The notes beneath the pieces are model-generated. The model searched no databases, was not told the origin of the DNA, and was given only the letters and a program-made list of their open reading frames with translations. A DNA stretch of 64,000 nucleotides, taken from IMG/VR virus record IMGVR_UViG_3300035698_018317, positions 62,001 through 126,000 of that record; one strand, written 5' to 3'. Positions 1 through 64,000 of the stretch are shown here, in pieces. Position 1 is the stretch's first letter. Each line of letters opens with the position of its first letter. The translations under genes were made by a program, and so were the position numbers.

Positions 1-2
1 TA

Positions 3-587
3 TTCAAAGCATTTAAGGATGATGATGATAATAAGGTTGAACCATTCCCCATTAATGAAGGTTTGGCATTAGTTTATTCTGAATTAAAGAAAAAAGCTTA
101 TACTGGATTGGGAATTAGTTTTGGAGCAGGAATGGTAAATGTTTGTTTTGCAAACAGTGGATTCCCTGTGTTTGAGTTTTCAATAGTAAACTCGGGTGAC
201 TGGATTGATAAGATGGCGGCAAAAGCCACTGGCGAAACATCAACTTTCATTAATAAAGAAAAAGAAAAGCTTGATTTGACGGTTGACTCAGATTCATTAG
301 TTCAACGGGCAATTAAGGCTCAATATGAAATTATGGTTCAAAAGACTGTAACAGAAATAAAAAGAGGATTAGAAGAATCAAATAACAAAGCTAGAAACCC
401 CGGACATCCTATTGATATAGTGATTTCTGGTGGAACTAGTTCCCCCAAGGGTTTTAAAGAATTATTTGCTGATATTGTGGAAAAATCACATCTCCCGATA
501 GACTTAGGAGATATTATCAGGCCAAAAGACCCTCTTTATTCTGTGGCTCGTGGATGTCTATTCGCCGCAGAAATGTCGATGCAATAA
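3..587 (+). CDS. Actin/ParM/MreB-like ATPase, C-terminal part (5'-truncated by window edge)
   Basis: Frame is open back to nt 3 (FKAFKDDDDNKVEPFPINEGLALVY). Connect-1 NEGLA, phosphate-2 GISFGAGMVNV, adenosine IVISGGTS and connect-2 SVARG motifs. Confidence 0.75.
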   Translation, partial: FKAFKDDDDNKVEPFPINEGLALVYSELKKKAYTGLGISFGAGMVNVCFANSGFPVFEFSIVNSGDWIDKMAAKATGETSTFINKEKEKLDLTVDSDSLVQRAIKAQYEIMVQKTVTEIKRGLEESNNKARNPGHPIDIVISGGTSSPKGFKELFADIVEKSHLPIDLGDIIRPKDPLYSVARGCLFAAEMSMQ

Positions 588-607
588 ACCAAAGAAAGAA
601 GGAAAGA

Positions 608-1207
608 ATGAATGAAATGAAAGAAAAGCTTCTAGACGAAATAAAAGAAGAGCTTAAAGGTACATTTAAACATCGTTTGTTTGATAAAAAAAATGATAGA
701 GATTTTGAAACAGCATATAAAAACATGTGCGTTGATATGTTAAAAGATATATTAGACAATAACTCTGTGAAAATAAGATGGACTAAAGATGAAAATCTTG
801 AAGAAAAGGAATTGAAAATGGATGAATATAAGCGAGGGTATATATATGACCCAATGAGTGAAGACAAAATATTGAGAGATGACATGCCAGCAAAACTAAC
901 CTATGAAGACGCCCGAGAAAAAGCCACAGTTGACATCAGAAGCGAACATAAAGTGTGCGGAAATAATGATGATGGCTTCTGCGTTGAATCAGTAAGATTA
1001 GCAGGAAACAAAAAACATAAAACTCAAAACTCGTATGTTGATAAAATACACGAACATGTAGAAATACTTAGAAAATTCACCTCTGGAGAAGAAATGTTAA
1101 AAGAGATGTCGTATGTAGTTCGTGGTAAAATGAGTTCAATCATGCAGGAAATGTGCGATAAGATTATAGTAGAAACTAAGAATTTCAAACATTCTTTAAA
1201 TAAGTAA
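608..1207 (+). CDS. Hypothetical protein
   Basis: ORF track 554..1207; likely start at ATG 608 after the purine-rich GAAGGAAAGA. Confidence 0.6.
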   Translation: MNEMKEKLLDEIKEELKGTFKHRLFDKKNDRDFETAYKNMCVDMLKDILDNNSVKIRWTKDENLEEKELKMDEYKRGYIYDPMSEDKILRDDMPAKLTYEDAREKATVDIRSEHKVCGNNDDGFCVESVRLAGNKKHKTQNSYVDKIHEHVEILRKFTSGEEMLKEMSYVVRGKMSSIMQEMCDKIIVETKNFKHSLNK

Positions 1208-1246
1208 AATTCGTAATTCTCAAACAAAGAAAGAAGGAAAGAAAGT

Positions 1247-1477
1247 ATGGAACCCGTAATTCAAAAAGAAGTGTGCGATTTAGGTGCTGGTGCTTATATG
1301 CTTATGCATGGGTACAAAGTAATAGGTCGCAGAGGTCGTTGTATCATTTTTGAAGTAGAGCAAAGTGCAGATGACGAGTTCGAACAGAAGCAACTTGAAT
1401 ATTTATCTAGTGAATTTCACAGATTTGATTCTTGTTTAATGTCGTTGAAGAAGATTAATGAGTACATGCCCAAATAA
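1247..1477 (+). CDS. Small hypothetical protein
   Basis: 76 aa ORF with AAGGAAAG upstream. Confidence 0.65.
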   Translation: MEPVIQKEVCDLGAGAYMLMHGYKVIGRRGRCIIFEVEQSADDEFEQKQLEYLSSEFHRFDSCLMSLKKINEYMPK

Positions 1478-1488
1478 TTATTATATGA

Positions 1489-1495
1489 CTATATA
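1489..1495 (+). promoter_or_regulatory. CTATATA candidate late-promoter element 6 nt upstream of ATG 1502
   Basis: The same motif and spacing recur at 5831, 30221(-), 44818(-) and 45840. Confidence 0.45.
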
Positions 1496-1501
1496 CCTAT
1501 A

Positions 1502-2485
1502 ATGATACAGCACAACACAATCATAGAAGCGGCAGACCCAGCATTTGAGCAATTAAAAAGCGATGTTGACCGAATTATATCTTCTTTTCAAGACAGACTT
1601 GTTCGTTCAGTAACAAATGTTGTTTCTAATGCGGTACAGTATGCTCGTCAGGAAGGCCCACAGGGACCACAGGGAGCCTCACAAGGGACTTCGCAAGGAG
1701 TATCACAGTCAGGGCATCCTAAATCTCTTCCTTGGTTTAAATATGGAGTACGTGGGTTTTTAAATAAACTCTGGCATGGAGATAGTTCAAGTAATCCAAA
1801 TTACCAAACCGAAGGTATGACGCTTGAATCATATATTCATCTAGAAGAAAAAGTAGATGAAGCCGTAGACATAATTATAGAAGAAATGCTATGCGAAGCA
1901 GGGGTTGCAACAGGTGACCTTCAATCTGGTTGGATGGATGTATTCAAAGATTTCAGAAATGAATTATTTGTAACAATACAAAAACATTTAGCTGGTAAAG
2001 GAACTGTTGCCGCCCCTGATGCTAAAGAGCCACAATCTGAGCCGGAAGTTGAGTCACAACCTGAAACTAACGAACCAGAGGTTGTAGACCCTAAAGACAT
2101 TCCTCCTTCGGATAACGTGCAAGCAGATTCAGTTCGTTGGTGGAACCATGCTGGTAAACAGCATTTTGACAATGAAGAAACGCCAAAAATAGTAAAATTT
2201 TTAGATAGGCATCGTAGACATGAAACCTATAGAAGAATTTTTGCAAAGAAAAGGGACAAAGCGGTGGAAATTATGAAAGAAGCAGGGTTAGACCCAAATA
2301 AACCAGAAGATATTAAATTAGTATGGCCATGGCATTTAGATGTTCCAATAAGAGGGGCGAAAGTTGTAAAAGGTGCCTCGGCTCTTGAATCAGAAGACCA
2401 TAAAACGGCTATGAGAATATTAGAAGGTGCAAAACCAAGTACAATGGCCACCTACTACAAAATGTTATTAGAGTCCAGACGATAA
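1502..2485 (+). CDS. Hypothetical protein with P/Q/E-rich linkers
   Basis: 327 aa ORF. Confidence 0.65.
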   Translation: MIQHNTIIEAADPAFEQLKSDVDRIISSFQDRLVRSVTNVVSNAVQYARQEGPQGPQGASQGTSQGVSQSGHPKSLPWFKYGVRGFLNKLWHGDSSSNPNYQTEGMTLESYIHLEEKVDEAVDIIIEEMLCEAGVATGDLQSGWMDVFKDFRNELFVTIQKHLAGKGTVAAPDAKEPQSEPEVESQPETNEPEVVDPKDIPPSDNVQADSVRWWNHAGKQHFDNEETPKIVKFLDRHRRHETYRRIFAKKRDKAVEIMKEAGLDPNKPEDIKLVWPWHLDVPIRGAKVVKGASALESEDHKTAMRILEGAKPSTMATYYKMLLESRR

Positions 2486-2863
2486 ACCCTTAGATATATT
2501 ATCTAAATTTTCGACATCAACATATTGACCATCCTTTAAATTAGGGATGGTCTTTATTTTTTCTTTATATTCCGATTTGATACCTTCTATGACCTTGGCA
2601 TCTTCTTTATTTTCTGGGTCTAGTAATTCTTCTTGAGCCAACCCTACCGTATTAGACCACAAGAAAAAAGAAGGTAAACCTGTTGTGGGCTGTGTTGTAT
2701 ACACCCCGCCATCATCTATATCTTCTATGAGTCCAACGAAATACGTATACAAAGGCTTGGGATATGTTGTTGGATTTTCAGCCTTATAATCTCTGTTTAT
2801 AGGAGTTGTAAATATAGTGCATATTTTCCCGAGAAATATTTTTTTAAGTTTATTGATATCCAT
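2468..2863 (-). CDS. Hypothetical protein
   Basis: 131 aa ORF downstream of primase. Confidence 0.6.
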   Translation of the reverse strand: MDINKLKKIFLGKICTIFTTPINRDYKAENPTTYPKPLYTYFVGLIEDIDDGGVYTTQPTTGLPSFFLWSNTVGLAQEELLDPENKEDAKVIEGIKSEYKEKIKTIPNLKDGQYVDVENLDNISKGLSSGL

Positions 2864-2899
2864 AAAATTAATATAGTTCTAAATTTTTTATAAAGAAAT

Positions 2900-3928
2900 T
2901 CAAATTTCTTGAAGTTCTATTATTAAAGGGTCAAATTCCTCTTCGTATTCTTGAAGATAACGGTTGAGAACATTTGGTCCCAATTTAATCAACATTTCAT
3001 TCCAATCTTTATACTTTGTTGGTGGTTTTACATACTTTATTTTACCTTTGAAGCTCCCCATAGGTATTAAACCACCAATTTTTTTCATCGCATTTATACC
3101 GGCCTTATCGTTATCTAAGGCAATCACATGTTGATATTTTATCATAAAATATAATTGCGAATCATGAATTTCTTTTCCACCTAATGCGACCCCGTTTAAT
3201 CCTGCTGCACAGATAGCCAGTGCATCAAATTCACCTTCAGTAATGTAAATCTTGGCACCATCTTCAGGCCACCCTTTAGGCATATAAACTACGTCTTCTT
3301 TAGCTATCCCAGTTTTTTTATCCGGCCCCATATATTTCATGACATTCTTAGATTTTCCAAGGTATCTTCCATTGAAATATATTAATTTTCCATTTCTATC
3401 ATAATAAGGAATTATGATTCTATTTTTATAATCACCACCGACACATACATAAAACCCATCTATAGGAAGCTTTCTTTCTCTTAGGTGGATTTCTGCCGCA
3501 TTTCTAAAATAATCTCCCTCGGGTAAATCTTGAATGCGATAAGTCATCTCAGGAAAACTTATCTTATCTTCTTCTGGATTAGTTTCCACAATAACTTTGT
3601 GAGTCTTACTTTTACTTCGAGTCATTTCTTCGACTTGTTTTTCCATAGCAGCGAAAGTTAAGTCATATCCTTCCAAAATTTCTAATGCTTCATCAAAAGG
3701 ACAATTATCAACCTTCATAACAAGGGAAACTAGACTTCCTTTATTTCCCGTCTTCCAACAGTGATAAACACCATTGGCTCTCTCTTTCTTTCCGCCCTTA
3801 GTGTTACACCACATCTTGTGCTTATAATCTTCACAAAAAATAGAATTGACTTTGACTTCATCGCCCTTAAGGACAACATCGCCAAATCGACTCTCAACCC
3901 AACTAACAAATTTATCATGATTAATCAT
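2900..3928 (-). CDS. DNA primase (DnaG/gp61-like; Zn-binding domain plus TOPRIM)
   Basis: N-terminal C..H...HCWK Zn region; YFNGRY; TOPRIM ITEGEFDA and ALDNDKAG; KDWNE. Confidence 0.9.
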   Translation of the reverse strand: MINHDKFVSWVESRFGDVVLKGDEVKVNSIFCEDYKHKMWCNTKGGKKERANGVYHCWKTGNKGSLVSLVMKVDNCPFDEALEILEGYDLTFAAMEKQVEEMTRSKSKTHKVIVETNPEEDKISFPEMTYRIQDLPEGDYFRNAAEIHLRERKLPIDGFYVCVGGDYKNRIIIPYYDRNGKLIYFNGRYLGKSKNVMKYMGPDKKTGIAKEDVVYMPKGWPEDGAKIYITEGEFDALAICAAGLNGVALGGKEIHDSQLYFMIKYQHVIALDNDKAGINAMKKIGGLIPMGSFKGKIKYVKPPTKYKDWNEMLIKLGPNVLNRYLQEYEEEFDPLIIELQEI

Positions 3929-3936
3929 TGGTAACT

Positions 3937-3965
3937 ATTCTATCATTTTTATTTGATATTGCCAA
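3937..3965 (-). promoter_or_regulatory. Sigma70-type promoter for primase
   Basis: TTGGCA-17 nt-TAGAAT with TGn extension; ATG 8 nt downstream. Confidence 0.6.
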
Positions 3966-3990
3966 TTATTTTAAAAAATTATTTTTAGTC

Positions 3991-4018
3991 TTGAAATAAA
4001 TGAAAAATATAGTAAAAT
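3991..4018 (+). promoter_or_regulatory. Sigma70-type promoter for the nuclease gene
   Basis: TTGAAA-16 nt-TAAAAT; ATG 4025 lies 6 nt downstream. Confidence 0.55.
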
Positions 4019-4024
4019 AAAATA

Positions 4025-4801
4025 ATGAATATAACAGCTATAAGCGTTTCGAGAAAAAGTGTTTGGGACCAATGTACACAACTTTACAAGTATAAGTATC
4101 ATTTAAAAATTCCCCCACCGGGGCCAGAACCATTTTATTTTACATATGGTAAAATTGTTCATAAAATTGCAGAAGAATTTGTTTTAAGAAAAGGAAAAAC
4201 AGCCCTTGGAAAGGTTGCCTTAATGGTGCTTGAAGGAAAAATTCCTATGGACGCATATAATGGAGAATCTTTTTTTGCTCCACCTCTTCCTAAAGCATAC
4301 TCAAAAAGATTACCAGAACATATAGAGTCTATTGCTAAAATAACAAAACAATTAGGGACAAGTGGTATAGTAGAATATGAATTCTTGTATGATTTAGACC
4401 CGCCAAATAAGAAGAATGTAAGAGGGTTTATTGACCGTATTATAAAGAAAGATGATAACTATTTCATATTAGACTATAAAACAAGTAAAAAAGGCATATA
4501 CAGAAAAACCAGAAGTAATATTACATCTGATTTACAATTGAGAGCATATGCCAGAGTCATACAAAGAGAAAAAGATGTGCCTGCAAAGAATATTCATGCT
4601 GGTTTATATTACTTAGAAGGTGCAGATTTAGTTGGAGCAACATTTTCTGATAAATCTCTTAGACAAGCTGAAGAATCTTTGTTGTATACATACAAACAAA
4701 TAGAAAATACCCCAGAAGACAAAGCATGGGGAAATGTTGGTCGTCATTGCAGACGATGTGACTACGTAAAAAGATGTCCTTTTTATAGAATAACTAGCTA
4801 A
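4025..4801 (+). CDS. PD-(D/E)XK exonuclease, Cas4/AddB-like with Fe-S cysteines
   Basis: GFIDRI...ILDYKTS; one N-terminal Cys (DQC) plus C-terminal CRRC..KRC. Confidence 0.85.
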   Translation: MNITAISVSRKSVWDQCTQLYKYKYHLKIPPPGPEPFYFTYGKIVHKIAEEFVLRKGKTALGKVALMVLEGKIPMDAYNGESFFAPPLPKAYSKRLPEHIESIAKITKQLGTSGIVEYEFLYDLDPPNKKNVRGFIDRIIKKDDNYFILDYKTSKKGIYRKTRSNITSDLQLRAYARVIQREKDVPAKNIHAGLYYLEGADLVGATFSDKSLRQAEESLLYTYKQIENTPEDKAWGNVGRHCRRCDYVKRCPFYRITS

Positions 4802-4812
4802 TAGGTTAAAAT

Positions 4813-5298
4813 ATGCTTACAATAGCAATATCTCATAATATATTCCTTACTAAAGATGAACTTGCCACCCTTTCCATGGGAGAACCCGTAGAAACAATCG
4901 GTGTTAGCCTTCCTGTTTGGTTTTTTCAAGGCAATACGTCCGAACCCGCACACGAAGTGTTTTGCGAGTATAAATTAACAAACATAAAAGAAGATTATCC
5001 CGTTACCATTTTGGCAAAAGGATATAGAATAAATTTGCCTCAAGTTCCTGCTATGTTAAGTAAATTGAAAAAGCCTTCTAAAAGACAATGGGAAGAAATG
5101 ACTATCTCTGAGAAGGAAGATTGGAGGCAGGAAAACCCTGTATCTGTAACGGGGGAGGATTTACTGGACATAGATGAAGTAAATCCTTTTCACTTCAAGA
5201 AATACAATAAAATAAAAGAAGGCGACAGGCGAATGAATTGTATTCACGCTGTAGAAATCAGTACGTTTGAATTGTTGAATAAGTCTCTTACTTTTTAA
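4813..5298 (+). CDS. Hypothetical protein
   Basis: 161 aa ORF. Confidence 0.6.
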   Translation: MLTIAISHNIFLTKDELATLSMGEPVETIGVSLPVWFFQGNTSEPAHEVFCEYKLTNIKEDYPVTILAKGYRINLPQVPAMLSKLKKPSKRQWEEMTISEKEDWRQENPVSVTGEDLLDIDEVNPFHFKKYNKIKEGDRRMNCIHAVEISTFELLNKSLTF

Positions 5299-5813
5299 GG
5301 GATATCAGTTAAAGAAAGGCCCATTTCAAGAAGTATTTGTTCGCCGTCATTTAATGTCACGGTGGAACCTAAAGCCACAGAAGAAATGAGACTGCCTGAA
5401 TCATTTCCTGCGTCGGTAAGGAATAGATTTTTTACTGGTCCCCATGCTCCACCTATCGCAGAAAAGGCAACCACTGGGCTGTCTGCACGATAGTGACCTG
5501 AATTTAAGGCGACAGAAAACTGACTTAATGATGACACATCTTGCCGAACATAACCGTTTGCTGATGGCTCATTTAGCAAATTGCTCATAGTATCACTAAC
5601 GGCTATAGGGTCTCGTGCATCTAAACCAAAATAATAGAAATCTGGGATGTAAATACTATCTTGCCCACCAGCAAACACAGCGTTTAAAATAAACTGTTCT
5701 CCTTCCGCATGAAGGGTGTTATATAGATTAGAACTCTCCCAAAGAACTTCGCCTGTCTTTGACAAATGTTGTATTTTTTTAATTTTAATTAAGCCATGCC
5801 AGTCTTTTTGCAT
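5295..5813 (-). CDS. Putative virion structural (baseplate/tail-associated) protein
   Basis: 172 aa, beta-rich, small-residue composition; no firm family. Confidence 0.45.
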   Translation of the reverse strand: MQKDWHGLIKIKKIQHLSKTGEVLWESSNLYNTLHAEGEQFILNAVFAGGQDSIYIPDFYYFGLDARDPIAVSDTMSNLLNEPSANGYVRQDVSSLSQFSVALNSGHYRADSPVVAFSAIGGAWGPVKNLFLTDAGNDSGSLISSVALGSTVTLNDGEQILLEMGLSLTDIP

Positions 5814-5844
5814 AATTGATTCCTCTACCAGTATATATCATAGT

Positions 5845-6018
5845 ATGATATCTTTTAGAAAATGGTTAGAATTAGTTGATTCAGGTCCGTTCGAACCCGA
5901 GAACATCGTAGTCACCGCTATGAATGTTGCATCGGGTCCGGGTTCTTCTGAAATTCCTCCTACAAGAAAAAATAAACATTGTATGAAAAAGAAGATGAAG
6001 AAAAAGCAGAAAAAGTAA
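5845..6018 (+). CDS. Small protein with CTS-like N-terminus (MISFRKWLE) and Lys-rich tail
   Basis: ATG 5845 in ORF 5716..6018, preceded by GTATATA-N7. Confidence 0.55.
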   Translation: MISFRKWLELVDSGPFEPENIVVTAMNVASGPGSSEIPPTRKNKHCMKKKMKKKQKK

Positions 6019-6243
6019 TTACCACTTATTGTTCTTTTTCTCGTCATCGTCATCATTGTAGATTTCTTCTTCTTCTATTTCATCATCATCACTATACGGC
6101 CATTCTCCATCTCCATTAGGGTAAAATACCCATTTTTCTTCTTCGTTATCTTCAGATTCATTTTCCCAATCATCGTCTAATAATTCATCATCATCGTCCT
6201 GCCACTTTTTATTCTTTTTTAATCGTGGGTCTTCTTGCGTCAT
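6019..6243 (-). CDS. Small highly acidic protein
   Basis: 74 aa, D/E-rich. Confidence 0.55.
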   Translation of the reverse strand: MTQEDPRLKKNKKWQDDDDELLDDDWENESEDNEEEKWVFYPNGDGEWPYSDDDEIEEEEIYNDDDDEKKNNKW

Positions 6244-6252
6244 ATATTTTCC

Positions 6253-7653
6253 TTAATCAATAAAATTTCTTAATAATTTTCCATTTTTAACTGCCCACAT
6301 TTCTCTACTGCCTACTTTTTTATTTTCCTGTTGTATGCTTATTGCAGAGTCAATGGCAGATTGAATTACTTCTTGTTCATCTACATGTGTTTCTTCAACA
6401 ACTTTCCCTTCTGAGTCAAATTCATATCCTGTATCTATAGGAACTTCAATTTGTGCGTTCAGGAACGGGTTGTCTGAGTTTAATGCGGTTATTGCATAGT
6501 CTGATGGTTTGATTGTTCTTTTGTTGTTTATTCGTAAAAAGCATCTTGGTTTATCTTCAAAAATATCATCTTCTTTTTTGAGACACATCTTTACATCATC
6601 AATAGACTTAGATGAAGATAATCCTATAATGTTTTCACTAAGTATTTTTCGTTCTATAAAAACATCTTTTATTATTTTATCATATCCTTTATCATCTAAT
6701 TTAGAAGCATAAATCATATTTTCTGCAATTGATTTTGTAAATCTTACAGTTTTTGGTGCTTGAGCTACAGCTTTCAATAAATATCGGCAAGTAATATCTT
6801 TTGCTTTATGGAGTATAAGTGCTTTATTTTTTTTATTTTTTGTTTTCATGTCTTCAAAAATACGAACCATAATTTCATACCAAGCACCTGCAAATACTCT
6901 ACCAAAACTATGACACTCATTGGCTAATATTGCGTAAGGAGCTTTTCGAGGTAGCGTTTTAGGTTTAGCATATCCGAAAACATTTGTAACATCACGAAGG
7001 GAATCTAAATTTCCTTTTTGTTTATTAGTGATATTGAATGCTATAGCACCAATTTGTTCTGCGAGTTTAGAAATGACATTACTTTTCATCATATTGCCAT
7101 TAGTTTCTGAAAGGGCTTTGGCAATTACTTCTTCATGTTGCATAATAGAAAGTATTGCAGTGATATCGGCAAATGCTTCGTGAAAAGACCGAATTTCCAT
7201 CGCTGCTTGGTTCCATAAATCAGGTCTTAATAAATCGAGAATAGCATGGCCTAATTCATGAGCCACTATGTCTGCTGAGTCTGATGTATATACTGTTTCT
7301 TTCGTTTCAGGATTCTTTGCATAAAAGAAACGAAGTGCTTTTCTGTTGTAATTTGCATTTAATTGCTGGCCAGCCATAGGATAAATTTTTAAACAGTTGG
7401 TGGCAGACCACTTTTCAAATGGTTTTATATTCACTAACATTTTGTTAAAATAATTCATACAATTCACTAGCGTGATATAACAACTAGAATTATGAAACTC
7501 AGAAGAAGCCATCTTCGTTGGTTTATAATCATACCGTATGTTTAGACACAAATAACTTGGTGAAGTAGGAATTGTTATTTTCTTTAACAAAGATTTATCA
7601 CTCGGGTCATTTAAAAAATAATATGTTTTTTCTTCACTCATAATCTTACTCAT
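6253..7653 (-). CDS. Zinc metalloprotease, thermolysin/fungalysin (M4/M36)-like
   Basis: HELGH (HExxH), third ligand in FHEAFAD, downstream CHSFG. Confidence 0.8.
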   Translation of the reverse strand: MSKIMSEEKTYYFLNDPSDKSLLKKITIPTSPSYLCLNIRYDYKPTKMASSEFHNSSCYITLVNCMNYFNKMLVNIKPFEKWSATNCLKIYPMAGQQLNANYNRKALRFFYAKNPETKETVYTSDSADIVAHELGHAILDLLRPDLWNQAAMEIRSFHEAFADITAILSIMQHEEVIAKALSETNGNMMKSNVISKLAEQIGAIAFNITNKQKGNLDSLRDVTNVFGYAKPKTLPRKAPYAILANECHSFGRVFAGAWYEIMVRIFEDMKTKNKKNKALILHKAKDITCRYLLKAVAQAPKTVRFTKSIAENMIYASKLDDKGYDKIIKDVFIERKILSENIIGLSSSKSIDDVKMCLKKEDDIFEDKPRCFLRINNKRTIKPSDYAITALNSDNPFLNAQIEVPIDTGYEFDSEGKVVEETHVDEQEVIQSAIDSAISIQQENKKVGSREMWAVKNGKLLRNFID

Positions 7654-7698
7654 TTAACTTTAGGTATCATCGAGGATATATATTTTTAGTAATTTAAA

Positions 7699-8310
7699 AT
7701 GAACGAAAAAGAAGAGAGAATTAAAGAACAACGAACTTTAGAAGCAGCCCACAAAAATCTAAGTGGATTGGGAGGTAAGTTTGGCATAATCCTGCAAGGG
7801 CTAGGACAGCCTATCATTGCGCAAGGTGGTGGTAGTTTGTATGCGATGATTGAAGACCCTGATGAAATGCACGAAGAGAAAGAACTTGGTGGAACCCCGG
7901 AAGAAATGCAGGGGCAAATACCGTATTTTGACTCTCAAACCGGAGAAGAGCCTTTTGGAGGGGCGTGGAGAAACGATAGAGAATATGTAAAAGAGCCGTA
8001 CAGCGCACACAAGATAGGATATGTGTTTGATGGATTGAGCCGAGGAATTCATGTCGAAATTAAGTATGTGATTGACAACAACGAGCTAACAGTATATCAT
8101 AAGGGCTACTTAGTGTATAGAGAAGTAGCAGGTGACCTATTAGCCTTCGCTCCTAATGACGAATGGGAACAAAAGGTAGATAGATTATTTCAGTCAGCAA
8201 AAAAAACAAGCAATGAGAAAAGTAAGGAATCCCAGAAAGAAAAGGTTGCGAACGCTATGAGAAAAAAAGATAGTTGGTGGCAAACAGTAAAAACTAAATG
8301 GGGTTTATAA
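7699..8310 (+). CDS. Hypothetical protein
   Basis: 203 aa ORF. Confidence 0.6.
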   Translation: MNEKEERIKEQRTLEAAHKNLSGLGGKFGIILQGLGQPIIAQGGGSLYAMIEDPDEMHEEKELGGTPEEMQGQIPYFDSQTGEEPFGGAWRNDREYVKEPYSAHKIGYVFDGLSRGIHVEIKYVIDNNELTVYHKGYLVYREVAGDLLAFAPNDEWEQKVDRLFQSAKKTSNEKSKESQKEKVANAMRKKDSWWQTVKTKWGL

Positions 8311-8876
8311 TGACAGATGAAAAAAGAATCCAAAGAATAGAAGCATTAGTCGCACAATTCGCTAATCTAGAGGGCAACCCTTTAGATAATGCTCTTCGTT
8401 TAATTTCAACCTTACACACACCACCTCTTACTTATCGCTTTACGGAGAGACCGATGGGTTTTGGCATACAGTTTGATGCCAAGGTAGACGAGCTTTCAAT
8501 TGGTTATTCATATAATGAAGATGGAACAATCAATCAATGGACCAAAATTGAGAGATTTGGTGATACTCAGGAAGAAGCTAAAGCATCTTTAGATAATATG
8601 ATATCTAAACATTATTCTATAAAAAGAAAAATGGCCGCTGAAGGAGTATTAACCCCAATAGACCTAGAAGCATTTGATATTGAACATGGTTTAAAAGAAA
8701 AAATAACTTTTTCTGCTCAAGTATTATACAACGTAGGATTGGGTCCAGAATTCTTTGATATACCCAATATAGAAGCAATTAATGTTGATGATGCAAAAGT
8801 TGAAGCAAAAAAATTAGCAAATGAAAAATTTGGCGATGGCAATTGGATGGAAGTCAAAGTCAAACCTATTTCCTAA
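8310..8876 (+). CDS. Hypothetical protein
   Basis: ORF 8298..8876; probable start at 8310, coupled to the upstream stop. Confidence 0.6.
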   Translation: MTDEKRIQRIEALVAQFANLEGNPLDNALRLISTLHTPPLTYRFTERPMGFGIQFDAKVDELSIGYSYNEDGTINQWTKIERFGDTQEEAKASLDNMISKHYSIKRKMAAEGVLTPIDLEAFDIEHGLKEKITFSAQVLYNVGLGPEFFDIPNIEAINVDDAKVEAKKLANEKFGDGNWMEVKVKPIS

Positions 8877-10266
8877 TTTGATAATTTAATGGATTTGGAT
8901 GACTTCCATAGTGAGGAAGTCTCACAAATCGCAACCTATCAAGAGCAGTTATAGGCTTTTGTATTAGTTGGCCATATTTAGTTAGCATTAATGATTCTTC
9001 TATACCCGTCTTATCTCCGCCGCTAGGCTGGTTCCCAGTCAATATTCCGTTCAAAGTAAGACTTGATATTGTAGGAGTCTCAGACGTTACTGGAGGGGCA
9101 CCAGCATCATACAATGATTCTAATTGAGCAACAGACAATGGTGTATCCCAAATTGCCACTTCATCAATTACACCATTAAAGTAACCACGTTTAGTAGAAC
9201 CATTAGTCTGCATACTAGTAGCAAAAACTAATGGTTGACCAGAATACCAATCAGGGTCTTCCGTCATAGCCACAGAGCCATCCTCAACTGCATTAAGGTA
9301 TACCTTATGAGTAGAACCGTTGTAGATTATGGCAGCAAAATACCATGTGCCATTTTCAATAGTAGTAGCACCCGTAACAGGAACGTTCACACCATCCGAC
9401 AACTTTTCTGTATCGCCAGCTAATTTAACCCCAGATACCGTGTTAATACCAAGCATATAGTTAGCATTGATTCCAGCAGGAGATTCTTGCTCGGCACAAC
9501 CTTTGGATACTATCGGCTCAAAACTAGCAATGCCGCCATTACCCGTTGTGTCACCATCACCAGTGCCCGTTCTGTTAAACCAACAAGTAACAGTATATTG
9601 CTGACATCCCATTGCGGTTGGACCAGTTCTTGGAACTACCGCCTCTGCATTTTCTAACTGTATATAACTAGAACTGCCATTAAAAGTAGCAGCGGTATCA
9701 GCATCTCCAGATATTCCGCCAGCCGTTCCGAATGTCGTGCTGACCACATCTACACTATCATTGTTGTTAGCCGTTTCATCTATAACTTGGCTAGAACCGA
9801 GAGGCTCCCCAAGTCGCCAATACCCTTTGAGGTTGGCACTTTCTATAGCTTCAAGTATTGTTTGGTAGTCAGAACCACCACCGCCACCAATTCCTCTATC
9901 CAAATTAGCTAGTATCTGATTATATCGTCCATCTTCAAGTGCCGATATATCTAAATCATTGGCACCATCAGATAACACGACAGTCACAAAATCTTTTGAA
10001 GTAGACCCATTATCACTACTATGGACATCTACTTCTATTGATTGCCCATCAGTAATAGATGTCGTGACTTCAATCGTGGACCAATCAACTTCCTCTCCAG
10101 CATCGGCCCAACTAGAGGTGTATATCCCAGTATCAAATCCGCCTTCTACCCATATTTCACTAACCTCAACTTCATGCTGCGTGGTATTTCCTAAGTCATA
10201 TGCGGCACCCACAGCAATAGTTGTCGAAGTTGTGCCAATGAACCGTTGCCGCAAATTGACTCGCAT
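8866..10266 (-). CDS. LamG/concanavalin-like domain protein; probable C-terminal part of the frameshifted 13165 gene
   Basis: GYWRLGE...TFNGSSSY...WYFAAI...GVIDEVAIW LamG motifs; overlaps the end of the upstream ORF by 71 nt in the +1 frame. Confidence 0.75.
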   Translation of the reverse strand: MRVNLRQRFIGTTSTTIAVGAAYDLGNTTQHEVEVSEIWVEGGFDTGIYTSSWADAGEEVDWSTIEVTTSITDGQSIEVDVHSSDNGSTSKDFVTVVLSDGANDLDISALEDGRYNQILANLDRGIGGGGGSDYQTILEAIESANLKGYWRLGEPLGSSQVIDETANNNDSVDVVSTTFGTAGGISGDADTAATFNGSSSYIQLENAEAVVPRTGPTAMGCQQYTVTCWFNRTGTGDGDTTGNGGIASFEPIVSKGCAEQESPAGINANYMLGINTVSGVKLAGDTEKLSDGVNVPVTGATTIENGTWYFAAIIYNGSTHKVYLNAVEDGSVAMTEDPDWYSGQPLVFATSMQTNGSTKRGYFNGVIDEVAIWDTPLSVAQLESLYDAGAPPVTSETPTISSLTLNGILTGNQPSGGDKTGIEESLMLTKYGQLIQKPITALDRLRFVRLPHYGSHPNPLNYQIRK

Positions 10267-11167
10267 CAGAATATAATTCTACATTGGCGGGAGTGCTATC
10301 ATTTACAATGGCTTTGAAGTCTGGGCGGTCGCCAATAGAAAGCGTGGGTGTTCCAGTAACGGCAACACCAGCCCTAGTTCCGTCACAAAGACGCCATACG
10401 CCAGTTTTAGATATATTATTAGTGCCAACGTTATGCAGTTCTACGAGTTGAGTTGGCGTTAAAGCTTTATCCCAAATTGCAACTTCATCAATCACACCTT
10501 TGAAATAACCCTGCCTTGTGGTTCCATTAGTCCTAATGCAAGTACCAAAAGCTAATGGCTGACCAGAATAATAGTCAATGTCATTCGTAGCAGATATTGA
10601 CCCATCTTCTACGCCGTTTAAATAGACCTTATGAGTAGAACCGTCAAAGACAATAGCAGCAAAGTACCATGTGTCATCAACAATAGCGGTAGAACCTGTG
10701 ACTGGCTTATTTAAACCGCCAACCATTTCTTCTGTGTCACCAGCCAACAAAACCCCAGAACCCGTATTAAGTCCAAGCATGTAGTTGGCATTAACTCCAG
10801 CGGGAGATTCAGACTCGGCACAACCTTTAACCACCAAAGGTTCAAAACTGGCGATGCCACCACCGCCAGTTCCAGTACTAGTTCCACCGCCAACCGCCCT
10901 CTTGAACCAGCAAGTCACTGTATAATACTGAGCACCCATCGCAGTTGGTTCTGTTCTTGGTGCTGTTTCCGCATTTTCTATTTGAACGTAACTTGAACTT
11001 CCGTTAAATGTTGCAGCGGTATCAGCATCTCCAGATATTCCGCCAACCGTTCCGAATGTCATGTTAGCTAAAGCTACACTATCGTTATTATTAGCTGTTT
11101 CATCAATAACTTGACTAGCACCAGCACCCTCTCCAAGACGCCAATATCCTAATAAGTTGGCACTCTC
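9100..11167 (-). repeat. Duplicated LamG domain (about 9100-9843 and about 10424-11167)
   Basis: Two ~245 aa copies sharing long identical blocks (VIDETANNNDSV, GGISGDADTAATFNGSSSY, ESPAG.NANYMLG, GVIDEVAIWD). Confidence 0.85.
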
Positions 11168-13165
11168 AGTGTCGGTAACTGTCGTTTCATAATCGGGAGC
11201 ACCGCCTGAGCCTAGAAAATCTGAGCCTGCATATTCGTAGTGAGTTGTATCTTCATACCTATAAATAGCATTACGCATTCTAAATGCGTCATTACCTTCA
11301 GGGTCACCGCCAGCATCAACAAACGTGACTGTATAATCCGACAAGGCACTTTCTCCCGGTGGAAGATTCAACACAGCCAGTGCTTGGGCATAATCTACGC
11401 CTATTGGAGACTGCACCCACAAATAATCATTAGAGCCGGGAGTGTCAACAAAATTGATATCTCTCAAGCTCATTGTTCCGCCGTCGCCAGCAACCGCCCA
11501 AACAGCGGAATTATCTGACCATTTTAGATTCGCTAAGTCTTCATCGGTTACCGTTGAGAAATCTTGGTAATATCCGCAACCAACTACACCATCTTTAACG
11601 TACACTAGGTCACCAGAACCGTCTTCCCAATCAGTACCGCTAATCTCTCTAGAATATTCTGATAAGGTAGCTGTTTGGCTTGTTAATGATTGGAGTGTAC
11701 CGCCGCCTTGAAGTAGTTCAACTTCAAATTCATATTCAGGTTCAGTCAAGCCGCTAATAGCAGCCGGAATGTCTTGGTTGTCACCAGCAGTCTTCGCTTG
11801 ATAAGTTGTATACTGCCAAGCACCCGGAGAGGTATCACGATACCTAAATCTAACATCTCCAGCAGCTTGTAAGCTAACAGTAGAGTTGGCTGTAAATGAA
11901 GTAGATGTTGTATCTGTCGCCGCATCGGTTGCTAAAGCAACTAATTTTGAGGGGATGTCAGATGCAAAAATTTGTGTCGTTCCATCATTCTCTAAACACT
12001 GGTCGTGATAGCTAAGCCCATCAATTGTTAATATATCGCAATTTTGTCGCCCACTTGCTGATACTACATCATATCCATCGCCATCAATCCACCATTCGCC
12101 GATAGAGCCACCACTGAAAGTAGTATTACCCATCGGTCCATCGCCTAATTCTCTCAACCCTAAAGCATCTGTAGTAACATTACCAGCGCCAGAGGCGGTA
12201 GCCCAATCATCAATAGGCTGTCCTAATGTGGCGAAATGGTCATGCCCAGCATATGTGGATGATACACCATATTGCTGAAACAACGGACCCCATATGGTTC
12301 GAGCCTCAGAAGACCCAGATGCACCTAAACCATTTGACCCCGGCCATGCAGGATAGTGATAAGTTGCAATTATCCAGCGGAGAGTAGCATCTGTAGACGC
12401 TCTTATCAATGCATCTGTCAAGAACCCTAGCTGCCCATCCCAAGTAGTAGGATTTGTATAACTACCTTGGTCCCATTGCTCGATGTTACCACTATCTAGA
12501 CCAATGATTAAAACATCGCCAATTTGAACTTTCCAGTGGTATTGAGGCGTAAAGAAAGCATTAACATATTCTGGTGCGCTTCCCTCTAATTCATGGTTGC
12601 CTAAAATAGCCATAAGGGGAACTCTAAATCCAGTTGGAGTTACCCATTCGCCGCCTTGTCCGTCGCCCGATATGATGTCGAACATTTCTGTCCAGTGCGA
12701 AAGAGTGTTGCCATTATCGACCATATCACCACTATGGATGAGAACTAGTGGTTCCTTGGACATAGCCACAGTGGAAGTCAGACGGAAATCAGCCCTATAA
12801 GTAGCATTGAGGTTTATTTGAGCATCACTACCTTGAACAAATACCTTTTCACCCGCATAGCCAGCAGAGGGTGCAGTACGGAATTTTCTAACGGCACCAG
12901 CATCGCTTGATACTTTGAAGTAAAAGGTAGTATTTGCTGTCAGTCCAATTAATTTGGCGGTATGCACCCAACCACCTGCGAGGGCTTCAGAGGTACTATC
13001 AACATTAGAAGTTAGTGCGCCAGATGTAAGCCCATAGTCAACCTGAACAGGTTCAGCCTGCCCACTATCCCTCCACTTGACAATCATCTCAGTAGTAGGG
13101 TCAAAAGTAGCTGCCCCAGTCTGTGGCATCCACACCAACCATTGATATTCTAGAACTGAAGCCAT
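10196..13165 (-). CDS. Purple acid phosphatase-like metallophosphoesterase fused to Fn3-like and LamG domains (probable virion appendage protein)
   Basis: PAP N-terminal Fn3-like segment, then GSD, GDMVD, GNHE, YHYP, AGHDH; LamG near the C-terminus. Confidence 0.8.
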   Translation of the reverse strand: MASVLEYQWLVWMPQTGAATFDPTTEMIVKWRDSGQAEPVQVDYGLTSGALTSNVDSTSEALAGGWVHTAKLIGLTANTTFYFKVSSDAGAVRKFRTAPSAGYAGEKVFVQGSDAQINLNATYRADFRLTSTVAMSKEPLVLIHSGDMVDNGNTLSHWTEMFDIISGDGQGGEWVTPTGFRVPLMAILGNHELEGSAPEYVNAFFTPQYHWKVQIGDVLIIGLDSGNIEQWDQGSYTNPTTWDGQLGFLTDALIRASTDATLRWIIATYHYPAWPGSNGLGASGSSEARTIWGPLFQQYGVSSTYAGHDHFATLGQPIDDWATASGAGNVTTDALGLRELGDGPMGNTTFSGGSIGEWWIDGDGYDVVSASGRQNCDILTIDGLSYHDQCLENDGTTQIFASDIPSKLVALATDAATDTTSTSFTANSTVSLQAAGDVRFRYRDTSPGAWQYTTYQAKTAGDNQDIPAAISGLTEPEYEFEVELLQGGGTLQSLTSQTATLSEYSREISGTDWEDGSGDLVYVKDGVVGCGYYQDFSTVTDEDLANLKWSDNSAVWAVAGDGGTMSLRDINFVDTPGSNDYLWVQSPIGVDYAQALAVLNLPPGESALSDYTVTFVDAGGDPEGNDAFRMRNAIYRYEDTTHYEYAGSDFLGSGGAPDYETTVTDTESANLLGYWRLGEGAGASQVIDETANNNDSVALANMTFGTVGGISGDADTAATFNGSSSYVQIENAETAPRTEPTAMGAQYYTVTCWFKRAVGGGTSTGTGGGGIASFEPLVVKGCAESESPAGVNANYMLGLNTGSGVLLAGDTEEMVGGLNKPVTGSTAIVDDTWYFAAIVFDGSTHKVYLNGVEDGSISATNDIDYYSGQPLAFGTCIRTNGTTRQGYFKGVIDEVAIWDKALTPTQLVELHNVGTNNISKTGVWRLCDGTRAGVAVTGTPTLSIGDRPDFKAIVNDSTPANVELYSDASQFAATVHWHNFDNYCCGCRI

Positions 13166-13218
13166 TTAACACCTTTTAATTCTTTTGTTAATTTATCTTT
13201 CAACTATTACAATCGACC

Positions 13219-14139
13219 TTAAGGCGTAACTAAATCGCCTGCTTCAAGAGTGTATGGTTCTTCCGTTGTTTGTGTCGGCTGAAGGTTGGTATCAGCATTT
13301 CCTGCATATACATACGTAATTTTTCTTCCTAAATCACCTACAACTGCACCTGCGGGAAATTCTACAATTTCTCCGATTCTTTCAATAGCTCCTGCTGTAT
13401 TTGATAAAGTTATACTTTGGAAATTAAAGATTCCAGAACGGCCCCTTAACAGTTCGTAATCATCTTGAATTACGGTTCCGTCAAAGTTTAAACTAACTCC
13501 TTTGAAGTTTACTGCATTATTAACAACATTCAAGTCAACTGTGTTTGCAACAGTATCTAAAGGAACTATCATTCCTGTAGAATCGGCGAAGTCATCCCAC
13601 TGGTTTACTTCATGTCTACTAAAATAAGTTGGTAATTCAGACACACCCGCACGCCCATTGAATTGGAGAGCTTCTTCTGCTCTTCCATTTACAATATAAA
13701 ATTTCATTCTTGTAGCATCGAAATTAGAGCGAATCATTACTACACGGGTGCCTTCAGGAATCGAGTTGTCACCCGTGTTGGTTTGAATAAGAGCCGTAAA
13801 CATTGCAGTAAAGGCTACATCCGAATTTAATGCGGCAACTACTTCATCTGAGGTAGTTGCGGCGGAAAGAAGAGTAGGTGCTGTACCTACGACATCCATC
13901 GTCGCATATTGTCGTATGTTTGTATTAAATGCTGTGCGTATTTGCAATGTATCTCTAGAATTACCATCTACATCATTACCAGCAAAATTATACACTGGCG
14001 TAGGGGGTTGCCAAGACACAACTAAAGTCTCGCCTCTTCCGGCATTTCTAGGACATTTAAATGTAAGGCTTTGCTGGCGGTCGCCTAGCACCCAATTGCC
14101 TTGATAATCTTCAAAAAATGGATTTTGGAACCAACTCAT
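13219..14139 (-). CDS. Putative structural protein
   Basis: 306 aa, T/N/G/V-rich, upstream of the giant fibre-like gene. Confidence 0.5.
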   Translation of the reverse strand: MSWFQNPFFEDYQGNWVLGDRQQSLTFKCPRNAGRGETLVVSWQPPTPVYNFAGNDVDGNSRDTLQIRTAFNTNIRQYATMDVVGTAPTLLSAATTSDEVVAALNSDVAFTAMFTALIQTNTGDNSIPEGTRVVMIRSNFDATRMKFYIVNGRAEEALQFNGRAGVSELPTYFSRHEVNQWDDFADSTGMIVPLDTVANTVDLNVVNNAVNFKGVSLNFDGTVIQDDYELLRGRSGIFNFQSITLSNTAGAIERIGEIVEFPAGAVVGDLGRKITYVYAGNADTNLQPTQTTEEPYTLEAGDLVTP

Positions 14140-14169
14140 ATTGACCTCTCGTTTTATTCATTAAAAAAG

Positions 14170-14256
14170 GGTTACTTCAGTATCTATCTATTGAAGTAAC
14201 CTTATTTTATTTTATTATATGCAAAAAACGGTTACTTCAATGAAGTAACCGTTTTT
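14170..14256. repeat. Two inverted repeats sharing GGTTACTTCA/TGAAGTAACC arms
   Basis: 14170-14201: 10 bp arms with a 12 nt loop. 14224-14256: perfect 16 bp arms with a 1 nt centre. Confidence 0.85.
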
Positions 14257-14277
14257 AAGTTGAGAGTGTTTTTTACT

Positions 14278-14616
14278 TTATACTCCGTCCTGCACCAAAT
14301 TAACTAAATTAGCACGTCTAAGAGTCGTCTTACTGAGTTCATTAAGAGGAGTTTTAGTCCGAAGCGTTCTTCGGCGGTCAATTTGGTTAATTTTAGCAAT
14401 CTTATTCAGCCTGTATGTCTTAATTGGAGCCGCCTTATATGAGCGAGTACGTGAACCTTCTCGCAATTCATATCCACGAATATAACTTCGTGTGGACTCA
14501 ATCAGCAAAACAGTACGTCTTACAGGGTGAGTATGCTTGTTGCCTTGGTAGAAGAAACGAGCCACAGGCGTATTTCTCATTACCGGATAATTATTCTTTA
14601 CATTCTTTTCATTCAT
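14278..14616 (-). CDS. Possible WYL-like (Sm/SH3-fold) protein
   Basis: FFYQG...RRTV...YIRGY...KTYRLNKI resembles the WYL pattern. Confidence 0.35.
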   Translation of the reverse strand: MNEKNVKNNYPVMRNTPVARFFYQGNKHTHPVRRTVLLIESTRSYIRGYELREGSRTRSYKAAPIKTYRLNKIAKINQIDRRRTLRTKTPLNELSKTTLRRANLVNLVQDGV

Positions 14617-15155
14617 GCTTTCTCCTTGTTAGTTAAAGTTAGTATATTATTAGCATGTTGTATGTCACAGAGGCGATAACTTCCATAATCTTCATTAAAA
14701 GGTTCTGCTTCATGTAACATATAATTTAATATTATATCAGGAATTGATTTAGGTTGCAATTGAAATTCTGGCATTTCGTGCTCTGCCATAACAAAATAAT
14801 TTTTTTTATCGTTTTTAAAGAAATCTACTTCCCACAGCCCATCTTTATGTTCGATATGGTATCGAGTTTTTATAAGTCGGGAATGAAAATTGGGTAAAAG
14901 GTCATTAAAATCTCTAGCGTCTATTTCTTTTTCTATTTCTACTAACCGATAAACACCATTTGATTTTACTTTGTGTTTAAAACAAAAAACATATTTTTCA
15001 GAATCTTTTATTTCTGTTTTTCTTATTCGGACAATATGACCATCCGCTTTAAGATATGCTTGCTGTATTTGCAAAACACAACTAGATTGAGCCAAAAACT
15101 CATTTTCTGGTGTATTTGGGCATAAGACTATTTTTTTCTCGTTCTCTGTCGGCAT
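14613..15155 (-). CDS. CYTH-domain (triphosphate tunnel) protein
   Basis: ENEKK (ExExK), VRIRK, EIEKEI, IKTRY, WEVDFF, MAEHE. Confidence 0.85.
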   Translation of the reverse strand: MPTENEKKIVLCPNTPENEFLAQSSCVLQIQQAYLKADGHIVRIRKTEIKDSEKYVFCFKHKVKSNGVYRLVEIEKEIDARDFNDLLPNFHSRLIKTRYHIEHKDGLWEVDFFKNDKKNYFVMAEHEMPEFQLQPKSIPDIILNYMLHEAEPFNEDYGSYRLCDIQHANNILTLTNKEKA

Positions 15156-16488
15156 TCTTTTGAATCCAATATTTTTCTAGAGCTATCTGAGTGCATCTTT
15201 CTTGGAATTGGGCACCTGTATCACCCGCTCCATTTTTTGCTATTTCGGCTATATGTTCTGGATAATCTTTTAAGATTCTTCCAGCTATCTTCACACGGCA
15301 TTTTTCTGTAAGCTCTTTTAATTCTAGTGCTCTGTCTATTCTTCCGGGTCGAGTTGAAATCTTAGTGCCATTTACAGCTTTATCTTTTCTAGGAACACCG
15401 ATTGCTTCATCAACATCTTCTATTTTATTTGTTGTTACTATTAGCATTACGCCGTCACAATTTTCTATTCCACCAATGCAATTTAGCAAACAGTCAAATG
15501 TTAATCCCCCTCCATATTCTCCAAGTTTATTATTTCTTCCTTCGAACACAGCATCTATATCTTCCATAAGAGCAACACATGGAGTATGGGTTTTCATTAA
15601 TTTCCACTTTTCTACAAGTTCTTCATTAGACATAGTGGAAAGGTCGAATGAATAAATTGGTAAATCTAAATCATATGCAACCGCTCGTACAAGAGATGTT
15701 TTTCCCGTACCCGGAGGCCCATAGAGCAACCAACCTCTTCGCCATTGGATTTGTTTTTCCTTATACCATTTTTCGGATTGTTTCCATTTTTTAGCTTCAT
15801 CAACAAATTCTTCTACTTCTGGAGGGAAAGCAAGTATTTCAAAAGCAGATTCATCAGAAAACACTTCTTGACCTATTTCTTGGATTCCCCATTTAAGAAG
15901 CCTTCTATTTCCTAAAACAAAACTATCTGAATTAGCTTCTGATTTGTCGGCAGTTGCTACAGGGTAGCCTTGGTCACCGCCGCCATGTCTTCTTTTAATG
16001 ATGGACCCAGACCCCGCTAAACGTCTTATTCGGAATCTTTCTTTAACTCCTGTTTTTGTTTTTTCATTAGCAAAACGAATAGCTCTGATAATTAATTCAT
16101 CTATATTAAATGTGCCACGAATATAAGTGATATTAATTGCACCATAAGCATCGTTATCATTACCTTTAATAGGAGGTCCAACTAGAACAGGTCGCCAACC
16201 TTTCAGAAAAATAGAACTTCTTTTCGAAAGTTCTTCGTATCCGATTCTTTCTGTTCTTCTATTGGGTTTCACATATTCAAAATAAGAACCAAAAGTTTTG
16301 CCGCCCATAGGTAGACGACGAAGCTTCTCAGAGCAATACGAAATAACGGCATCCGGCATTTCGCCTTCTATCTTTACTGTAACAACAAACAAACTAAATA
16401 TTTTAGAGACAAAATGTTTTATATATCTCCAAAATCCAGCAATAATACCTATTGCTGCTCCGCCTGCAAGCATCATGGGAACTTCCAT
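15100..16488 (-). CDS. BCS1-family AAA+ ATPase with N-terminal membrane anchor
   Basis: N-terminal hydrophobic helix; RRGWLLYGPPGTGKTS, MEDID, TFDCLLNCIGG, RPGRID. Confidence 0.8.
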   Translation of the reverse strand: MEVPMMLAGGAAIGIIAGFWRYIKHFVSKIFSLFVVTVKIEGEMPDAVISYCSEKLRRLPMGGKTFGSYFEYVKPNRRTERIGYEELSKRSSIFLKGWRPVLVGPPIKGNDNDAYGAINITYIRGTFNIDELIIRAIRFANEKTKTGVKERFRIRRLAGSGSIIKRRHGGGDQGYPVATADKSEANSDSFVLGNRRLLKWGIQEIGQEVFSDESAFEILAFPPEVEEFVDEAKKWKQSEKWYKEKQIQWRRGWLLYGPPGTGKTSLVRAVAYDLDLPIYSFDLSTMSNEELVEKWKLMKTHTPCVALMEDIDAVFEGRNNKLGEYGGGLTFDCLLNCIGGIENCDGVMLIVTTNKIEDVDEAIGVPRKDKAVNGTKISTRPGRIDRALELKELTEKCRVKIAGRILKDYPEHIAEIAKNGAGDTGAQFQERCTQIALEKYWIQKNADREREKNSLMPKYTRK

Positions 16489-16595
16489 AAAAAAAACCTT
16501 TCTTTAAGTAGGAAGTAAAATTATAACATAACTAAATTAAGGATGCCATAAGATTTTGTTAAAAACATGATAAATAATAATATGGAGAGAAAAGA

Positions 16596-18461
16596 ATGGA
16601 CGATATAAGCCAATTAGACGGAATGAGTCACGCAAAGAAGAAAGATGTTGCATTACCCGAAGAGAAGTTCGATTTGTTTTACAAGAAATTTGACTTTGTT
16701 AAGGATATTGTAGAAACAGATGAATGGAAGAAAATATATTCTAATTATTATGACTTTGACAAATCTGAATTAACCATAAAGATAAATGAACCTGAACATG
16801 AAATTGATTCATATGACGGTGAGAAACAAATATTAGAGATTATAAAATGTGTCAATAGTTTTTCATATTTTTGTCACAAATATGTAAAAATCAACCACCC
16901 AATTTATGGTTTGATTCCTTTCAAATTATATTCTTATCAAAAAAGAGTATATCAAGAATACACACAAAATAGATTCAACATTCTTAGCAAATTCCGTCAG
17001 GGTGGGCTAACAACCATGTCTGTACTGTGGTCTATGTGGAGATGTTTGTTCAGCACTGACCAACAAATCATGGTTATGTCCAAAACTGACCGTGAAGCTA
17101 TTGCCGCAGGCGAAATTGTTAAAAGAGCATTGGAACATTTACCAGCTTGGCTTAAATGCAACATGGGCAAAAATAATGACCATGAAAAAGAATTTAAATC
17201 AACAGGCTCAAAACTATCGTTCTATACACCTGAAGCTGCTCGTGGTAAATCCTGTACTTTACTTATAATTGATGAAGCAGCATTTATTCCAGATATGGAG
17301 AAACACTGGAAGTCCATGTATCCGGTTCTTGCAACTGGTGGAGCTTGCTGTGTTGTTTCTACAGTAAATGGTCTTGGTAACTGGTATGAAGAAATATATC
17401 ACGAAGCAGAAAATCATAAAAATGCATTTAATGTAATTGACCTAGATTTCTGGGAGCATCCAGAGTATAATGACCCAGTATGGGTTAAAGATACTAAATC
17501 AAACTTAGGAGAAAAAGGTTGGCAACAGGAAGTACTTCGTTCATTCTTGGGGTCAGGCGAAACATATATTTCTCCTAATATCATAGCGCAATTAGATAAG
17601 GAAACGAGAGATAGAAAACCAGTAAGAGCATTATTTGAGAAATGGACATCTATTGGAAGAGATAAAGATGAAGCTCTTGGAGTGGGTGCTTTATGGATAT
17701 TCCAAGAACCAATTGAGGGACACGAATATATTATTGGTGTTGATTCTGCTGAAGGTGTCGGTGAAGATGGTGATAATAGCGTGTTCCAAGTTTTGGACCA
17801 AGCTACATTAGAACAGGTTGCAGAATTTTATAGCAACACAGTACCGCCTCATGAATTTTCTCAAATTTTAAATGAAATGGGATATTGTTACAATACAGCA
17901 ATAATTGTTGTAGAAAATTTGGGAATTGGTTCTGCAATAATTAACTCATTAATTCATGACCTGTCTTATGAAAATATATTTTATGGTGGAAATAGGGGCA
18001 AACAACAACAACCCGGAATCAAAACCAATAAAACTAACAGGCCAGTTATTTTAGAGACATTACAGAATAGGCTTATCAATAATGTATTAAAAATAAATAG
18101 TCACAGATTTGTGGATGAATTAAAAACCTTTATCTTTAATTCAACAAGAAAAGCCGCTGAAGCACAAAAAGGAAAGCACGATGATGCTATAATGGCATTA
18201 AGTTTTGCTATACACGTTAGAGATTTGCAAATGCGTGATATCCCAATCGGTGCCGAATTGCCACAAGAAATGACGAATATATTTAAAAGTGAAATATACG
18301 AACAAATAAGACAAGAGATTAAAAAAGGCGCACCAGAAGATTGGCTTGCAGACGACGACGATGACGAGCCAATGTTTATTCCCAACGATGATGTGTTACC
18401 TCCTGTTTTATTCGACATTAATAGACCCAAAGATAAATTATTGAAAGAATTCGGATGGTAA
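16596..18461 (+). CDS. terL: Terminase large subunit (T4 gp17-like)
   Basis: KFRQGGLTT, LIIDEAAF, STVNG, IIGVDSA, HDDAIMA. Confidence 0.93.
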   Translation: MDDISQLDGMSHAKKKDVALPEEKFDLFYKKFDFVKDIVETDEWKKIYSNYYDFDKSELTIKINEPEHEIDSYDGEKQILEIIKCVNSFSYFCHKYVKINHPIYGLIPFKLYSYQKRVYQEYTQNRFNILSKFRQGGLTTMSVLWSMWRCLFSTDQQIMVMSKTDREAIAAGEIVKRALEHLPAWLKCNMGKNNDHEKEFKSTGSKLSFYTPEAARGKSCTLLIIDEAAFIPDMEKHWKSMYPVLATGGACCVVSTVNGLGNWYEEIYHEAENHKNAFNVIDLDFWEHPEYNDPVWVKDTKSNLGEKGWQQEVLRSFLGSGETYISPNIIAQLDKETRDRKPVRALFEKWTSIGRDKDEALGVGALWIFQEPIEGHEYIIGVDSAEGVGEDGDNSVFQVLDQATLEQVAEFYSNTVPPHEFSQILNEMGYCYNTAIIVVENLGIGSAIINSLIHDLSYENIFYGGNRGKQQQPGIKTNKTNRPVILETLQNRLINNVLKINSHRFVDELKTFIFNSTRKAAEAQKGKHDDAIMALSFAIHVRDLQMRDIPIGAELPQEMTNIFKSEIYEQIRQEIKKGAPEDWLADDDDDEPMFIPNDDVLPPVLFDINRPKDKLLKEFGW

Positions 18462-18838
18462 AAACATTTTCTAAATTCGTAGAAAGTCAAGGAATTAGAC
18501 TTTGGGTAGACGACCTACGTGACCCTAAAGAGAGCGATGCCAAGAGAAAAGGTGCGGCTGGAGATGAGGTGTGGGTTAAAACTCCCGAAGAAGCTATCAA
18601 AATTATATCTACAGGAAATGTTATAAGCATATCTTTAGATGGAGACTTGGGAGAAGATGAAAATGGCAAAGACTTATCTGGCACAGATATAAGTAAATTT
18701 ATTCAGGGATTGGCCTTGCATAATAAGATACCAAGATTAAAATGGGCCATTCATACAGATAATGGTGGTAAATTCAAATCTATGACAATGGATTTAACAA
18801 GAGCGGATGATTTTTGGAATAGACATGAGCAAGAATAG
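18455..18838 (+). CDS. Cyclic-phosphate-processing receiver-like domain protein with CTS-like N-terminus
   Basis: LWVDDLRDP, ISLDGDLGE, IHTDN; starts MVKTFSKFVE. Confidence 0.65.
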   Translation: MVKTFSKFVESQGIRLWVDDLRDPKESDAKRKGAAGDEVWVKTPEEAIKIISTGNVISISLDGDLGEDENGKDLSGTDISKFIQGLALHNKIPRLKWAIHTDNGGKFKSMTMDLTRADDFWNRHEQE

Positions 18839-19154
18839 TAGAAAAAATGAAGCAGTCGTGCTTTTGAATCGTGCTCTTGCATTATTACCTAATGAGAATG
18901 CAAAACGTCATGTGGGTAATGCATTGGCCGAGTTACACAAAAGTGATAAAAAGAAAAAGAAAAAAATGGAACAAGAAACTGCTGCGCAAAAATGGCAAGA
19001 AGACCTAAAAAATAATCTTGTAAATCCTTTAGATGGCAGAAGAACATTGGCTACCATAGAAGCTATGATAGAGACAGAAAAGGCTAGAGTAGCAGAAGTG
19101 AAGAGAGAGAAAAAAGAAAAATCTAACACAGATACATCAACTCTTTTTGATTAA
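18825..19154 (+). CDS. Hypothetical basic coiled-coil protein
   Basis: ORF 18807..19154; probable ATG at 18825. Confidence 0.55.
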   Translation: MSKNSRKNEAVVLLNRALALLPNENAKRHVGNALAELHKSDKKKKKKMEQETAAQKWQEDLKNNLVNPLDGRRTLATIEAMIETEKARVAEVKREKKEKSNTDTSTLFD

Positions 19155-19729
19155 ACTCTAAGTAAGTCTAGCTTCTGAAATTGTTTTATATACCGTGAAT
19201 AACATAAATCAGAAGTTTCAGTAATCTCCAAAGGAACTTCTGCATTTGCTCTAGCAGGAAGAAAATTAATTTTTTTATTAAACAAATTATTGATTTCCAA
19301 ATAATCTCTCATTAATTTTACACCCTTTTCACTCGTTAGATTTTCACGGGTAAGGAAAAGTGAACCGGGAGCAGACTTAGCCATTTCTAAAATCCTCCCA
19401 AGACGGAAAGAGTAATATTTATAGGCATTTTGTGGTAACATTTCCATATCTTTTATTACATCACCATTTCTGATGATAAATATAAACTTACAAAATTTAT
19501 AAAATTCCTTACTCGAAAATTGGTGATTGAATAATAAGTGGGCACCACATATGTGTTTATTCTTTTTTCTTTCTTCCAACACATTCATTGGATTTTTATA
19601 ATTTGTTTTTTCAGTTTTGATATAGATATCTTTACGTTTGTTCATAATATCTATAATATGTTCCGAACCGGATTCCAAATGACTAACTATGAATACGAAC
19701 TTCGGTTGCTTTGCTTTAATAATTTTCAT
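19151..19729 (-). CDS. Hypothetical protein, possibly a degenerate sulfotransferase-like fold
   Basis: FVFIVSHLESGS and FIFIIRNG resemble degenerate PAPS-binding motifs. Confidence 0.35.
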   Translation of the reverse strand: MKIIKAKQPKFVFIVSHLESGSEHIIDIMNKRKDIYIKTEKTNYKNPMNVLEERKKNKHICGAHLLFNHQFSSKEFYKFCKFIFIIRNGDVIKDMEMLPQNAYKYYSFRLGRILEMAKSAPGSLFLTRENLTSEKGVKLMRDYLEINNLFNKKINFLPARANAEVPLEITETSDLCYSRYIKQFQKLDLLRV

Positions 19730-19804
19730 TCACTCAAACCTAATAATTTTTATGATTAATTCACTACTCTAATATATAAAGAGAAAGATTACAGGAAAAT
19801 AGAT

Positions 19805-22306
19805 ATGCCTTTTTGGTCTGATTTATATAAATTATGGACGTATGCTTTTGAGAAAGACCCTCTTTCGAGAAGAACTGATGACTCTGGAATTTCTGGTGCT
19901 GGTGTTACACAGCCAGAAGCAATCCCAGACATTAGACAAGACGGAAGTTTTTGGGGTGGTGGTAAAGGTCTAGTACGTCTTCGAGATACGAACGATTTTA
20001 TTGACCTCTCTACCGTCTCAAACAGAAAGAGTAGATACAAAGAATACGAAAGATTAAGGAATGTTCCTGAAATAGAAACCGCCATGACTGTTTTTGCTGA
20101 CGAAGCATGTCTTGCGGGAGCAACAAAAATAGCTACAGTTGCCGAAGGCTTAGTTTCTATCCAGAAATTAGCTGAAACTAAAACAGAACCATTTTTGGTC
20201 TACTGCTGGGATTTTGAAAAAAATGATTACACAATAGGCTGGGCTTCTGACCCACGCTATGTGAAGACAGAGAAAACTATCAAAATCACATTAGATAATG
20301 GAAGATTTTTCAGATGTACCGTAGACCATCGTGTTTTGAGAAGAAACGGTAAATTTATAGAAGCAGGAAAAATAACAGAGGGTATGGAATTAATGCCTTT
20401 CTACAGAATCCCTGCTAATTATGAAAAAACTCAAATAAAAACAAAACAATTCCCAAGAATATTCACATTCACAGATGGCTGGAAGCACGAAAGACAATTT
20501 ATTGATGAATGGAGATTGGGACGTTCTATTGAAAAATATAAAGATGTAAATGCAGCTTGTCGGGCTTTAGCTGCTGGATTAACCACAAGACAAATAGCTA
20601 AAATAATGGGGCATCAATGGATTACCATAGATTCAAAGATAGCCAAAGAAGGATTTACCACTAGCGAAGTAAAATGGCTTGGTAAAAAAGAAGATGTAAG
20701 ACGTGTTATTGGTGTTCACAAAGACCGCACCGAAGACGTATACGATTTGTCAGTAGAAAAACATAAGAATTTCTGCGGCGACTCTTGTATTTTCCATAAT
20801 TGTCAAAGAGGCGATAATAATCACGTATTTGACATTATTTGTAAAGATAATGATGTCAAAAAAGAACTGGACTTTTTATTCTTCCATCGAAAAATGCTGA
20901 ACATGGATAGGAGAATTTGGAGTAGGTCAAAGAATCTCTTCATTATGGGAGATGAATTCTGGGAAATCGTTATTGACCCAGACAATCCAAAAGATGGTAT
21001 CTTAAAGATTCAAGAGTTACCTCCTGATAGTATGTTTAGAATTGAAACCACAAAAGGTAAACTTGTGGAATTCCAACAAGCTAAAGAAGGTCCAGATTAT
21101 CAGGCATTAACAAAAGCTCCGATACCTCAAGCTACAGAATCATCTATACAACAATCAAAAGCATTAAGGTTTACTCCAGACCAGATTGTTCATATGAAAA
21201 TTGGAGATGATAGAAAAACATTCTATCCATATGGTCAAAGTTTAGTAGAGCCAGCAAGAGGCCCAGCACACCAATTGCGTCTGATGGAGGATGCAATGGT
21301 CGTATACAGGCTCTCCCGTGCGCCTGAAAGAAGGGTGTTCTATATTGACGTTGGTAATCTTGCTCCCTATAAAGCAGAAGCTTTTATGGAAAGATTAAAA
21401 GACCAATTTAGAAAGAAAAAAGTTGCTGGTAGAACAGCAGGCACTTCAAGTGGTGCATCTGCTGTTGAAGAAAGATGGCACGCACGGGCGGCTGATGAAG
21501 ATTATTGGCTACCAATTCGTCCGAATGCCAATACCAGAATTGATACTCTCCCCGGAGCACAAAACTTGGGAGAGATTGATGATGCTGTATATTTTAGAAA
21601 TAAATTATTCACGGCTTTAAATTTCCCCAAAAATTACATGTCCAATGAAGATGTGCAAACAACAAGAATTGCTCTATCTGCACAGGATTGTAAGTTTGCA
21701 CGACTTGTTGAAAGATTACAAAGTCATATGGAAGATGGAATTTGGGCTGTTGCTGACCGTCATCTTAAACTACGTGGATTCCCAGAAGAAGCTTGGGAAG
21801 ACCTTATTATAAAATTAACTCCTCCTTCTGATTGGAGAGAGTTGAGTAGAGCAGAAGTTGTCTCGAATAGAATCAACAACGCAAATAGTTTAAAAGGTTC
21901 TATGCTGATGTCTGATTTTGATATCCTTACACAATGGATGAAATTAAATGAAGATGAAGCCCAAGATATGATGTCAAGGATGAAAGTTCAAAAACTTGAA
22001 GATATGAAACTTCAGGTGTTGGCACAGAATCCGCAGCTTCTAGGTGTGGGCGTTCCCGGCATAGGAGGACAAGAAGTTGGGGCTGAAGGGCCAAGTCAAA
22101 TGCCGCAACAACCACCTGAAGGTGCTGGCCCAGAAATGGGTGCGGAACCTCCGCAACAGCCCACTGAAGGTGGAGCACCAGCACCAGCTACATCAAGTGG
22201 AATCGCACTTCCAAAACCATCGACAGGTGACTTGAAGAAGTATGACCTACAAATTCAGACATATAGTAGCGAACAAGACCATGAAGACATAGATTTTAGT
22301 CTATAA
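19805..22306 (+). CDS. Portal protein (T4 gp20-like) with an intein
   Basis: QLRLMEDAMVVYRLSRAPERRVFYIDVGNL, EDYWLP, TLPGAQNLGEIDD, YFRNKLFTALNFP. Confidence 0.93.
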   Translation: MPFWSDLYKLWTYAFEKDPLSRRTDDSGISGAGVTQPEAIPDIRQDGSFWGGGKGLVRLRDTNDFIDLSTVSNRKSRYKEYERLRNVPEIETAMTVFADEACLAGATKIATVAEGLVSIQKLAETKTEPFLVYCWDFEKNDYTIGWASDPRYVKTEKTIKITLDNGRFFRCTVDHRVLRRNGKFIEAGKITEGMELMPFYRIPANYEKTQIKTKQFPRIFTFTDGWKHERQFIDEWRLGRSIEKYKDVNAACRALAAGLTTRQIAKIMGHQWITIDSKIAKEGFTTSEVKWLGKKEDVRRVIGVHKDRTEDVYDLSVEKHKNFCGDSCIFHNCQRGDNNHVFDIICKDNDVKKELDFLFFHRKMLNMDRRIWSRSKNLFIMGDEFWEIVIDPDNPKDGILKIQELPPDSMFRIETTKGKLVEFQQAKEGPDYQALTKAPIPQATESSIQQSKALRFTPDQIVHMKIGDDRKTFYPYGQSLVEPARGPAHQLRLMEDAMVVYRLSRAPERRVFYIDVGNLAPYKAEAFMERLKDQFRKKKVAGRTAGTSSGASAVEERWHARAADEDYWLPIRPNANTRIDTLPGAQNLGEIDDAVYFRNKLFTALNFPKNYMSNEDVQTTRIALSAQDCKFARLVERLQSHMEDGIWAVADRHLKLRGFPEEAWEDLIIKLTPPSDWRELSRAEVVSNRINNANSLKGSMLMSDFDILTQWMKLNEDEAQDMMSRMKVQKLEDMKLQVLAQNPQLLGVGVPGIGGQEVGAEGPSQMPQQPPEGAGPEMGAEPPQQPTEGGAPAPATSSGIALPKPSTGDLKKYDLQIQTYSSEQDHEDIDFSL
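20108..20800 (+). mobile_element. 231 aa intein in portal
   Basis: Starts CLAG; block B CTVDHRV; DVYDLSV; ends FHN followed by Cys(+1) at 20801. The flanks rejoin as FADEA-CQRGD. Confidence 0.92.
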
Positions 22307-22334
22307 TAATACTTTTATCTCGTATAGATAAAAT

Positions 22335-23144
22335 ATGAAGATAAAAGAAGTATTTATTTTATTCTGTTTGTTCTTACCTGCTTGTACTACAAACAACACA
22401 TACAACTATAACAATAAATCTACATCTAATTTGTTTGCTTCAGCCATGTTGCCTACTGTAAAGGTGAACAACAATTCTGGCGCAGGAGTAGTAATAAAAA
22501 TTGTTAAAGGGGAATTAAAAGATAAAGTTTATATTCTTACTGCTGCTCATGTACTTACCCAACTAAAAACGGTAGAAGAAAGAATAGGTTTTCCACCTCC
22601 CAAAATGTTGCCCACGACTCAACCAGCTAAAACGTCAATAATGCCAAATGAACCACTTTCATTAGACGAAAAAGATTTTATAATACTTACAATTACTAAA
22701 AGAGTTGATTTGGATGAACCGAATGTAGAATTTTATGTTTATAATAATGAGAAAGTAATAGAAAAAGTAAGAGCTAAAGGAAAAGTTCTTAAAAGAAATA
22801 AAAAAATAGATTTAGCCTTAGTAGTTGTTGAAACAAGGCCAAATTTAGCAACGGTATCTCGTATAGCCAAAGTCCATCCAAAAATAGGGGACACATTATA
22901 CGCAGTAGGTGCAGGAGGGATATTAAAAGGAACTCCTGTTTTAACCAAAGGAAAACATGGCGGCTTCGCCGATGGCAAAAGCAAAGAAGTTACTGTGGGG
23001 ATATACACCGGAGGAACATTTTTTGGAGATTCCGGTGGCCCTGTCTATAATGATTCTTTCGAACTCGTCGGCATTATTCTAGCTGTACAAGCACCCGCAT
23101 GGCACACAGGGCTTTATTTGAACATAATAAATTTTAATTTTTAA
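22335..23144 (+). CDS. Trypsin-like serine protease, predicted lipoprotein
   Basis: Lipobox LPAC; ILTAAHV, DLALV, GDSGGP. Confidence 0.85.
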   Translation: MKIKEVFILFCLFLPACTTNNTYNYNNKSTSNLFASAMLPTVKVNNNSGAGVVIKIVKGELKDKVYILTAAHVLTQLKTVEERIGFPPPKMLPTTQPAKTSIMPNEPLSLDEKDFIILTITKRVDLDEPNVEFYVYNNEKVIEKVRAKGKVLKRNKKIDLALVVVETRPNLATVSRIAKVHPKIGDTLYAVGAGGILKGTPVLTKGKHGGFADGKSKEVTVGIYTGGTFFGDSGGPVYNDSFELVGIILAVQAPAWHTGLYLNIINFNF

Positions 23145-23152
23145 ATTAAAAT

Positions 23153-23455
23153 TTATTCTTCATCACCATCTTCTAAGCCGGGACTGCCATCTGCGTCTGA
23201 TGGGACAACTTCATCTTTATTCACATCGTCCTCATGCGGAGATGTTGGGCCTTCATCAGCATTAACGTCATTTAACATCGACTTAATCTCTGGGTCCATA
23301 TCCGCTAATTGAGCAATAAATCGCTCTACGTGCTTGCGATGTTTTCTCCAAGCAACTTTACAAATTCTGAAAATAACATCTTCAGACAATTCCTTTATTT
23401 CAGGATTAACGCCTGATTCTTCTTGTTCGATGAAGTAGTCTGTAAATCTTTTCAT
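23153..23455 (-). CDS. Hypothetical acidic protein with CTS-like N-terminus (MKRFTDYFIE)
   Basis: 100 aa ORF. Confidence 0.6.
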   Translation of the reverse strand: MKRFTDYFIEQEESGVNPEIKELSEDVIFRICKVAWRKHRKHVERFIAQLADMDPEIKSMLNDVNADEGPTSPHEDDVNKDEVVPSDADGSPGLEDGDEE

Positions 23456-23599
23456 ATAAATTTCCTCAGTTTTGGCCGCTCGTGCATACTATATCTATAG
23501 TCGTGATACAGATATTGTCGAAAAAGTTTATGTAGAAAGGCGATACAAAAAAAAATAATTCTAAACAAGAAGCTTGCAAGCTATTAGGAGTCACATATT

Positions 23600-25489
23600 A
23601 TGAAGAGAAAATTAATCAGCTATGATGTATTCGAGAGTATCAACCGTGATTCACTCTCTAACTCAGAGCAAGAATTGGCCGAGGCCGCACCCATTTTAGC
23701 GAGGGCATTACAAGTAGAGCAGCTAGAGTTGCTAAACTTTGGTCCCGATAACGTTCTTTTTGAAGCTATTGACGGAACTTATGTTCATGCTAGTTATGTA
23801 ATGAACAAAGACCAAATCAGTTTCGAAAATATCGAACAGCTAGCCATCGACGATGAGACAGAAAAAGAAGCTTCGAAAGACGCTGTTTCTTTAATGCTCG
23901 ACGCAATCATCGAAGGTAACACCGACAAAGCAAATGCACATTTCGATGAGTATGTTTCACTACCTAATACTCAGCGTGAAATGAAAGAAGGCTTTGCTAT
24001 CAAATCCCAAGTAACTACGGGTCGTGGTACTCATAGTAAGAAAAAGGGAAAGAAACGTGCAGGCGGAAACCGTGCAGCACGCATGGCTGGTAAAACCAGA
24101 AAACGTCGTGACCGTTCACTGACTCCGGGCTTGAGAAAACTCATGGACCGCAAAAGAGACATCGCAAGAAAGAAACTTGGTGGACGTGACGCAAAAACCG
24201 AGCGTGGACAAAGACAAGTAAGAGTTACGCTTCGTAGAGTAAAGCCATCCTCAATGAAGGAATGGAATAACATTTGCGAAAACGTTTTTGATTATATTGA
24301 TTACAAAACGTATGGACCCGTTCTTGATAAGGCAACAATTGGACATGATGACAGCGGCAACGTAGTCAACGTATCAATTCCAAAGATTAAGACCAGAAAT
24401 GAAGCAAAACTTCTTAGTTTCGACTGGAAGACAATGGCAACTGACGTGAAGGTTCTTCGTGGAACTGGTAAATGCCTTTGTGAAAGCACTGATTTCTGCA
24501 AATCAATCGCAGACCTGAAAAGACAAAATGCTGTTTCCGATAGTGCCGCTCTGGAAGAGTCGCTTGAAAATATCGTCGGTCAGTGGCCGAATGTTTTATA
24601 TCTGACGCAGGAAGAGCTAACTGGAACCATTAAGTGTGCATTAGAAACTGTTAATGCTAAAAATTATGATGACAGCACATGCGAATTTATGTCAGAAGGT
24701 ATTCTGAGAACAGCACATCACGCTTACGTAGACAGAGTAGAAAAAATTATGCAACTCTCTGGCTCAAAAGTAAACGAAGATGCAGAAGATGCATATTCCG
24801 AGTTTAAGACTACTGTAGATGCTTATTTCCCAACATTAGACGAATCAGCAATGTCGGAAATGCAAATATTCGCTGACCTTTATGAAGCGATTAGAAGCAT
24901 CCATGGATTAGCCGTAGAAGATGGTGATAAGGAACTTGCAACTGAGACTGGCGCACAACTCGAAGAGTTGATTCCTGTCTTGCAGCAAGAAGTAGCTCCT
25001 TCGCTTGAAATCGCCGCAGAAGCAGCCGCTTGGCTGACAAGTGTGGTTGAGACCAATTTGGAAACTACTCCTTGGGACGCATCAGGAATGAGTCCTAATA
25101 ATCAAGTATACATCACCAACCATGGCGAACATCCCAGAATGGCACAAAATGCTAAGAAGGGTTATTCACCAGCAGCCGATTTCTCTGGTAATTGGGGCGA
25201 CTCAGCACCAGTAAGTGATGGAAAAAGTTATACAGGCGGCGAAGCTGATGAGATGAGAAGCCGTGCTTGGGGTAATATCGGCGGTGGCGATACATATCCT
25301 TCATTACAAAACCCATACATTCCTTCCTCACAGGTTCCTACTATGATTCCGGCAACGGGCGTAGATAAGGAAGCTGGTAACGGTGTGAATGATGGTGGGA
25401 GTGACACATGGCCTGCATTGCAGAATCCATATATCCCACAGGCCGGTGATTATACAATCAAAGGCGAAACAGGCGTAGATAAACTTTAA
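23600..25489 (+). CDS. Probable prohead core/internal protein
   Basis: Lies directly upstream of the protease, scaffold and MCP genes; internal Arg/Lys block; C-terminal repeats (PxLQNPYIP and TGVDK, each twice). Confidence 0.6.
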   Translation: MKRKLISYDVFESINRDSLSNSEQELAEAAPILARALQVEQLELLNFGPDNVLFEAIDGTYVHASYVMNKDQISFENIEQLAIDDETEKEASKDAVSLMLDAIIEGNTDKANAHFDEYVSLPNTQREMKEGFAIKSQVTTGRGTHSKKKGKKRAGGNRAARMAGKTRKRRDRSLTPGLRKLMDRKRDIARKKLGGRDAKTERGQRQVRVTLRRVKPSSMKEWNNICENVFDYIDYKTYGPVLDKATIGHDDSGNVVNVSIPKIKTRNEAKLLSFDWKTMATDVKVLRGTGKCLCESTDFCKSIADLKRQNAVSDSAALEESLENIVGQWPNVLYLTQEELTGTIKCALETVNAKNYDDSTCEFMSEGILRTAHHAYVDRVEKIMQLSGSKVNEDAEDAYSEFKTTVDAYFPTLDESAMSEMQIFADLYEAIRSIHGLAVEDGDKELATETGAQLEELIPVLQQEVAPSLEIAAEAAAWLTSVVETNLETTPWDASGMSPNNQVYITNHGEHPRMAQNAKKGYSPAADFSGNWGDSAPVSDGKSYTGGEADEMRSRAWGNIGGGDTYPSLQNPYIPSSQVPTMIPATGVDKEAGNGVNDGGSDTWPALQNPYIPQAGDYTIKGETGVDKL

Positions 25490-25501
25490 ATAAAGCGAGG
25501 T

Positions 25502-26230
25502 ATGATAATGGAATTACTTCTGGAACATGATGTAACTCCGGGAACGAGTTATGATGAATGCCTGCTATATGGCGGGGGTGGATTCGTTCTCAACGAGGCC
25601 GTAAACCTCAATGAAGCAGCAGATGCGAGTGTTAAGACCGTTAAGTTTCGTGGAAAATTTCAAGAAGCTGACGCAGTTAACAAAAACAAAAGGTCGTACC
25701 CGTATAAGGTGCTCAATACCAATTTAACGAGACTTGAAGAAATGATGAACAGCGGGGGTCTGTGTGGTGAGTTAGACCACCCCACAGATTCCATTGTTCA
25801 CTTTGCCAATGCATCTCATAAAATTGTTAAACTCTGGTGGGAAGATAATGTCATGATGGGTGAAGGATATATCCTTAACACACCACATGGAAAAATTCTT
25901 CGTTCGCTCATCAATGATGGCGTAAGAATCGGAATTAGCAGTAGAGGCGTAGGCAACGGACAAGTCGATGAAAATGGTATACTTGTCATTGGGGAAAGTT
26001 ATAAATTGATAACATTTGATGCTGTTGCAGACCCAAGTACGCACGCAGCATTTCAGAAAAAAGTAACAAGTAGTACTCATGAAAGTGTCATGCCTACTAC
26101 CGTAATTGATAATAATTCTCAGAAAAATGAAGCCAGCAGCATAGATACCGTCAGCAAAGAGGTTCTATTAGCTTGCATCACTGGAATTGCGAACAGAACC
26201 ACTAATAAAATTAAAGCGAGGTTGAGCTAA
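25502..26230 (+). CDS. Prohead core protein protease (T4 gp21-like)
   Basis: NKNKRSY, GELDHP, GISSRGVG, FDAVADPS. Confidence 0.92.
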   Translation: MIMELLLEHDVTPGTSYDECLLYGGGGFVLNEAVNLNEAADASVKTVKFRGKFQEADAVNKNKRSYPYKVLNTNLTRLEEMMNSGGLCGELDHPTDSIVHFANASHKIVKLWWEDNVMMGEGYILNTPHGKILRSLINDGVRIGISSRGVGNGQVDENGILVIGESYKLITFDAVADPSTHAAFQKKVTSSTHESVMPTTVIDNNSQKNEASSIDTVSKEVLLACITGIANRTTNKIKARLS

Positions 26231-27156
26231 TGGATAAAATCATGGAAGCATTAAGTAAACTTTTACCTGAAGACCAAGTAAAAGAAGTAGCCACGGCTGT
26301 TGAGGGAGTACTCAATGACTCAAAGGCTGAATTGGAAAAAGAATACAATGACCAACTAGAAAAAGCTTATGAAGGTCTTACCAGTGAGCTTAAGGTTGCT
26401 GAAGAAACCGGCGAACAAGGATACCATGAAGCTTTTGGTGTTATCCAAGACCTACGCAATCGTCTAGAAACTCAGAGAACTGAATTCGAGACTGCTCTCG
26501 AAGAAGGTTACGAAGAGGCATATCAGATGTTGGTCACCGAACGTGGCAAAAACGATAACATTTCTACTGACCTCTACGAAGAGTACGATAAGAAACTCAG
26601 CGAAATGAAAGAATTCTTGGTTGACAAGATTGATGAATTCCTTCAACAGAAAGGTTCAGAGCTTTATGAGCAAGCAAGACGTGATGTTCTTAATGACCCA
26701 CGCCTAGTTGAACATAAAGTTACACTTCAGAAAATAATTGAACAAGTTTCTGACTATATTACAGATGAAGATTATGCATTGGCAACAACTGCAAAATTGG
26801 AAGAGTCTGATAAGAAAATTGATGAGCTTAAAGGCCAGTACAGATTGCTTGAAGCTCGTAACATCAGAATGTCTACCGAAAACACAAAACTAACTGAACA
26901 AGTTCGTCAAGACAAAGAACTGATTCAGGAACATACAACGAATGACGCAGACGCACAAAAGAAAGAAAGAACTGAAAAGGCAAAGAATGTGACGGGGCGA
27001 GGAAGCAAAGAACTTGAAACTGTAGAAGTTATTGGTGAGCATCAAGAAGCTACAGTTCCAACCGAAGGTGGTGATAATACCATCTCCGAAAGTATGACAC
27101 CAGCAGCAATCCGTCAGATGAAGGTATTGTCTGGTCTCATTCGTGACGATGAATAA
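26230..27156 (+). CDS. Prohead scaffolding protein (gp22-like)
   Basis: Acidic coiled coil between the protease and MCP genes. Confidence 0.75.
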   Translation: MDKIMEALSKLLPEDQVKEVATAVEGVLNDSKAELEKEYNDQLEKAYEGLTSELKVAEETGEQGYHEAFGVIQDLRNRLETQRTEFETALEEGYEEAYQMLVTERGKNDNISTDLYEEYDKKLSEMKEFLVDKIDEFLQQKGSELYEQARRDVLNDPRLVEHKVTLQKIIEQVSDYITDEDYALATTAKLEESDKKIDELKGQYRLLEARNIRMSTENTKLTEQVRQDKELIQEHTTNDADAQKKERTEKAKNVTGRGSKELETVEVIGEHQEATVPTEGGDNTISESMTPAAIRQMKVLSGLIRDDE

Positions 27157-27182
27157 CAAACCAAACCTAAAGAGGATTTAAT

Positions 27183-28622
27183 ATGAATGCAAATGCAAGA
27201 TTTCTCAACGAAGCCCGTGAATTAGAGGGACGTTGGGGCCAAACTGGTTTGCTAGATGGCATCGAAGACCGATTTGTTCGCTCAACAACGGCAGTGCTTT
27301 TAGAAAACCAAAGACTGATGAATGAAGTTTCGACGGACACGAGTGATATCGCTCAGTTCAAAAGAATTTCTATTCCATTAGTAAGACGTATTTACCCCCA
27401 GTTGATTGCTAACAAAGTTGTATCCGTACAGCCTTTGCTTGGTCCTACTGGATTAGTTTACTACCTGAGATTCCGCTACAGCAGCAACAAGGGCACAATT
27501 CAGGGTGCAACAAACAATAGTGGTTTCCCGACTGATGACGCTAACAGTTTACAGCAACTCGCCTCGGGTGATGCAAACCTCAATATTTTCTACAGTAGCC
27601 AATTCGTAGAAAATGAGACAAGCAGCACTGATGATGGCGTTGATGTAACTTCAGTCTTCACCCCGTTGCAGCATACGCCGATTCTTGCTGGAACAATGAC
27701 TGGTACGATTTATGACGGTGCAACCGCCATTCAGACATACACAGTAAGTGAAGCTGGTGTTTTCACCTTTAGTAATATTGGTGCAGCAGCCGCAATCTTA
27801 GTAACCGCTGGAGCACTTGATGTTACCACTGGTGAATTAACCTTAACTTGGAGTGCTGCTCCGGGTGCAAACAATGTTATTACTAGTTATGAGTATAACA
27901 TGGAATGCAACCAAGACCTTCCAGAAATCAACTTGGTCATCGAGTCGGAAGAAATCGTTGCCAAAACGAGAAAACTGAAAGCAGTCTGGAGTTACGAGGC
28001 ACAGCAAGACCTGCGTTCGCAACACAACCTCGATGCAGAGGCCGAGTTGACCGCAGTTCTGGCACAAGAAATTAACTTGGAAATTGACCGTGAAGTTCTG
28101 ACTGACCTTCGCAACAATGCAGGTACAGTTTCCTCATGGGACTTCAACACCGCACTTGGCGATACGATTAAAGAGAAGTATGAATCTCTCTACGTCAAGG
28201 TCGTAGAAGTTTCGAACGTCGTTCACCGTAAGACCCTGAGAGGCGGGGCAAACTGGATTGTGACTTCACCAGAAGTAGCATCCATCTTTGAAACCGCCAC
28301 CGCTGGTTTCGCACCAGCTTCCTCAGAGACTTTCACCAGCAGCCTCGGCATCCAGTATGTTGGTACAGTTAACAACCGCTGGAGAATGTACAAAGACCCG
28401 CTGTTCCCGACTGGTCAGATTTTGATGGGTTATAAGGGCGACAGCTACATGGATAGTGGTTATTTCTACTGCCCATACGTACCGCTGACACAGACCCCAG
28501 TTGTTCTTGACCCAGAGAGCTTCTGCCCACGTAAGGGTATCTTAACACGCTACGGAAAAAAACTTTTGAGGGAAGGTGCAAAATTCTATGCCCGACTTTC
28601 GATTGCGAACTTCGTTATCTAA
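27183..28622 (+). CDS. Major capsid protein (T4 gp23 family)
   Basis: QPLLGPTGLVY, RKLKAVWSYEAQQDL, DAEAEL, EINLEIDRE, YCPYVPL. Confidence 0.95.
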   Translation: MNANARFLNEARELEGRWGQTGLLDGIEDRFVRSTTAVLLENQRLMNEVSTDTSDIAQFKRISIPLVRRIYPQLIANKVVSVQPLLGPTGLVYYLRFRYSSNKGTIQGATNNSGFPTDDANSLQQLASGDANLNIFYSSQFVENETSSTDDGVDVTSVFTPLQHTPILAGTMTGTIYDGATAIQTYTVSEAGVFTFSNIGAAAAILVTAGALDVTTGELTLTWSAAPGANNVITSYEYNMECNQDLPEINLVIESEEIVAKTRKLKAVWSYEAQQDLRSQHNLDAEAELTAVLAQEINLEIDREVLTDLRNNAGTVSSWDFNTALGDTIKEKYESLYVKVVEVSNVVHRKTLRGGANWIVTSPEVASIFETATAGFAPASSETFTSSLGIQYVGTVNNRWRMYKDPLFPTGQILMGYKGDSYMDSGYFYCPYVPLTQTPVVLDPESFCPRKGILTRYGKKLLREGAKFYARLSIANFVI

Positions 28623-28643
28623 AGGATAGTAAAGCAAATAAAG

Positions 28644-28674
28644 AAGCCCCGTCAGTAATGGCGGGGCTTTTTTT
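28644..28674 (+). terminator. Rho-independent terminator after MCP
   Basis: AAGCCCCGTC/GGCGGGGCTT stem followed by a T-run. Confidence 0.88.
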
Positions 28675-28679
28675 ATTCT

Positions 28680-29201
28680 CTACCATGCACTATAAATTAG
28701 ATAATCATTCTCCCAATCAAACGTTCGGTAAATATATACTAAATTAAAAATTGCGTATTCATGTTTCCAAGAACATGCCATTTCTCCGTCTGGATTCTCT
28801 TGGTCCAACACATAAGGTTTATAGTCAAACTTACTTTCCCATTCCATATGCATCTGTTGTGCATGAATTTTCAATTCTTCAAATGTAGCTGTAGTCAATT
28901 TTTTATAGGATTCCTCTACCCAACTGGCGAATAATTGAATCAGCTTTTTCAAACCTTCTTTAGTGAGAATGCTAAATTGTGACTCATACTCACTCATAAT
29001 ATCGAAGTTATAGAAGTCTGACAACTCTTCTGTCTCAAACAAAAGGTACTTACCTATCTCATACAATTGCGTGTGTCCGGGTGGGCGGTAGGGGGAATAA
29101 TGAGACCTATCCATCATAGCGTCTACTTCGTCACTTGTTTTATCTGCATACTTTGCTCTTGCATCTTTACTAATCTTACCTAATCTATAACGATAACCCA
29201 T
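28680..29201 (-). CDS. Hypothetical protein
   Basis: 173 aa ORF. Confidence 0.6.
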   Translation of the reverse strand: MGYRYRLGKISKDARAKYADKTSDEVDAMMDRSHYSPYRPPGHTQLYEIGKYLLFETEELSDFYNFDIMSEYESQFSILTKEGLKKLIQLFASWVEESYKKLTTATFEELKIHAQQMHMEWESKFDYKPYVLDQENPDGEMACSWKHEYAIFNLVYIYRTFDWENDYLIYSAW

Positions 29202-29205
29202 AATA

Positions 29206-29556
29206 TTAATTCCTTTTTTCCCATTTACATCCTAATATAATTCTCATCATCCAACGATGAAAAAAGTTTGGAACTCCTCCCAAACCCGGAGTCAAAGTCA
29301 TACCATTGCTTCCATTAGAACCAAATAAGTGGCAACACCATTCATCTTGTCCTTGGTTTGGAGCTTGGATATTAAATTGTTCTTGGGGGATTACATCAAT
29401 TTCATATTCTGGTTCTTGGTAAGGAACTACATCATCACTTTCCCATGCTTGGGTATTAAATTGTTCTTGGGGGATTACATCAATTTCATATTCTGGTTCT
29501 TGGCAAGGAACTACACCATCACTTTCCCATCCAAGATTGAGTTTTTTCGATTTCAT
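29206..29556 (-). CDS. Hypothetical protein with a 28 aa internal duplication
   Basis: Start placed at ATG 29556, 6 nt after a TATAAT box (ORF track 29206..29610). Confidence 0.55.
   Translation of the reverse strand: MKSKKLNLGWESDGVVPCQEPEYEIDVIPQEQFNTQAWESDDVVPYQEPEYEIDVIPQEQFNIQAPNQGQDEWCCHLFGSNGSNGMTLTPGLGGVPNFFHRWMMRIILGCKWEKRN
29363..29530. repeat. 84 bp tandem duplication (2 copies)
   Basis: Units start at 29363 and 29447 and differ at only a few positions. Confidence 0.95.
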
Positions 29557-29562
29557 AAATTT

Positions 29563-29591
29563 ATTATACATAAAAACAATAAATTTTTCAA
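29563..29591 (-). promoter_or_regulatory. Near-consensus sigma70 promoter
   Basis: TTGAAA-17 nt-TATAAT, then 6 nt, then ATG. Confidence 0.75.
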
Positions 29592-29592
29592 T

Positions 29593-29620
29593 AAAAAAAG
29601 ACCCGCTCAATGGCGGGTCT
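29593..29620 (-). terminator. Rho-independent terminator
   Basis: AGACCCGC/GCGGGTCT stem with a T-run on the minus strand. Confidence 0.8.
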
Positions 29621-29669
29621 ATCTCCTTCGGCTCTTACATTGTTTCCAATGGCCGATAAGTTTTTTAAT

Positions 29670-30059
29670 TTAAGCCGGGTCTGACGTTACTCCTTTTTTG
29701 ATGATACTCCAGACATACCATGCTGATGCTGCTACCGGAGAGGTATCCTTGTCGCCAGCAGTCTTGGTTGCCACAGTAAAACCATTAAAATTGCCATCGC
29801 CATCTGAACTCAAGGAGTCAATTCCCGCTGAAAAGTTAACACTCTCTGCGGTAACATGAGCAACAAAAGTGCCATTATACCCTCCATCTAGTGGGGCAAA
29901 ACTAATTGTATCCAAACCAGTAGCAAAATTAGTTACGCCTCGGCCCGCAAGCACTACTTCTGTCGTAACTTTTGGTTTGTAAATTTCTCTATTATTACCC
30001 GGACCTTTAGTTTGTACTGCCGCCCCGTGTCCTTGTCCTTCACTACTTGTGGAACCCAT
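29670..30059 (-). CDS. Putative structural protein; paralogue of 42230..42562
   Basis: MGSTSSEGQGHGAA...KGPGNNR; SD AGGAGA. Confidence 0.6.
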   Translation of the reverse strand: MGSTSSEGQGHGAAVQTKGPGNNREIYKPKVTTEVVLAGRGVTNFATGLDTISFAPLDGGYNGTFVAHVTAESVNFSAGIDSLSSDGDGNFNGFTVATKTAGDKDTSPVAASAWYVWSIIKKGVTSDPA

Positions 30060-30075
30060 AATTATCTCCTATTTG

Positions 30076-30213
30076 TTAATTAAATCCAAATGATGCATCG
30101 CCCATAGTAGAGGGGTTTGCAGCATATTTTGTTTGTTTTTTAACAAAGTGCTTCTTCTCTTTTTTCTTTTTCTTCTTTTTATCTTCGAGTTGTAGCCATT
30201 GTTTAAATTTCAT
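30076..30213 (-). CDS. 45 aa poly-Lys peptide with CTS-like start (MKFKQWLQLED); not in the ORF track
   Basis: Translated by hand; CTATATA-N7 before the ATG; stop lies just upstream of the SD of the 30059 gene. Confidence 0.55.
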   Translation of the reverse strand: MKFKQWLQLEDKKKKKKKEKKHFVKKQTKYAANPSTMGDASFGFN

Positions 30214-30238
30214 ACTATCTTATATAGAAAGGCTTAAA

Positions 30239-30448
30239 ATGAAAATCATAAATATTAACGAAAAATTTGCAATAGTCGGTGATAATGCTGTGAAGAATCT
30301 TTATTACACAGGAGGTGGCTTGGTTAAGGGTGAAGCTAGAAGATGGAGTTTTGAAATCAATAAATCCAAACAGTATAATTCCATTAAAAATGCAGAATAC
30401 ATTCTTGATATAATAACAGGTCTAAAAAATGACGATAATAAAGCATAA
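30239..30448 (+). CDS. Small hypothetical protein; tandem paralogue of the next gene
   Basis: EKF..YY..GGL..RW..I.K..QY..I..AE pattern shared with 30429..30632. Confidence 0.55.
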   Translation: MKIININEKFAIVGDNAVKNLYYTGGGLVKGEARRWSFEINKSKQYNSIKNAEYILDIITGLKNDDNKA

Positions 30449-30632
30449 AGAAAAATTTGTAATAACTCGTGAGTCTAGAATCATGCATACGCCTGTTTAT
30501 TACGTTGAGGGCGGATTGGAAAGAATTAAATATGTAGCGAGTGTTCCACGTTGGAATAGCGATATAGATAAAGCTAACCAATACGGCACCATTCAGGATG
30601 CAGAATTAATTATTGAAGCATTGAGAAACTAA
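30429..30632 (+). CDS. Small hypothetical protein; tandem paralogue
   Basis: See 30239..30448. Confidence 0.55.
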   Translation: MTIIKHKEKFVITRESRIMHTPVYYVEGGLERIKYVASVPRWNSDIDKANQYGTIQDAELIIEALRN

Positions 30633-30633
30633 C

Positions 30634-30933
30634 ATGAAAAAAGAAATAAAATTTACCGATATTTTGGGTCCAGAAGACCGAAATATACTTCTCATTAATA
30701 CTCATTTCACAAATGCGATAATAGGTGTATGCATAGTGCCGGGGAACCCTCCTGTAGCCGCATATGATTATGATAAATGCGTAGCAATTATCAAGAAAAG
30801 TGAAAAGACGCAACAAAAAGCAATTGAATTTATGGAAACAAAAATTATTGCGGTAACCGAAGAAAAAAGGAAAAAGAATCCTGAAGGAAAATTTCCTGTT
30901 TTCATAAAGAAACTTAAAATTCAGAAAGGTTAA
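30634..30933 (+). CDS. Hypothetical protein
   Basis: 99 aa, VAAYDYDKC. Confidence 0.6.
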   Translation: MKKEIKFTDILGPEDRNILLINTHFTNAIIGVCIVPGNPPVAAYDYDKCVAIIKKSEKTQQKAIEFMETKIIAVTEEKRKKNPEGKFPVFIKKLKIQKG

Positions 30934-30934
30934 T

Positions 30935-31156
30935 ATGGATTATAAGATTAAAACAAAGGTTGAAGATATTGTTAAGCGTTGGGAAGAAAGCTATGGGGTT
31001 TACGCTAATTTAAATGAAGAATCACGTAAAATGCTTATTAGAGAAATCGCTTCAGAAATGGAGCGTTATTGGGTAAAAGGTTTAAACGAAGGACGACAAG
31101 AAAAAGAAAAATGGGGCTTTCCAGATACGCCTAAAAGAATATTTAATGGTGGTTAG
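30935..31156 (+). CDS. Hypothetical protein
   Basis: 73 aa ORF. Confidence 0.55.
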   Translation: MDYKIKTKVEDIVKRWEESYGVYANLNEESRKMLIREIASEMERYWVKGLNEGRQEKEKWGFPDTPKRIFNGG

Positions 31157-31165
31157 AAAAAGCTT

Positions 31166-31354
31166 TTATGTAGGTTTTTTGTATTTATAATTTAAATAAT
31201 AAATTAACCCAACAGGTTTTAATGAGGGTAAATTATTGAAATCAACAGGTGTTTTATCACCGTGATATTCATATCGTTGTCCAAACGAACAGGAGAGTGT
31301 TTTATCACCGTGATATTGGTTTCCCCATCCAAGATTAACTTTTCTTGTTTTCAT
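31166..31354 (-). CDS. Small hypothetical protein with YHGDKT repeated twice
   Basis: 62 aa; N-terminus MKTRKVNLGW resembles that of the 29556 gene. Confidence 0.45.
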   Translation of the reverse strand: MKTRKVNLGWGNQYHGDKTLSCSFGQRYEYHGDKTPVDFNNLPSLKPVGLIYYLNYKYKKPT

Positions 31355-31360
31355 AATATC

Positions 31361-31388
31361 ATTTTAACAAATTATAAAAATTTTTCAA
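31361..31388 (-). promoter_or_regulatory. Sigma70-type promoter
   Basis: TTGAAA-16 nt-TAAAAT, then 6 nt, then ATG 31354. Confidence 0.6.
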
Positions 31389-31741
31389 CTTAACTTTTTA
31401 AAAGTTCTTAGTTTTTCTACGAGAGGATGTATGTGGTCATACAAAACTTTTCTTCTTTCAATGAAATCATCATCATTTGGCCTTCCAGATATTTTGTCTA
31501 ATTCATCTTCTAGACCTTCTACTGTGTGTATTGAACAACAGGGTATAGATATTGGCATTCCATCAGTCACCATTGGCGGGAACTTATTTTCACACACAGG
31601 CTGATAATTTTTTATCAACTCATCCCAAAGCATTGGCTCTCCCGTAGTAGGTATCGCATACATTATATCATTTTGTATGGTAACGTAATGTATATTTAAT
31701 CGTTCACCTTCTGCGTTTTTATATTCGTAGTAATTTGACAT
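31385..31741 (-). CDS. Hypothetical protein
   Basis: 118 aa; SD AAGGAG. Confidence 0.6.
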   Translation of the reverse strand: MSNYYEYKNAEGERLNIHYVTIQNDIMYAIPTTGEPMLWDELIKNYQPVCENKFPPMVTDGMPISIPCCSIHTVEGLEDELDKISGRPNDDDFIERRKVLYDHIHPLVEKLRTFKKLS

Positions 31742-31792
31742 ATTTCTCCTTAAATTGACATATTAATGTAGTGTCTTTTCTATAATAATATC

Positions 31793-32509
31793 ATGAAAGA
31801 CTTAGTGATAGGACTCTGTACCGTAAGTAATAGAAAAACAAGTTATCTTCAGGCAACACTGGATAGTTTGATAAATAATGCCAATAATAAAAACGGCATG
31901 GTAATAAGATTGCATCATTGTGATTTAAAAGGACAAGACGAACTTTGTGTTGGGTCCAATCAAGTTAAAATAGAAGATTTGTATGAAGATGAAATCAATT
32001 CAGGATTTTTGCAAATTATTCGAATAGACAACCACCCTGTGTTTGAAAACCTACCAAATAATTTTGGAGATAATGACACCAGAGTGTCTTGGAGAACAAA
32101 ACAGTGTTATGACTATAGTGAAGCATTTCGATTGAGTCATAATATCGGTAAGCATTACATGCATATTGAAGATGACTTAATTGCTTGCAAGGGTTACGAT
32201 TCGTACATCAGGAGCGAAATAGAAAAAGCAAATAATAATTGGGCGACTATATGGATGGCTCAAGGTGGGTTTATTGGCTGGTTATTCAGAAATAAAGACT
32301 TACCTAAAATGTCTAGCATGTTAAATGTTTTTAAGGAAGAAATGCCGTGTGATTGGATTGCTGAGTATTTTGCTATAATTATGCAGAGAACTGGATTACA
32401 AAATATCCATACAAACTACAGTATTTTTCAACATGTTGGAAGAGACAGAACATTACGAGATGGAAAAGATGATATTCAACCTGTAACTTTCACAAATTTT
32501 GTCGATTAA
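31793..32509 (+). CDS. MGAT4/GT54-like glycosyltransferase
   Basis: RKTSYLQATLDSL, WRTKQCYDY, YMHIEDDL, GFIGWLF...DL, PCDW, SIFQHVG. Confidence 0.75.
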   Translation: MKDLVIGLCTVSNRKTSYLQATLDSLINNANNKNGMVIRLHHCDLKGQDELCVGSNQVKIEDLYEDEINSGFLQIIRIDNHPVFENLPNNFGDNDTRVSWRTKQCYDYSEAFRLSHNIGKHYMHIEDDLIACKGYDSYIRSEIEKANNNWATIWMAQGGFIGWLFRNKDLPKMSSMLNVFKEEMPCDWIAEYFAIIMQRTGLQNIHTNYSIFQHVGRDRTLRDGKDDIQPVTFTNFVD

Positions 32510-32547
32510 CTATAATATCTTGTGTTACAATAACAAAAGGAAAACAT

Positions 32548-32829
32548 ATGAGCGTACAAATTTTAAAATTAGTCACAGGTGAAGATGTCATTGCAAGAGT
32601 AGATGTTGCAGAAGATGCATATACAATAACAAAAGGTTTCAGATTGGCAGTTACACAGGAAGGATTAATGATGGCCCCCTTGTGTCCTTTCTCAAAAGAT
32701 GATATACTTACTATCGAGAAAGACAGGATAGTATTTATGACTGACCCGGATTCGGAAATAGAAACTGAGTACATGAATCAAACGAGTAACATTATAACGG
32801 CCTCTGGCCCTACTATTGCAGGAGTTTAA
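32548..32829 (+). CDS. Small Sm/Lsm-like protein of the type common in T4-like phages
   Basis: VQILKLVTGEDVIA...P. Confidence 0.55.
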   Translation: MSVQILKLVTGEDVIARVDVAEDAYTITKGFRLAVTQEGLMMAPLCPFSKDDILTIEKDRIVFMTDPDSEIETEYMNQTSNIITASGPTIAGV

Positions 32830-32833
32830 AAAA

Positions 32834-32935
32834 ATGAGTAAACTAATTAAAGTATATTTCGCTATCGTTATTTATGCGTTAGTTTTTTCTTTGTGTTTTC
32901 CAAAGCTGCCTTCCGGCATTGAAGATGCAGAATAA
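32834..32935 (+). CDS. 33 aa putative membrane peptide (not in the ORF track)
   Basis: MSKLIKVYFAIVIYALVFSLCFPKLPSGIEDAE; ends at the terminator. Confidence 0.4.
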   Translation: MSKLIKVYFAIVIYALVFSLCFPKLPSGIEDAE

Positions 32936-32981
32936 AAAAAATACTCCCCATTGCTTGATGCAATGGGGAGTATTTTTTTTT
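32934..32981. terminator. Bidirectional Rho-independent terminator
   Basis: ATACTCCCCATTGC/GCAATGGGGAGTAT stem with A and T flanks. Confidence 0.9.
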
Positions 32982-33042
32982 ATCTAAATTCATTCTTTGA
33001 CAATGCGTTTCCAAACAACTGTATCACCGCACTTCGTAGGGT

Positions 33043-33708
33043 TCATGTTAGACATTTTTTTTTTGCTATTTCTAAGAACTTGTTTTTGAAACTTTCCAAT
33101 ACATCTAATGAAGCTTTTGGGTCTCTCATCAAATGAGGTTCAAGTTCTTCATATCGCTCTGCGATTTCTTCTTTTGTATATAATTCTTTGGCGTCTTCTA
33201 GTAAAGCTAATGTTTGGCCAAATTGGAATGCTAGTATTTTAGAAACATTTTCATTACTTTCGATGTCAGATAGGTTGATTTTTTCTAAAGCTTTTATTTT
33301 TTCTTTAAAATCACCTATTAAAGCCTTTTTAATTATATCTCTATACTTATCATCCCTTATAAAGCTTAAAGCTATCCTAGCGGCTTCCAGTAGCTTTAAA
33401 TAGGGTTCTCGTGGCACTTTAGTCTTAAGAGTAAGACCATGCCATTGTTTATGCAAGGAATATGTGCTTATTATGGAGTTATTGACTTCATCCGGCGTCC
33501 CTGTGAACACACTTGTGATTACGCCGTCTTTAATTACTCCCAAATTAACTTTAACAGGTTTTTCGGGAAGCATTTTTTGAAGGCTTTCTTCTAATTCACA
33601 ACACCATTCATGGCATGTATAAATTTCAGGCATATGCCCTACAATAACAAGGATATTATAATCAATGCTAGTAGGTGAGCCAAATACAAAAAAGGTTTGT
33701 TCTATCAT
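33043..33708 (-). CDS. Putative nucleotidyltransferase-fold protein
   Basis: FVFGSPTSIDYNILV resembles hGS...DxD, with the second Asp replaced by Asn. Confidence 0.45.
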   Translation of the reverse strand: MIEQTFFVFGSPTSIDYNILVIVGHMPEIYTCHEWCCELEESLQKMLPEKPVKVNLGVIKDGVITSVFTGTPDEVNNSIISTYSLHKQWHGLTLKTKVPREPYLKLLEAARIALSFIRDDKYRDIIKKALIGDFKEKIKALEKINLSDIESNENVSKILAFQFGQTLALLEDAKELYTKEEIAERYEELEPHLMRDPKASLDVLESFKNKFLEIAKKKCLT

Positions 33709-33729
33709 AATTTATTAATTCCCTAATAT

Positions 33730-34233
33730 TTATTTATTAGATTTAGGTTGTAAGGCGTAGTACATGCCACCTTTGGCATTACGGTCGGTTTTTAGAAGAC
33801 GATTGAGTTGGAGGGGGATTTTTAAAAATCTTCCTCTTTTATCTCTTTTCATATGCTTCGCCTCTTGTCTCATCACTTCTTTTGCAGACTCAGCCCACGG
33901 TGTTGATGACACAAACTTTTTTGGAAGAACATGATTTTGAGATGGGCATAATGATAAATCATTTTCCCTTACGTACATAGCCTTATTCATTAACCCACGT
34001 CTTACAAGCCATACTCCGATTGTCTTGTCTTGGCAGAAATACTTATATCCATCATCATTAACTGTATTTCCTGTATAACAATATTTATACCCAACAATTT
34101 GTCCTATGTAAGATTCGAAATCTTCCTCGCTGGAAGCTCTTACCATCTTTCGTTTTTGACTGATATATACGAAATCTACAACATTTCGTACTTCAACCCA
34201 GTCGCCAACTGTATATTTGTATTTCTTGGCCAT
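33730..34233 (-). CDS. Hypothetical protein
   Basis: ORF 33730..34275; probable start at 34233. Confidence 0.55.
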   Translation of the reverse strand: MAKKYKYTVGDWVEVRNVVDFVYISQKRKMVRASSEEDFESYIGQIVGYKYCYTGNTVNDDGYKYFCQDKTIGVWLVRRGLMNKAMYVRENDLSLCPSQNHVLPKKFVSSTPWAESAKEVMRQEAKHMKRDKRGRFLKIPLQLNRLLKTDRNAKGGMYYALQPKSNK

Positions 34234-34790
34234 TATTTCTTTTTCTTCAACGTAAGCTGTTTTATTGTATCGCAAAATCCATACTTCTTTGCTTCAGCAG
34301 CAGTCAACCACTCATCAGACGGGCCTAATAATTTTCCTATTTGTTTATCTGACATTTTAGTACACATTTTGTAGTGATTGTACATACGTTCTTCTATGAG
34401 GTCTTGTTCTTTTCTGGCAGCAATCAACTCATGTTGTTTGCCAGAAGCACCCCACGAATATTGGTGACTAAGTATTGATGTGTTCGGCGTAAGTACTCTA
34501 TGCTTTCCTGTCATAAAGATTAACAATCCTGCCGATGCTATTATTCCTATCCCTGATGTGACAACAGGAATGTTTGACCCAAGCATAATATCTGTCAGGG
34601 CAAACGCAGCCGTCACACTTCCTCCCGACGAATTTATTATAAGTTTAATTTCTTTTAATCTGGTTTTAGTAAAATCAAGATTCTTTTCGAGAATAAATGA
34701 TATAATATCTTTGCAAGAAGAGTCTGTTATATCCTCCATTAAAATATGAATCCCAACATCTCCTAAACGACTTGATGATTCTTTAGTCAT
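34233..34790 (-). CDS. clpP: ClpP-like protease subunit
   Basis: INSSGGSV, ASAG (Ser), SHQ (His), WLTAAEAKKYGFCD. Confidence 0.88.
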   Translation of the reverse strand: MTKESSSRLGDVGIHILMEDITDSSCKDIISFILEKNLDFTKTRLKEIKLIINSSGGSVTAAFALTDIMLGSNIPVVTSGIGIIASAGLLIFMTGKHRVLTPNTSILSHQYSWGASGKQHELIAARKEQDLIEERMYNHYKMCTKMSDKQIGKLLGPSDEWLTAAEAKKYGFCDTIKQLTLKKKK

Positions 34791-35611
34791 GCTTTCTTTA
34801 CCTTTGAAGTAGCGTATTTATTGTAGAGCTTTTTGCTGTACTTCCCAGATGATAGCATATCGGCAATGTATTTGTCAAATAAATCTGCAATGGGGATTTC
34901 TCCAGCACCAGCGGACTCGATACGTCCTATGGTGTTTTGGGCAGAAAAGGCTGTTAAATTTTTAAGTAAAACACAGCTTCTCTTATCATATCTTGAAGGA
35001 TTCATTAAGAATTTTTTCAATTGGAAAATATGAGCCAGAGATACACGAATAGATGATACTGGTCTTTCAGAATAAGCTGCATTAAGACTCAAATAATGGT
35101 GACCTGAATTATTAATGCATATGGAGCTTGCCGCTACAATAGCGGCATGTATATCCATTCCTTCGTCAACAAAGTGAGAAGTGATACGGACAAAATCTGG
35201 TTCTTCTTCTACGTCCCTTAAAGTACAAAGATAAACATATAACAAACTTGGAGCGATATTACATCGCAATAGGAATGTTTTCTTCAGATGCTCAAATTCT
35301 ACATAAGGAGGAAGTAATCTTCCGGCTTTAGCAATTTCTATCCAGTGTTTAACATCTTTGGACTTAATCACCTTGTTAACTCGTGGTTTATAACAAAGTC
35401 GATTTAGTTTCTTTTTATCTGCCTTGAATGCTCCCATTAACCCAGAGAAACAAACATTCTTAAGAGTAACTAGTCCTTTTTTCTTTTTGACATCATCAGG
35501 GATAGTCAAACCCCCAAGAGACCTGTTTCGTTCACGAAACAAGTGATATTCGACTTTGTAGTTAGAGGATTTGTGCTTACGTTTAAATACTGCTGCATTA
35601 TTCTTTAACAT
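34787..35611 (-). CDS. Hypothetical protein
   Basis: 274 aa ORF. Confidence 0.6.
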   Translation of the reverse strand: MLKNNAAVFKRKHKSSNYKVEYHLFRERNRSLGGLTIPDDVKKKKGLVTLKNVCFSGLMGAFKADKKKLNRLCYKPRVNKVIKSKDVKHWIEIAKAGRLLPPYVEFEHLKKTFLLRCNIAPSLLYVYLCTLRDVEEEPDFVRITSHFVDEGMDIHAAIVAASSICINNSGHHYLSLNAAYSERPVSSIRVSLAHIFQLKKFLMNPSRYDKRSCVLLKNLTAFSAQNTIGRIESAGAGEIPIADLFDKYIADMLSSGKYSKKLYNKYATSKVKKA

Positions 35612-35813
35612 AGGTTATTTCCACTCTCAAAAGTTCATTGAGTGGGCATTATATGCTGTAACACAGTTTAAAACAAGAAGACTGGGCGGCGTAGAAGAAT
35701 TTTTTCTCCAGAATGCTGCACTTGTTTGCTTATTTTTGCAGAAACAAGTTTGTGAAATACTGCCCACGACATCTTTTTTTCCCCGGCATTTTGCACTTGT
35801 TTACCCACTCTAA

Positions 35814-36047
35814 TTATTTCCACCAATCTCCCCCAAGTCCAAATTCTGTTGTTTCGTCTGTTTCATTTTCGCCTTCATCTACCAAAAATTCCTCATTATC
35901 ATACCCTAACGGATAAGCTTCATCTACTAGTGCATTTCCATTGTTGTTTTTGTTAAGATTTTCAACTATTTCTTTATCTAGCTTTTTTAACTTCCCCAAA
36001 AGAACTTGTCTTTGGGATATCAATTCGAATATTTTTTCATGATTCAT
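35814..36047 (-). CDS. Hypothetical protein
   Basis: 77 aa ORF. Confidence 0.5.
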   Translation of the reverse strand: MNHEKIFELISQRQVLLGKLKKLDKEIVENLNKNNNGNALVDEAYPLGYDNEEFLVDEGENETDETTEFGLGGDWWK

Positions 36048-36217
36048 ATTATTCTTCTTTCAAAGGTCTATTATAATGAAAAAATATATTAATTCAACTG
36101 TCTTTTACGCACTTTTTATACAATATCTTGACCGTAATAGATGAAAAACCATATTTACTGCAATCGGTAAGACGTAAAAGATTTTCAAGCAAAAATTTGA
36201 AGCGATACTAAATTGAC

Positions 36218-36246
36218 TTGCGAAAAAATGGTCAGTTTGGTAAATT
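36218..36246 (+). promoter_or_regulatory. Possible sigma70 promoter
   Basis: TTGCGA-17 nt-TAAATT. Confidence 0.35.
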
Positions 36247-36278
36247 CCTCATGTCGCATGTTTTGAGAGACTTTACGA

Positions 36279-36545
36279 ATGAATTATACATTATTAAGAG
36301 ATGAGTGGATAGGACCGGATGATGAGATTCTCGTCTCTTTCAACGTATATGATGAAGATTATGGGCTATTAGCATGGAGTAGCGATTATGTTGATATGAG
36401 CGAGGCTATTAGCGAATTTGATTTGAATGAAATCAGAAAAGAAATCATAGAACAGTGTAAGACGTTTAAACTTACTGTAGATTTATCCGCAAAGGCACCC
36501 ACAGAGTGGGGCGAAGAATGGGAAGAAGAAAGAGTGTTAACATGA
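36279..36545 (+). CDS. Hypothetical acidic protein
   Basis: 88 aa ORF. Confidence 0.55.
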   Translation: MNYTLLRDEWIGPDDEILVSFNVYDEDYGLLAWSSDYVDMSEAISEFDLNEIRKEIIEQCKTFKLTVDLSAKAPTEWGEEWEEERVLT

Positions 36546-37192
36546 AAAAAGTTTTAGTTGTAAGTGAACATGGGTATAGACAGTCCTCGTATTACAAACC
36601 TTTTGAAGAGTTTGGGGAATGCGAAATGGACGCATCAGTATTGACCACCAATCCAGATTCAGTTTGTCTAGCAGTCTTCGAGGGTGGAAGTGATGTTTCG
36701 CCTCATCTATATAATGAAGAAAAACATCATACAACATCTAACGACCCCCAACGTGACGTGTTTGAAAAAGCTGTTTTTCAGAGATTGCTTAAATTAGGAA
36801 TCCCTATGGCTGGGATATGTCGTGGGTCACAATTGCTATGCGTTTTGTCCGGTGGAAGATTAGTTCAAAATATTAATGGCCATCTAGGAAATCACAGAGT
36901 ACAAACCAGTGACGGTAGAACAATAATTGTTAGTTCAACTCACCACCAAATGCAACTGCCTCCTGTTGACGCAGAACCTCTTGCATGGGCCGAACCTAGA
37001 TTGTCTGATATGTATGAAGGATGGACTCCAACGGATGGTATATTCACGCCTGAGCGTGAATTTGATTGCGTGTATTATCCGAAAACTAATTGTCTTGGAA
37101 TGCAATATCACCCAGAATATATGTCTCGTGATTCAGAAGGATTCCAATATTGTGTTGAACTTACAAAGAAATACTTGTTTAAACAGAGTTAG
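36542..37192 (+). CDS. Class I glutamine amidotransferase (peptidase C26/PuuD-like)
   Basis: GGSDV, GICRGSQ, STHHQ, QYHPE. Confidence 0.88.
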   Translation: MKKVLVVSEHGYRQSSYYKPFEEFGECEMDASVLTTNPDSVCLAVFEGGSDVSPHLYNEEKHHTTSNDPQRDVFEKAVFQRLLKLGIPMAGICRGSQLLCVLSGGRLVQNINGHLGNHRVQTSDGRTIIVSSTHHQMQLPPVDAEPLAWAEPRLSDMYEGWTPTDGIFTPEREFDCVYYPKTNCLGMQYHPEYMSRDSEGFQYCVELTKKYLFKQS

Positions 37193-37430
37193 CTTGACGT
37201 TCCCGTTCCCTATTTGCCATGTCGTTCATGGTGCCGATGGCGTCTGCTCGTTCTTCAGGACCGTCACCGCCAGCATGATATGATTTGTCATCATTAAGTA
37301 CGCCGTTTTCTATCCATTGAACAATGTATTCATTCCATTCAGTGTCTTTTTTAATTTTGAGTAAAACATCGCCAATAACAATGCCTCCTCCAGCGACTTC
37401 CTCAATAACCCATTCCGAAAAACTTTTCAT
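37179..37430 (-). CDS. Small protein with CTS-like start (MKSFSEWVIEE)
   Basis: 83 aa ORF. Confidence 0.6.
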   Translation of the reverse strand: MKSFSEWVIEEVAGGGIVIGDVLLKIKKDTEWNEYIVQWIENGVLNDDKSYHAGGDGPEERADAIGTMNDMANRERERQANSV

Positions 37431-37432
37431 AT

Positions 37433-38482
37433 GTGACCTTTATTATGCAATCTAGAACGCCAAACAACACGCTATCACAAATATATATGTTTCTGAAGTC
37501 GATATTCATTGACCCCCTTTTCCAACGGCGGTATAATCCAGTTATGAGTAAATCACAAGACACCGAAAAACCATATTTTCTACCCAAGATAAAGGTTGCC
37601 CGACCTAATAACGGGTTATCAGATGGTAGTTTCGCATCAGTGACCAGTAAGGGTTCTGGCACTATAAACTACAATGATTTCATTCATTGTCGTGAAACTT
37701 TCCAAGGTCGCTCTATGGACAAAATGTTGTTTTCTCACTCTGACAAAGTAAGTAGCGAAACAATAGCTGAGTTTATACATCTTGTTGAACAGAGACTTAA
37801 TCACAAGAATATTACTCATATTGCACCAACAAACATAAATAAAATCACCTATATTGAGCCAGCCCAATTCTGGTTGTTCAAGCCGATGAGACAATCCTTG
37901 TTCACGGCATTGTTAAGAGCGGCTTGTAATTACACGGGAAACTTCGATAAGGCGTTGTATAGCATTAATTATCTCAATGGAACCAAAAAAGCTGTAAGTC
38001 ATTTCCTAGATGGAAATACTTGGTACAAAGGAAATTCAAGCGGTTGGTTCAACGCATTCCGAAATCAAAAGGACTTGACAACTGTGTTGGGCAAGAAGCC
38101 AATTCCGAAAGCAAAGTTTACAGAATTTGTCTTTAGTCTACTTGGCAAAGAGCCAGAAGCTATTAAGAAAAGTTTGGAAAAGAAGCCTATCACACAAGAA
38201 GACTTATTAGACCACGCATTAAGTTTGCTTAAAATGAAGCCTGATTCACTGACCACTGCATTGAAAAAAGCAAGAACTTCGGATGCAGTTATAGAAAGAG
38301 AAGCGCTTAAGGAATTAGGTAAAAATAAAAATGAGATAGAAAAAGATTATAGACGGCGTAACTTTACTCATTCTGCCAAGGCTCATGACGCAAAGAATAA
38401 AGAAAAAGCAAAGACAGAAGATAAAAAGAAGAAGCCCGCTAATCCAGAACGAAGAAGGCGAAGGACTTTAAGAACCAAATGA
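37433..38482 (+). CDS. Hypothetical protein; paralogue of 59144..59989 with a basic C-terminal extension
   Basis: FIHCRETFQ, EFIHLVEQRL, SLFTALLR. Confidence 0.6.
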   Translation: MTFIMQSRTPNNTLSQIYMFLKSIFIDPLFQRRYNPVMSKSQDTEKPYFLPKIKVARPNNGLSDGSFASVTSKGSGTINYNDFIHCRETFQGRSMDKMLFSHSDKVSSETIAEFIHLVEQRLNHKNITHIAPTNINKITYIEPAQFWLFKPMRQSLFTALLRAACNYTGNFDKALYSINYLNGTKKAVSHFLDGNTWYKGNSSGWFNAFRNQKDLTTVLGKKPIPKAKFTEFVFSLLGKEPEAIKKSLEKKPITQEDLLDHALSLLKMKPDSLTTALKKARTSDAVIEREALKELGKNKNEIEKDYRRRNFTHSAKAHDAKNKEKAKTEDKKKKPANPERRRRRTLRTK

Positions 38483-39564
38483 GAACTTTAGCAATAAAAA
38501 ATTCCAAACAGGGTAATGATTTTAATGTAGTTATATCTGATTCGGCTCTAGCTGAAATGGAAGAATACGTTAAAGTTAACCACCCAAAAACGACTGTCTA
38601 CATCATATATGACCAAATCTTAGGAGATAAGATAGACCTACTTCGGAAAGATACAGTTTTCATTCCTTACCCCAAGACAAGAAGCTACAGAGAATCGGCA
38701 GAAGAAATAAAAAATTGGAAAACAGCAACTCAATTGGTAAAGAATTTGTTTGAATATGGTATGAAAAAAAATGATGTGGTGATTGCTGTTGGTGGTGGGA
38801 CAGTTACCGACATGGCTGGATTTGTCTCTACGCTTGTTTATAGAGGGGTAAGTTGCATCTATTGTCCAACGACTATATCGTGCAGTATTGATGCGTGTAT
38901 CGGGGGAGAAACGGGAGTAAATTACGGCAAGAGAAAAAATGTTATTGGGACATTCCGAAATCCTAATGCTGTGTTCGTTGATTTAAATTTATTACAAAGT
39001 TTGTCCCATGAGGAAGTCCAAAGCGGACTTTGTACAAGCATAAAACATGCATTAATATGTGATGAAGGTTTTTTCCATTTTATACAAGAAAATTCCAATA
39101 ATATATATGAGAAAAACCACGAAACCTTAGAAGAATTGATTTATAAAAATCTGGAAATCAAAAGAACATTTGTCACATCAGATGGATTGTACAATAAAAA
39201 AATTGCTTTGGATTTAGGTCAACCTTTCTTTGATGCTTTGGTTAAACACTTTGAATATAATTATGAAGTCGCTTTAGCTATGGGATTAATAATAGTGTGT
39301 CGTGTTTCTAATAAACTCAATCTTCTTAGTGATGAAGATTTAGTTAAGATTGATGCATTACTATCATCTCATTTCAATCTTAGCATCGCAACTGGTAGAC
39401 CACCGAAAAGAGATGTAGATTACTTGATGAAATCAATACGTCGCCATAAAGAAGTAAATATAGTCCTTCCTGTTGCCATAGGTAACGTAGAGGTACATAC
39501 CGTTCCAATAAAATTATTGAACGAATCTTTAACTAGTGTATTCGTTGATGATGGCCGTTTCTAG
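38479..39564 (+). CDS. 3-dehydroquinate synthase (AroB)-like protein with degenerate active site
   Basis: GGGTVTD, PTT, D..IGG, KNVIGTF..P present; metal ligands are replaced. Confidence 0.85.
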   Translation: MRTLAIKNSKQGNDFNVVISDSALAEMEEYVKVNHPKTTVYIIYDQILGDKIDLLRKDTVFIPYPKTRSYRESAEEIKNWKTATQLVKNLFEYGMKKNDVVIAVGGGTVTDMAGFVSTLVYRGVSCIYCPTTISCSIDACIGGETGVNYGKRKNVIGTFRNPNAVFVDLNLLQSLSHEEVQSGLCTSIKHALICDEGFFHFIQENSNNIYEKNHETLEELIYKNLEIKRTFVTSDGLYNKKIALDLGQPFFDALVKHFEYNYEVALAMGLIIVCRVSNKLNLLSDEDLVKIDALLSSHFNLSIATGRPPKRDVDYLMKSIRRHKEVNIVLPVAIGNVEVHTVPIKLLNESLTSVFVDDGRF

Positions 39565-40485
39565 TAGAATTTTATACCATTGATAAGTAGATTGAAGCCC
39601 TTCTTTAAATGGAATCTTTGCTTTCCAGCCTGCTTCTGTAATTTTTGTTACATCAAGAAGTTTTCTCATAGTCCCATCAGGTTTAGAAGTATCTGTCACA
39701 ATTTCTCCTTTAAAACCTACAACTTCTTTTATTGCTTCGGCAATTTCTAATATGGATAAATCTTCTCCGGTTCCTACATTGATAATATCAGGCGAATCAT
39801 AATTGTTCATCAAAAACAGACAGGCATAAGCCAAATCGTCTACATGAAGCATTTCTCTTCTTGGAGTTCCGGTTCCCCACATCACAACTTGTTTGTCTCC
39901 ATTCATTTTGGCTTCATGAAATTTCCTCATTAAAGCTGGTAGTAGGTGAGATGTTTCTAAGTCAAAATTGTCATTCGGGCCAAACAAGTTGGTTGGCATC
40001 AAGCAAATGCCATTGAACCCATATTGCTTGGCATAAGATTGTATCATTTGGATACCAGCTATTTTAGCAATTGCATACGCATTGTTTGTAGACTCAAGTG
40101 GTCCAGTCAGAAGATAGTCTTCCTTAATGGGTTGTGGGCATTCTTTTGGGTAAATACAAGATGAACCTAAAAACATGAGCTTTTTGACGCCATTACGATA
40201 TGCTGAATCAATAACGTTTGTTTGAATCATTAAATTATCGTATATGAAATCAGCAGGGCATGTAGAATTTGCAACAATTCCCCCTACCGTTGCTGCTGAC
40301 AAGAAAATATATTCCGGCTTACTTTCTTTAAACCATTTATCTACTTCATCACGGTTTCTCAAATCTACTTCTAATCTTGTTTTTACTTCGATGTTCGCAT
40401 ATCCATTCAGATATAGTTTTGTTACTATGGCTGACCCTACCAACCCCTTATGACCTAAAACAATTATTTTACTTTCTTTTTTCAT
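39529..40485 (-). CDS. fcl: GDP-L-fucose synthase
   Basis: GHKGLVGSA, LGSSCIYPK, YAIAK, PTNLFGPNDNF, GTGTPRRE. Confidence 0.95.
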   Translation of the reverse strand: MKKESKIIVLGHKGLVGSAIVTKLYLNGYANIEVKTRLEVDLRNRDEVDKWFKESKPEYIFLSAATVGGIVANSTCPADFIYDNLMIQTNVIDSAYRNGVKKLMFLGSSCIYPKECPQPIKEDYLLTGPLESTNNAYAIAKIAGIQMIQSYAKQYGFNGICLMPTNLFGPNDNFDLETSHLLPALMRKFHEAKMNGDKQVVMWGTGTPRREMLHVDDLAYACLFLMNNYDSPDIINVGTGEDLSILEIAEAIKEVVGFKGEIVTDTSKPDGTMRKLLDVTKITEAGWKAKIPFKEGLQSTYQWYKILLETAIINEYTS

Positions 40486-40486
40486 T

Positions 40487-41557
40487 TTATCTTATCCTAT
40501 AATCTAAGTTTGGCCGACAATCATACTTCATCATATCATCAATAATCATGTCAAAATCAAATTCGGGTTTCCAACCAATTTTTTTTATTTTAGAAGGATT
40601 TCCAAGAAGAACATCTACCTCTGACGGTCGGAAATACTTTTTATCTACTTTTACAACTACATTCCCAGCGTATACGCCTACTTCATCTATACCAGAACCA
40701 CTCCATTCTAAGGGCATTCCCATCCAGTCAAAACATTTTTTTACGAATTCTCTTACAGTATGTGTTTCTCCTGTGGCTACAACATAATCATCTGGTTCAT
40801 CTTGTTGTAAAATAAGCCATTGTGATTTAACATAATCCCTAGCATGTCCCCAATCTCTATAGGCATCCATATTCCCCAGTCTAAGAGGTTCTACAAACTG
40901 AAACTTTCTTTCTTTAAGTAATGATAAATTTTCGCCACACCATCTTGTTATTTTTTTTGTTACAAAAGTTTCTCCTCTGCGAGAGGATTCATGGTTGAAT
41001 AAGATTCCATTGCAAGCAAAAGAACCATAAGCTTCACGATAGTTCTTTGTAATCCAATATGCGTATAACTTAGCAGCCCCATACGGAGAACGAGGATGGA
41101 AATCATTATTTTCATCATATCCATTTTCAGGCATTTCGCTACGCCGTCCCCCAAACATCTCTGATGTAGATGCTTGGTAGAATTTAGAATTAGGGCAATT
41201 CTGGTACATAGCATCTAACAATCTAAGACATCCAATAGCGTCTACATCGGCTGTATATTCTGGAACTTCAAAAGATACCTTTACATGACTTTGAGCGGCC
41301 AGATTATAGATTTCTTTTGGCTTGATTTTAGAAATTAAAGCTGTGAGATTACTAGAATCTGTCATGTCCCCATGATGAATAAATAATTTTTTTCCATATA
41401 TCTTGTCATCTGACATGAGATGTTCTATCCGTTCCGTAGTAAAAACAGAACTTCTACGCATGATTCCATGCACTTCATATCCTTTATCTAACAAGAATTC
41501 TGCTAGATAGCTTCCATCTTGACCTGTAATGCCAGTAATAATAGCTTTCTTATTCAT
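40487..41557 (-). CDS. gmd: GDP-mannose 4,6-dehydratase
   Basis: [45 protein letters not shown]. Confidence 0.97.
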
Positions 41558-42200
41558 ACTTTACATGAGTATAGGGTGATATTATTTTGAAAAATACTTG
41601 GGATGAATCAGGATTAATCATAATTCTAAAACGACCTCTATCTGTCGTAATTCTTGTGGAAAAATTAAGACCTATTCGGAAGAATTTTTCTATTGTGTTG
41701 GTTCCTTTTTCTCCCCATACGTGCGTGTTTAGAATAATTTCTTTGTTATGATAACGACCCGAATCCATATACCATATTGCCATAGATAAATCATACATTG
41801 TATCTAATATGGTAGATTTAATATGTCTCACACCGTCTTTGTAAAACATCTTCCTATATTCATCAAAAATTGGATAACAAAGAGAGTGCCATCTGTTGGT
41901 GTTCTTTGATGATGTAAATGGATTGTCAGAAGATAAAACATTAAGTTCAGATGCCTTATGTTCAATCCATTTTATATTGTTACTTCGCATTGTTAAATAA
42001 CAATTTCTTCCTTTAGGAGGCTTTACAATAGAAGAACCTCCTAAAATAGTCCCTATTATTATCCTATTTTGTCTTTTTGATATTGTTGGGTTTATCGTGT
42101 GCATCGTTTTATATACGCAATTGGTATAATTTTCTACCAGTTGCATGTTAAAATTAATTTGATAAAAATAGATAAGGTTGAAGTACAATTTAGTACACAA
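41550..42200 (-). CDS. LAGLIDADG_2-type homing endonuclease-like protein, probably inactive
   Basis: [12 protein letters not shown] and [11 protein letters not shown]; the true start may be 42146 or 42104. Confidence 0.75.
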
Positions 42201-42229
42201 ACTTAATTAAAAATTAAAAGGAGAAAATT

Positions 42230-42562
42230 ATGGGAGCAACAACTGGTAATCAAGGAGCTGGACATGGTTCGGCAATGGGCGCAGGCGTTAAAGGTCCGGG
42301 TAATGGAAGAAATATTTTTGTTCCGTTGGTAGCACCGCATATCGTAGCCGCTGGCGTAGTAGCCCTAGTTGGTGGAACTATAAACGTTTCGTTGGCTGGT
42401 TTGACGGGTGGAGCAGAGCTTTATTCGGTACAGGCACAGGGACCAAATGCTGTAACAGTTACAGTAAAGACAGAAACGGATGACGTTCTGACTTCAATTA
42501 CACTGGTAGGAACTGGTACTGACAGCGTAGACTACGTTGTAACAACCGTAGGCATTCAGTAA
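42230..42562 (+). CDS. Putative structural protein; paralogue of 29670..30059
   Basis: MGATTGNQGAGHGSA...KGPGNGR; SD AGGAGA. Confidence 0.6.
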   Translation: MGATTGNQGAGHGSAMGAGVKGPGNGRNIFVPLVAPHIVAAGVVALVGGTINVSLAGLTGGAELYSVQAQGPNAVTVTVKTETDDVLTSITLVGTGTDSVDYVVTTVGIQ

Positions 42563-42583
42563 TCTCGACGGATTAATACTAGC

Positions 42584-42620
42584 AAGAACCCTCCGCAATT
42601 TATTTTGCGGGGGGTTTTTT
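42584..42620 (+). terminator. Rho-independent terminator
   Basis: ACCCTCCGCAA/TTGCGGGGGGT stem followed by a T-run. Confidence 0.85.
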
Positions 42621-42622
42621 AT

Positions 42623-43141
42623 TTAAAGAATAATTTTATTATCCCTCATTGTATCTGTTAATTTAAGTAGATGTTTACACATCCCCGGCATTTCTTGTGG
42701 GTTCGCAGTTCCGGGCCTCATTAAAGCCTCATACGCAGCCCTTTTACGGCCATATAATGAATTATCTACATGGTCATAGTAATTGAATCTCCAATAAAAA
42801 TCTTTACAGTTGCATCTTAAAATAACATCAGTATCCATAGACAGTGGCTCAAAGAAATGTTCACTGCCATCTTCAGTTATTTTGATTAAATTGGGTTCTT
42901 CATTTTCATGGTATTGAACATTTTTGAAAACGATTATTGGAGAATATTCTTTTCCTTCATTCTGGGCGAGTCCCTTAACAAATAATGTTCTCATCCCAAG
43001 AAATGGCCTCCATGTTATATTAGCTATATTTATAGTATCTGTAGCGTACTGTCTCTTTGTGGTATTTGGAAAGGCATCCACCGTACTTTGAAACAGTTCA
43101 GAAAGAGAAGACTCTGTAATTATCCAACTTTTAAAGTCCAT
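42623..43141 (-). CDS. SWIM-like zinc-finger protein with CTS-like start
   Basis: CNCKDF...CKH; starts MDFKSWIITE. Confidence 0.65.
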   Translation of the reverse strand: MDFKSWIITESSLSELFQSTVDAFPNTTKRQYATDTINIANITWRPFLGMRTLFVKGLAQNEGKEYSPIIVFKNVQYHENEEPNLIKITEDGSEHFFEPLSMDTDVILRCNCKDFYWRFNYYDHVDNSLYGRKRAAYEALMRPGTANPQEMPGMCKHLLKLTDTMRDNKIIL

Positions 43142-43169
43142 ACAATAATATCAATCATATTTAATAGTT

Positions 43170-44260
<1,091 letters not shown>

Positions 44261-44549
44261 ATCAGTCCTAGTTTGTTGATACCCCTTCCCCATATCAGAG
44301 AACGAATTTCTTATTTTACCTGCTATGTTTCCTATAGCGGAGCCAATTCCTTCAATAATTTCTTGTTCAATGAGTGCAACTTTTATCTTATCTTCTCTAT
44401 CATCTAATTTGGATATAATGTTTTCCGACATTTCTCCAATGATATCAAGTGGGTTTATACCTAATTCAGCTATGTTATAAGCTAACTGTTCTAATTGGGC
44501 ATTAGCATTATTGTTCTCGTTATATTCTAAAAATGTTCTCATTTTTCCT

Positions 44550-44810
44550 TTAAAATGTAGGCACTAATTCTGGCAATGTTACGCTTAAAACATTGACATT
44601 AGCATCGCCAATTCTATCGTCTGTATTAGCCTGTATAGCTAAACAAGTTTCTCTGGTGACGGTATCAAAACTAAGAATCACCCAATCATCATCGTCCATG
44701 TCTGTAAAGAACTCTCTTGTTGTGCTTCCTACTGGCAACATAGCCATAAAGGTAGCTTTAGAAATAGTTCCTGTATTAGCACATCCTCTTTTTTTTAATT
44801 GTCGAACCAT
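44550..44810 (-). CDS. Hypothetical protein
   Basis: 86 aa; CTATATA-N7-ATG upstream. Confidence 0.55.
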   Translation of the reverse strand: MVRQLKKRGCANTGTISKATFMAMLPVGSTTREFFTDMDDDDWVILSFDTVTRETCLAIQANTDDRIGDANVNVLSVTLPELVPTF

Positions 44811-45053
44811 TTACTATTATATAGACGAAAAGGATTAATTCCAAAAGGAGAAATCTTGATAAATGAAGATTGTTACTGGTTTTTAGATAAAGCTGAAAGC
44901 ATAATGAAGGCACTATGCGTGGAGTGCCAACAAATAGAGAAAACTGGCTGGTTTTGGAAAGGCAGCGAGTTTGGTTATGGTGATTACCACTTAGAATGTT
45001 CTAAGTGTGGAAAGATTCTACATGAAAGTAAAAAAAATGAGACCTCCGTTTAA
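44799..45053 (+). CDS. Small Zn-ribbon protein
   Basis: CVEC and CSKC pairs; start uncertain. Confidence 0.5.
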   Translation: MSNHLLLYRRKGLIPKGEILINEDCYWFLDKAESIMKALCVECQQIEKTGWFWKGSEFGYGDYHLECSKCGKILHESKKNETSV

Positions 45054-45831
45054 AACACATGGTGGAAAGTTCTATCTTGCCTCTTGGATTATAGAGAACT
45101 TCCCAGAAAATCATGAACAATATGATTATATCGAACCTTTCATGGGCGGTGGAAGCGTATTCTTAAATAAAACTCCCTCTATAGGATTGAAAGTCATAAA
45201 TGACATTGATTTGGGAACAATTCAAGTATTCAGAGCATTAAGAGATGAACCTAAAACGTTCATTGCAAAATTGAAAAGAAAAAAATACTCTGAAAATGTA
45301 TTCAAAAGGGAATTAAAAAAGACGGAATTTAAAGATTATTTAGACCATGCAATAAACGAATTTGTATTAAGAAGAATGAGTCGTGGTGGTCTTAAAACAG
45401 CCTTCGCTTGGTCGGAAAGACTACGAGGTGGTGAGCCGGGAGATTTACATGCTTGGAAAACTATTGTTAAGCAATTACCTGAAATAGCCAAGAAGATAAA
45501 AAACATATACATATTTAATAAAGATGCTTGTAAGATTATAGAAGCGTTTAATTCTAAGAATGCCTTAGTTTATTGTGACCCTCCTTATGTTCCAGAAACA
45601 AGAGTAAGCCCTTCTGCATATGGAGCAAACGAAATGAGCACAGATGACCATATTAAACTTTCTCAAAAACTGATGAGGTTTGAAGGCAAAGTGGTTATAA
45701 GTGGATATTCGGGTATTTTGTATAATAGACTTTATGAAGAATGGAGACGAATTGAAAAAGAAGTGCCGAATCATTCTTCTCAACAAAAGACCAAACCACG
45801 TAAAATAGAAGTTTGTTGGATGAACTACTAA
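45037..45831 (+). CDS. dam: DNA adenine methyltransferase (Dam/D12 class)
   Basis: GGKFYLA, YIEPFMGGGSV, NDID, YCDPPY. Confidence 0.9.
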   Translation: MRPPFKTHGGKFYLASWIIENFPENHEQYDYIEPFMGGGSVFLNKTPSIGLKVINDIDLGTIQVFRALRDEPKTFIAKLKRKKYSENVFKRELKKTEFKDYLDHAINEFVLRRMSRGGLKTAFAWSERLRGGEPGDLHAWKTIVKQLPEIAKKIKNIYIFNKDACKIIEAFNSKNALVYCDPPYVPETRVSPSAYGANEMSTDDHIKLSQKLMRFEGKVVISGYSGILYNRLYEEWRRIEKEVPNHSSQQKTKPRKIEVCWMNY

Positions 45832-45850
45832 CCAACAAACTATATATTAT

Positions 45851-46039
45851 GTGAAAAGTTTTAAAAAATGGCTAGAAGATACAGGTCAAGCATGGCCTGC
45901 AACAAATGATGAACCATATGCTATGGCTGGTGTTCAGAGCAGGATTGTGAGTAACGATGCTGTAAAGGCAAAGCCTCAAGGGTTAGCTGCTAAGCTATTT
46001 GGTAAAAAGAAGAAGAGAAAAAAACATGAGAACATTTAG
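45851..46039 (+). CDS. Small basic protein with CTS-like start (MKSFKKWLED; GTG start)
   Basis: 62 aa; CTATATA 4 nt upstream. Confidence 0.6.
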   Translation: MKSFKKWLEDTGQAWPATNDEPYAMAGVQSRIVSNDAVKAKPQGLAAKLFGKKKKRKKHENI

Positions 46040-46370
46040 CGAATACATGGATACCGCAAAAAGTCTTTTCGGGGATAATAAAGACACACAAGCAAAAGCC
46101 GTCATACGTTCAGGTATCAATTTAAGACCTGATTTTTGGGACGATTTTATGAGTATTACAAATGATTCAGAAGGTGTTTCTCAATTATTAGATGTTCCAA
46201 AAGAAAAAGTTTCTAATTGGGCTTCTCTCGTAAAAGATGCATTGGAAGATGTACAAGCAACAGATAATGAAGAAAAAGGTGGACGTTCAGAAATCTTGGG
46301 GACTGGCGAAGATATTGAAGACCCCAAAGGACACCCGGACCACATGGATGATTTGAGACCTACACCTTAA
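46026..46370 (+). CDS. Protein with CTS-like start (MRTFSEYMD)
   Basis: ORF 45999..46370; probable ATG at 46026. Confidence 0.6.
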   Translation: MRTFSEYMDTAKSLFGDNKDTQAKAVIRSGINLRPDFWDDFMSITNDSEGVSQLLDVPKEKVSNWASLVKDALEDVQATDNEEKGGRSEILGTGEDIEDPKGHPDHMDDLRPTP

Positions 46371-47068
46371 TCCCAGCCCAAAATTTTACGTAAAACATCA
46401 TCCGGTTGAAACACGGGATTTTTATACTTTTCAATATATTTCAATTGTGCATCAACATTGTGCCCACTCTTTATTACCTTCTGCTTATACCCTTCTTTAT
46501 TTGTTATTTTAGTTGGCATACTTGGGTGATAACCCTCTCTATAGCCATCCCTGAAGAACGTTATACCTGTAACAAATAGTTCGGTAATCTTAAAAGTCAT
46601 TAAATAATCAATTGCTAACACACCAGTGTTGGCCGTACTACCACCTATGCTGTGTGTTATTTGTTTATGAATGTTTAAAGGAATATAAACTACTTCAAAT
46701 TCAGTATTAATTTCCTCTAGTGCCTTAACACGTTTTTGAACAGCCCCCGTACTTGCGGGATGCCATGTAATCAAATATTTAAGCCCTAATTCCTTAGCTG
46801 GTATCCAAATAGTATCATAAACTTCTTTTAATCTGTCTGTATATCCTTTTTGTTTAGAATGTTTATTTAAATAATCTTCAGCCAACCCTGTTACTAATGC
46901 GTCGGTGTGATGTCCAACATCTTCATAATTATCTTCACTTATTGGCAATGCGCTATTCATACGAATAACTTTATCATAATTATCTATAAGTTGTCCCGAA
47001 CCCTTCAGCGAAGGGGAGGGGCCAACCAACACAACACGTTTATCATATAAATCTTTAACTATACTCAT
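46367..47068 (-). CDS. GT29 (sialyltransferase-like) glycosyltransferase
   Basis: Sialylmotif-L-like VVLVGPSPSLKGSGQLIDNYDKVIRMN; S-like ANTGVLAI; probable start at 47068. Confidence 0.7.
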   Translation of the reverse strand: MSIVKDLYDKRVVLVGPSPSLKGSGQLIDNYDKVIRMNSALPISEDNYEDVGHHTDALVTGLAEDYLNKHSKQKGYTDRLKEVYDTIWIPAKELGLKYLITWHPASTGAVQKRVKALEEINTEFEVVYIPLNIHKQITHSIGGSTANTGVLAIDYLMTFKITELFVTGITFFRDGYREGYHPSMPTKITNKEGYKQKVIKSGHNVDAQLKYIEKYKNPVFQPDDVLRKILGWD

Positions 47069-47598
47069 TTCCAAACCCCAATGTATAAAGCATGGTCTCC
47101 TTGACTTCCTTCTGAATAGATATGGACATCGGTTAATTCTGCGTATTCTTCCAGCTTTTTTTTCCACCATGGTTGATTATGTGCTGAAGGATGTAATGTC
47201 TCATCATCAACTCTATAACAAGTCTCCTTTTTGAAACAAACTGTAACAAAAAGCCTACAACTTACACGTTTCATTTCTATTAGAGATGCATCAACTAAAT
47301 GTGCATCTAAGTGTTCTAAACAATCAAAAGAAGTTAATACGTCAAACTCTTTCTCATCAAATGGTAAATTATCAGCGGAAGCTTTAACATCAGCCGATGG
47401 ACATGCTATATCAACACCTATTCTTTTTGAAACGTCTAAACCTTTAATAAATTCGTTATGGCCACATCCAATGTCAACTACAGATGAAGCATCTAACTCT
47501 TTGAATAAACACATATGGTCTCGGCTATGATTGTCATGCCCATACTGTCCATACTTGTTTTGATTATTGTAAATGTATTCGTAATGTTCTTTGGTCAT
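47065..47598 (-). CDS. Class I SAM-dependent methyltransferase
   Basis: VVDIGCG, FDCLEHL. Confidence 0.85.
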   Translation of the reverse strand: MTKEHYEYIYNNQNKYGQYGHDNHSRDHMCLFKELDASSVVDIGCGHNEFIKGLDVSKRIGVDIACPSADVKASADNLPFDEKEFDVLTSFDCLEHLDAHLVDASLIEMKRVSCRLFVTVCFKKETCYRVDDETLHPSAHNQPWWKKKLEEYAELTDVHIYSEGSQGDHALYIGVWK

Positions 47599-47601
47599 TT
47601 T

Positions 47602-48284
47602 TTAAACTCCTGTAGCAATAATTACATATCCTTCTTTATCGTCTTTTCCATATGATAAAAGACCTTTTCCAACCGAATCTGTAAAGTTAAGGCCCATTTG
47701 AGCTGCTAATATACCTATTACTGATTGGTCATGACGGTGCCCAAGTACTCTTGAATCCTTACTGCACGAGCCTTTATCATTCTTCCAAGGGCCACTAAAA
47801 ACTTCTTTGTTTTTACTATAATCTAACCATTTATCAAAACATTCGGTGCAAATAGGATTAGTAAAATCAAAGCCCATTACATTAGCCATGGCATGAGGCA
47901 TTTTAAATGCCTCTTCTCTACTTACTCCCATGATTTCTAAACATCTATCAGTAGTCCAATCACCACTTGTCCATCCATTCAATTGTATATAATATCCCTG
48001 TTTTTCTATTATATCCCAATGTGCGTCTAAACTCTTCTTGACATAACATCCGGCATCAATCCACAACACTTGGTCATAACCCTGCTTACGGGCTAAATCA
48101 ATGACATATGGTTTAAATGCATAATTTATTTCTTGGTGTGTTGGACATCCATCTGGGTATTTAGTATAAAATTTAACATCACCATTGTAATGGTCTAATA
48201 CACTCTTTTTTAATTTTTTTGAAGCATTTAGATATCTTTTGCTATTAGAATTATTATCAAACTAACTACTATTCTTTTTTTCAT
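47602..48284 (-). CDS. GT-A-like glycosyltransferase with an apparent -1 frameshift near 48260
   Basis: ATG at 48284 reads MKKRIVVS and then stops; the alternative frame is open from about 48259 through PTHQEINYAFKPY..LWIDAG..RHDQS; paralogue of 48294..49037. Confidence 0.7.
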
Positions 48285-48293
48285 AGTTCTCTC

Positions 48294-49037
48294 CTAACCG
48301 CCATTAGCTAAAAATATAATATCTTTGTATTCTGTGTCCATGCCGGGACGCCAATACAAAACATCACATATCTCGTTTTCTTTTCTTTTCCCTTTTAATC
48401 CTGTATTGACATGTCTCCAATTGGTTGCTCCTAATTGATGAGCAATTAAAGATACAGGTGCTTGCTGTCTATGCCCCAGTACTCTCTTGTCGCTACTTGC
48501 CTCACAGTTATTATTATGTCTTATTCTGTTATCTCCATCTCCTGATGCTTCTGGGCACTGCCATGTGTACCTCCAATCCCAAATTCTATCAAATAAATCA
48601 ATACCAATTTGAGAAGTTAAATCTAAACCAAAGCATCCGCCTGAAATACTGGGTATATCGAACAAAGAGTTACGGTCCTCTATACCCATTATTTCTAAAG
48701 CCTTATCCGATGTCCATTGACCCACATTCCAATCGTCATTATCTATAAAATAATATCCTTGTTTGTCTATAATATCAAATATAGGTCGGACATTGTTTAT
48801 GGCCCATAGAGACGAGTCGATATACAATAATTTCTCATATCCTTTGTCTAATAATTCTTTGAAAATATATATCTTAAAACCTAAGTGAAGTTCGTTATGT
48901 GTTGGGCCACCATAAGTCTCAGGAGTTACTGGCTGATAATCACCGTCCCAATACTTTTTGATGCTTTCTTTTTGTCGTTCTAAACATCTGTAATATCTTG
49001 GACTATCTGCATAACTAAATATTATTTCTTTACTCAT
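48294..49037 (-). CDS. GT-A-like glycosyltransferase
   Basis: PTH...GFK.Y, LYIDSS, GQWTSD, DKRVLGHR. Confidence 0.7.
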   Translation of the reverse strand: MSKEIIFSYADSPRYYRCLERQKESIKKYWDGDYQPVTPETYGGPTHNELHLGFKIYIFKELLDKGYEKLLYIDSSLWAINNVRPIFDIIDKQGYYFIDNDDWNVGQWTSDKALEIMGIEDRNSLFDIPSISGGCFGLDLTSQIGIDLFDRIWDWRYTWQCPEASGDGDNRIRHNNNCEASSDKRVLGHRQQAPVSLIAHQLGATNWRHVNTGLKGKRKENEICDVLYWRPGMDTEYKDIIFLANGG

Positions 49038-49624
49038 CGTGTTAATATAATATTTTCAGCACTTTGATATACATTCTTATATCCAAGAGGTTCTAGCCTC
49101 TTCTCTATATCTTTAGCTCTATTATCATGTTCTACAATTATTAGAGAACACTTATCCAACTTATCCCAAGGGAACATACAAAACAATTCGTAGCTATACC
49201 CCTCTACATCAACATCAATGAAATCAAAATCATTCCCATATGTTTCTAATAATTGATTTACTGTTATTGAAGGAATGGAAATTTTTTGCCAATCGACACC
49301 ACCTGCCATCGTAGACCATTTATCTCGATGTGCCGTATCACTAGTTGAGATGGCATCTCCCTGTGAATCATAAAAATCAAGAATACCGCCTTCAGGTGTT
49401 ATGGCTGCACATAATAAATCAACATTAGGCTTCCTAACATTTTTCATCAAATTAACAAAGTTAATAGGACTGGCTTCTATTTCTAACCCAGACCATCCTA
49501 GCTCAACTAATGCAAAAGTATTTGAGAAGGTCTTTCCATCATAGGCACCTATGTCTAAAAACTTCCCTTTACGATTTTTAAAATGTTCTAATATAAATTT
49601 TTCTTCATTGTTTTGCGAATACAT
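49034..49624 (-). CDS. FkbM-family methyltransferase
   Basis: YSQNNEE, FLDIGAYDG..SNT, DVDVEG. Confidence 0.85.
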   Translation of the reverse strand: MYSQNNEEKFILEHFKNRKGKFLDIGAYDGKTFSNTFALVELGWSGLEIEASPINFVNLMKNVRKPNVDLLCAAITPEGGILDFYDSQGDAISTSDTAHRDKWSTMAGGVDWQKISIPSITVNQLLETYGNDFDFIDVDVEGYSYELFCMFPWDKLDKCSLIIVEHDNRAKDIEKRLEPLGYKNVYQSAENIILTR

Positions 49625-49674
49625 TTAACGCCTTTCTATATGGTTTTCCAATTATTCATTGGGGGTATTTTTTA

Positions 49675-50871
49675 TTATTTTAAAACTTCCGAAAATATTA
49701 TTGCTATTCCTTTTTCTTCCAAATCTTTTGCTAGTTCAAATGTCCACTGTGTGTTACAAACCGATTTGTACACTAAGGGGCATAATTCCTTGGAAAATAA
49801 AACATTTTTGTAACTTAAAGTATTTTTTACTTCATAGGAGGAAAATACTTCAAAAGAAGATTGTCCATCATCTGCACCTGTTACTACCGATGTTGGGAAC
49901 AGTTTATGCAAATCTAATAAAATTTGAAACCAATTTTCTTTACTTTCTTGCACATCTTGCAACCACACGATTAAATCGCAACTTTCTGAAAGTAAATCAA
50001 TGGCTTTTTTAAATATTATATTTGGATTTTCTTCTTGTATTATATGAGTTTCTATTTCGGAAAATTGATGTGCATATTTTTCTGTCGTTACCACAACATC
50101 TACTGGCGGTGGGGAGACTACTTTAGACATACAAATTAACCCTATTTTATCAATATTTTTTTTGACTTTATCGGTCGAATAATAATTTTTTAGTTTAGGG
50201 TTAATTCGGGGGAATCCCTGTTTCCTTCTTGCGTTGTAATTTATGTTATCCTGATTAAAAAATGTATCATTTCTTTTAAGTAGTTTATCAGCACCCCCTA
50301 TGACATCAATCCATTTATGGACAATTATGATTTCATCAATATATTTAACAGTTCCCATTATCCTTGTGATATCTGTATATTCGTTATCACACCATAACGA
50401 AATATAAGAAGGGTGATAAATATATCCGAAATAATCATACATTTTTTTGTTCATTATTGACAACGTATTTAACGCATTGCCCACCCGCCCATCATTATAA
50501 TGTAATGCCCCAAATTGGTCATATCCAAAATGTTTTTCCATATCTCTTATTACAATTTTGTCATAATCTCGTTTTGCCGGAATCATATCATCAGATATTA
50601 GGAATAAAATTTTGAATTCTTGGCCGGACAAATTAGAATTAACAGCAGATATTTTAGTTTGAATTGGGGGGTTAAAGTGCAACTCGGTATTTGGGATATC
50701 TTTTATTTTTTTTATCATAGCCGGATTATTCATGGACTCATCATCAGCGTCGCAAGAAATTAAGAATTTATAACTATAATCTCCCGATAAAAAATCACAA
50801 TAAATCCCCAGTGTTTTTAAGAACAGTTCGGGTCTCGACCTTGTTGGATATTTAAAAAGTATATCAACCAT
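49675..50871 (-). CDS. GT2-like glycosyltransferase fused to a degenerate second GT-A domain
   Basis: PTRSRP, ISDDM, WCDNE; C-terminal half resembles 52378..53016. Confidence 0.7.
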   Translation of the reverse strand: MVDILFKYPTRSRPELFLKTLGIYCDFLSGDYSYKFLISCDADDESMNNPAMIKKIKDIPNTELHFNPPIQTKISAVNSNLSGQEFKILFLISDDMIPAKRDYDKIVIRDMEKHFGYDQFGALHYNDGRVGNALNTLSIMNKKMYDYFGYIYHPSYISLWCDNEYTDITRIMGTVKYIDEIIIVHKWIDVIGGADKLLKRNDTFFNQDNINYNARRKQGFPRINPKLKNYYSTDKVKKNIDKIGLICMSKVVSPPPVDVVVTTEKYAHQFSEIETHIIQEENPNIIFKKAIDLLSESCDLIVWLQDVQESKENWFQILLDLHKLFPTSVVTGADDGQSSFEVFSSYEVKNTLSYKNVLFSKELCPLVYKSVCNTQWTFELAKDLEEKGIAIIFSEVLK

Positions 50872-50877
50872 AGTAAC

Positions 50878-51411
50878 CTATTTTCTATATATATAGTAGT
50901 AAATAGGCTCTGTTATAAATTCTTCTTTTTTCAACAAAGGATAAACGCCATCAGAAAAATCACGGTCTTCGCCATGATTTTTCTTCGGAAAGCCAACTTT
51001 TAACGCCAATTCTCTTTTAATCGGGTTTAAGTGATTGGGGCTTCTATAAAAGATTCCATTCTTTTCAAACCAGCCTTTATATTCAATAGAGTGTATGAAA
51101 GTTCGAGGGGATTCTCCATTGGTGGTCATGACTCCATTTATACCCACGCAATCTGGCCCAGATTTTATAGCATTTAATATGTTCGATATATAATTTGGTG
51201 ATACCAAATCATCATCATCTACAAAAGAAACATAATCACCAATAGCTTGTCTAAGAAGTTCGTTTCTTTTTGTGCCTATATCTTTTTCCCCATTATCTAT
51301 ATTGAACAATATTTCTATATCGGGCTGTCTTTGTTGTTCCAGAACGTCTAAAAGTCTATCGGCTACCTGCCACCTATTCTCCAAAGACACAATTAAAATT
51401 GATAATTTCAA
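50878..51411 (-). CDS. GT2 glycosyltransferase
   Basis: IGTKRN, FVDDDD, HGED. Confidence 0.85.
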   Translation of the reverse strand: MKLSILIVSLENRWQVADRLLDVLEQQRQPDIEILFNIDNGEKDIGTKRNELLRQAIGDYVSFVDDDDLVSPNYISNILNAIKSGPDCVGINGVMTTNGESPRTFIHSIEYKGWFEKNGIFYRSPNHLNPIKRELALKVGFPKKNHGEDRDFSDGVYPLLKKEEFITEPIYYYIYRK

Positions 51412-51420
51412 GGATAACTC

Positions 51421-52347
51421 CTATTCGGCCCAATCATCTCTGACTTTAGTAATATGTTTTTTTCCACTAAGAGTAAGGAATTGCAGCCATGTGGAAAACG
51501 AATTATTCACGGTGTATATATTTTGTGCTTTTTCAGCGACTTTACTCCAATCAAGAATGGTAAAATTAGAAATTTTTTCCATATAAATAGTTTTAATATT
51601 CTTTTCAAACTCTAGAGCGGTCTTGTCAAAACCATAATGGTAATACTCATTCACTAGATTAAATTTTTCATCTTCTTCTAAGCCAAGGATATTAGTAAAC
51701 AATTTGGATTCAGATTCTTTATCTCTTATCCAAGTAGAATTTTTATAAGTGGATGGAGGCATATTCCACAACTTATAAATGCTTTCTAGATAATCTAATT
51801 CTCCTTCAATGATGGAGGGTGCGTGTTGAATTGGAATTTCTAGTATGCCTTTTTTATTAACAAAGTTTTTACTGTCATCAGTTTTCAAATAATCAGTATT
51901 GATAAAAGTAATATAATCGGAGTGCTTATTTAAATCTGTTAAGTTATATGAAACTGGCCATATAATCTTATAACCAAGTTCTTTATAATATCTGGCTATT
52001 GGTTCTGAGAACAATATAGTTCTTAAACTTTTTGTGCAATTAAAAATGCATAGTCTGCCGGTGTTTAATTTCTCTACGTCCATTCTTGCAACTACATCTG
52101 TCTCAGAGTAAATGTTATGAATTTCTTTTAGGATTACGACTGGCGTTGGGGGAGTTGCCTGATTTCTTTTTTTTACTTTTGCTTTTGCCGTTCTTACCAT
52201 GGGTTCTCTAACCTTAACCTTCCTGTTATTTTGCTTTTTGCCAAATATCTTTTTTAGCTTGTCCGATGATATCCCTCTTTGTCCAGCGAAGACATTTCGA
52301 TTGGCGTTTATTCTTGTTGCTTTTTGATTTCTCGTATTTCTTGCCAT
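51421..52347 (-). CDS. Putative glycosyltransferase-like protein with basic MARNTRNQKATR leader
   Basis: ILFSEPIARYY..GYKIIWP; paralogue of 53675..54700. Confidence 0.55.
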   Translation of the reverse strand: MARNTRNQKATRINANRNVFAGQRGISSDKLKKIFGKKQNNRKVKVREPMVRTAKAKVKKRNQATPPTPVVILKEIHNIYSETDVVARMDVEKLNTGRLCIFNCTKSLRTILFSEPIARYYKELGYKIIWPVSYNLTDLNKHSDYITFINTDYLKTDDSKNFVNKKGILEIPIQHAPSIIEGELDYLESIYKLWNMPPSTYKNSTWIRDKESESKLFTNILGLEEDEKFNLVNEYYHYGFDKTALEFEKNIKTIYMEKISNFTILDWSKVAEKAQNIYTVNNSFSTWLQFLTLSGKKHITKVRDDWAE

Positions 52348-52377
52348 AATATAATTCTATTCACTAATTTATCTAGT

Positions 52378-53016
52378 TTAAACATTAACCCACATGTCGC
52401 TTGTGTCAACATTGTTATGGCCCATAGAACTATCTTCTCCTATATGGGCAATCACGGATGGGGAAGAAGCAATCATCAATATTTTATCATTTGCTAACTT
52501 TTTAGAAACATCCCAATCCCATTGGCTATTATTTACTTGGGGTCGTAATTTAGGCCAAAGGTCTTTGTTAAACATTAAGTTGATTCCACCAATACTTCTT
52601 TTGGTATAATATGTTTCAAAGATTCCAGTGAATCTATGAGCAGCAGTGTTAAACCCAGTAACAACAGACCGAGGGAAGCAAGAATGTAGCTCAAACAATA
52701 TAGTAAGCCAATAAGGTTTCACTAAGGCATCCGGGTCTAGATTAATAAGAATATCAAAATCGTTTTCATAAAGATAATCAAACCCCTTCTTTATATTATA
52801 AGCTATTCCTCTATTTTTTTCATTTTCCAGCCTTACAATTGGAACATTCTCTATTTCGAAACTGTTGAATATGTTTAGAGTATCCTTATTTGTGCTGCAA
52901 TCATCCAAAAGAACAATGGTTAAATCATCTGGCAAGTAGCTATTTTTGATGCTATCAAGCGTCTTTTGAAGATACTCTGGTCTGTCAAATAAAGTTATTA
53001 ATAATCCTGTTTTCAT
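52378..53016 (-). CDS. GT2 glycosyltransferase
   Basis: FDRPEYL, LLDDCST, NRGIA, LDPDA. Confidence 0.82.
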   Translation of the reverse strand: MKTGLLITLFDRPEYLQKTLDSIKNSYLPDDLTIVLLDDCSTNKDTLNIFNSFEIENVPIVRLENEKNRGIAYNIKKGFDYLYENDFDILINLDPDALVKPYWLTILFELHSCFPRSVVTGFNTAAHRFTGIFETYYTKRSIGGINLMFNKDLWPKLRPQVNNSQWDWDVSKKLANDKILMIASSPSVIAHIGEDSSMGHNNVDTSDMWVNV

Positions 53017-53675
53017 TTTATCCTACTTTTATACAAAGAGAAATCCATTTGTCCGAATGTGGCTTCTAAACTAATGTCTCTCATTGCAATTCTTTTTCCA
53101 GTTAAATACATATCATTTAAATAATCAGTCCCAAGCCCTTCTTCATCAAGTATAGGTATGATTTTAGGGGTTTCTGAACAAACAATTTCACAATCAGGCA
53201 TATCGTTTTTCACACAATCTTCTAATTCTTCAAAAGAGGAAAAATCAGATAGAAGAATAGTTCTTCCTATTTCTTTTGTCTTAAATACTTGGCCATTTAA
53301 TTCTATAGGGTATCGCCAATTTCCTTTTTGTTTTTTTATTCTTATCGAAAGATAAGTATTATCTTCCAAGTCTTCTAAGCTAAAAGAGCTTCTAAACAGA
53401 TAAATATCGTGTAAAAAAATGGAGTAAGCAGAAGATGGGTTAATTACATCAAGAAGCTGTTCTTTTAAATTAGCTTTTCTTTTTTGTATTAAAATATTTG
53501 GATATAGGGACGATAAGATTTTAAACGAGTTATCAAATCTATTATTTGTCGCCTCATACAGAACAGTTATGGAATGAGATTTGTAATTGTAAAAATATTT
53601 TTCAATGCTCCTGAGAAGCAAATCAACTTGGCACGCCCTGTCTTTGGAAAGTATGATTAAGTTGAATTTTTTCAT
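53013..53675 (-). CDS. GT-A-like protein, degenerate
   Basis: IILSKDRACQVDLLLRSI; the DxD position appears as LHD. Confidence 0.5.
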   Translation of the reverse strand: MKKFNLIILSKDRACQVDLLLRSIEKYFYNYKSHSITVLYEATNNRFDNSFKILSSLYPNILIQKRKANLKEQLLDVINPSSAYSIFLHDIYLFRSSFSLEDLEDNTYLSIRIKKQKGNWRYPIELNGQVFKTKEIGRTILLSDFSSFEELEDCVKNDMPDCEIVCSETPKIIPILDEEGLGTDYLNDMYLTGKRIAMRDISLEATFGQMDFSLYKSRIK

Positions 53676-54700
53676 TATACATTATGGATTTTATATTTGC
53701 TTTTAAAAGGAACTTCTCCAAATGCATCTTCATTAGATTTAAGATGTAAATGAAGCTCCTTGTTCTTTAGGTTCAAGAGTTCAATCCAATACATAATAGC
53801 ACTAGGTGCTACATGTATTGTTGTGGCATTTTCTATTACTTTGCTCCAATCTAAAAGCGTAAAATTTGATATTTTTTCTACGTATACGTTTTTGAGGTCA
53901 TTGCCTGTTTCTATATCAATTCGCTTACTGAAATCTCTATTTAAAAACTCACTAACCAAATTGTATTTATCTCCGTCTTTAAGTCTAAGGATGCTAGAGA
54001 AAAGCTTGTCTTCTGCCTTTTCATCTCTTTTCCAACTGGATTCTTGCCATTTATTTATAGACATATTCCACAAATCATATTTACTTTTCATCTTGTGGTC
54101 TTCTGAAACCGCCTTTAGCTCATTAGAATATATTAAAGGAACAATTAGGGCATCTTGTATATTGAAAAAATCTTTATGCCCATAATTAAATTTCATAAGT
54201 TTTTTATCTATAAACGTAATATAATCAGAGTGTTTGTTCATTCCAGAATATACAGAATCTAATGGCCATATTACTTTATAACCAAGTTCGTGATAATATC
54301 GAGCTATTGGTTCTGAAAAAAGTATTTCCTTAATAGAAACTGGTTGATTAATATAGCAGATTCTATTGTGGTTTAAAGCTTCAATTCTCATTCGTTCTTC
54401 GACATCTGCCTTATCGTACACATGTAAAGGCTGAGCGGTTTCAAGTGCTTTGATTGTAGGTGTTGGTGTTTTTCTTTTTCTTGTATGACGAACCATTTCT
54501 TTATTCACTCCCTTTTTCAGGTGCTTTTTTTGTATTCTTTCCATCCTGTCAGCAGTGGATGTGGATGGGGTTCGGGCAGCATTTGGTTTAGAACCAAATA
54601 TCTTTCTTAATTTGTCCGATGATATTCCTTTTTGGCCTACGAAGACTTTTCTGTTGACATGTGCTCTGGTTGCTTTTTGATTTCTTGTATTTCTTGCCAT
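53675..54700 (-). CDS. Putative glycosyltransferase-like protein with basic MARNTRNQKATR leader
   Basis: Paralogue of 51421..52347. Confidence 0.55.
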   Translation of the reverse strand: MARNTRNQKATRAHVNRKVFVGQKGISSDKLRKIFGSKPNAARTPSTSTADRMERIQKKHLKKGVNKEMVRHTRKRKTPTPTIKALETAQPLHVYDKADVEERMRIEALNHNRICYINQPVSIKEILFSEPIARYYHELGYKVIWPLDSVYSGMNKHSDYITFIDKKLMKFNYGHKDFFNIQDALIVPLIYSNELKAVSEDHKMKSKYDLWNMSINKWQESSWKRDEKAEDKLFSSILRLKDGDKYNLVSEFLNRDFSKRIDIETGNDLKNVYVEKISNFTLLDWSKVIENATTIHVAPSAIMYWIELLNLKNKELHLHLKSNEDAFGEVPFKSKYKIHNV

Positions 54701-54710
54701 GACATTTATT

Positions 54711-55049
54711 CTATGCGGTTATACAATTTATTAACTTATTTTTATCTGCTGCTACGTTTTCCCAGTAATTTATAGCTAACTCTACAGCTTCGTCGTGCCA
54801 TATTAATTCGTTTTCAAGCCAAATGCCGTTAAACGTATCTTGATAATTGAGTATTGTATTGTTAGGATTTGGGTCAACTAAATTAATTTTCTTTATAGTA
54901 ACTTTTTCCAAATCTCCTCTTAATGCTCTCCCCAAAACATATGGTGAAGAGCCTACTGCAAAAGTACAAGAGTAATTTTGTATTAATTCTATCGTGTTAA
55001 CACAACCAAGTATTAATACCCCACCCGAGGCTGTATATGTAAAATTCAT
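54711..55049 (-). CDS. Hypothetical protein
   Basis: 112 aa ORF. Confidence 0.55.
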   Translation of the reverse strand: MNFTYTASGGVLILGCVNTIELIQNYSCTFAVGSSPYVLGRALRGDLEKVTIKKINLVDPNPNNTILNYQDTFNGIWLENELIWHDEAVELAINYWENVAADKNKLINCITA

Positions 55050-55267
55050 TGTAAATCCTCCAACCTATTTATTTTGCCTTGAATAACCACAAGCTCTTCT
55101 TCTATGGCGGCTGAAGAATAAACAGTTTCAACCACTAAAACACCACTATCCCCGTCTGCGACTGGTGTAAGAGAACTTAATCTATTCACTCTGCTTGTGG
55201 CTTCATTGATATCTAGTATTAATTCATCCACATTATATTCTGTTTTTACTTGTTTGATGCAGCCCAT
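55046..55267 (-). CDS. Hypothetical protein
   Basis: 73 aa ORF. Confidence 0.5.
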   Translation of the reverse strand: MGCIKQVKTEYNVDELILDINEATSRVNRLSSLTPVADGDSGVLVVETVYSSAAIEEELVVIQGKINRLEDLQ

Positions 55268-55322
55268 TTTATTCTCTCCATCTTATTTAGGTTAACAACA
55301 ATAAATAAGTTAGGAGCTTATT

Positions 55323-56267
55323 ATGAAAAACAAACAGAAGTGTTATCTTCCGCCTTATGTGGTTGACCCTATAATTTCTTTACTATCTGCTCAACAAAAA
55401 ATAGGTTGGAATATTACTGCTTTTAATCTTCCCAGTGCTTGGAAAGAAACAAGTGGAGAAGGAGTAAAAGTAGCTATAATTGATTCTGGTTGTGATTTAA
55501 ACCATCCAGATTTAAAAAGTAATTTATTAAAGGGCAAAAATTTTATCAACCCATCTCAACCGCCCAAAGATATGTGTGGACATGGTACTCATGTCGCTGG
55601 GACTATAGCGGCAGAGAACAACGAAATTGGCATGGTTGGAGTAGCGCCTAAATGTAAAATAATTCCCATAAAGGTTTTGGACGCTAATGGAAACGGCAAA
55701 ATGGAACATGTAGCCAAAGCCATACGTTGGGCAACAAATAATGGGGCAGATATCATTTCATTATCTTTAGGAGCGCCATCTAAATTACAACAAGTAAGAA
55801 AGGCTATTCAATATGCTGCACAGAAGGGAATACCTACTTTTTGTGCAGCGGGTAATGCAGGAAAAACGAAAGAGGTTTTTTATCCTGCGGCGTATCCAGA
55901 AACTATAGCAATTGGAAGTATTGATGAAAACTTCCAAAGGTCGTCTTTTTCAAATACAGGAAAAAATTTAGATTTCATGGCCCCCGGAGGTCAGATATTT
56001 TCTACATACCCACCCAATTGGTATTCAATATTATCTGGAACTTCTATGGCATGTCCTTTTGTTGTGGGTGTAGCTGCTTTATTGCTATCTTTCACAAGAA
56101 AAAATAATGTGTCTATATCATTAAAAACAGTTGAAGATTACAGAAAAATATTTAGACAGAATACTATTCCAGTGTCGAATAAAGAATATGCTGGAAATAA
56201 GTTCTTTCAAGGATTCGGCATCATAGACCCAAGAAAATTTGTAGAGTGGTGCAAAGATAACGCATAA
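55323..56267 (+). CDS. Subtilisin-like S8 serine protease
   Basis: IIDSG, HGTHVAG, AAGN, SGTSMACP. Confidence 0.95.
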   Translation: MKNKQKCYLPPYVVDPIISLLSAQQKIGWNITAFNLPSAWKETSGEGVKVAIIDSGCDLNHPDLKSNLLKGKNFINPSQPPKDMCGHGTHVAGTIAAENNEIGMVGVAPKCKIIPIKVLDANGNGKMEHVAKAIRWATNNGADIISLSLGAPSKLQQVRKAIQYAAQKGIPTFCAAGNAGKTKEVFYPAAYPETIAIGSIDENFQRSSFSNTGKNLDFMAPGGQIFSTYPPNWYSILSGTSMACPFVVGVAALLLSFTRKNNVSISLKTVEDYRKIFRQNTIPVSNKEYAGNKFFQGFGIIDPRKFVEWCKDNA

Positions 56268-56270
56268 ATA

Positions 56271-56891
56271 TTAATTGTCATTTATTAAATTTGTAATAAG
56301 GATGTCAATATTTTTAGATATTTCTTCTGCGGTTTCGAGGTGGTCGTGTGTTACGGCTATCTCAAGCTGATGCTCTAATTCTCTTTTTTTTGTTTCAGCT
56401 TCAGTTATTTTTTCTATTTTGATTTTCAACAAACTGGCTGTCTCGTAATCTTCTTTTTGTAAAGCATTTTGCAGTTCATATTGTATTTCATCTTTATATT
56501 CTTCAATGCTTTTTTTGTAAGGTTTTTTTTCTGATTTTTGAAGATTACCAAAAAATTCAAAACACTTTATGCATCCAACACCTTCGTTTGAAATTTCATC
56601 TAGCGTAGTTTGACAATTAGGGCACGCATTTTTGTTGTGACTTTTCTTTTGGGGTTCAGGTTCTTTTTCCAAAACATCCTTAAACAATTCAGAAAGCTTT
56701 AAAAATATGTCTTTAATAGAAGATGGAATATCATGTTGAGCTTCTATTTCTCCCATTTCTTCATCAACAAAGAAGGAGCCTGCACATTCTTCACAAAGAA
56801 AAAAAGATTGAGTTTCGCCATCAATTATTTCAGTTATATGATGACGTTTAGGCTTCCTGCATGGCTTTCCTGATAACGGGCATACTTCCAT
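56271..56891 (-). CDS. McsA-like protein (CxxC clusters plus UVR domains)
   Basis: CPLSGKPC, LCEECA, CPNC...GCIKC, UVR-like LQNALQKEDYETASLLK; probable ATG at 56891. Confidence 0.75.
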   Translation of the reverse strand: MEVCPLSGKPCRKPKRHHITEIIDGETQSFFLCEECAGSFFVDEEMGEIEAQHDIPSSIKDIFLKLSELFKDVLEKEPEPQKKSHNKNACPNCQTTLDEISNEGVGCIKCFEFFGNLQKSEKKPYKKSIEEYKDEIQYELQNALQKEDYETASLLKIKIEKITEAETKKRELEHQLEIAVTHDHLETAEEISKNIDILITNLINDN

Positions 56892-56938
56892 TCTATTTCC
56901 TTCTCTCAAACTATAATAGTTATCTTTAATAGAATATC

Positions 56939-57952
56939 TTAATATGTCTTAAACTCGCTTAAATCAACCACAGTTAAGATGTGTGTGCTGCCTAAAGAAA
57001 CCATAGCTGCACTAATCTCCGTCAACAACGTGTGAACAGCGGGTGCCCAAGATGTGCCATGAATTGTAGCCATCAATATAGCCTCATTATTGATAATCAT
57101 AAATTGAGGGTCGCTACTGTCACCACCAATAGTTTCCTCATAATACAACAAACGCTGAGCACCATTGGTTTGAGATATAGATGGGGCATTCCACCACACG
57201 TTTAAACCAGTAACGTTTCCATTAAACCTAAATATATTTCGTACAGTTACATGGTCCTCTTGGTCAAGACTCACCATAGGAGCACCATAATATTCATATG
57301 TATATTCAGGCTCAGTATAATTTTCAAAGTTAGCTGGTAAAACTTTAGCCGGGGTAACTGATGATGGTAAATCTGAATCCAATCGGCCCAAATATAAATC
57401 TGTGTTGGCAACTTGCAAACGGGCAGTCATTGTGCGAGTATGGATGCTACCGTCAGACCCAACAAAACGGAATGTATCGCCAACTTCATTCCACCAATCG
57501 CTGTGTAAATTTGCCATAAATATATCAGGTGTAATTGCTGTGGCACATCGCTGGCCCGGAACACCTCTACTTTGCCAAACACAATGAGATGTAAAATTAA
57601 CATCATCAAGCCAACATTCAGGACTCCTTACATAATTTGGAGTATTATTGTCAAGTACACTCCATAATGGTTTTTCGGCTTCAGGGTCGAGTCCTAATCG
57701 GTCATCGACCTGACTATGCATGTGGCTAAGCAAATCAAGAACGGGTTCTGGCTCTGGAATGATGTCAGGAACAGGTGCAGCGACAGGTGGAATTGGTTGA
57801 GACTCATTTCTATAAGTTGGAATTATCACAAGAAGTTTCGGCTGTTGACATATTGTAACAGCAGGCACCATTGCACCTTTAGTTAGTCCGGCATAAATTT
57901 CGGTAAATTGTGAATCTCCATCAGCATCTACATATTGACATGTTATACTCAT
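56939..57952 (-). CDS. Putative trypsin-fold serine protease (virion-associated?)
   Basis: AITPDIFMANLH, DLYLGRL and GGDSSDP align with the His/Asp/Ser triad. Confidence 0.5.
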   Translation of the reverse strand: MSITCQYVDADGDSQFTEIYAGLTKGAMVPAVTICQQPKLLVIIPTYRNESQPIPPVAAPVPDIIPEPEPVLDLLSHMHSQVDDRLGLDPEAEKPLWSVLDNNTPNYVRSPECWLDDVNFTSHCVWQSRGVPGQRCATAITPDIFMANLHSDWWNEVGDTFRFVGSDGSIHTRTMTARLQVANTDLYLGRLDSDLPSSVTPAKVLPANFENYTEPEYTYEYYGAPMVSLDQEDHVTVRNIFRFNGNVTGLNVWWNAPSISQTNGAQRLLYYEETIGGDSSDPQFMIINNEAILMATIHGTSWAPAVHTLLTEISAAMVSLGSTHILTVVDLSEFKTY

Positions 57953-57956
57953 AAAT

Positions 57957-58784
57957 TTAATCCCCGGTTAATCTCATAGTAAATCCATCATCCGTTACAG
58001 GTGTAGTCCCTTTAGTTACAACTCTTTTAAACCACACTGGAAAGCCGTCATCAGGAGATAATCTTCCAATAGGTACTATCTCGTCAATTGAGGTGGTAAA
58101 TTGAACGCCACTTGGTGCTGATTCCATAGATGGAACTAGTGGTGCAATGGCATTCATAGGTGAACCATTTTGTTTTTTTCTCATTGTTATCACAGGACTG
58201 TCACCAATCAGATTGTTTTCCTGTATATCAATTAAATCATAAAATCTATTGTCACCATCTACTACAAAACTAATTATAAAGACATAAGAAGTAGATGTAG
58301 AGGTTCCCGTTACTGTGATGTCACTATATCCATAAGTTGTACAACTTCGTAATGCGGCTTGGAAATTAGAAGCCCATATGTTGATATTAGCATTATATTG
58401 AACATTTTTAATTTGGTATAATGGACCTGAAACATGAGTCCCCGGACATAAAGTTGTAAAACTTCCCCCAGTTACCTCCCCTCTAATTATCATTTCTTGT
58501 ATGTCTGTAGCGTAATCTACGCCAAGATTAACAATGGCACCAGCAGGCTCTTTTGCAACTATTTGGAGTTTAGCATTTGTTAAATTATCAATGCCCTCAT
58601 TAAAAATGTAAATACATCTATAATCTGTATATCCTAAATCAACGTCATCTTGAGATACGTTGGAAAAAAGAGTTTCAGAATTAATTGGTTGAGAAGAAGG
58701 TTCCCCACCAAGAGACTCATCTGAATCTATATTAGATGAACCACCAGACAAAAACATATTAATGTCATTTGAAGTGACGGCCAT
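57957..58784 (-). CDS. Putative structural protein
   Basis: LSGG..N...SLGG, LFSNV, DYRCIY, VWFKR. Confidence 0.5.
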   Translation of the reverse strand: MAVTSNDINMFLSGGSSNIDSDESLGGEPSSQPINSETLFSNVSQDDVDLGYTDYRCIYIFNEGIDNLTNAKLQIVAKEPAGAIVNLGVDYATDIQEMIIRGEVTGGSFTTLCPGTHVSGPLYQIKNVQYNANINIWASNFQAALRSCTTYGYSDITVTGTSTSTSYVFIISFVVDGDNRFYDLIDIQENNLIGDSPVITMRKKQNGSPMNAIAPLVPSMESAPSGVQFTTSIDEIVPIGRLSPDDGFPVWFKRVVTKGTTPVTDDGFTMRLTGD

Positions 58785-59075
58785 TTATCTTTTGTTCCTA
58801 AGTATTTTTCTAATGTTTCTTTCCGTATAACCAGTTAATTGAGCAACTTGGTGTACAGGCAATCCAGAATCAACAAACATCAAAACGTTATGGTGGTTGG
58901 TGATTTGGCGATTAGGTGTTCGTCCTTCACGCTGCACAATACGATAAATATCTCCTACAGATTTTCTGGTTTTTTCAGAAATTTCCCTTATCGTCATTTC
59001 AGGATGAGAGAAGTATAGATTGATAATATCTCTAGGTCCGTATTCGCTATTTAAAAATTCTTTAAAGTCCATCAT
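58785..59075 (-). CDS. Double HTH protein with CTS-like start (MMDFKEFLNSE)
   Basis: TIREISEKT and HQVAQLTGYTERNIRKIL. Confidence 0.65.
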   Translation of the reverse strand: MMDFKEFLNSEYGPRDIINLYFSHPEMTIREISEKTRKSVGDIYRIVQREGRTPNRQITNHHNVLMFVDSGLPVHQVAQLTGYTERNIRKILRNKR

Positions 59076-59143
59076 GATATTTACTATACCTGATTGTTTT
59101 TTAGCCAGCATTTGTTAAAATGCTCGTGTTGAAGGAGTTATTT

Positions 59144-59989
59144 ATGAGCAAGAAGCTTAAGAAATCGGATGATAAAGCGGCTATAACATGGGTAAAGAAG
59201 CCGAAATACGGCCCTTTATCACAATCGTTTAGTCGAGGATTAGAGTTCTGTTTGGTTTCGGATAAAAACCATCAGTGTTCTCCGTTCATGTACTGTAAAG
59301 ACTACATACAGGATGCTTTGCACGGGGCTGTAAACTCGATGGACCGCAAAATTTATGGTTTTTCATATAGGGCCAAACAAAAATATCAGCCATCAATTAA
59401 AAAAGCCAAATTCTTGGTGGCAAATTCTGATGACGATTCTATGAAGGATAAAGTCCCCTGTTGTTTGGATTTCATCCATCAAATAGAAGAGCATCTAGGG
59501 ATAGATGAAAAAACAGAAATTTTGGAAGCCCTAGAGGTAACCGATAAAACTCCTGCTTGGTTGAAAAAATATTACAAGTGTGGCGTGTGGTCGGTAGAAG
59601 GAAATAGTCGTTGGATTATCAGCCCAGTAATGATTTCTCTTTATACCTTGTTGATTCGAGTCGGGTTTGCTCATAAGATTGGGAAAACGTTTCAAGACAC
59701 AATAAAAGATGTGATGACCGGAACGACACCACCTTATACAAATTGCGATAAGGGGCGACTAAAAAGTGCTGAGAAGGGTCTAGCAAAGATACTGAAGCGA
59801 GGGGATGGAAAAATATTTTTCAAAACCATGAAGGCAAATTATCCTAAAGATTTAACAATGGATGATGTACACAATCGTGGCGGCATATGCTCTTTCTCGA
59901 ATAAAACTACAGGGTCAGAGCCGCATGGAAAATTGATGAACACTTGGTTAAAAAGAGCAGGAAAAGCTGTTTTGAGTTTACAGGGATAG
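59144..59989 (+). CDS. Amidoligase-associated hypothetical protein; paralogue of 37433..38482
   Basis: FMYCKDYIQD, DFIHQIEEHL, SLYTLLIR; adjacent to the ligase gene. Confidence 0.6.
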   Translation: MSKKLKKSDDKAAITWVKKPKYGPLSQSFSRGLEFCLVSDKNHQCSPFMYCKDYIQDALHGAVNSMDRKIYGFSYRAKQKYQPSIKKAKFLVANSDDDSMKDKVPCCLDFIHQIEEHLGIDEKTEILEALEVTDKTPAWLKKYYKCGVWSVEGNSRWIISPVMISLYTLLIRVGFAHKIGKTFQDTIKDVMTGTTPPYTNCDKGRLKSAEKGLAKILKRGDGKIFFKTMKANYPKDLTMDDVHNRGGICSFSNKTTGSEPHGKLMNTWLKRAGKAVLSLQG

Positions 59990-60052
59990 AAAAAACTCCT
60001 ATAATAGAAAAGATGAGATGTCAGGAAAATTATTTTAAGAAGGAGTCTCAAA

Positions 60053-61006
60053 TTGGCTAAATTTACGTTCGGTTCAGACCCAGAGTTTATGTTGGTGGAT
60101 AAAAACGGTGTATTTCGTAGCGCCATAGGTATCGTTCCCGGCACCAAATACAAAAGACACCGTATAGGTGGTGACCACTTCTATTATGATAACGTAATGG
60201 CAGAATGCACCATTGAGCCAGCAGCATCTAAGAAAGAAGCTTTAGCTAATTTCAGAAAAGCATTTGGCTCATTCGCAAAATTGGTAAAGCCCAATATCCT
60301 TGTAGCAAGAGCATCGCAAGAATATTCACGAGAAGAGTTGGCCCATCCAGATGCGTTGGAAATAGGATGTGACAGAGAATATTGCTGTTATGCTTTGAGG
60401 GATGTTGAACCGCCCGAAGAAGATTTCCAATCAGGGCAGTTGAGGTCCGCTGGAGGCCACCTTCATATAGGAAGCGAATTTGCCAAAGACCCTAAAGGGT
60501 GTCTTGCAACGATTCGTATGATGGACTTGTTCCTTGGCACAATGTCAATTTATCTTGATAAAGATGAAACAACCGCACGCCGAAAAGAGCTATATGGTAA
60601 AGCTGGAAGATTCAGAACTCCACCGCACGGTGCTGAATATAGGTCTTTGGGGAATTTCTGGTTATCTAGTCCAAAATTGGTTGGGTTTGTTTATGATATG
60701 ACCGCATTTATCATGCAGTTTGTTGAAGATAGAAGGCATGACGAATTCTGGTTCATTGATGAAGAAAGACTGGATAGTGATGACGCATGGAACGAAGAAG
60801 GATTTGACCCCGCAAGTTGTCATATTTGCAAGGGTTACGATTTGGACGCTCTTCGTTATGCCATCGACACGGTAGATGCCAAACAAGGTCGGGATTTTCT
60901 GTCTTTCATTGAAGGACAAATGCCTGCACGTTTGTTTAATAAATTTCGGGAATTGGCTGATGTCAAAGAACCATATGACTTCAATAAAGAATGGAGTTTG
61001 GCATAA
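60053..61006 (+). CDS. phiEco32-like COOH-NH2 ligase type 2 (glutamine synthetase/glutamate-cysteine ligase fold)
   Basis: FGSDPEFML, DNVMAE, IGCD, RSAGGHLHIG, RKELYGKAGRFR..PHGAEYRSL.NFW. Confidence 0.88.
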   Translation: MAKFTFGSDPEFMLVDKNGVFRSAIGIVPGTKYKRHRIGGDHFYYDNVMAECTIEPAASKKEALANFRKAFGSFAKLVKPNILVARASQEYSREELAHPDALEIGCDREYCCYALRDVEPPEEDFQSGQLRSAGGHLHIGSEFAKDPKGCLATIRMMDLFLGTMSIYLDKDETTARRKELYGKAGRFRTPPHGAEYRSLGNFWLSSPKLVGFVYDMTAFIMQFVEDRRHDEFWFIDEERLDSDDAWNEEGFDPASCHICKGYDLDALRYAIDTVDAKQGRDFLSFIEGQMPARLFNKFRELADVKEPYDFNKEWSLA

Positions 61007-61641
61007 TGTCAAAAGAAATTTATTTAAAATGGTGCGTATACAAGAACGACCCTGAACCCACATCTTGTATTCTAGCGTTGCCGGGAAGAGGTCAAAGCGG
61101 GTCTCATATGGCTTCGACTTACTTCAGCATAATGAGTCACCCTAAAACGATGATTATTGGGGTGACTCCAATGGGTCATGAATGGTATCCTTGTCCCAAA
61201 GGACCATATGACCAAAATGAAGCACTAAGCGGCTTGGATGCTGCAATAGAAACAGTTGATGATGTGGTAAATTGCATAATTGAAAGATATAATATCCCAG
61301 CAGAAAATATTTCCATAGTTGGATATTCCGCTGGTGGAGTTATGGCAGTGCAGGCAGCGTCACATTTGCCTCATCATAACTTTGCCTCTATTGCTTGTCA
61401 TGCTGGGGCAGTCTTAGACCCAAATGAATTGCCTGATTGTGTAAATGAAACTGAAATTTTGATTTGTCACAGTCAAGATGATTCTTGTTTTGATTGGTGG
61501 ACTAGATACATGCCCTCAAGAGAGGCATTAAGAAACAAAGGATATAACGTTCGATTTTCAGAACGTGCAAAGGGTGGGCATTCAATTTTCTATGGTGATT
61601 TGAAGAAGGCTGCTGACATCATGGAAAGTAAGTTTGGATAA
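61006..61641 (+). CDS. Alpha/beta hydrolase (carboxylesterase/phospholipase-like)
   Basis: GYSAGG nucleophile elbow; HSQDD; GGHS. Confidence 0.85.
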   Translation: MSKEIYLKWCVYKNDPEPTSCILALPGRGQSGSHMASTYFSIMSHPKTMIIGVTPMGHEWYPCPKGPYDQNEALSGLDAAIETVDDVVNCIIERYNIPAENISIVGYSAGGVMAVQAASHLPHHNFASIACHAGAVLDPNELPDCVNETEILICHSQDDSCFDWWTRYMPSREALRNKGYNVRFSERAKGGHSIFYGDLKKAADIMESKFG

Positions 61642-61729
61642 TTTATTATCTGCCCCTTAAAGGGCAGTAACTTAGGGCTTCGGGTTCTAGTTAGCCCTTT
61701 ATTTATGAGTAGGTGAAGCTCATTATATA

Positions 61730-61762
61730 AAAAAGGGAGATGATTCAATCATCTCCCTTTTT
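61730..61762. terminator. Bidirectional terminator
   Basis: AAAAAGGGAGATGAT/ATCATCTCCCTTTTT. Confidence 0.9.
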
Positions 61763-61785
61763 CTATGCTCTCTTTTTATATAAAA

Positions 61786-62580
61786 TTATGAACCAATTCT
61801 GGCTTGTGGTGCATAACCTATTTCTCCGGGTCCGGGTTGTTCGGCACCGACACTCACACTATTGTCAGGTTCGATTCTTTTGGTTAGTTCCATATCTTCT
61901 ACGGCCACACCATCCCAGTTGCCTTGGTCAGAGAAGTCGGTCATCATGTCATTCAGGCTGTTAAGGAATCCATCATCATCTTCAACGGTTTCTTTTTTCA
62001 TCTTGCCTTTTTTCATGTCTTTGTCAACCTTGTCCATCTTATCCATCTTATCTTCTTTAGAATCGGCCTTCTTGTCGTCCTTCTTATCGTCTTTTTTATC
62101 GTCTTTCTTGGCTTTACCCTTTTTAGCGGACTTGCCACCTTTTTTCATGCCTTTTTTCTGCATTTCTAGGGCATCGCCTGAATCGTCATCAGAATCAATT
62201 TCTGTTTCAGTTTCTTCTTCCTCGTCACCATCACCATCTTTTTTGATAACAGTTGTTTCTTCTTCTGAATCTTCCGAATCTTTTTCGGCATCTTCATCAG
62301 CGTCCGGGTCTGCGTCTTTTACGGCGGTGGGGTCAACGATTTCACCGTCATCTTCGCCATCTTCGCTTTCACCATCTTCTTTTGGGATATCGACATCGCC
62401 ATCCATCTTCTTTTTGAGTTTCTTTTTGGCTTCGTCTAATTTTGTTTTTAGCTTATCAAGCATTTCATCTTCGGTTGGCATATTGCTAACTAGCCCAATG
62501 TTTTGAGGATTAGAAATACCCAAAGCATGAGTGACACCAACAGATTCGTTCATCAACTTCCAATTTTTATAAGAAAGCAT
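61786..62580 (-). CDS. Low-complexity acidic/Lys-rich protein with CTS-like start (MLSYKNWKLMNE)
   Basis: 264 aa; D/E block followed by KKDD repeats. Confidence 0.65.
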   Translation of the reverse strand: MLSYKNWKLMNESVGVTHALGISNPQNIGLVSNMPTEDEMLDKLKTKLDEAKKKLKKKMDGDVDIPKEDGESEDGEDDGEIVDPTAVKDADPDADEDAEKDSEDSEEETTVIKKDGDGDEEEETETEIDSDDDSGDALEMQKKGMKKGGKSAKKGKAKKDDKKDDKKDDKKADSKEDKMDKMDKVDKDMKKGKMKKETVEDDDGFLNSLNDMMTDFSDQGNWDGVAVEDMELTKRIEPDNSVSVGAEQPGPGEIGYAPQARIGS

Positions 62581-62648
62581 TTTTATCTCCTATTTTTTTT
62601 AACGGTCCATAAAGGCCGACAACTTTTCTAACCTATATAGATTAGTTA

Positions 62649-62861
62649 TTATAATTTTCCGAATTTCTTAAGTATTTGTTCTCTTCTTTTACGTTCTACA
62701 TCTCTGCGTTTTCTATTTCGGCTTGAATTATTAATAGGAGTTGACCTGCTAGCACTTAAAATGGTATTACCTCTGCCTCTGCCGCTTCTGCCGCTACTAG
62801 CGCTTTTTACGCTTCCGATTCTTTTTCTGGCACCGCCGCCTTTATTACATCCGCAACCCAT
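62649..62861 (-). CDS. Small Arg-rich protein (MGCGCNK...)
   Basis: 70 aa; SD AGGAGG. Confidence 0.65.
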   Translation of the reverse strand: MGCGCNKGGGARKRIGSVKSASSGRSGRGRGNTILSASRSTPINNSSRNRKRRDVERKRREQILKKFGKL

Positions 62862-62941
62862 ATTTTCCTCCTACGATTTTTAGAAAGTCTAGTTCCAGTT
62901 CGTGACTTCCTTTTCTTTTTATTTTTTCTTCCACAGCACAT
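62807..62941 (-). CDS. 44 aa Cys/Arg/Lys-rich peptide (MCCGRKNKKKRKSR...); not in the ORF track
   Basis: Translated by hand; ACTACATATATT immediately upstream. Confidence 0.35.
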   Translation of the reverse strand: MCCGRKNKKKRKSRTGTRLSKNRRRKIWVADVIKAAVPEKESEA

Positions 62942-62963
62942 AATATATGTAGTGATGTTAAAT

Positions 62964-62991
62964 AAAAAAAACGCCCTCAAAAGAGGGCGTT
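62964..62991 (-). terminator. Rho-independent terminator
   Basis: AACGCCCTC/GAGGGCGTT stem with a T-run on the minus strand. Confidence 0.85.
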
Positions 62992-63016
62992 AGTTTGAAG
63001 GCACGACTACGACGAT

Positions 63017-63703
63017 TTAACGATACATATTGTCCGGTATAAATCCTCTACTATCATCGAATGTGAATTTCTTATTACTTTCATAGCCGCCACAATCTTT
63101 CAGTGTGGGGATAAGAAATCTCTTGTTGGTAGGTCTATATCGCTCTTGAGAGAACTTCTCAACGGCTGTTTCAAATTTATGGTAGAATTTTCCCATTTTA
63201 ATAGATGTAATGTGATGAGGAAGATTCAAACACAAAATCTGGTTCTGAATGGTTTTTAATACCTCAGACGCTCTAACCTTTTTACGCCCTTTACCAACTT
63301 TACTAAAGTCAATAAACCACAAGAAAGAATCAGGGTCATACGTAAAAACAGGATTTTGAATTCCTGCGTCCCAATGACTATCAATAATATCCGTTATTTC
63401 AGATAGCCAAAGATTACGTTTTACTACAGAAACGTATTTTGCGTAATAATAATAAGCAAAGACGCTTCTGAAACTCATAATCAAGATATGCTTGTTTGCT
63501 TTCGTGTGCATATTATGACGGAGACAGAATGGACAATAGAAACGTTGGCCTGATAAACGCTCACACCACTTCCTTATCATAGGCAGCATTCCTACTTGTT
63601 TGCCACAAAAGCAACAAGAGTAATGAATGTGTTCTGACAATTCATCGGACTCGTTTTCTATTTCTTGTAATTGTATATTTTGACGGTCTATGGTTGTGCT
63701 CAT
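63017..63703 (-). CDS. Hypothetical Zn-finger protein
   Basis: CCFCGK and FYCPFC. Confidence 0.6.
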   Translation of the reverse strand: MSTTIDRQNIQLQEIENESDELSEHIHYSCCFCGKQVGMLPMIRKWCERLSGQRFYCPFCLRHNMHTKANKHILIMSFRSVFAYYYYAKYVSVVKRNLWLSEITDIIDSHWDAGIQNPVFTYDPDSFLWFIDFSKVGKGRKKVRASEVLKTIQNQILCLNLPHHITSIKMGKFYHKFETAVEKFSQERYRPTNKRFLIPTLKDCGGYESNKKFTFDDSRGFIPDNMYR

Positions 63704-63783
63704 TTTTTACACCAAAAAAAAATAAGTTTTTGTTCTACGCTCTCTATATAAGTTTGAACTATAGTTAGCAGTAGAGGATAATT

Positions 63784-64000
63784 ATGAAAACATTCTATCA
63801 ATGGGCTGAAGAAAATAAAATAGAGCTTCCCGTAATAACGACTGACGGTGAGGATGCCACGAGCGAAAACAGAGTCAGGACTGGTTATAGTGCAAACTAT
63901 CCACCTGCCTATGTTGCTGCTCAATATCCTCATCATTACTTCAATCCTGCCAAGGCCACAGCAGACCTTGATGCGGAACAAATGAAGAAAAAAGATAAGA
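63784..64000 (+). CDS. Protein with CTS-like start (MKTFYQWAEE); 3'-truncated by the window edge
   Basis: ATG 63784 after GAGGA; frame open to the end of the window. Confidence 0.6.
   Translation, partial: MKTFYQWAEENKIELPVITTDGEDATSENRVRTGYSANYPPAYVAAQYPHHYFNPAKATADLDAEQMKKKDK

What the first reader, a model, noticed from the sequence alone, without database searches (positions are those of the whole stretch)
8866..13165. Purple acid phosphatase fused to tandem LamG domains in one giant fibre-like protein
Seen: an intact PAP metal-ligand set at the N-terminus, then Fn3-like/beta-rich spacers and two near-duplicate LamG domains. The region is visibly richer in G/C than its neighbours. Known: LamG domains bind glycans in receptor-binding proteins; PAPs hydrolyse phosphoesters. 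Inference: a virion appendage that binds surface glycan and removes phosphate from it, or scavenges phosphate.
Basis: partly seen in the sequence, partly recalled or inferred. Interest (0 to 1): 0.6.

Follow-up and report, generated by a model that had tools for sequence, protein, structure and literature searches.

The report
Split phage phosphoesterase–LamG accessory gene
A huge salt-lake phage carries a horizontally exchanged accessory gene for a long protein with a purple-acid-phosphatase-like enzyme head and two sugar-binding-type LamG modules, but here an 11-base deletion cuts it into two reading frames, and its place on the virion is still only inferred.

Summary
The domains are real. 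On the minus strand there is a Pur_ac_phosph_N + Metallophos domain, and its model matches plant purple acid phosphatase (TM 0.71). Two Laminin_G_3 domains follow, 68-69% identical to each other.

- It is not one protein here. There are two overlapping ORFs: 10196-13165 (989 aa) and 8866-10266 (466 aa, +1 frame). An 11-nt deletion relative to an intact 1436-aa orthologue separates them. Contigs from three salt-lake runs reproduce the deletion exactly.
- The metal-ligand set is 6 of 7. The chromophoric PAP tyrosine is Asp150, and it is Asp or Glu in five of the six aligned clade members.

The extra G+C lies in codon positions 1 and 2, so it reflects amino-acid composition and does not mark foreign DNA.

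The gene sits in a ~6-kb variable island that is absent from the closest sequenced relative, a 595-kb huge phage. It is 82.5% identical in DNA to a copy in an otherwise very different phage, so it is an exchanged accessory gene. dN/dS is 0.11-0.16 on both sides of the break.

More distant clade members lie beside tail or neck-fibre genes. Virion display is therefore plausible, but it is not shown here.

The parts
10196..13165 (-). ORF1, 989 aa. Holds the PAP-like phosphoesterase (aa 1-~400), an unassigned beta-rich stretch (~400-690), LamG unit 1 (aa ~690-915) and the first part of the inter-LamG region. The last 24 codons (after aa ~965) are out-of-frame read-through caused by the deletion.
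11966..13165 (-). N-terminal Pur_ac_phosph_N + Metallophos domain (aa 1-400). Metal ligands are D114, D147, N190, H270, H308 and H310. Asp150 stands at the PAP tyrosine position.
   Evidence: Pfam. AlphaFold2 pLDDT 85, pTM 0.90. Foldseek best match is kidney bean PAP, E 2e-22, TM 0.71. Column counts. Profile alignment to wheat PAP.
10448..11002 (-). LamG (Laminin_G_3) unit 1
10196..10281 (-). Frame-break zone. The 11-nt deletion relative to the intact orthologue lies at about 10239. The +1-frame stop is at 10279-10281, the ORF2 ATG at 10264-10266 and the ORF1 stop at 10196-10198.
   Evidence: Contigs from runs X1, X2 and X3 span the site with no difference.
8866..10266 (-). ORF2, 466 aa. It returns to the ancestral frame from codon 10. 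It holds the rest of the inter-LamG region, LamG unit 2 (aa 197-381) and a tail of about 45 aa (from about 9025 down) that has no DNA similarity to the orthologue.
9124..9678 (-). LamG (Laminin_G_3) unit 2
8311..14277 (.). Variable island holding w8298 (+), the PAP-LamG gene (-) and w13219 (-). It lies between conserved genes w7699 and w14278. The closest relative, LR756511.1, has about 130 bp in this position.
13219..14139 (-). Co-oriented upstream gene of the island (306 aa, beta-rich, no family match)

Best explanation
This is a phage accessory gene, not a core gene, for a long beads-on-a-string protein.

Architecture:
- An N-terminal binuclear metallophosphoesterase with the plant-PAP fold. 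It belongs to a phage clade in which the PAP tyrosine ligand is usually a carboxylate.
- Unassigned beta-rich spacers.
- Two tandem LamG (concanavalin-like) modules.

Proposed mechanism (inferred): the LamG modules hold the protein on a carbohydrate or glycopolymer of the host envelope, while the metal centre hydrolyses phosphate ester bonds in that layer. The protein is most probably displayed on the particle as a fibre or decoration, as enzymatic tail or neck fibres are.

State in this genome: an 11-nt deletion splits the gene into ORF1 (enzyme + LamG1) and ORF2 (LamG2 + tail). The window therefore encodes either two separate products or a recently disabled gene.

Shown here: the domains, the ligand pattern, the split and its reproducibility, the insertion and exchange of the gene, and purifying selection.

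Inferred: catalytic activity, substrate, glycan binding and virion location.
For: - Domains and fold.
- Six metallophosphoesterase ligands are invariant in 55 homologues. Asp or Glu stands at the Tyr position in five of the six aligned clade members.
- An intact 1436-aa orthologue exists on three contigs that are 99.8% identical to each other.
- The 11-nt deletion is seen identically in contigs of three runs from different samples.
- dN/dS is 0.11 for the ORF1 part and 0.155 for the ORF2 part, with no further stops in 457 codons.
- The island is absent at the syntenic site of LR756511.1.
- The gene is 82.5% identical in DNA to L003/L017. The rest of those contigs shares only a few genes with this genome, at 35-57% aa identity.
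- Fibre context in other members of the same PAP clade:
  - P0014 lies two genes after a 'central tail fiber J' homologue, among proteins of 1-2.4 thousand aa that include a LamG+Kelch protein.
  - P0017 (PAP+LamG) lies between two Gp80 neck-fibre-family genes (the meaning of Gp80 comes from bioRxiv 10.64898/2026.02.14.705889).
- Fibre context in a fold relative: phage G gp352, the best viral fold match but not a sequence-clade member, combines a weak Mtd_N match with the PAP domains and precedes a 2055-aa LamG protein.
- There is no signal-peptide-like N-terminus, and all six clade members share the start MSSxVxYKWLLW.
Against: - No virion proteomics or structure is available.
- No recognisable virion-anchor or trimerisation domain was found.
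- In the two closest contexts (this window and L017) the neighbours are replication, packaging or small unknown genes, not tail genes.
- The gene is broken here.
- The Tyr-to-Asp change and the loss of the family's Y-K-R-T motif after GHDH could mean altered or lost activity.
- The preprint on Anabaena phages found phoD beside neck-fibre genes but transcribed independently, and read it as a metabolic gene.
Confidence: 0.45

Rival explanations
1. It is a non-structural auxiliary enzyme for phosphate scavenging. The protein is made during infection and acts in the cell or after lysis to free phosphate from organic esters. The LamG units only tether it to cell debris or polymers, and it is not part of the particle.
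For: - PAP and PhoD enzymes are phosphate-scavenging enzymes.
- Phage phoD is reported as a highly expressed accessory gene whose carrier phage responds to phosphate supply (bioRxiv 10.64898/2026.02.14.705889).
- The gene lies in accessory, non-tail surroundings here and in L017.
- Bacterial secreted proteins also combine LamG with metallophosphoesterase domains. P0011 has both by Pfam. P0004, P0005 and P0007 show phosphoesterase motifs by eye, and P0007 carries PF18962 (read here, from memory, as a secretion-sorting domain).
Against: - There is no signal peptide, so export would depend on lysis.
- A 1436-aa multi-module protein is costly for a soluble scavenger.
- More distant clade members sit in fibre-gene clusters.
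Confidence: 0.25
2. In this genome the locus is simply a dying gene. The 11-nt deletion abolished function, ORF2 is not translated, and the open frame downstream only reflects how recent the event is.
For: - The frameshift is real and fixed in the sampled population.
- There is no Shine-Dalgarno-like motif before the ORF2 ATG, whereas ORF1 has AAGGTG.
- The break falls inside the region between the LamG units.
- The 3' end has also been replaced relative to the orthologue.
Against: - ORF1 still encodes the complete enzyme and one LamG unit, and could work alone.
- dN/dS downstream of the break is as low as upstream, and there is no second lesion.
- The split allele recurs in runs released 2017-2019.
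- Many genes of this phage lack a Shine-Dalgarno motif anyway.
Confidence: 0.2
3. The two frames are joined by programmed +1 ribosomal frameshifting, so the giant protein is still made.
For: ORF2 is in the +1 frame and overlaps ORF1 by 71 nt.
Against: - The orthologue is in one frame with 11 extra bases. The offset is therefore a lineage-specific deletion and not a conserved recoding site.
- I saw no known +1 slippery motif (such as the prfB type) in the overlap.
Confidence: 0.03

Closest known systems
Plant-type purple acid phosphatases (kidney bean, sweet potato, wheat phytase PAPs; Pfam Pur_ac_phosph_N + Metallophos)
   Same: The same two-domain fold: an Fn3-like N-domain plus a metallophosphoesterase core (Foldseek TM 0.71, E 2e-22; profile E 1e-55). 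The five motif blocks and six of the seven metal ligands are kept.
   Different: - The tyrosine that binds Fe(III) and gives the colour is Asp150.
- Motif I is SDAQ instead of GDxG.
- There is no signal peptide.
- About 1000 further residues, including two LamG modules, are fused on.
- It is phage-encoded.
Phage-encoded PhoD next to neck-fibre genes in Anabaena cyanophages A-Lf14, A-Alj1 and A-Hlh1 (bioRxiv 10.64898/2026.02.14.705889)
   Same: A phosphatase of the same structural superfamily, carried as a variable accessory gene of a myophage and repeatedly placed beside fibre genes.
   Different: That enzyme is PhoD-type, stand-alone, reported as transcribed independently of the fibre genes, and interpreted as metabolic. 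Here the enzyme is PAP-type and covalently fused to LamG modules.
Bacillus phage G gp352 / gp353
   Same: gp352 is the best viral fold match (TM 0.69) and has Pur_ac_phosph_N + Metallophos. The next gene, gp353, is a 2055-aa LamG-containing protein. The same two parts therefore occur as neighbouring genes.
   Different: - The order is reversed within gp352: a fibre-like N-terminus (weak Mtd_N match, LTD) comes first and the enzyme last.
- LamG is on a separate protein, together with CotH and LRR.
- Only 15% sequence identity.
Enzymatic tail fibres and spikes of phages (depolymerases; wall-teichoic-acid-degrading appendages such as phi29 gp12; glycerophosphodiesterase domains of staphylococcal myophage baseplates). 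These examples are from my own knowledge.
   Same: The logic of a binding module plus an envelope-degrading enzyme on one virion appendage. Phosphodiester-cleaving examples exist.
   Different: Those use other folds (beta-helix, GDPD). Virion location is demonstrated for them and not for this protein. I found no report of a PAP-fold enzyme in such a role.
Bacterial secreted LamG + metallophosphoesterase proteins (P0011; also P0004, P0005, P0007)
   Same: They combine several Laminin_G_3 units with a metallophosphoesterase domain in one extracellular protein.
   Different: The domain order is the opposite (LamG first). They have signal or sorting sequences. Their phosphoesterase domain belongs to another subfamily. 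They resemble the query only through the LamG part (17-28% of the query covered).

Membership tests
Purple acid phosphatase (PAP) | N-terminal Fn3-like domain followed by a metallophosphoesterase core | tested here: met
   Pfam scores are above the curated cut-offs. The AlphaFold2 model (pLDDT 85) matches kidney bean PAP at TM 0.71.
Purple acid phosphatase (PAP) | Seven invariant metal ligands: D, D, Y, N, H, H, H | tested here: not met
   D114, D147, N190, H270, H308 and H310 are present. The Tyr column holds Asp150, and Asp or Glu in the nearest phage relatives.
Purple acid phosphatase (PAP) | Fe(III)-tyrosinate chromophore, acid pH optimum, phosphomonoesterase activity | not testable with these tools
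   Needs purified protein. The missing Tyr predicts no purple colour.
LamG / Laminin_G_3 (concanavalin-like jelly roll) | Profile match over the whole domain | tested here: met
   68.2 and 65.1 bits against a cut-off of 27.6, covering profile positions 2-149 of 151.
LamG / Laminin_G_3 (concanavalin-like jelly roll) | Binding of a carbohydrate or other ligand | not testable with these tools
My structure run for LamG2 failed.
Phage tail fibre / receptor-binding protein | Gene lies in the tail or fibre module | tested here: not met
   In the window it lies between primase/exonuclease genes and the terminase-portal-capsid module, inside a variable island. The feature is met only for distant relatives: clade members P0014 and P0017, and fold relative phage G gp352.
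Phage tail fibre / receptor-binding protein | Recognisable virion-attachment or trimerisation domain | tested here: not met
   No Pfam or PHROG structural match outside the enzyme and LamG domains. The terminal segments share nothing with other genes of the 225-kb record.
Phage tail fibre / receptor-binding protein | Presence in purified virions | not testable with these tools
   No proteome exists for this uncultured phage. I found no statement on phage G gp352 in the two papers read.
Programmed ribosomal frameshift gene | Frame offset and slippery site conserved in orthologues | tested here: not met
   The orthologue is in a single frame. The offset is an 11-nt deletion.
Auxiliary phosphate-scavenging gene of phages (phoA / phoD type) | Stand-alone phosphatase under phosphate-responsive expression | not tested
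   The enzyme class is compatible, but the protein is a multi-module fusion. Expression could not be examined because no RNA runs hold it.

The most novel reading that the evidence does not exclude
PAP- and PhoD-fold phosphoesterases, fused to or encoded next to LamG and fibre modules, form an unrecognised class of virion-displayed enzymes. Phages would use them to cut phosphate-ester links in host surface polymers, as a phosphoesterase counterpart of glycan depolymerases. The examples seen here are this gene, P0017 between neck-fibre genes, P0014 after a J-like fibre gene, phage G gp352/gp353, and a T7-like contig in which PhoD is fused to tail tubular protein A (L014). These genes would be exchanged between unrelated phages of one habitat.
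Probability: 0.2. Interest if true: 0.65.

Novelty: new variant of a known kind. Interest (0 to 1): 0.42.

Why it matters
If the intact protein sits on the particle and is active, it would add a new enzyme fold, the PAP-type binuclear phosphoesterase, to the set of tools phages carry on their appendages. It would also point to phosphate-ester-linked envelope polymers as targets or receptors in salt-lake hosts.

The recurring pairing of PAP/PhoD enzymes with fibre genes also bears on how such genes are annotated. They are currently called metabolic 'auxiliary' genes by default, and some may be structural.

For this window the practical lessons are more modest. The gene is split, so it should be annotated as two ORFs or a disrupted gene. 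The ligand set is not that of a true purple enzyme. The G+C rise is a composition effect.

Tried and rejected
- AlphaFold2 on the orthologue's aa 905-1436 (inter-LamG region, LamG2 and tail) with a 6-row alignment gave pLDDT 34 and is unusable. The fold of the spacers, and whether the break cuts a folded domain, therefore remain open.
- A three-row alignment of the whole C-terminal part was misaligned by the repeat and was not used.
- Pfam at E up to 1 on the spacers and tails found nothing useful.
- ESM Atlas look-alikes for aa 400-690 and for the upstream gene w13219 stayed below meaningful scores.
- tblastn of the whole protein against 50,697 phage records found only a LamG hit in a Nitrosopumilaceae virus. 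The word search with ORF2 gave 4 weak LamG hits.
- Foreign origin inferred from G+C was rejected by the codon-position analysis.
- A diversity-generating retroelement acting on the LamG units was rejected. The record has no reverse transcriptase, and the variant sites seen in reads are not adenine-specific.
- Flanking direct repeats or a transposase at the island borders: none found, only hairpin repeats at 14162-14261.
- Promoter and terminator scans were at or below chance.
- The larger record behind L017 could not be searched because it is not held.
- Literature searches for PAP or metallophosphoesterase on phage fibres, phage G gp352 and the phage Idefix virion phosphoesterase returned nothing usable. 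No supplement was held for the phage G paper.
- No complex prediction was run, since no binding partner is proposed.
Full report
**What the window is**

The window is bases 62001-126000 of a 225,284-bp IMG/VR virus record, estimated 44% complete. It carries a T4-type packaging and head module:
- large terminase at 16596-18461;
- portal at 19805-22306, with an intein-like insert;
- prohead protease at 25502-26230;
- gp23-type major capsid protein at 27183-28622.

To the left lie a primase (2900-3928) and an exonuclease (4025-4801). The capsid protein is 78% identical to that of LR756511.1, an uncultured 595-kb phage. The finding's stretch is held by runs labelled salt lake metagenome.

**Checking the observation**

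On the minus strand the interval 8866-13165 is fully coding, but as two ORFs. ORF1 is 10196-13165 (989 aa, P0001). ORF2 is 8866-10266 (466 aa, P0002). They overlap by 71 nt, and ORF2 is in the +1 frame.

Pfam places these domains:
- Pur_ac_phosph_N at aa 23-97 of ORF1;
- Metallophos at aa 136-310 of ORF1;
- Laminin_G_3 at aa 722-906 of ORF1;
- a second Laminin_G_3 at aa 197-381 of ORF2.

The two LamG units, with the ~40-residue linker before each, are 68-69% identical and lie 1324 nt apart. The G+C rise is real, 0.44 against about 0.35.

**The split**

The word search found a 1436-aa protein (P0003) that is 86% identical and covers both ORFs in one frame. A DNA alignment with its contig (L003) shows that the window lacks 11 nt directly after ...GCAACGGTT, near position 10239. 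The site is not a homopolymer.

Logan contigs from three runs of different samples span the site with no difference and no gap:
- X1, 9999-10563;
- X2, 9704-10581;
- X3, 10227-10377.

The deletion is therefore a property of this phage population and not an assembly slip. One of these runs may be the source sample.

The intact allele occurs on three contigs that are 99.8% identical to each other: L003, L017 (from a 73.9-kb contig) and L018. A loose end in run X4 at 10347 matches that allele, so both lineages live in the same system.

Because the orthologue is in a single frame, programmed frameshifting is unlikely. The repeat spacing of 1324 nt (3n+1) becomes 1335 nt (3n) once the 11 nt are added back. 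ORF1 has an AAGGTG motif before its start and ORF2 has none, but many genes of this phage also lack one.

The last ~45 residues of ORF2 (after the shared NQPSGG motif) and the last ~50 of the orthologue share no DNA similarity.

**The enzyme domain**

An exhaustive HMMER search with aa 1-420 found 1814 relatives at E ≤ 0.001. A 55-sequence alignment gave an AlphaFold2 model with pLDDT 85 and pTM 0.90.

Foldseek places the model with plant purple acid phosphatases (kidney bean PAP, E 2e-22, TM 0.71). It scores ahead of mammalian PAP, PhoD, Rv0805, GpdQ and SMPDL3.

D114, D147, H270 and H310 are invariant in the alignment. N190 and H308 are nearly so. The profile aligns its 'GDlvY' block to the PAP 'GDVSY' block. 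In that column the window has Asp150.

The nearest relatives (L003, L008, L009) also have Asp there, and P0012 has Glu. Tyr occurs in only 16 of the 55 sequences. Motif I reads SDAQ. The family's Y-K-R-T motif after GHDH is replaced by A-T-L-G.

The domain therefore has the PAP fold with a complete generic binuclear site, but it is not a true 'purple' enzyme. Whether Asp150 binds metal could not be checked, because model coordinates are not exposed.

**A phage clade**

The best hits after the orthologue all begin at residue 1 with the same N-terminus, MSSxVxYKWLLW. They have no signal peptide and carry long C-terminal extensions:
- P0013, 945 aa;
- P0014, 1667 aa;
- P0015, 1145 aa;
- P0017, 1070 aa, again ending in LamG;
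- P0012, the exception, a stand-alone 364-aa protein.

Their host contigs range from 34% to 63% G+C.

**Genomic context of relatives**

Clade members:
- P0014 lies two genes after a 1238-aa homologue of the central tail fibre J (phrog_31, E 3e-15). It sits in a row of proteins of 1-2.4 thousand aa that includes a LamG+Kelch protein.
- P0017 lies between two genes of the Gp80 family. A 2026 preprint describes Gp80-Gp82 as forming the bead-chain neck fibres of cyanophage A-1(L). The same preprint reports phoD always adjacent to neck-fibre genes in three Anabaena phages, although transcribed separately and read as a metabolic gene.

Fold or superfamily relatives outside the sequence clade:
- Phage G gp352 is the best viral fold match (TM 0.69). 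It combines a weak Mtd_N match and an LTD domain with the PAP domains. It is followed by gp353, a 2055-aa LamG+CotH+LRR protein.
- In IMG/VR, a T7-like contig has one ORF joining PhoD_N+PhoD to the tail tubular protein A domain (L014). Another has PhoD about 6 kb from a Phage-tail_3 protein (L015).

These cases make a virion role plausible for the wider group.

**Context in this genome**

tblastx against LR756511.1 gives clean synteny on both sides: w2900, w4025, w6253 and w7699 on the left, and w14278, w14613, terminase, portal and capsid on the right. The relative has about 130 bp where the window has about 6 kb containing w8298, the PAP-LamG gene and w13219. That relative has no homologue detectable by tblastn.

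In L003/L017 the gene has different neighbours: small unknown ORFs, a polynucleotide-kinase-like ATPase and a TnpB. Those contigs share only a few genes with this genome, at 35-57% aa identity, yet the gene itself is 82.5% identical in DNA. This points to exchange of the gene between distantly related phages of one habitat.

The G+C excess does not bear on this. GC3 is 0.30-0.33, inside the genome's range of 0.21-0.45. The excess is in positions 1 and 2, as expected for a protein rich in Gly, Ala, Thr and Ser. The capsid gene is equally G+C-rich.

**Selection**

Between the window and L003, dN/dS is:
- 0.097 for the enzyme;
- 0.094 for aa 400-690;
- 0.159 for LamG1;
- 0.155 for the part downstream of the break (0.134 for the inter-LamG part and 0.120 for LamG2).

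Both halves were therefore under purifying selection for most of their divergence. The deletion is either recent, or ORF2 is still used.

Orthologous LamG units are more alike (82-88%) than the two units within one gene (68-69%), so the duplication predates the split between the two lineages.

**Interpretation**

The architecture, the lack of a signal peptide and the fibre-gene company kept by distant relatives favour a surface-binding phosphoesterase carried on the particle.

Three points stand against this:
- the accessory, non-tail location of the two closest copies;
- the absence of any anchor domain;
- the break in this genome.

I give the appendage model 0.45, a non-structural scavenging enzyme 0.25, a dead gene in this genome 0.2 and recoding 0.03.

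**What failed**

The spacer and C-terminal folds could not be obtained. No literature on PAP-fold enzymes on phage fibres was found.

No genetic code other than table 11 was used.

Noticed in passing
window 19805-22306 (+): The T4-type portal gene carries an Intein_splicing match at aa 154-332 (41.9 bits, cut-off 35.8). The region also aligns with LR756511.1, so the insert seems to be shared.
   Followed up: no
window 15100-16488 (-): The AAA ATPase gene next to the terminase has no counterpart between the syntenic genes of LR756511.1. This is a second variable slot beside the PAP-LamG island.
   Followed up: partly
window 14162-14261: A cluster of near-perfect palindromes (AAAAACGGTTACTTCA / TGAAGTAACCGTTTTT, several copies) lies in the intergenic gap at the right border of the island. 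They could be terminators or a recombination or regulatory repeat.
   Followed up: partly
L014 6806-9559 (IMG/VR UViG_3300005468_000095): In a T7-like contig (T7-type portal and Gp10A-like capsid), one open frame joins PhoD_N + PhoD phosphatase to the tail tubular protein A (Tube) domain. This physically fuses a PAP-superfamily enzyme to a tail protein.
   Followed up: partly
L016 9583-18353 (Bacillus phage G gp352, gp353): gp352 has a weak Mtd_N match, LTD, Pur_ac_phosph_N and Metallophos. The adjacent gp353 (2055 aa) has LamG, a CotH kinase domain and LRR. The parts that are fused in the window occur here as neighbouring genes.
   Followed up: partly
window 9689 / 11012 (run X4): One contig joins 11012 back to 9689, exactly one LamG repeat unit (1324 nt), with 33 shared letters. 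It is either a three-unit variant or a de Bruijn artefact across the repeat.
   Followed up: no
window 9205-9372 and 10552-10703: Short contigs of much higher depth (13-26x against 3-6x) with 15-16 differences cover the conserved LamG cores. Other, more abundant carriers of related LamG units live in the same lakes.
   Followed up: no
L011 3267-6071, L012 2209-5013: The stand-alone 364-aa member of the PAP clade (P0012) lies directly after a WGR + PARP gene on two contigs.
   Followed up: no
window 9124-9678 and 10448-11002: Synonymous divergence from the orthologue is lower in both LamG units (dS about 0.5) than elsewhere in the gene (0.73-1.4). This is possibly gene conversion between units, or recombination.
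   Followed up: no
L003 12070-13116 / L017 10822-11967: An IS605 OrfB/TnpB-type gene lies about 1 kb downstream of the intact allele. There is no evidence that it moved the gene.
   Followed up: no

What the first reader, a model, noticed from the sequence alone, without database searches (positions are those of the whole stretch)
31793..32509. Phage-encoded MGAT4 (GT54)-like GlcNAc transferase
Seen: motifs in the order typical of MGAT4 (SYL..TL.SL, WR.KQ..DY, EDD, GFIG.LF, P.DW, S.FQH.G). Known: GT54 enzymes are chiefly eukaryotic N-glycan branching enzymes. Inference: the phage builds branched glycans on virion proteins or remodels host glycans.
Basis: partly seen in the sequence, partly recalled or inferred. 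Interest (0 to 1): 0.65.

Follow-up and report, generated by a model that had tools for sequence, protein, structure and literature searches.

The report
Animal-type sugar transferase in a phage
A very large bacteriophage from a salt lake carries an intact, conserved gene for the catalytic core of GnT-IV/MGAT4, an enzyme family that a 2025 study described as restricted to animals, and its nearest relatives are a small, undescribed group of bacterial and viral enzymes rather than animal ones.

Summary
Its only Pfam hit is PF04666 MGAT4_cons (E 1e-39, 136.6 bits, cut-off 51.5). The AlphaFold model (pLDDT 94.7) superposes on chordate MGAT4 models (TM 0.90, rmsd 1.8 A).

The genome is a T4-like huge phage: a 225-kb fragment, estimated 44% complete. 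Orthologues in sister phages show dN/dS of about 0.07.

It is not a recent capture from a eukaryote. It belongs to a well-supported "mini-GT54" clade of stand-alone catalytic domains with no membrane anchor, stem or lectin domain. This clade occurs sporadically in bacteria, in at least three phage lineages and in a giant-virus-like contig.

Relatives sit in glycan gene clusters beside mannosyltransferase-type genes. They are repeatedly next to, or fused with, a GT2 that this phage also encodes. The phage also carries GDP-fucose synthesis genes, several more glycosyltransferases and methyltransferases.

Best reading: a soluble, DxD/metal-dependent, inverting GlcNAc transferase that adds a branch to a phage-directed glycan in the host cytoplasm. 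Donor, acceptor and final target (virion protein or host envelope) are inferred, not shown.

It is a new variant of a known family and bears on the unresolved origin of GT54.

The parts
31793..32509 (+). Mini-GT54 gene: 238-aa stand-alone MGAT4-type catalytic domain
   Evidence: ORF. PF04666 at E 1e-39. AF2 pLDDT 94.7. TM 0.90 to chordate MGAT4 models. dN/dS 0.07.
31811..31870 (+). GT54 motif 1 region (G7-L-C-T-V-S-N-R-K...S-Y-L-Q-A-T-L-D-S-L); first beta strand and helix of the nucleotide-binding fold
   Evidence: Sequence. G7, Y18 and L19 are invariant in the mini clade. Corresponds to GxPxxKR / G(L/I)xVKR of PMC12616123.
32063..32116 (+). GT54 motif 2: F-G-D-x6-W-R-T-K-Q-C-Y-D-Y (ABD-type FGDx6WR)
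   Evidence: Sequence. R101 and K103 are invariant and W100 and Q104 nearly invariant over 119 sequences. Motif definition.
32168..32176 (+). DxD metal/nucleotide-sugar motif (E126-D127-D128)
   Evidence: D127 and D128 are invariant and E126 is at least 90% conserved over 119 sequences. EDD is the GT54 DxD.
32267..32287 (+). GT54 motif 4: G-F-I-G-W-L-F (GFIGKLF type)
   Evidence: G159, I161 and G162 nearly invariant.
32345..32356 (+). P-C-D-W; D187 is the candidate catalytic base
   Evidence: P185 and D187 are invariant over 119 sequences. The role as base is an inference.
32420..32440 (+). GT54 motif 5: S-I-F-Q-H-V-G (HVGxH type; the last H is replaced by D)
   Evidence: H214 and G216 are invariant in the mini clade. 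Motif definition.
32548..32829 (+). Co-directional 93-aa downstream gene (phrog_527, function unknown); kept next to the GT54 gene in sister phages
   Evidence: A homologue is present in the 595-kb relative LR756511.1, which lacks the GT54 gene.
52378..53016 (-). GT2 glycosyltransferase (212 aa); proposed working partner of the GT54 enzyme
   Evidence: PF00535 at 56 bits. Homologues lie 0.3-2 kb from the GT54 gene in L015/L016, L031, L033, L034 and L066, and 8 kb away in L017. A GT2 domain is fused to GT54 in L053 and L066.
46367..54700 (-). Glycan gene cluster: GT29-like (46367-47170), methyltransferase (47065-47598), FkbM methyltransferase (49034-49624), GT-A protein (49675-50871), GT2 (50878-51411), GT2 (52378-53016), and the paralogous unknowns 51421-52347 and 53675-54700
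   Evidence: Collinear with the glycan cluster of the relative L015, where the GT54 gene lies inside the cluster.
40487..41557 (-). GDP-mannose 4,6-dehydratase (Gmd)
   Evidence: TIGR01472 at 495 bits against a cut-off of 415. PF16363 at 431 bits.
39529..40485 (-). GDP-L-fucose synthase-like epimerase/reductase
   Evidence: NF047922 at 469 bits, just under the cut-off of 500. PF01370.

Best explanation
The gene encodes a soluble, cytoplasmic, minimal member of glycosyltransferase family GT54. It is the GT-A catalytic core of GnT-IV/MGAT4 without the Golgi anchor, stem or lectin domain. It is carried as an accessory gene by a T4-like huge phage.

Proposed mechanism (inferred):
- The EDD motif binds a divalent metal and the diphosphate of a UDP-HexNAc, most likely UDP-GlcNAc taken from the host pool.
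- An invariant carboxylate (D187) deprotonates a hydroxyl of a sugar acceptor, probably a mannose-type residue.
- GlcNAc is transferred with inversion, giving a beta-linked branch.

The enzyme works within a phage-directed glycan pathway together with a specific GT2, further GTs, methyltransferases and phage-made GDP-fucose.

The finished glycan most likely decorates a phage structural protein (my estimate about 40%) or is placed on the host envelope (about 30%).

The gene belongs to an undescribed prokaryote/virus 'mini-GT54' clade. It is not a recent capture from an animal.
For: Shown:
- Family: PF04666 is the sole Pfam hit, at 136.6 bits against a cut-off of 51.5.
- Motifs: all five published GT54 catalytic motifs are present, in the ABD form. 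R101, K103, D127, D128, P185 and D187 are invariant across 119 family members.
- Fold: AF2 model pLDDT 94.7, pTM 0.92. It matches a chordate MGAT4 model cluster at TM 0.90, rmsd 1.8 A, over 229 aa. The best solved folds are the inverting GT-A enzymes GnT-I, TarP and SpsA.
- Localisation: no hydrophobic segment, pI 5.6.
- Phage origin: Gp23, Gp20, TerL and prohead protease are present, in an IMG/VR record of 225 kb.
- Functional gene: orthologues at 86-90% identity keep the synteny, and dN/dS is 0.06-0.07.
- Phylogeny: the split between mini and eukaryote-type clades has 100/98 support. The window trio lies inside a 16-row clade (100/100) and is sister to a bacterial group (94/89).

Context of relatives:
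- Inside a glycan cluster (DegT, GT15, GT2, hexapeptide transferase, two epimerases) in the related phage L015.
- In a bacterial polysaccharide cluster with a Wzt ABC transporter, a GT32-GT2-GT62 protein and two GT2 genes.
- In a GT54-GT2 operon.
- As GT2-GT54 fusion proteins.
- The window-type GT2 lies within 0.3-2 kb of the GT54 gene in six loci (L015, L016, L031, L033, L034 and L066) and 8 kb away in L017.

The phage's own toolkit: Gmd, an Fcl-like enzyme, GT2 genes, a GT-A protein, FkbM and other methyltransferases, a GT29-like gene and a GT32-sulfotransferase.
Against: - No biochemical data exist for any member of the mini clade. Donor, linkage and acceptor are extrapolated from animal enzymes that are only 30-38% identical.
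- In this phage the gene is 14-20 kb away from the glycan cluster. It lies in a variable island downstream of the capsid gene, among ORFs of unknown function, so its link to the cluster rests on relatives.
- The held 225 kb shows no initiating phosphoglycosyltransferase, ABC transporter or GT41, so the route to any target is open. The fragment is about 44% of the genome.
- Other contexts point to no single role: TPR/GT41/FKBP islands, a position between RecO and KsgA, and a position next to a SemiSWEET-like gene and radical-SAM genes in other phages.
- Motif 5 lacks its final His.
- The mannose-acceptor idea rests only on co-occurring GT15, GT32 and GT62 families and on family precedent.
Confidence: 0.7

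Rival explanations
1. Host-envelope remodelling. The enzyme and the phage GT set modify an undecaprenyl-linked surface polysaccharide (O-antigen, capsule or teichoic-acid-like) of the infected cell, for example to block superinfection or adsorption of progeny to lysing cells, rather than decorating virions.
For: The best-annotated bacterial relative sits in an ABC-transporter-dependent polysaccharide cluster with Wzt, LicD and a cytidylyltransferase. Serotype conversion by phage GTs is established (cited in PMC12619734). TarP, a prophage GlcNAc transferase of wall teichoic acid, is among the top structural neighbours.
Against: No initiating transferase, flippase or ABC transporter was found in the held 225 kb. 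The phage is T4-like, with no lysogeny genes noticed in the window. The fragment is only about 44% of the genome, so this absence is weak evidence.
Confidence: 0.3
2. DNA hypermodification. The enzyme glycosylates a hydroxymethylated base in phage DNA, as do the T4 glucosyltransferases and the JGT-like GT-A enzymes of metaviromes.
For: Phage GT-A enzymes do glycosylate 5hmC, including with HexNAc (bioRxiv 10.1101/2023.12.21.572611). The genome encodes a divergent thymidylate-synthase-like protein. In two other phage lineages the mini-GT54 gene lies near DNA-replication genes and 7-deazaguanine-type genes.
Against: Known DNA GT-As are JGT-like, carry R...DDD...EDY/F motifs and sit next to C5-MT/5mYOX/ThyS genes. 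This protein instead has the GT54 motif set. It is acidic (pI 5.6, net charge -7) and lies about 128 kb from the TS-like gene. Bacterial relatives lie in polysaccharide clusters.
Confidence: 0.07
3. Recent capture of an animal or protist MGAT4 gene, retaining N-glycan branching specificity.
For: The motifs are of the animal ABD type. The best named sequence hits are sea-urchin MGAT4C-like proteins at 38% identity.
Against: The gene is separated from all eukaryote-type rows by a 100/98 branch. Its nearest kin, at 45-57% identity, are short proteins on bacterial and phage contigs. It has no stem, TM or lectin domain. A caudovirus infects prokaryotes, which lack the GlcNAc-beta-1,2-Man N-glycan acceptor (established knowledge).
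Confidence: 0.03
4. Modification of a host or phage cytoplasmic protein or small molecule, for example extension of protein-linked sugars laid down by TPR-GT41 enzymes, or inactivation of a host factor, unconnected with the phage glycan cluster.
For: The closest bacterial homologues, at 50-57% identity, are embedded in arrays of TPR/GT41-domain proteins and FKBP isomerases in at least four contigs. In the window the gene is not inside the glycan cluster.
Against: No GT41 was found in the held phage genome. The recurrent GT2 neighbourhood and fusion, and the cluster position in the related phage L015, point to oligosaccharide assembly.
Confidence: 0.12

Closest known systems
MGAT4A/MGAT4B (GnT-IVa/b), GT54 subgroup ABD
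   Same: Same Pfam family (PF04666). The same five catalytic motifs are present in the ABD spelling: FGDx6WR, EDD, GFIGxLF, HVG. The predicted GT-A core is superposable at TM 0.90.
   Different: Only 30-38% identical. Lacks the type II membrane anchor, stem, linker and C-terminal GlcNAc-binding lectin domain (CBM94). It is cytoplasmic in a bacterium, not in the Golgi lumen. The canonical acceptor (GlcNAc-beta-1,2-Man-alpha-1,3 arm of N-glycans) does not exist in its setting. It lies outside the eukaryote-type clade.
MGAT4C / GnT-VI-type enzymes, GT54 subgroup CEFG
   Same: Same family. The best named sequence hits are sea-urchin, amphioxus and mollusc 'MGAT4C-like' proteins.
   Different: Its motifs follow the ABD form, not the CEFG form (FNDPx5FR, GYIGKLY). 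The domain losses are the same as listed for MGAT4A/B.
MGAT4D (GnT1IP)
   Same: A GT54 member that also lacks the lectin domain (PMC12616123).
   Different: MGAT4D is a membrane-anchored vertebrate protein without GnT-IV activity. The phage protein is soluble and keeps every catalytic motif under purifying selection.
GnT-I (GT13; PDB 1FOA) and other inverting GT-A enzymes (TarP, SpsA)
   Same: They are the best solved structural neighbours, sharing the GT-A fold with a DxD motif.
   Different: TM is only 0.5-0.58 and identity 7-15%. They belong to different CAZy families.
Autonomous glycosylation systems of giant viruses (chlorovirus and mimivirus type)
   Same: The virus carries its own nucleotide-sugar synthesis (Gmd plus GDP-fucose synthase), several GTs and sugar methyltransferases. 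That these systems decorate capsid proteins or fibrils is from my own knowledge.
   Different: This virus is a tailed phage of a prokaryote. No GT54 was found in BFVD viral models or in INPHARED phage genomes.

Membership tests
GT54 (MGAT4 / GnT-IV family) | Significant match to the family profile (PF04666 MGAT4_cons) above the curated threshold | tested here: met
   E 1e-39, 136.6 bits against 51.5, profile positions 35-272 of 280, and the sole Pfam hit. Confirmed on the genome with 136.4 bits.
GT54 (MGAT4 / GnT-IV family) | Five conserved catalytic-domain motifs (GxPxxKR-type, FGDx6WR, DxD=EDD, GFIGKLF, HVGxH) as defined in PMC12616123 | tested here: met
   All five are present. The core residues R101, K103, D127, D128, P185 and D187 are invariant over 119 sequences. 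Deviations: motif 1 reads GLCTVSNRK, motif 4 has W for K, and motif 5 ends in D instead of H.
GT54 (MGAT4 / GnT-IV family) | GT-A fold superposable on MGAT4 catalytic domains | tested here: met
   AF2 pLDDT 94.7. TM 0.90 and rmsd 1.8 A over 229 aa to a chordate MGAT4 model cluster. Both sides are predicted models, and no GT54 catalytic domain is solved.
GT54 (MGAT4 / GnT-IV family) | Type II Golgi topology (N-terminal transmembrane anchor plus stem) | tested here: not met
   The domain starts at residue 1-2. The highest 19-residue hydropathy is 0.6.
GT54 (MGAT4 / GnT-IV family) | C-terminal lectin domain (CBM94 / MGAT4A_C) of the active animal enzymes | tested here: not met
   The protein ends 10-13 residues after motif 5. 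Eukaryote-type rows carry about 150 further residues.
GT54 (MGAT4 / GnT-IV family) | UDP-GlcNAc donor and beta-1,4 transfer to an alpha-mannose of N-glycans | not testable with these tools
   Needs an enzyme assay. Only residue conservation and neighbouring mannosyltransferase-type genes speak to it.
Metazoan MGAT4 subfamilies ABD or CEFG | Phylogenetic placement inside the eukaryote-type clade | tested here: not met
   The gene falls in a separate clade of stand-alone domains. The split has SH-aLRT 99 (quick tree of 151 rows) and 100/98 (careful tree of 47 rows).
JGT-like DNA glycosyltransferases (GT-A) of phages | R...DDD...EDY/F motifs and a neighbourhood with C5-MT/5mYOX or ThyS genes | tested here: not met
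   The motif set is GT54-type. The neighbours are small ORFs of unknown function, and the TS-like gene is about 128 kb away.

The most novel reading that the evidence does not exclude
GT54 is not an animal invention. On this reading the stand-alone 'mini-GT54' of bacteria, huge phages and giant-virus-like elements represents the ancestral form, or the vehicle, from which the holozoan Golgi enzyme GnT-IV arose by horizontal transfer followed by addition of an anchor and a lectin domain.

This huge phage would also run a Golgi-like glycosylation line of its own in a bacterial cytoplasm, decorating its virion. The components seen are GT54, a GT29-like sialyltransferase-family protein, a GT32-sulfotransferase fusion, GDP-fucose synthesis and sugar methyltransferases.
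Probability: 0.2. Interest if true: 0.85.

Novelty: new variant of a known kind. Interest (0 to 1): 0.62.

Why it matters

This work finds an intact, selected GT54 catalytic core in a phage. It belongs to a coherent clade that also includes bacterial and giant-virus-like members. That clade supplies a concrete outgroup and a candidate source, so the origin question can be tested with rooted phylogeny and biochemistry.

There are practical points too:
- A 27.7-kDa soluble enzyme without an anchor should be much easier to express and crystallise than the Golgi enzymes. No GT54 catalytic domain turned up in a sequence search of solved structures.
- It could serve as a GlcNAc-branching tool for glycoengineering.

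For phage biology, it adds to the evidence that huge phages carry elaborate glycan-building systems of the kind known from giant viruses.

Tried and rejected
- PDB sequence search: no hit at E<=1.
- PHROGs: only a 0.17 E-value noise hit. NCBIfam: no model matches.
- tblastn against 50,697 INPHARED phage records: no match.
- BFVD fold search: only generic GT-A folds, at most 17% identity.
- Two IMG/VR pattern scans: one further contig, of the same lineage.
- GTDB genome scan: one genome out of 185,579 species, a Thermodesulfovibrionales MAG whose copy is frameshifted.
- 401 genomes of that MAG's phylum (Nitrospirota): only that MAG is above the cut-off.
- A promoter idea from the duplicated AATTGACATATT upstream of the gene: the motif occurs nowhere else in the window and is no more frequent than chance.
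- Pfam and PHROGs on the ten nearest ORFs: nothing informative except phrog_527 for the downstream gene.
- Searches of the held genome for GT41, Bac_transf, ABC_tran, GT1/4, GT15, Anp1, CMP-sugar synthetase and NeuB: all negative. This is uninformative given 44% completeness.
- GC content gives no direction of transfer. The gene is 2-4 points below its flanks in phage and bacterial loci alike.
- AU test: a single clade of the window trio with the L015-type phage copy is not rejected (p 0.118). One acquisition versus two in this phage lineage therefore stays open.
- Complex prediction (GT54 with the GT2 at 52378-53016) was requested six times and the machine was unreachable each time. There is no result, and no binding claim is made.
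Full report
**Observation**

Window 31793-32509 (+) is an ATG-to-stop ORF of 238 aa. The match covers profile positions 35-272 of 280.

**The genome is a huge tailed phage**

The window encodes several T4-type head and packaging proteins:
- a T4-type major capsid protein (27183-28622; PF07068, E 4e-86);
- a Gp20 portal carrying an intein (19805-22306);
- a large terminase (16596-18461);
- a prohead protease.

The window is bases 62001-126000 of a 225,284-bp IMG/VR virus record that CheckV rates 44% complete. That implies a genome of roughly half a megabase.

The closest capsid protein in INPHARED (78% identity) belongs to a 595-kb uncultured phage, LR756511.1. Its head module is syntenic with the window, but it has no GT54 gene. 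The stretch between the capsid gene and a conserved 93-aa gene (phrog_527) differs between the two phages, so the GT54 gene lies in a variable island.

Near-identical DNA was found only in runs labelled salt lake metagenome.

**The gene is real and maintained**

- Proteins 86-90% identical occur on related phage contigs in the same gene order: capsid module, small ORFs, GT54, 93-aa gene.
- Nei-Gojobori dN/dS between the window gene and four such orthologues is 0.06-0.07, at dS about 0.75.
- Gene GC (33.6%) is close to that of the genome (36.8%).

**Fold and catalytic residues**

- An AlphaFold2 model built on a 119-sequence alignment has mean pLDDT 94.7 and pTM 0.92.
- In the ESM Atlas it matches a chordate MGAT4 cluster (PF04666 in 99% of members) at TM 0.90 and rmsd 1.8 A over 229 residues.
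- Among solved structures the best matches are GnT-I (1FOA, E 3e-8, TM 0.58), then TarP, SpsA and other inverting GT-A enzymes.
- No GT54 catalytic domain was found by sequence in the PDB.

Morigo et al. 2025 (PMC12616123) define five GT54 catalytic motifs. All are present here, and in the spelling of the ABD subgroup: FGDx6WR, EDD, GFIGxLF, HVG. Across 119 family members R101, K103, D127, D128, P185 and D187 are invariant.

The protein has no hydrophobic segment and is acidic, with pI 5.6. It begins directly with the first beta strand of the domain and ends about a dozen residues after the last motif. It therefore has none of the anchor, stem, linker or lectin domain of the Golgi enzymes.

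**Relatives and phylogeny**

An exhaustive HMMER scan of 1.84 billion cluster representatives found 739 relatives at E<=1e-3, but only 8 at E<=1e-30.

Trees of the catalytic domain split cleanly in two. I built a quick IQ-TREE on 151 rows and a careful LG+C20 PMSF tree on 47 rows. The split has SH-aLRT 99 in the first and 100/98 in the second.
- One side holds proteins with an N-terminal extension of about 100 aa and a C-terminal extension of about 150 aa. Every named member is eukaryotic: Capsaspora, Corallochytrium, a sponge, amphioxus, molluscs, an annelid and sea urchins.
- The other side holds stand-alone domains of about 230-290 aa, which I call mini-GT54.

The window protein and its two orthologue clusters (100/100) lie inside a 16-row subclade (100/100). 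They are sister (94/89) to a group of 229-aa proteins. The three members of that group that I checked lie on bacterial contigs.

With loci from a metagenome scan added, the mini clade grows to 38 rows at SH-aLRT 99. The root is unknown, so the direction of transfer between domains of life is not established.

**Where mini-GT54 genes sit**

1. Bacterial TPR islands. The genes lie between arrays of TPR/GT41-domain proteins and FKBP isomerases, including the 3.58-Mb chromosome of a Thermodesulfovibrionales MAG. In that MAG the gene is frameshifted.
2. L015, a contig of a relative of the window phage. It is collinear with window 45007-64000 (S8 peptidase 61%, COOH-NH2 ligase 56% identical). There the GT54 gene lies inside the glycan cluster (DegT aminotransferase, GT15, GT2, hexapeptide transferase, two epimerases, GT2), just before the S8 peptidase.
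3. Two other phage lineages, with PolA-UDG, an RNR intein, radical-SAM genes and 7-deazaguanine-type genes. There it lies beside a PQ-loop/SemiSWEET-like gene.
4. A bacterial ABC-transporter-type polysaccharide cluster next to MutL. It contains Wzt, a cytidylyltransferase, LicD, a trimodular GT32-GT2-GT62 protein, GT54 and two GT2 genes.
5. A GT54-GT2 operon on a contig of 57% GC.
6. A position between RecO and KsgA on a contig of 59% GC.
7. GT2-GT54 fusion proteins of at least 740 aa on low-GC contigs. One of these also encodes a poxvirus VP39-like domain, which suggests a giant virus, though on thin evidence.

A homologue of the window's GT2 (52378-53016) lies 0.3-2 kb from the GT54 gene in L015/L016, L031, L033, L034 and L066, and 8 kb away in L017. 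This recurrent neighbourhood, plus the fusions, is the strongest functional link found.

**Rarity**

- The close subfamily was found in 1 of 185,579 species genomes.
- In the phylum of that genome, 1 of 401 genomes passed the Pfam cut-off.
- It was found in no INPHARED phage and in no BFVD viral model.
- In IMG/VR it was found only in the window's own lineage.
- Neither PHROGs nor NCBIfam has a model that recognises it.

**The phage's glycan toolkit**

| Location | Gene or domain |
|---|---|
| 40487-41557 | GDP-mannose 4,6-dehydratase (TIGR01472, above cut-off) |
| 39529-40485 | GDP-fucose-synthase-like enzyme |
| 46367-47170 | GT29-like protein (modest, 32 bits against 23) |
| 47065-47598 | methyltransferase |
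| 49034-49624 | FkbM methyltransferase |
| 49675-50871 | phage-type GT-A protein |
| 50878-51411 and 52378-53016 | two GT2 genes |
| 51421-52347 and 53675-54700 | paralogous unknowns |
| elsewhere in the 225-kb record | a further GT2; a GT32-like domain fused to a carbohydrate-sulfotransferase domain |

The rows from 46367 to 54700 form a minus-strand cluster. No initiating phosphoglycosyltransferase, ABC transporter, GT41, GT1/4, NeuB or CMP-sugar synthetase was found in the held fragment.

**Most likely mechanism**

Shown:
- GT54 membership;
- an intact DxD and the other invariant residues;
- a soluble architecture;
- phage carriage under purifying selection;
- association of relatives with glycan clusters and with a specific GT2.

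Inferred:
- The enzyme binds metal and UDP-GlcNAc through E126-D127-D128. All characterised GT54 enzymes use this donor, and it is abundant in bacteria as a wall precursor (established knowledge).
- It uses D187 as the base.
- It adds a beta-GlcNAc branch to a growing glycan in the host cytoplasm.
- A mannose-type acceptor is suggested by two things. The family's canonical acceptor is an alpha-mannoside. Relatives are also flanked by mannosyltransferase-type families (GT15 in L015; GT32 and GT62 in the bacterial cluster), and the phage itself consumes GDP-mannose.

I put the family and general biochemical reading at about 0.7. For the final target my estimates are about 40% virion protein, 30% host envelope polysaccharide, 12% another protein or small molecule, and 7% DNA.

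**Rivals**

- DNA glycosylation is disfavoured. Known phage DNA GT-A enzymes are JGT-like, have other motifs, and sit next to C5-MT/5mYOX/ThyS genes. This protein is acidic and lies about 128 kb from the genome's only thymidylate-synthase-like gene.
- Recent capture from an animal is disfavoured by the tree and by the architecture.
- The TPR/GT41 context of the nearest bacterial homologues keeps a protein-glycosylation role open.

**Comparison with the known, and novelty**

The protein works like GnT-IV in its catalytic core and belongs to GT54 by profile, motifs and fold. It fails three features of the described animal enzymes: the membrane anchor, the lectin domain, and placement within the ABD or CEFG subfamilies. 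I therefore file it as a new variant of a known family.

The literature I could search contains no report of a viral GT54 and none that I found of a bacterial one. The 2025 family study states that GT54 is restricted to Metazoa and that its origin is an enigma. The public data searched here already contradict the restriction, with Capsaspora, Corallochytrium, bacteria and phages.

**Caveats**

- Only the best 150 of 739 representatives could be read.
- Most contexts are metagenomic.
- The tree is unrooted.
- The 'giant-virus-like' label rests on one domain.
- An AU test does not reject a single origin of the two phage copies in this lineage (p 0.118).
- The complex prediction for GT54 with the GT2 could not be run (see Tried and rejected).

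Noticed in passing
window 46367-47170 (-): A 267-aa ORF at the end of the glycan cluster matches PF00777 Glyco_transf_29, the eukaryote-type sialyltransferase family, at 32.1 bits against a cut-off of 23. This is a second 'Golgi-type' GT family in the same phage. No NeuB or CMP-sugar synthetase was found in the held 225 kb.
   Followed up: partly
G000:C1:183937-185325 (L106:937-2325), outside the window: A 462-aa protein combines a GT32-like DXD sugar-binding region with a C-terminal Sulfotransfer_2 domain, the carbohydrate sulfotransferase type.
   Followed up: partly
L053:3-2225 and L066:2530-4845: These are GT2-GT54 fusion proteins of at least 740 aa on low-GC contigs. L053 also encodes a poxvirus VP39-like (PARP_regulatory) protein, which hints at a giant virus.
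   Followed up: partly
L018:4450-5516, L019:171-1237 and L017:8565-10738: In two other phage lineages the mini-GT54 gene follows a PQ-loop/SemiSWEET-like gene. In L018 and L019 that gene lies 57 bp upstream; in L017 it lies about 1.2 kb upstream. The region also holds radical-SAM, B12-binding and transketolase-like genes.
   Followed up: no
L010:8001-8680 (Thermodesulfovibrionales MAG OY970295.1): The only GTDB species genome with the close subfamily has the gene split by a frameshift after ...DILIRI. This is either a pseudogene or a long-read homopolymer error.
   Followed up: partly
window 19805-22306 (+): The T4-type portal gene carries an intein (PF14890 at residues 154-332).
   Followed up: no
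window 41550-42200 (-): A LAGLIDADG homing endonuclease gene directly abuts the GDP-mannose dehydratase gene.
   Followed up: no
window 29206-29610 (-): A 134-aa ORF contains two tandem copies of a 27-aa unit, WESD.VVP.QEPEYEIDVIPQEQFN. It has no family match.
   Followed up: no
window 8866-13165 (-): Two adjacent large proteins carry concanavalin-A-like (Laminin_G_3) domains. One is fused to a purple-acid-phosphatase/metallophosphoesterase module. They may be carbohydrate-binding virion proteins or effector proteins.
   Followed up: no
window 36506-39564 (+): A glutamine amidotransferase, a 349-aa unknown and a 3-dehydroquinate-synthase-like sugar-phosphate cyclase (below the AroB cut-off) lie just upstream of the fucose genes.
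   Followed up: no
window 55323-56267 (+) and 60053-61006 (+): A subtilase (S8) and a phiEco32-type COOH-NH2 ligase are conserved at 56-61% identity in the related contig L015. There the S8 gene immediately follows the GT54 gene.
   Followed up: partly
G000:C1:222485-223429 (L107:186-1130), outside the window: A divergent thymidylate-synthase-family protein (58 bits) is encoded here. Whether it is a thymidylate synthase or a hydroxymethylase was not resolved.
   Followed up: partly
window 31733-31764 (+): The 12-mer AATTGACATATT is duplicated 20 bp apart just upstream of the GT54 start codon. It is not repeated elsewhere in the window and is not above chance.
   Followed up: yes

What the first reader, a model, noticed from the sequence alone, without database searches (positions are those of the whole stretch)
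38479..39564. Full-length AroB-like pseudoenzyme: NAD-binding half kept, metal and substrate residues lost
Seen versus canonical DHQS: GGG..D, PTT, D and KN are retained, but GGKT becomes GGET, GLAEVIK becomes GLCTSIK, LNLGHT.GH becomes LDLGQP.FD, and LHGEAV becomes YEVAL, so all three Zn/Co ligands are gone while the ORF is intact over 361 aa. Inference: repurposed as an NAD(H) sensor or sponge, or as a dominant-negative partner of host AroB, rather than a shikimate-pathway metabolic gene. It would be mis-annotated as aroB.
Basis: partly seen in the sequence, partly recalled or inferred. Interest (0 to 1): 0.65.

Follow-up and report, generated by a model that had tools for sequence, protein, structure and literature searches.

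The report
Catalytically degenerate AroB-fold protein in huge phage
A huge aquatic phage carries an intact, selected copy of the shikimate enzyme 3-dehydroquinate synthase that keeps its NAD-binding half but has lost every residue needed for the enzyme's chemistry, and it always travels with a phage-only partner gene, so it is a repurposed protein rather than a metabolic aroB.

Summary
ORF 38479-39564 (+) is an intact 361-aa DHQS-fold protein (AF2 pLDDT 92, TM 0.87 to solved DHQS). Seven positions that are 100% invariant in 214 diverse DHQS representatives (motif-mapped to K152, E194, R264, N268, H271, H275, H287 of A. nidulans DHQS) are all replaced, while the NAD-binding motifs are kept. It is below NCBIfam's aroB cut-off (194 vs 305 bits), yet JGI names its relatives 3-dehydroquinate synthase. 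The window is part of a 225-kb fragment of a T4-like huge phage found in salt-lake metagenomes. Only four lineages of this clade exist among 1.84 billion representatives. In them the three metal-ligand positions drift, but K152E, R264K and H275D are fixed. The gene is not decaying: dN/dS is 0.27-0.5, significantly below 1 but 3-8 times higher than in the neighbouring GDP-fucose genes. In every lineage it lies directly downstream of, and here overlaps (ATGA), a phage-only orphan gene behind a conserved sigma-70-like promoter. Best reading: a non-catalytic (for DHQS chemistry), probably NAD(H)-binding protein that works with that partner. A rebuilt active site with new chemistry is the main rival. 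Dominant-negative action on host AroB and NAD sponging are unlikely or untested. The function remains unproven.

The parts
38479..39564 (+). DHQS-fold protein (P0001, 361 aa). NAD-binding motifs are kept; the metal ligands and phosphate-binding residues are lost.
37544..38482 (+). Phage-only orphan partner gene (312 aa from ATG 37544; the longer GTG frame from 37433 is probably not translated). It has a core domain with an invariant CRE motif (CRETF in most copies) and R.S..T..LRA, a helical C-terminal extension and a basic tail. Its stop overlaps the DHQS-like start (ATGA).
   Evidence: It lies directly upstream of the DHQS-like gene in all lineages.
37509..37537 (+). Sigma-70-like promoter TTGACC-17-TATAAT (11 of 12), ending 6 nt before ATG 37544. 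It is conserved at DNA level in all related loci.
   Evidence: scan; 89% mean identity over the stretch aligned across the start codon, -35 invariant. Consensus match only; not shown to be functional.
37179..37430 (-). Small conserved opposite-strand gene (83 aa) that separates the pair from the upstream glutamine amidotransferase.
   Evidence: (69% identity to the L002 counterpart)
36506..37192 (+). Class I glutamine amidotransferase (Peptidase_C26-like) with Cys nucleophile and HPE motifs present. A conserved neighbour, but a separate transcription unit.
39529..40485 (-). GDP-fucose synthase-like SDR epimerase/reductase. It is convergent, and its 3' end overlaps the DHQS-like 3' end by 36 nt. 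It is the first gene of a glycan-biosynthesis island.
40487..41557 (-). GDP-mannose 4,6-dehydratase
   Evidence: 4e-129

Best explanation
A cellular aroB captured by an ancestor of this huge-phage lineage has lost DHQS chemistry and survives as a DHQS-fold protein that most likely still binds NAD(H) or a related ADP-containing ligand. It is made from a two-gene transcription unit with a phage-specific orphan protein (37544-38482). It most likely acts with or on that partner as a ligand-binding, non-catalytic subunit or regulator, not in the shikimate pathway. Shown: the fold, the loss of catalytic residues, the retained NAD motifs, purifying but relaxed selection, and the conserved gene pair and promoter-like element. 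Inferred: NAD(H) binding, physical or functional coupling with the partner, and a regulatory or sensing role.
For: Fold: AF2 pLDDT 92.4, pTM 0.92; Foldseek TM 0.86-0.87 over the full length to DHQS 6lla and 3okf. Loss: seven positions invariant in 214 of 214 canonical sequences are all replaced. Within the clade the three metal-ligand columns read T/E/D/L, Q/H/K/N and Y/R/H/Y, so they drift without constraint, and the DKK loop is also variable. Retention: E75, K78, GGG 105-107, D111, PTT 130-132, D138, K153-N154 and F159 are kept. Selection: the ORF is intact in window, L002, L005, L012, L013, L015, L016 and L018. NG86 dN/dS is 0.27 for the close pair (dS 0.106) and 0.31-0.51 for distant pairs, and omega>=1 is rejected (p from 2e-5 to 1e-11). 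The neighbours score 0.035-0.15 (GFS, GMD) and 0.11-0.25 (partner). Coupling: the partner lies immediately upstream in all four lineages, with an ATGA overlap or a 0-24 nt gap. A conserved promoter-like element lies upstream. The 595-kb relative LR756511.1 (MCP 78% identical) lacks both genes. Distribution: an exhaustive HMM search finds the clade as one 50% cluster plus a fragment, then a drop from 643 to 187 bits.
Against: No direct evidence of NAD(H) binding. The complex prediction with the partner gave no verdict, so binding is unproven. Three replacements are fixed rather than drifting (K152E, R264K, H275D), four cysteines are clade-invariant (C129, C135, C140, C185), and D146, K197 and K250 equivalents are retained. 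These fit a rebuilt, still-functional pocket as well as they fit a dead one. Stand-alone homologues of the partner's core domain occur without any DHQS-like gene. No RNA data were found.
Confidence: 0.42

Rival explanations
1. Neofunctionalised enzyme. The pocket was rebuilt (phosphate-binding K and H turned into E and D, new cysteines) for a different, non-phosphorylated or cationic substrate. It still uses NAD+ for transient or net oxidation, without the ancestral metal site, and may feed the adjacent glycan-biosynthesis island.
For: K152E, H275D and R264K are fixed in all lineages, and four Cys that are rare at those columns in canonical DHQS (0-12 of 214) are invariant. D146, K197 and K250 equivalents are retained. 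The gene abuts a 15-kb island with GMD, a GFS-like gene, GT2 and GT29-like transferases and methyltransferases. DHQS-like genes have been drawn in phage DNA-hypermodification clusters next to epimerases and glycosyltransferases (PMC8256090, Fig. 2 legend).
Against: No member of the DHQS, sugar-phosphate-cyclase, Fe-ADH or glycerol dehydrogenase group is known to me to work without the metal (my knowledge). The ligand columns vary among lineages instead of settling on a new set. The protein evolves several-fold faster than the true enzymes beside it. It is transcribed apart from and convergent to the island. No DAHP/Kdo8P synthase, CMP-sugar synthetase, NeuB or TET was found in the 225-kb fragment, which is only 44% of the genome.
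Confidence: 0.25
2. Anti-defence binder. The retained dinucleotide pocket sequesters NAD+ or an NAD-derived immune signal.
For: NAD-binding motifs are retained. Evolution is fast relative to the neighbours, as expected for host-interaction genes. The gene has a moron-like layout with its own promoter-like element.
Against: No similarity to any known sponge. NAD+ is too abundant to be buffered stoichiometrically (my knowledge). No PHROG hit was found. PADLOC was not scanned, so nothing here tests the idea directly.
Confidence: 0.1
3. Dominant-negative subunit that poisons the host AroB dimer.
For: DHQS is an obligate homodimer, and an arginine from the other subunit (R130 equivalent) contributes to the site (my knowledge). 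That position is R or K in the clade.
Against: At most about 32% identity to any cellular DHQS. The clade members differ by about 50% from each other, which does not fit tracking of a conserved host interface. The conserved coupling is to a phage protein. No benefit to the phage is apparent.
Confidence: 0.04
4. Decaying relic of a captured aroB with no function.
For: It is the highest-dN/dS and least conserved gene of the neighbourhood (50-53% aa identity against 86-94% for GFS and GMD).
Against: The ORF is intact in all eight loci across four lineages. dN/dS is significantly below 1, even in the close pair (p = 2e-5). 125 of 361 positions are invariant. Promoter and gene order are conserved. 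There are no indels in four environmental samples.
Confidence: 0.04

Closest known systems
3-dehydroquinate synthase (AroB; Pfam PF01761 + PF24621; TIGR01357)
   Same: The same two-domain fold over the full length (TM 0.86-0.87). The same NAD-binding motifs (E..K, GGG..D, PTT, D, KN). The same length.
   Different: All three metal ligands and the phosphate-binding K152, N268, H275 and DKK loop are replaced. The score is below the aroB equivalog cut-off. It is encoded by a phage fragment in which the one shikimate-pathway family searched for (DAHP synthase/KdsA) was not found.
Other sugar phosphate cyclases (2-deoxy-scyllo-inosose synthase BtrC, EEVS, DDGS) and TIGR04425 AroB-related phospholyase
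   Same: The fold. DOIS is among the hits (2d2x 1.9e-25; TM 0.84). In butirosin biosynthesis BtrC pairs with a GATase-like subunit (my knowledge), which recalls the nearby GATase here.
   Different: These enzymes keep the metal and phosphate sites (my knowledge). TIGR04425 scores 172 against a cut-off of 400. The GATase here is a separate transcription unit.
Dehydrogenase-fold pseudoenzymes used as NAD(H) sensors or regulatory subunits (for example NmrA; 'prozyme'-type dead paralogs, PMC5201418; reviews PMC10211241, PMC5106787)
   Same: A catalytic site lost with the nucleotide pocket kept. Purifying selection with a raised rate. A suggested partner-dependent role.
   Different: A different fold family. 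No DHQS-derived pseudoenzyme turned up in my literature searches. Here the partner is an unrelated orphan, not an active paralog.
DHQS-like genes in phage TET/glycosyltransferase DNA-hypermodification contigs (PMC8256090)
   Same: A phage-encoded DHQS-like gene near sugar-nucleotide enzymes.
   Different: That paper only colours the gene in a figure and assigns no function. No TET/JBP was found in this 225-kb fragment, though the control genomes did not ring either. Relatedness to this clade was not tested.

Membership tests
3-dehydroquinate synthase (AroB, EC 4.2.3.4) | DHQS two-domain fold (Rossmann-like N-domain plus helical C-domain) | tested here: met
   Pfam PF01761 6.8e-35 and PF24621 6.3e-13. 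AF2 pLDDT 92.4. Foldseek TM 0.86-0.87, E 1.5e-26 to 6lla.
3-dehydroquinate synthase (AroB, EC 4.2.3.4) | Score above the curated equivalog cut-off (TIGR01357, 305 bits) | tested here: not met
   194.4 bits
3-dehydroquinate synthase (AroB, EC 4.2.3.4) | Three divalent-metal ligands (Glu194, His271, His287 equivalents) | tested here: not met
   T186, Q248 and Y262 in the window protein. These columns are E, H and H in 214 of 214 canonical sequences. No clade member has all three.
3-dehydroquinate synthase (AroB, EC 4.2.3.4) | Phosphate-binding residues (K152, N268, H275, K356 loop equivalents) | tested here: not met
   E144, D245 and D252, and the DKK loop reads HKE. All are at least 99% conserved in canonical sequences.
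3-dehydroquinate synthase (AroB, EC 4.2.3.4) | NAD+-binding motifs | tested here: met
   E75, K78, G105-G107, D111, P130-T132, D138, K153-N154 and F159 are present. Binding itself was not measured.
3-dehydroquinate synthase (AroB, EC 4.2.3.4) | Conversion of DAHP to 3-dehydroquinate; aroB complementation | not testable with these tools
   Needs an enzyme assay or genetics.
Sugar phosphate cyclase superfamily (DOIS, EEVS, DDGS, EVS) and TIGR04425 | Metal site plus sugar-phosphate binding pocket shared with DHQS | tested here: not met
   The same columns are lost. TIGR04425 scores 172.3 against a cut-off of 400.
Pseudoenzyme (operational definition: a homolog that lacks conserved catalytic motifs but is under selection) | Loss of catalytic residues | tested here: met
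Pseudoenzyme (operational definition: a homolog that lacks conserved catalytic motifs but is under selection) | Maintained by purifying selection in several lineages | tested here: met
   dN/dS 0.27-0.51, omega>=1 rejected, and the ORF is intact in eight loci.
Pseudoenzyme (operational definition: a homolog that lacks conserved catalytic motifs but is under selection) | Absence of any catalytic activity | not testable with these tools
   The fixed E144, D252 and K241 and the four invariant Cys leave a new activity possible.

The most novel reading that the evidence does not exclude
The DHQS scaffold has been rebuilt in a huge-phage lineage into a metal-independent, NAD-linked protein with a charge-reversed, cysteine-lined pocket. 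It would be either a new enzyme chemistry or a thiol/NAD(H) redox switch, and it would control a phage-only partner protein. That would make it the first functional offshoot of the DHQS family outside sugar-phosphate cyclisation.
Probability: 0.2. Interest if true: 0.75.

Novelty: new variant of a known kind. Interest (0 to 1): 0.45.

Why it matters
Automatic pipelines call this gene 3-dehydroquinate synthase, so virome surveys would count it as a shikimate-pathway auxiliary metabolic gene, which it cannot be. It is a clean, testable case of a virus keeping an enzyme fold for its nucleotide pocket after discarding the chemistry. I found no description of a DHQS-derived pseudoenzyme. If the pocket proves to be rebuilt and not dead, it would extend a mechanistically famous enzyme family to new chemistry or to ligand sensing, and it would give a first functional handle on an orphan phage domain family.

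Tried and rejected
1. Partner identification. There was no Pfam, PHROG or PDB sequence hit. Atlas look-alikes were all below 0.8 and the Atlas's own model is poor. The AF2 model has mean pLDDT 58.8, with only the core reasonably modelled. Foldseek against the PDB found nothing at E<=0.001, and VIA-align wide gave a best Z of 4.5, which is background level. So no fold or function could be assigned. A profile word search found only eight hypothetical proteins.

2. Complex prediction of the DHQS-like protein with the partner gave no verdict (ipSAE 0.00). It counts neither for nor against binding.

3. The search for related loci in IMG/VR with the clade profile found 114 pattern matches, none confirmed.

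4. The tblastn search of INPHARED phages found only canonical aroB-like hits at 25-33% identity, mostly in host-derived or unannotated records.

5. Shikimate, ulosonic-acid and hypermodification context. No DAHP/Kdo8P synthase, CTP_transf_3, NeuB or Tet_JBP was found in the 225-kb fragment. The fragment is about 44% of the genome, and the Tet_JBP control rang nowhere, so absence is weak evidence.

6. The idea that the GATase is in the same operon is rejected. A conserved opposite-strand gene and a promoter-like element lie between them.

7. The long GTG start at 37433 for the partner is rejected. The apparent amino-acid conservation upstream of M38 coincides with the -35 and -10 hexamers.

8. 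Expression. No RNA run holds the region.

9. Literature. No paper on a metal-less or inactive DHQS homolog was found.

Full report
**Observation**

The ORF at 38479-39564 (+) is open from ATG to TAA and encodes 361 aa. The opposite strand is closed.
- Pfam finds both halves of 3-dehydroquinate synthase: PF01761 at 6.8e-35 and PF24621 at 6.3e-13.
- NCBIfam's aroB equivalog model gives 194 bits against a cut-off of 305.
- The best solved relatives are bacterial DHQS at E 1e-36 to 1e-24.

To measure how unusual this is, I aligned the protein with 214 canonical DHQS-family representatives taken from the two database searches.
- The columns of E144, T186, K241, D245, Q248, D252 and Y262 are K, E, R, N, H, H and H in 214 of 214 canonical sequences.
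- By motif position these correspond to K152, E194, R264, N268, H271, H275 and H287 of A. nidulans DHQS. This numbering comes from my knowledge of the Carpenter et al. 1998 structure and was not verified by a tool.
- They are the three metal ligands plus phosphate and carboxylate binders.
- The NAD-side residues are kept: E75, K78, GGG, D111, PTT, D138, KN and F159.

Contigs of four salt-lake metagenome runs lie on the region with one SNP and no indels.

**Where it sits**

The window is bases 62001-126000 of a 225-kb viral record that CheckV rates 44% complete.
- It encodes a T4-type portal with an intein, a terminase and a gp23 major capsid protein.
- The capsid protein is 78% identical to that of a 595-kb uncultured huge phage, LR756511.1. 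This is therefore a huge phage, from saline waters.
- Downstream of the gene, on the other strand, begins a glycan island. It holds a GDP-fucose-synthase-like SDR, GDP-mannose 4,6-dehydratase, a LAGLIDADG endonuclease, a GT29-like transferase, FkbM and other methyltransferases, and two GT2s.
- Upstream lie a class I glutamine amidotransferase, a small conserved opposite-strand gene, and then an orphan gene whose stop overlaps the DHQS-like start as ATGA.

**Relatives**

The word search found only three close relatives (46-51% identity), all from aquatic metagenomes. After them comes a gap to ordinary DHQS at 32% identity or less. The exhaustive HMM search of 1.84 billion representatives confirms this: one 50% cluster plus a fragment, then a fall from 643 to 187 bits into about 19,800 canonical hits. 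There are no intermediates.

In all four lineages the gene order is the same: GATase, small antisense gene, orphan, DHQS-like, then the convergent GFS-like gene, GMD and LAGLIDADG. LR756511.1 lacks both the orphan and the DHQS-like gene.

**Pattern of loss**

Within the clade the metal-ligand columns differ from lineage to lineage: T/E/D/L, Q/H/K/N and Y/R/H/Y. No member has all three ligands. That is the signature of a site that is no longer under constraint.

One search lists 47 positions conserved at 90% or more in canonical sequences:
- 21 are kept in all four lineages.
- 4 are replaced by one fixed residue (A117S, K144E, R241K, H252D in P0001 numbering).
- 22 vary.

By my tally of that list by domain, positions kept in at least three lineages number 22 of 27 in the N-domain but 8 of 20 in the C-domain. 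This agrees with 'NAD half kept, catalytic half lost'.

Three things do not fit a simply dead pocket:
- two phosphate-binding basic residues are fixed as acids (E144, D252);
- D138, K189 and K228 are still invariant, and K241 is a conservative R-to-K change;
- four cysteines (C129, C135, C140, C185) are invariant in the clade but rare at those columns elsewhere (0-12 of 214).

**Selection**

Nei-Gojobori estimates on codon alignments from eight loci:

| Gene | dN/dS | aa identity, window vs relatives |
|---|---|---|
| DHQS-like | 0.27 (close pair, dS 0.106); 0.31-0.51 (distant pairs) | 50-53% |
| Partner | 0.11-0.25 | 61-74% |
| GFS-like | 0.035-0.13 | 86-88% |
| GMD | 0.075-0.155 | 86-94% |

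A binomial test rejects omega>=1 for the DHQS-like gene (p from 2e-5 to 1e-11). No sub-region stands out. The gene is therefore maintained by selection, but several-fold less tightly than the true enzymes beside it.

**Structure**

AF2 with a 70-sequence alignment gives pLDDT 92.4 and pTM 0.92. Foldseek matches DHQS structures over the full length at TM 0.86-0.87. The fold is intact, including the C-domain.

**The partner**

The orphan (312 aa from ATG 37544) has no Pfam, PHROG or PDB match.
- Its model is good only in the core, and that core has no convincing structural neighbour.
- The apparent protein conservation upstream of M38 is really a conserved DNA element. It is TTGACC-17-TATAAT at 37509-37537, ending 6 nt before the ATG, within an alignment of 89% mean identity across six loci.
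- The pair thus looks like its own transcription unit, possibly leaderless. This is inferred from consensus only.
- The partner's core domain belongs to a tiny phage-only family. One tandem paralog lies elsewhere in the same genome. Stand-alone members occur in unrelated phage contexts. The copies next to a DHQS-like gene carry the full-length helical C-terminal extension with a basic tail.
- The complex prediction returned no verdict. I do not use it either way.

**Interpretation**

It is close to certain that this is not a 3-dehydroquinate synthase, nor any sugar-phosphate cyclase, and that it is functional in some way. I think it most likely (about 0.4) that it is a non-catalytic, NAD(H)-type ligand-binding protein that acts together with its co-transcribed partner.

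The main rival (about 0.25) is a rebuilt pocket with new chemistry. The fixed acidic replacements, the cysteines and the neighbouring glycan genes suggest it. A DHQS-like gene drawn in phage hypermodification clusters (PMC8256090) shows that such genes do appear in phage sugar and DNA-modification settings, but no function was assigned there.

A sponge or anti-defence role is possible but untested. Dominant-negative action on host AroB is unlikely given the low identity to cellular enzymes and the fast divergence within the clade. A functionless relic is largely excluded.

**Novelty and score**

My literature searches found no DHQS-derived pseudoenzyme or metal-less DHQS homolog. I rate it a new variant of a known kind, of moderate interest. 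The case is clean and testable and corrects a likely mis-annotation, but the clade is small and its role is unknown.

Noticed in passing
window 19805-22306 (+): The T4-type portal (gp20) gene carries an intein. A Pfam Intein_splicing domain lies at residues 154-332, ahead of the Portal_T4 domain.
   Followed up: no
window 41550-42200 (-); also L002 9460-10017, L013 13130-13684, L016 10185-10739: A LAGLIDADG homing endonuclease gene sits directly after GDP-mannose dehydratase. It is kept at that spot in all related lineages, which is unusual stability for a homing endonuclease.
   Followed up: partly
window 37470-37560: The non-coding stretch upstream of the partner gene is more conserved (89% DNA identity over six loci) than the coding regions. 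It holds a near-consensus sigma-70 promoter that ends 6 nt before the ATG, which suggests a leaderless mRNA, plus an invariant AAATATATATG element further upstream.
   Followed up: partly
window 31793-32509 and 39529-54700: A large glycan-biosynthesis island: MGAT4-like, GFS-like, GMD, GT29 (sialyltransferase-like), FkbM and other methyltransferases, and two GT2 genes. Relatives add a sulfotransferase (L002 10534-11160). The target of glycosylation is unknown.
   Followed up: partly
G000:C1:201251-202291 (-), locus L020 844-2082: A 412-aa protein made of two tandem copies of the partner's core domain (34-35% identity), with no Pfam match. It defines a small phage-only domain family with an invariant CRE motif (CRETF in most copies) and R.S..T..LRA.
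   Followed up: partly
window 38479-39564, residues C129, C135, C140, C185: Four cysteines are invariant in the phage clade but present at those alignment columns in only 5, 1, 12 and 0 of 214 canonical DHQS sequences. Three lie in the active-site segments. Whether they cluster in space could not be checked, because no coordinates were available.
   Followed up: partly
window 34233-34790 (-), 55323-56267 (+), 60053-61006 (+), 10196-13165 (-): Other notable genes: a ClpP-like protease, an S8 subtilase, a phiEco32-like COOH-NH2 ligase, and a 989-aa purple-acid-phosphatase/metallophosphatase fused to a LamG domain. Relatives also carry a caspase-like Peptidase_C14.
   Followed up: no
window 39529-39564: The 3' ends of the DHQS-like gene and the convergent GFS-like gene overlap by 36 nt (24 nt in L013/L016). 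No terminator-like hairpin was found in 35500-40000.
   Followed up: no
window 27183-28622 vs LR756511.1: The closest capsid protein in GenBank phages (78% identity) belongs to a 595-kb uncultured huge phage. This fits CheckV's 44% completeness for the 225-kb record. That phage lacks both genes of the pair and has only a 38%-identical GFS-like gene.
   Followed up: yes
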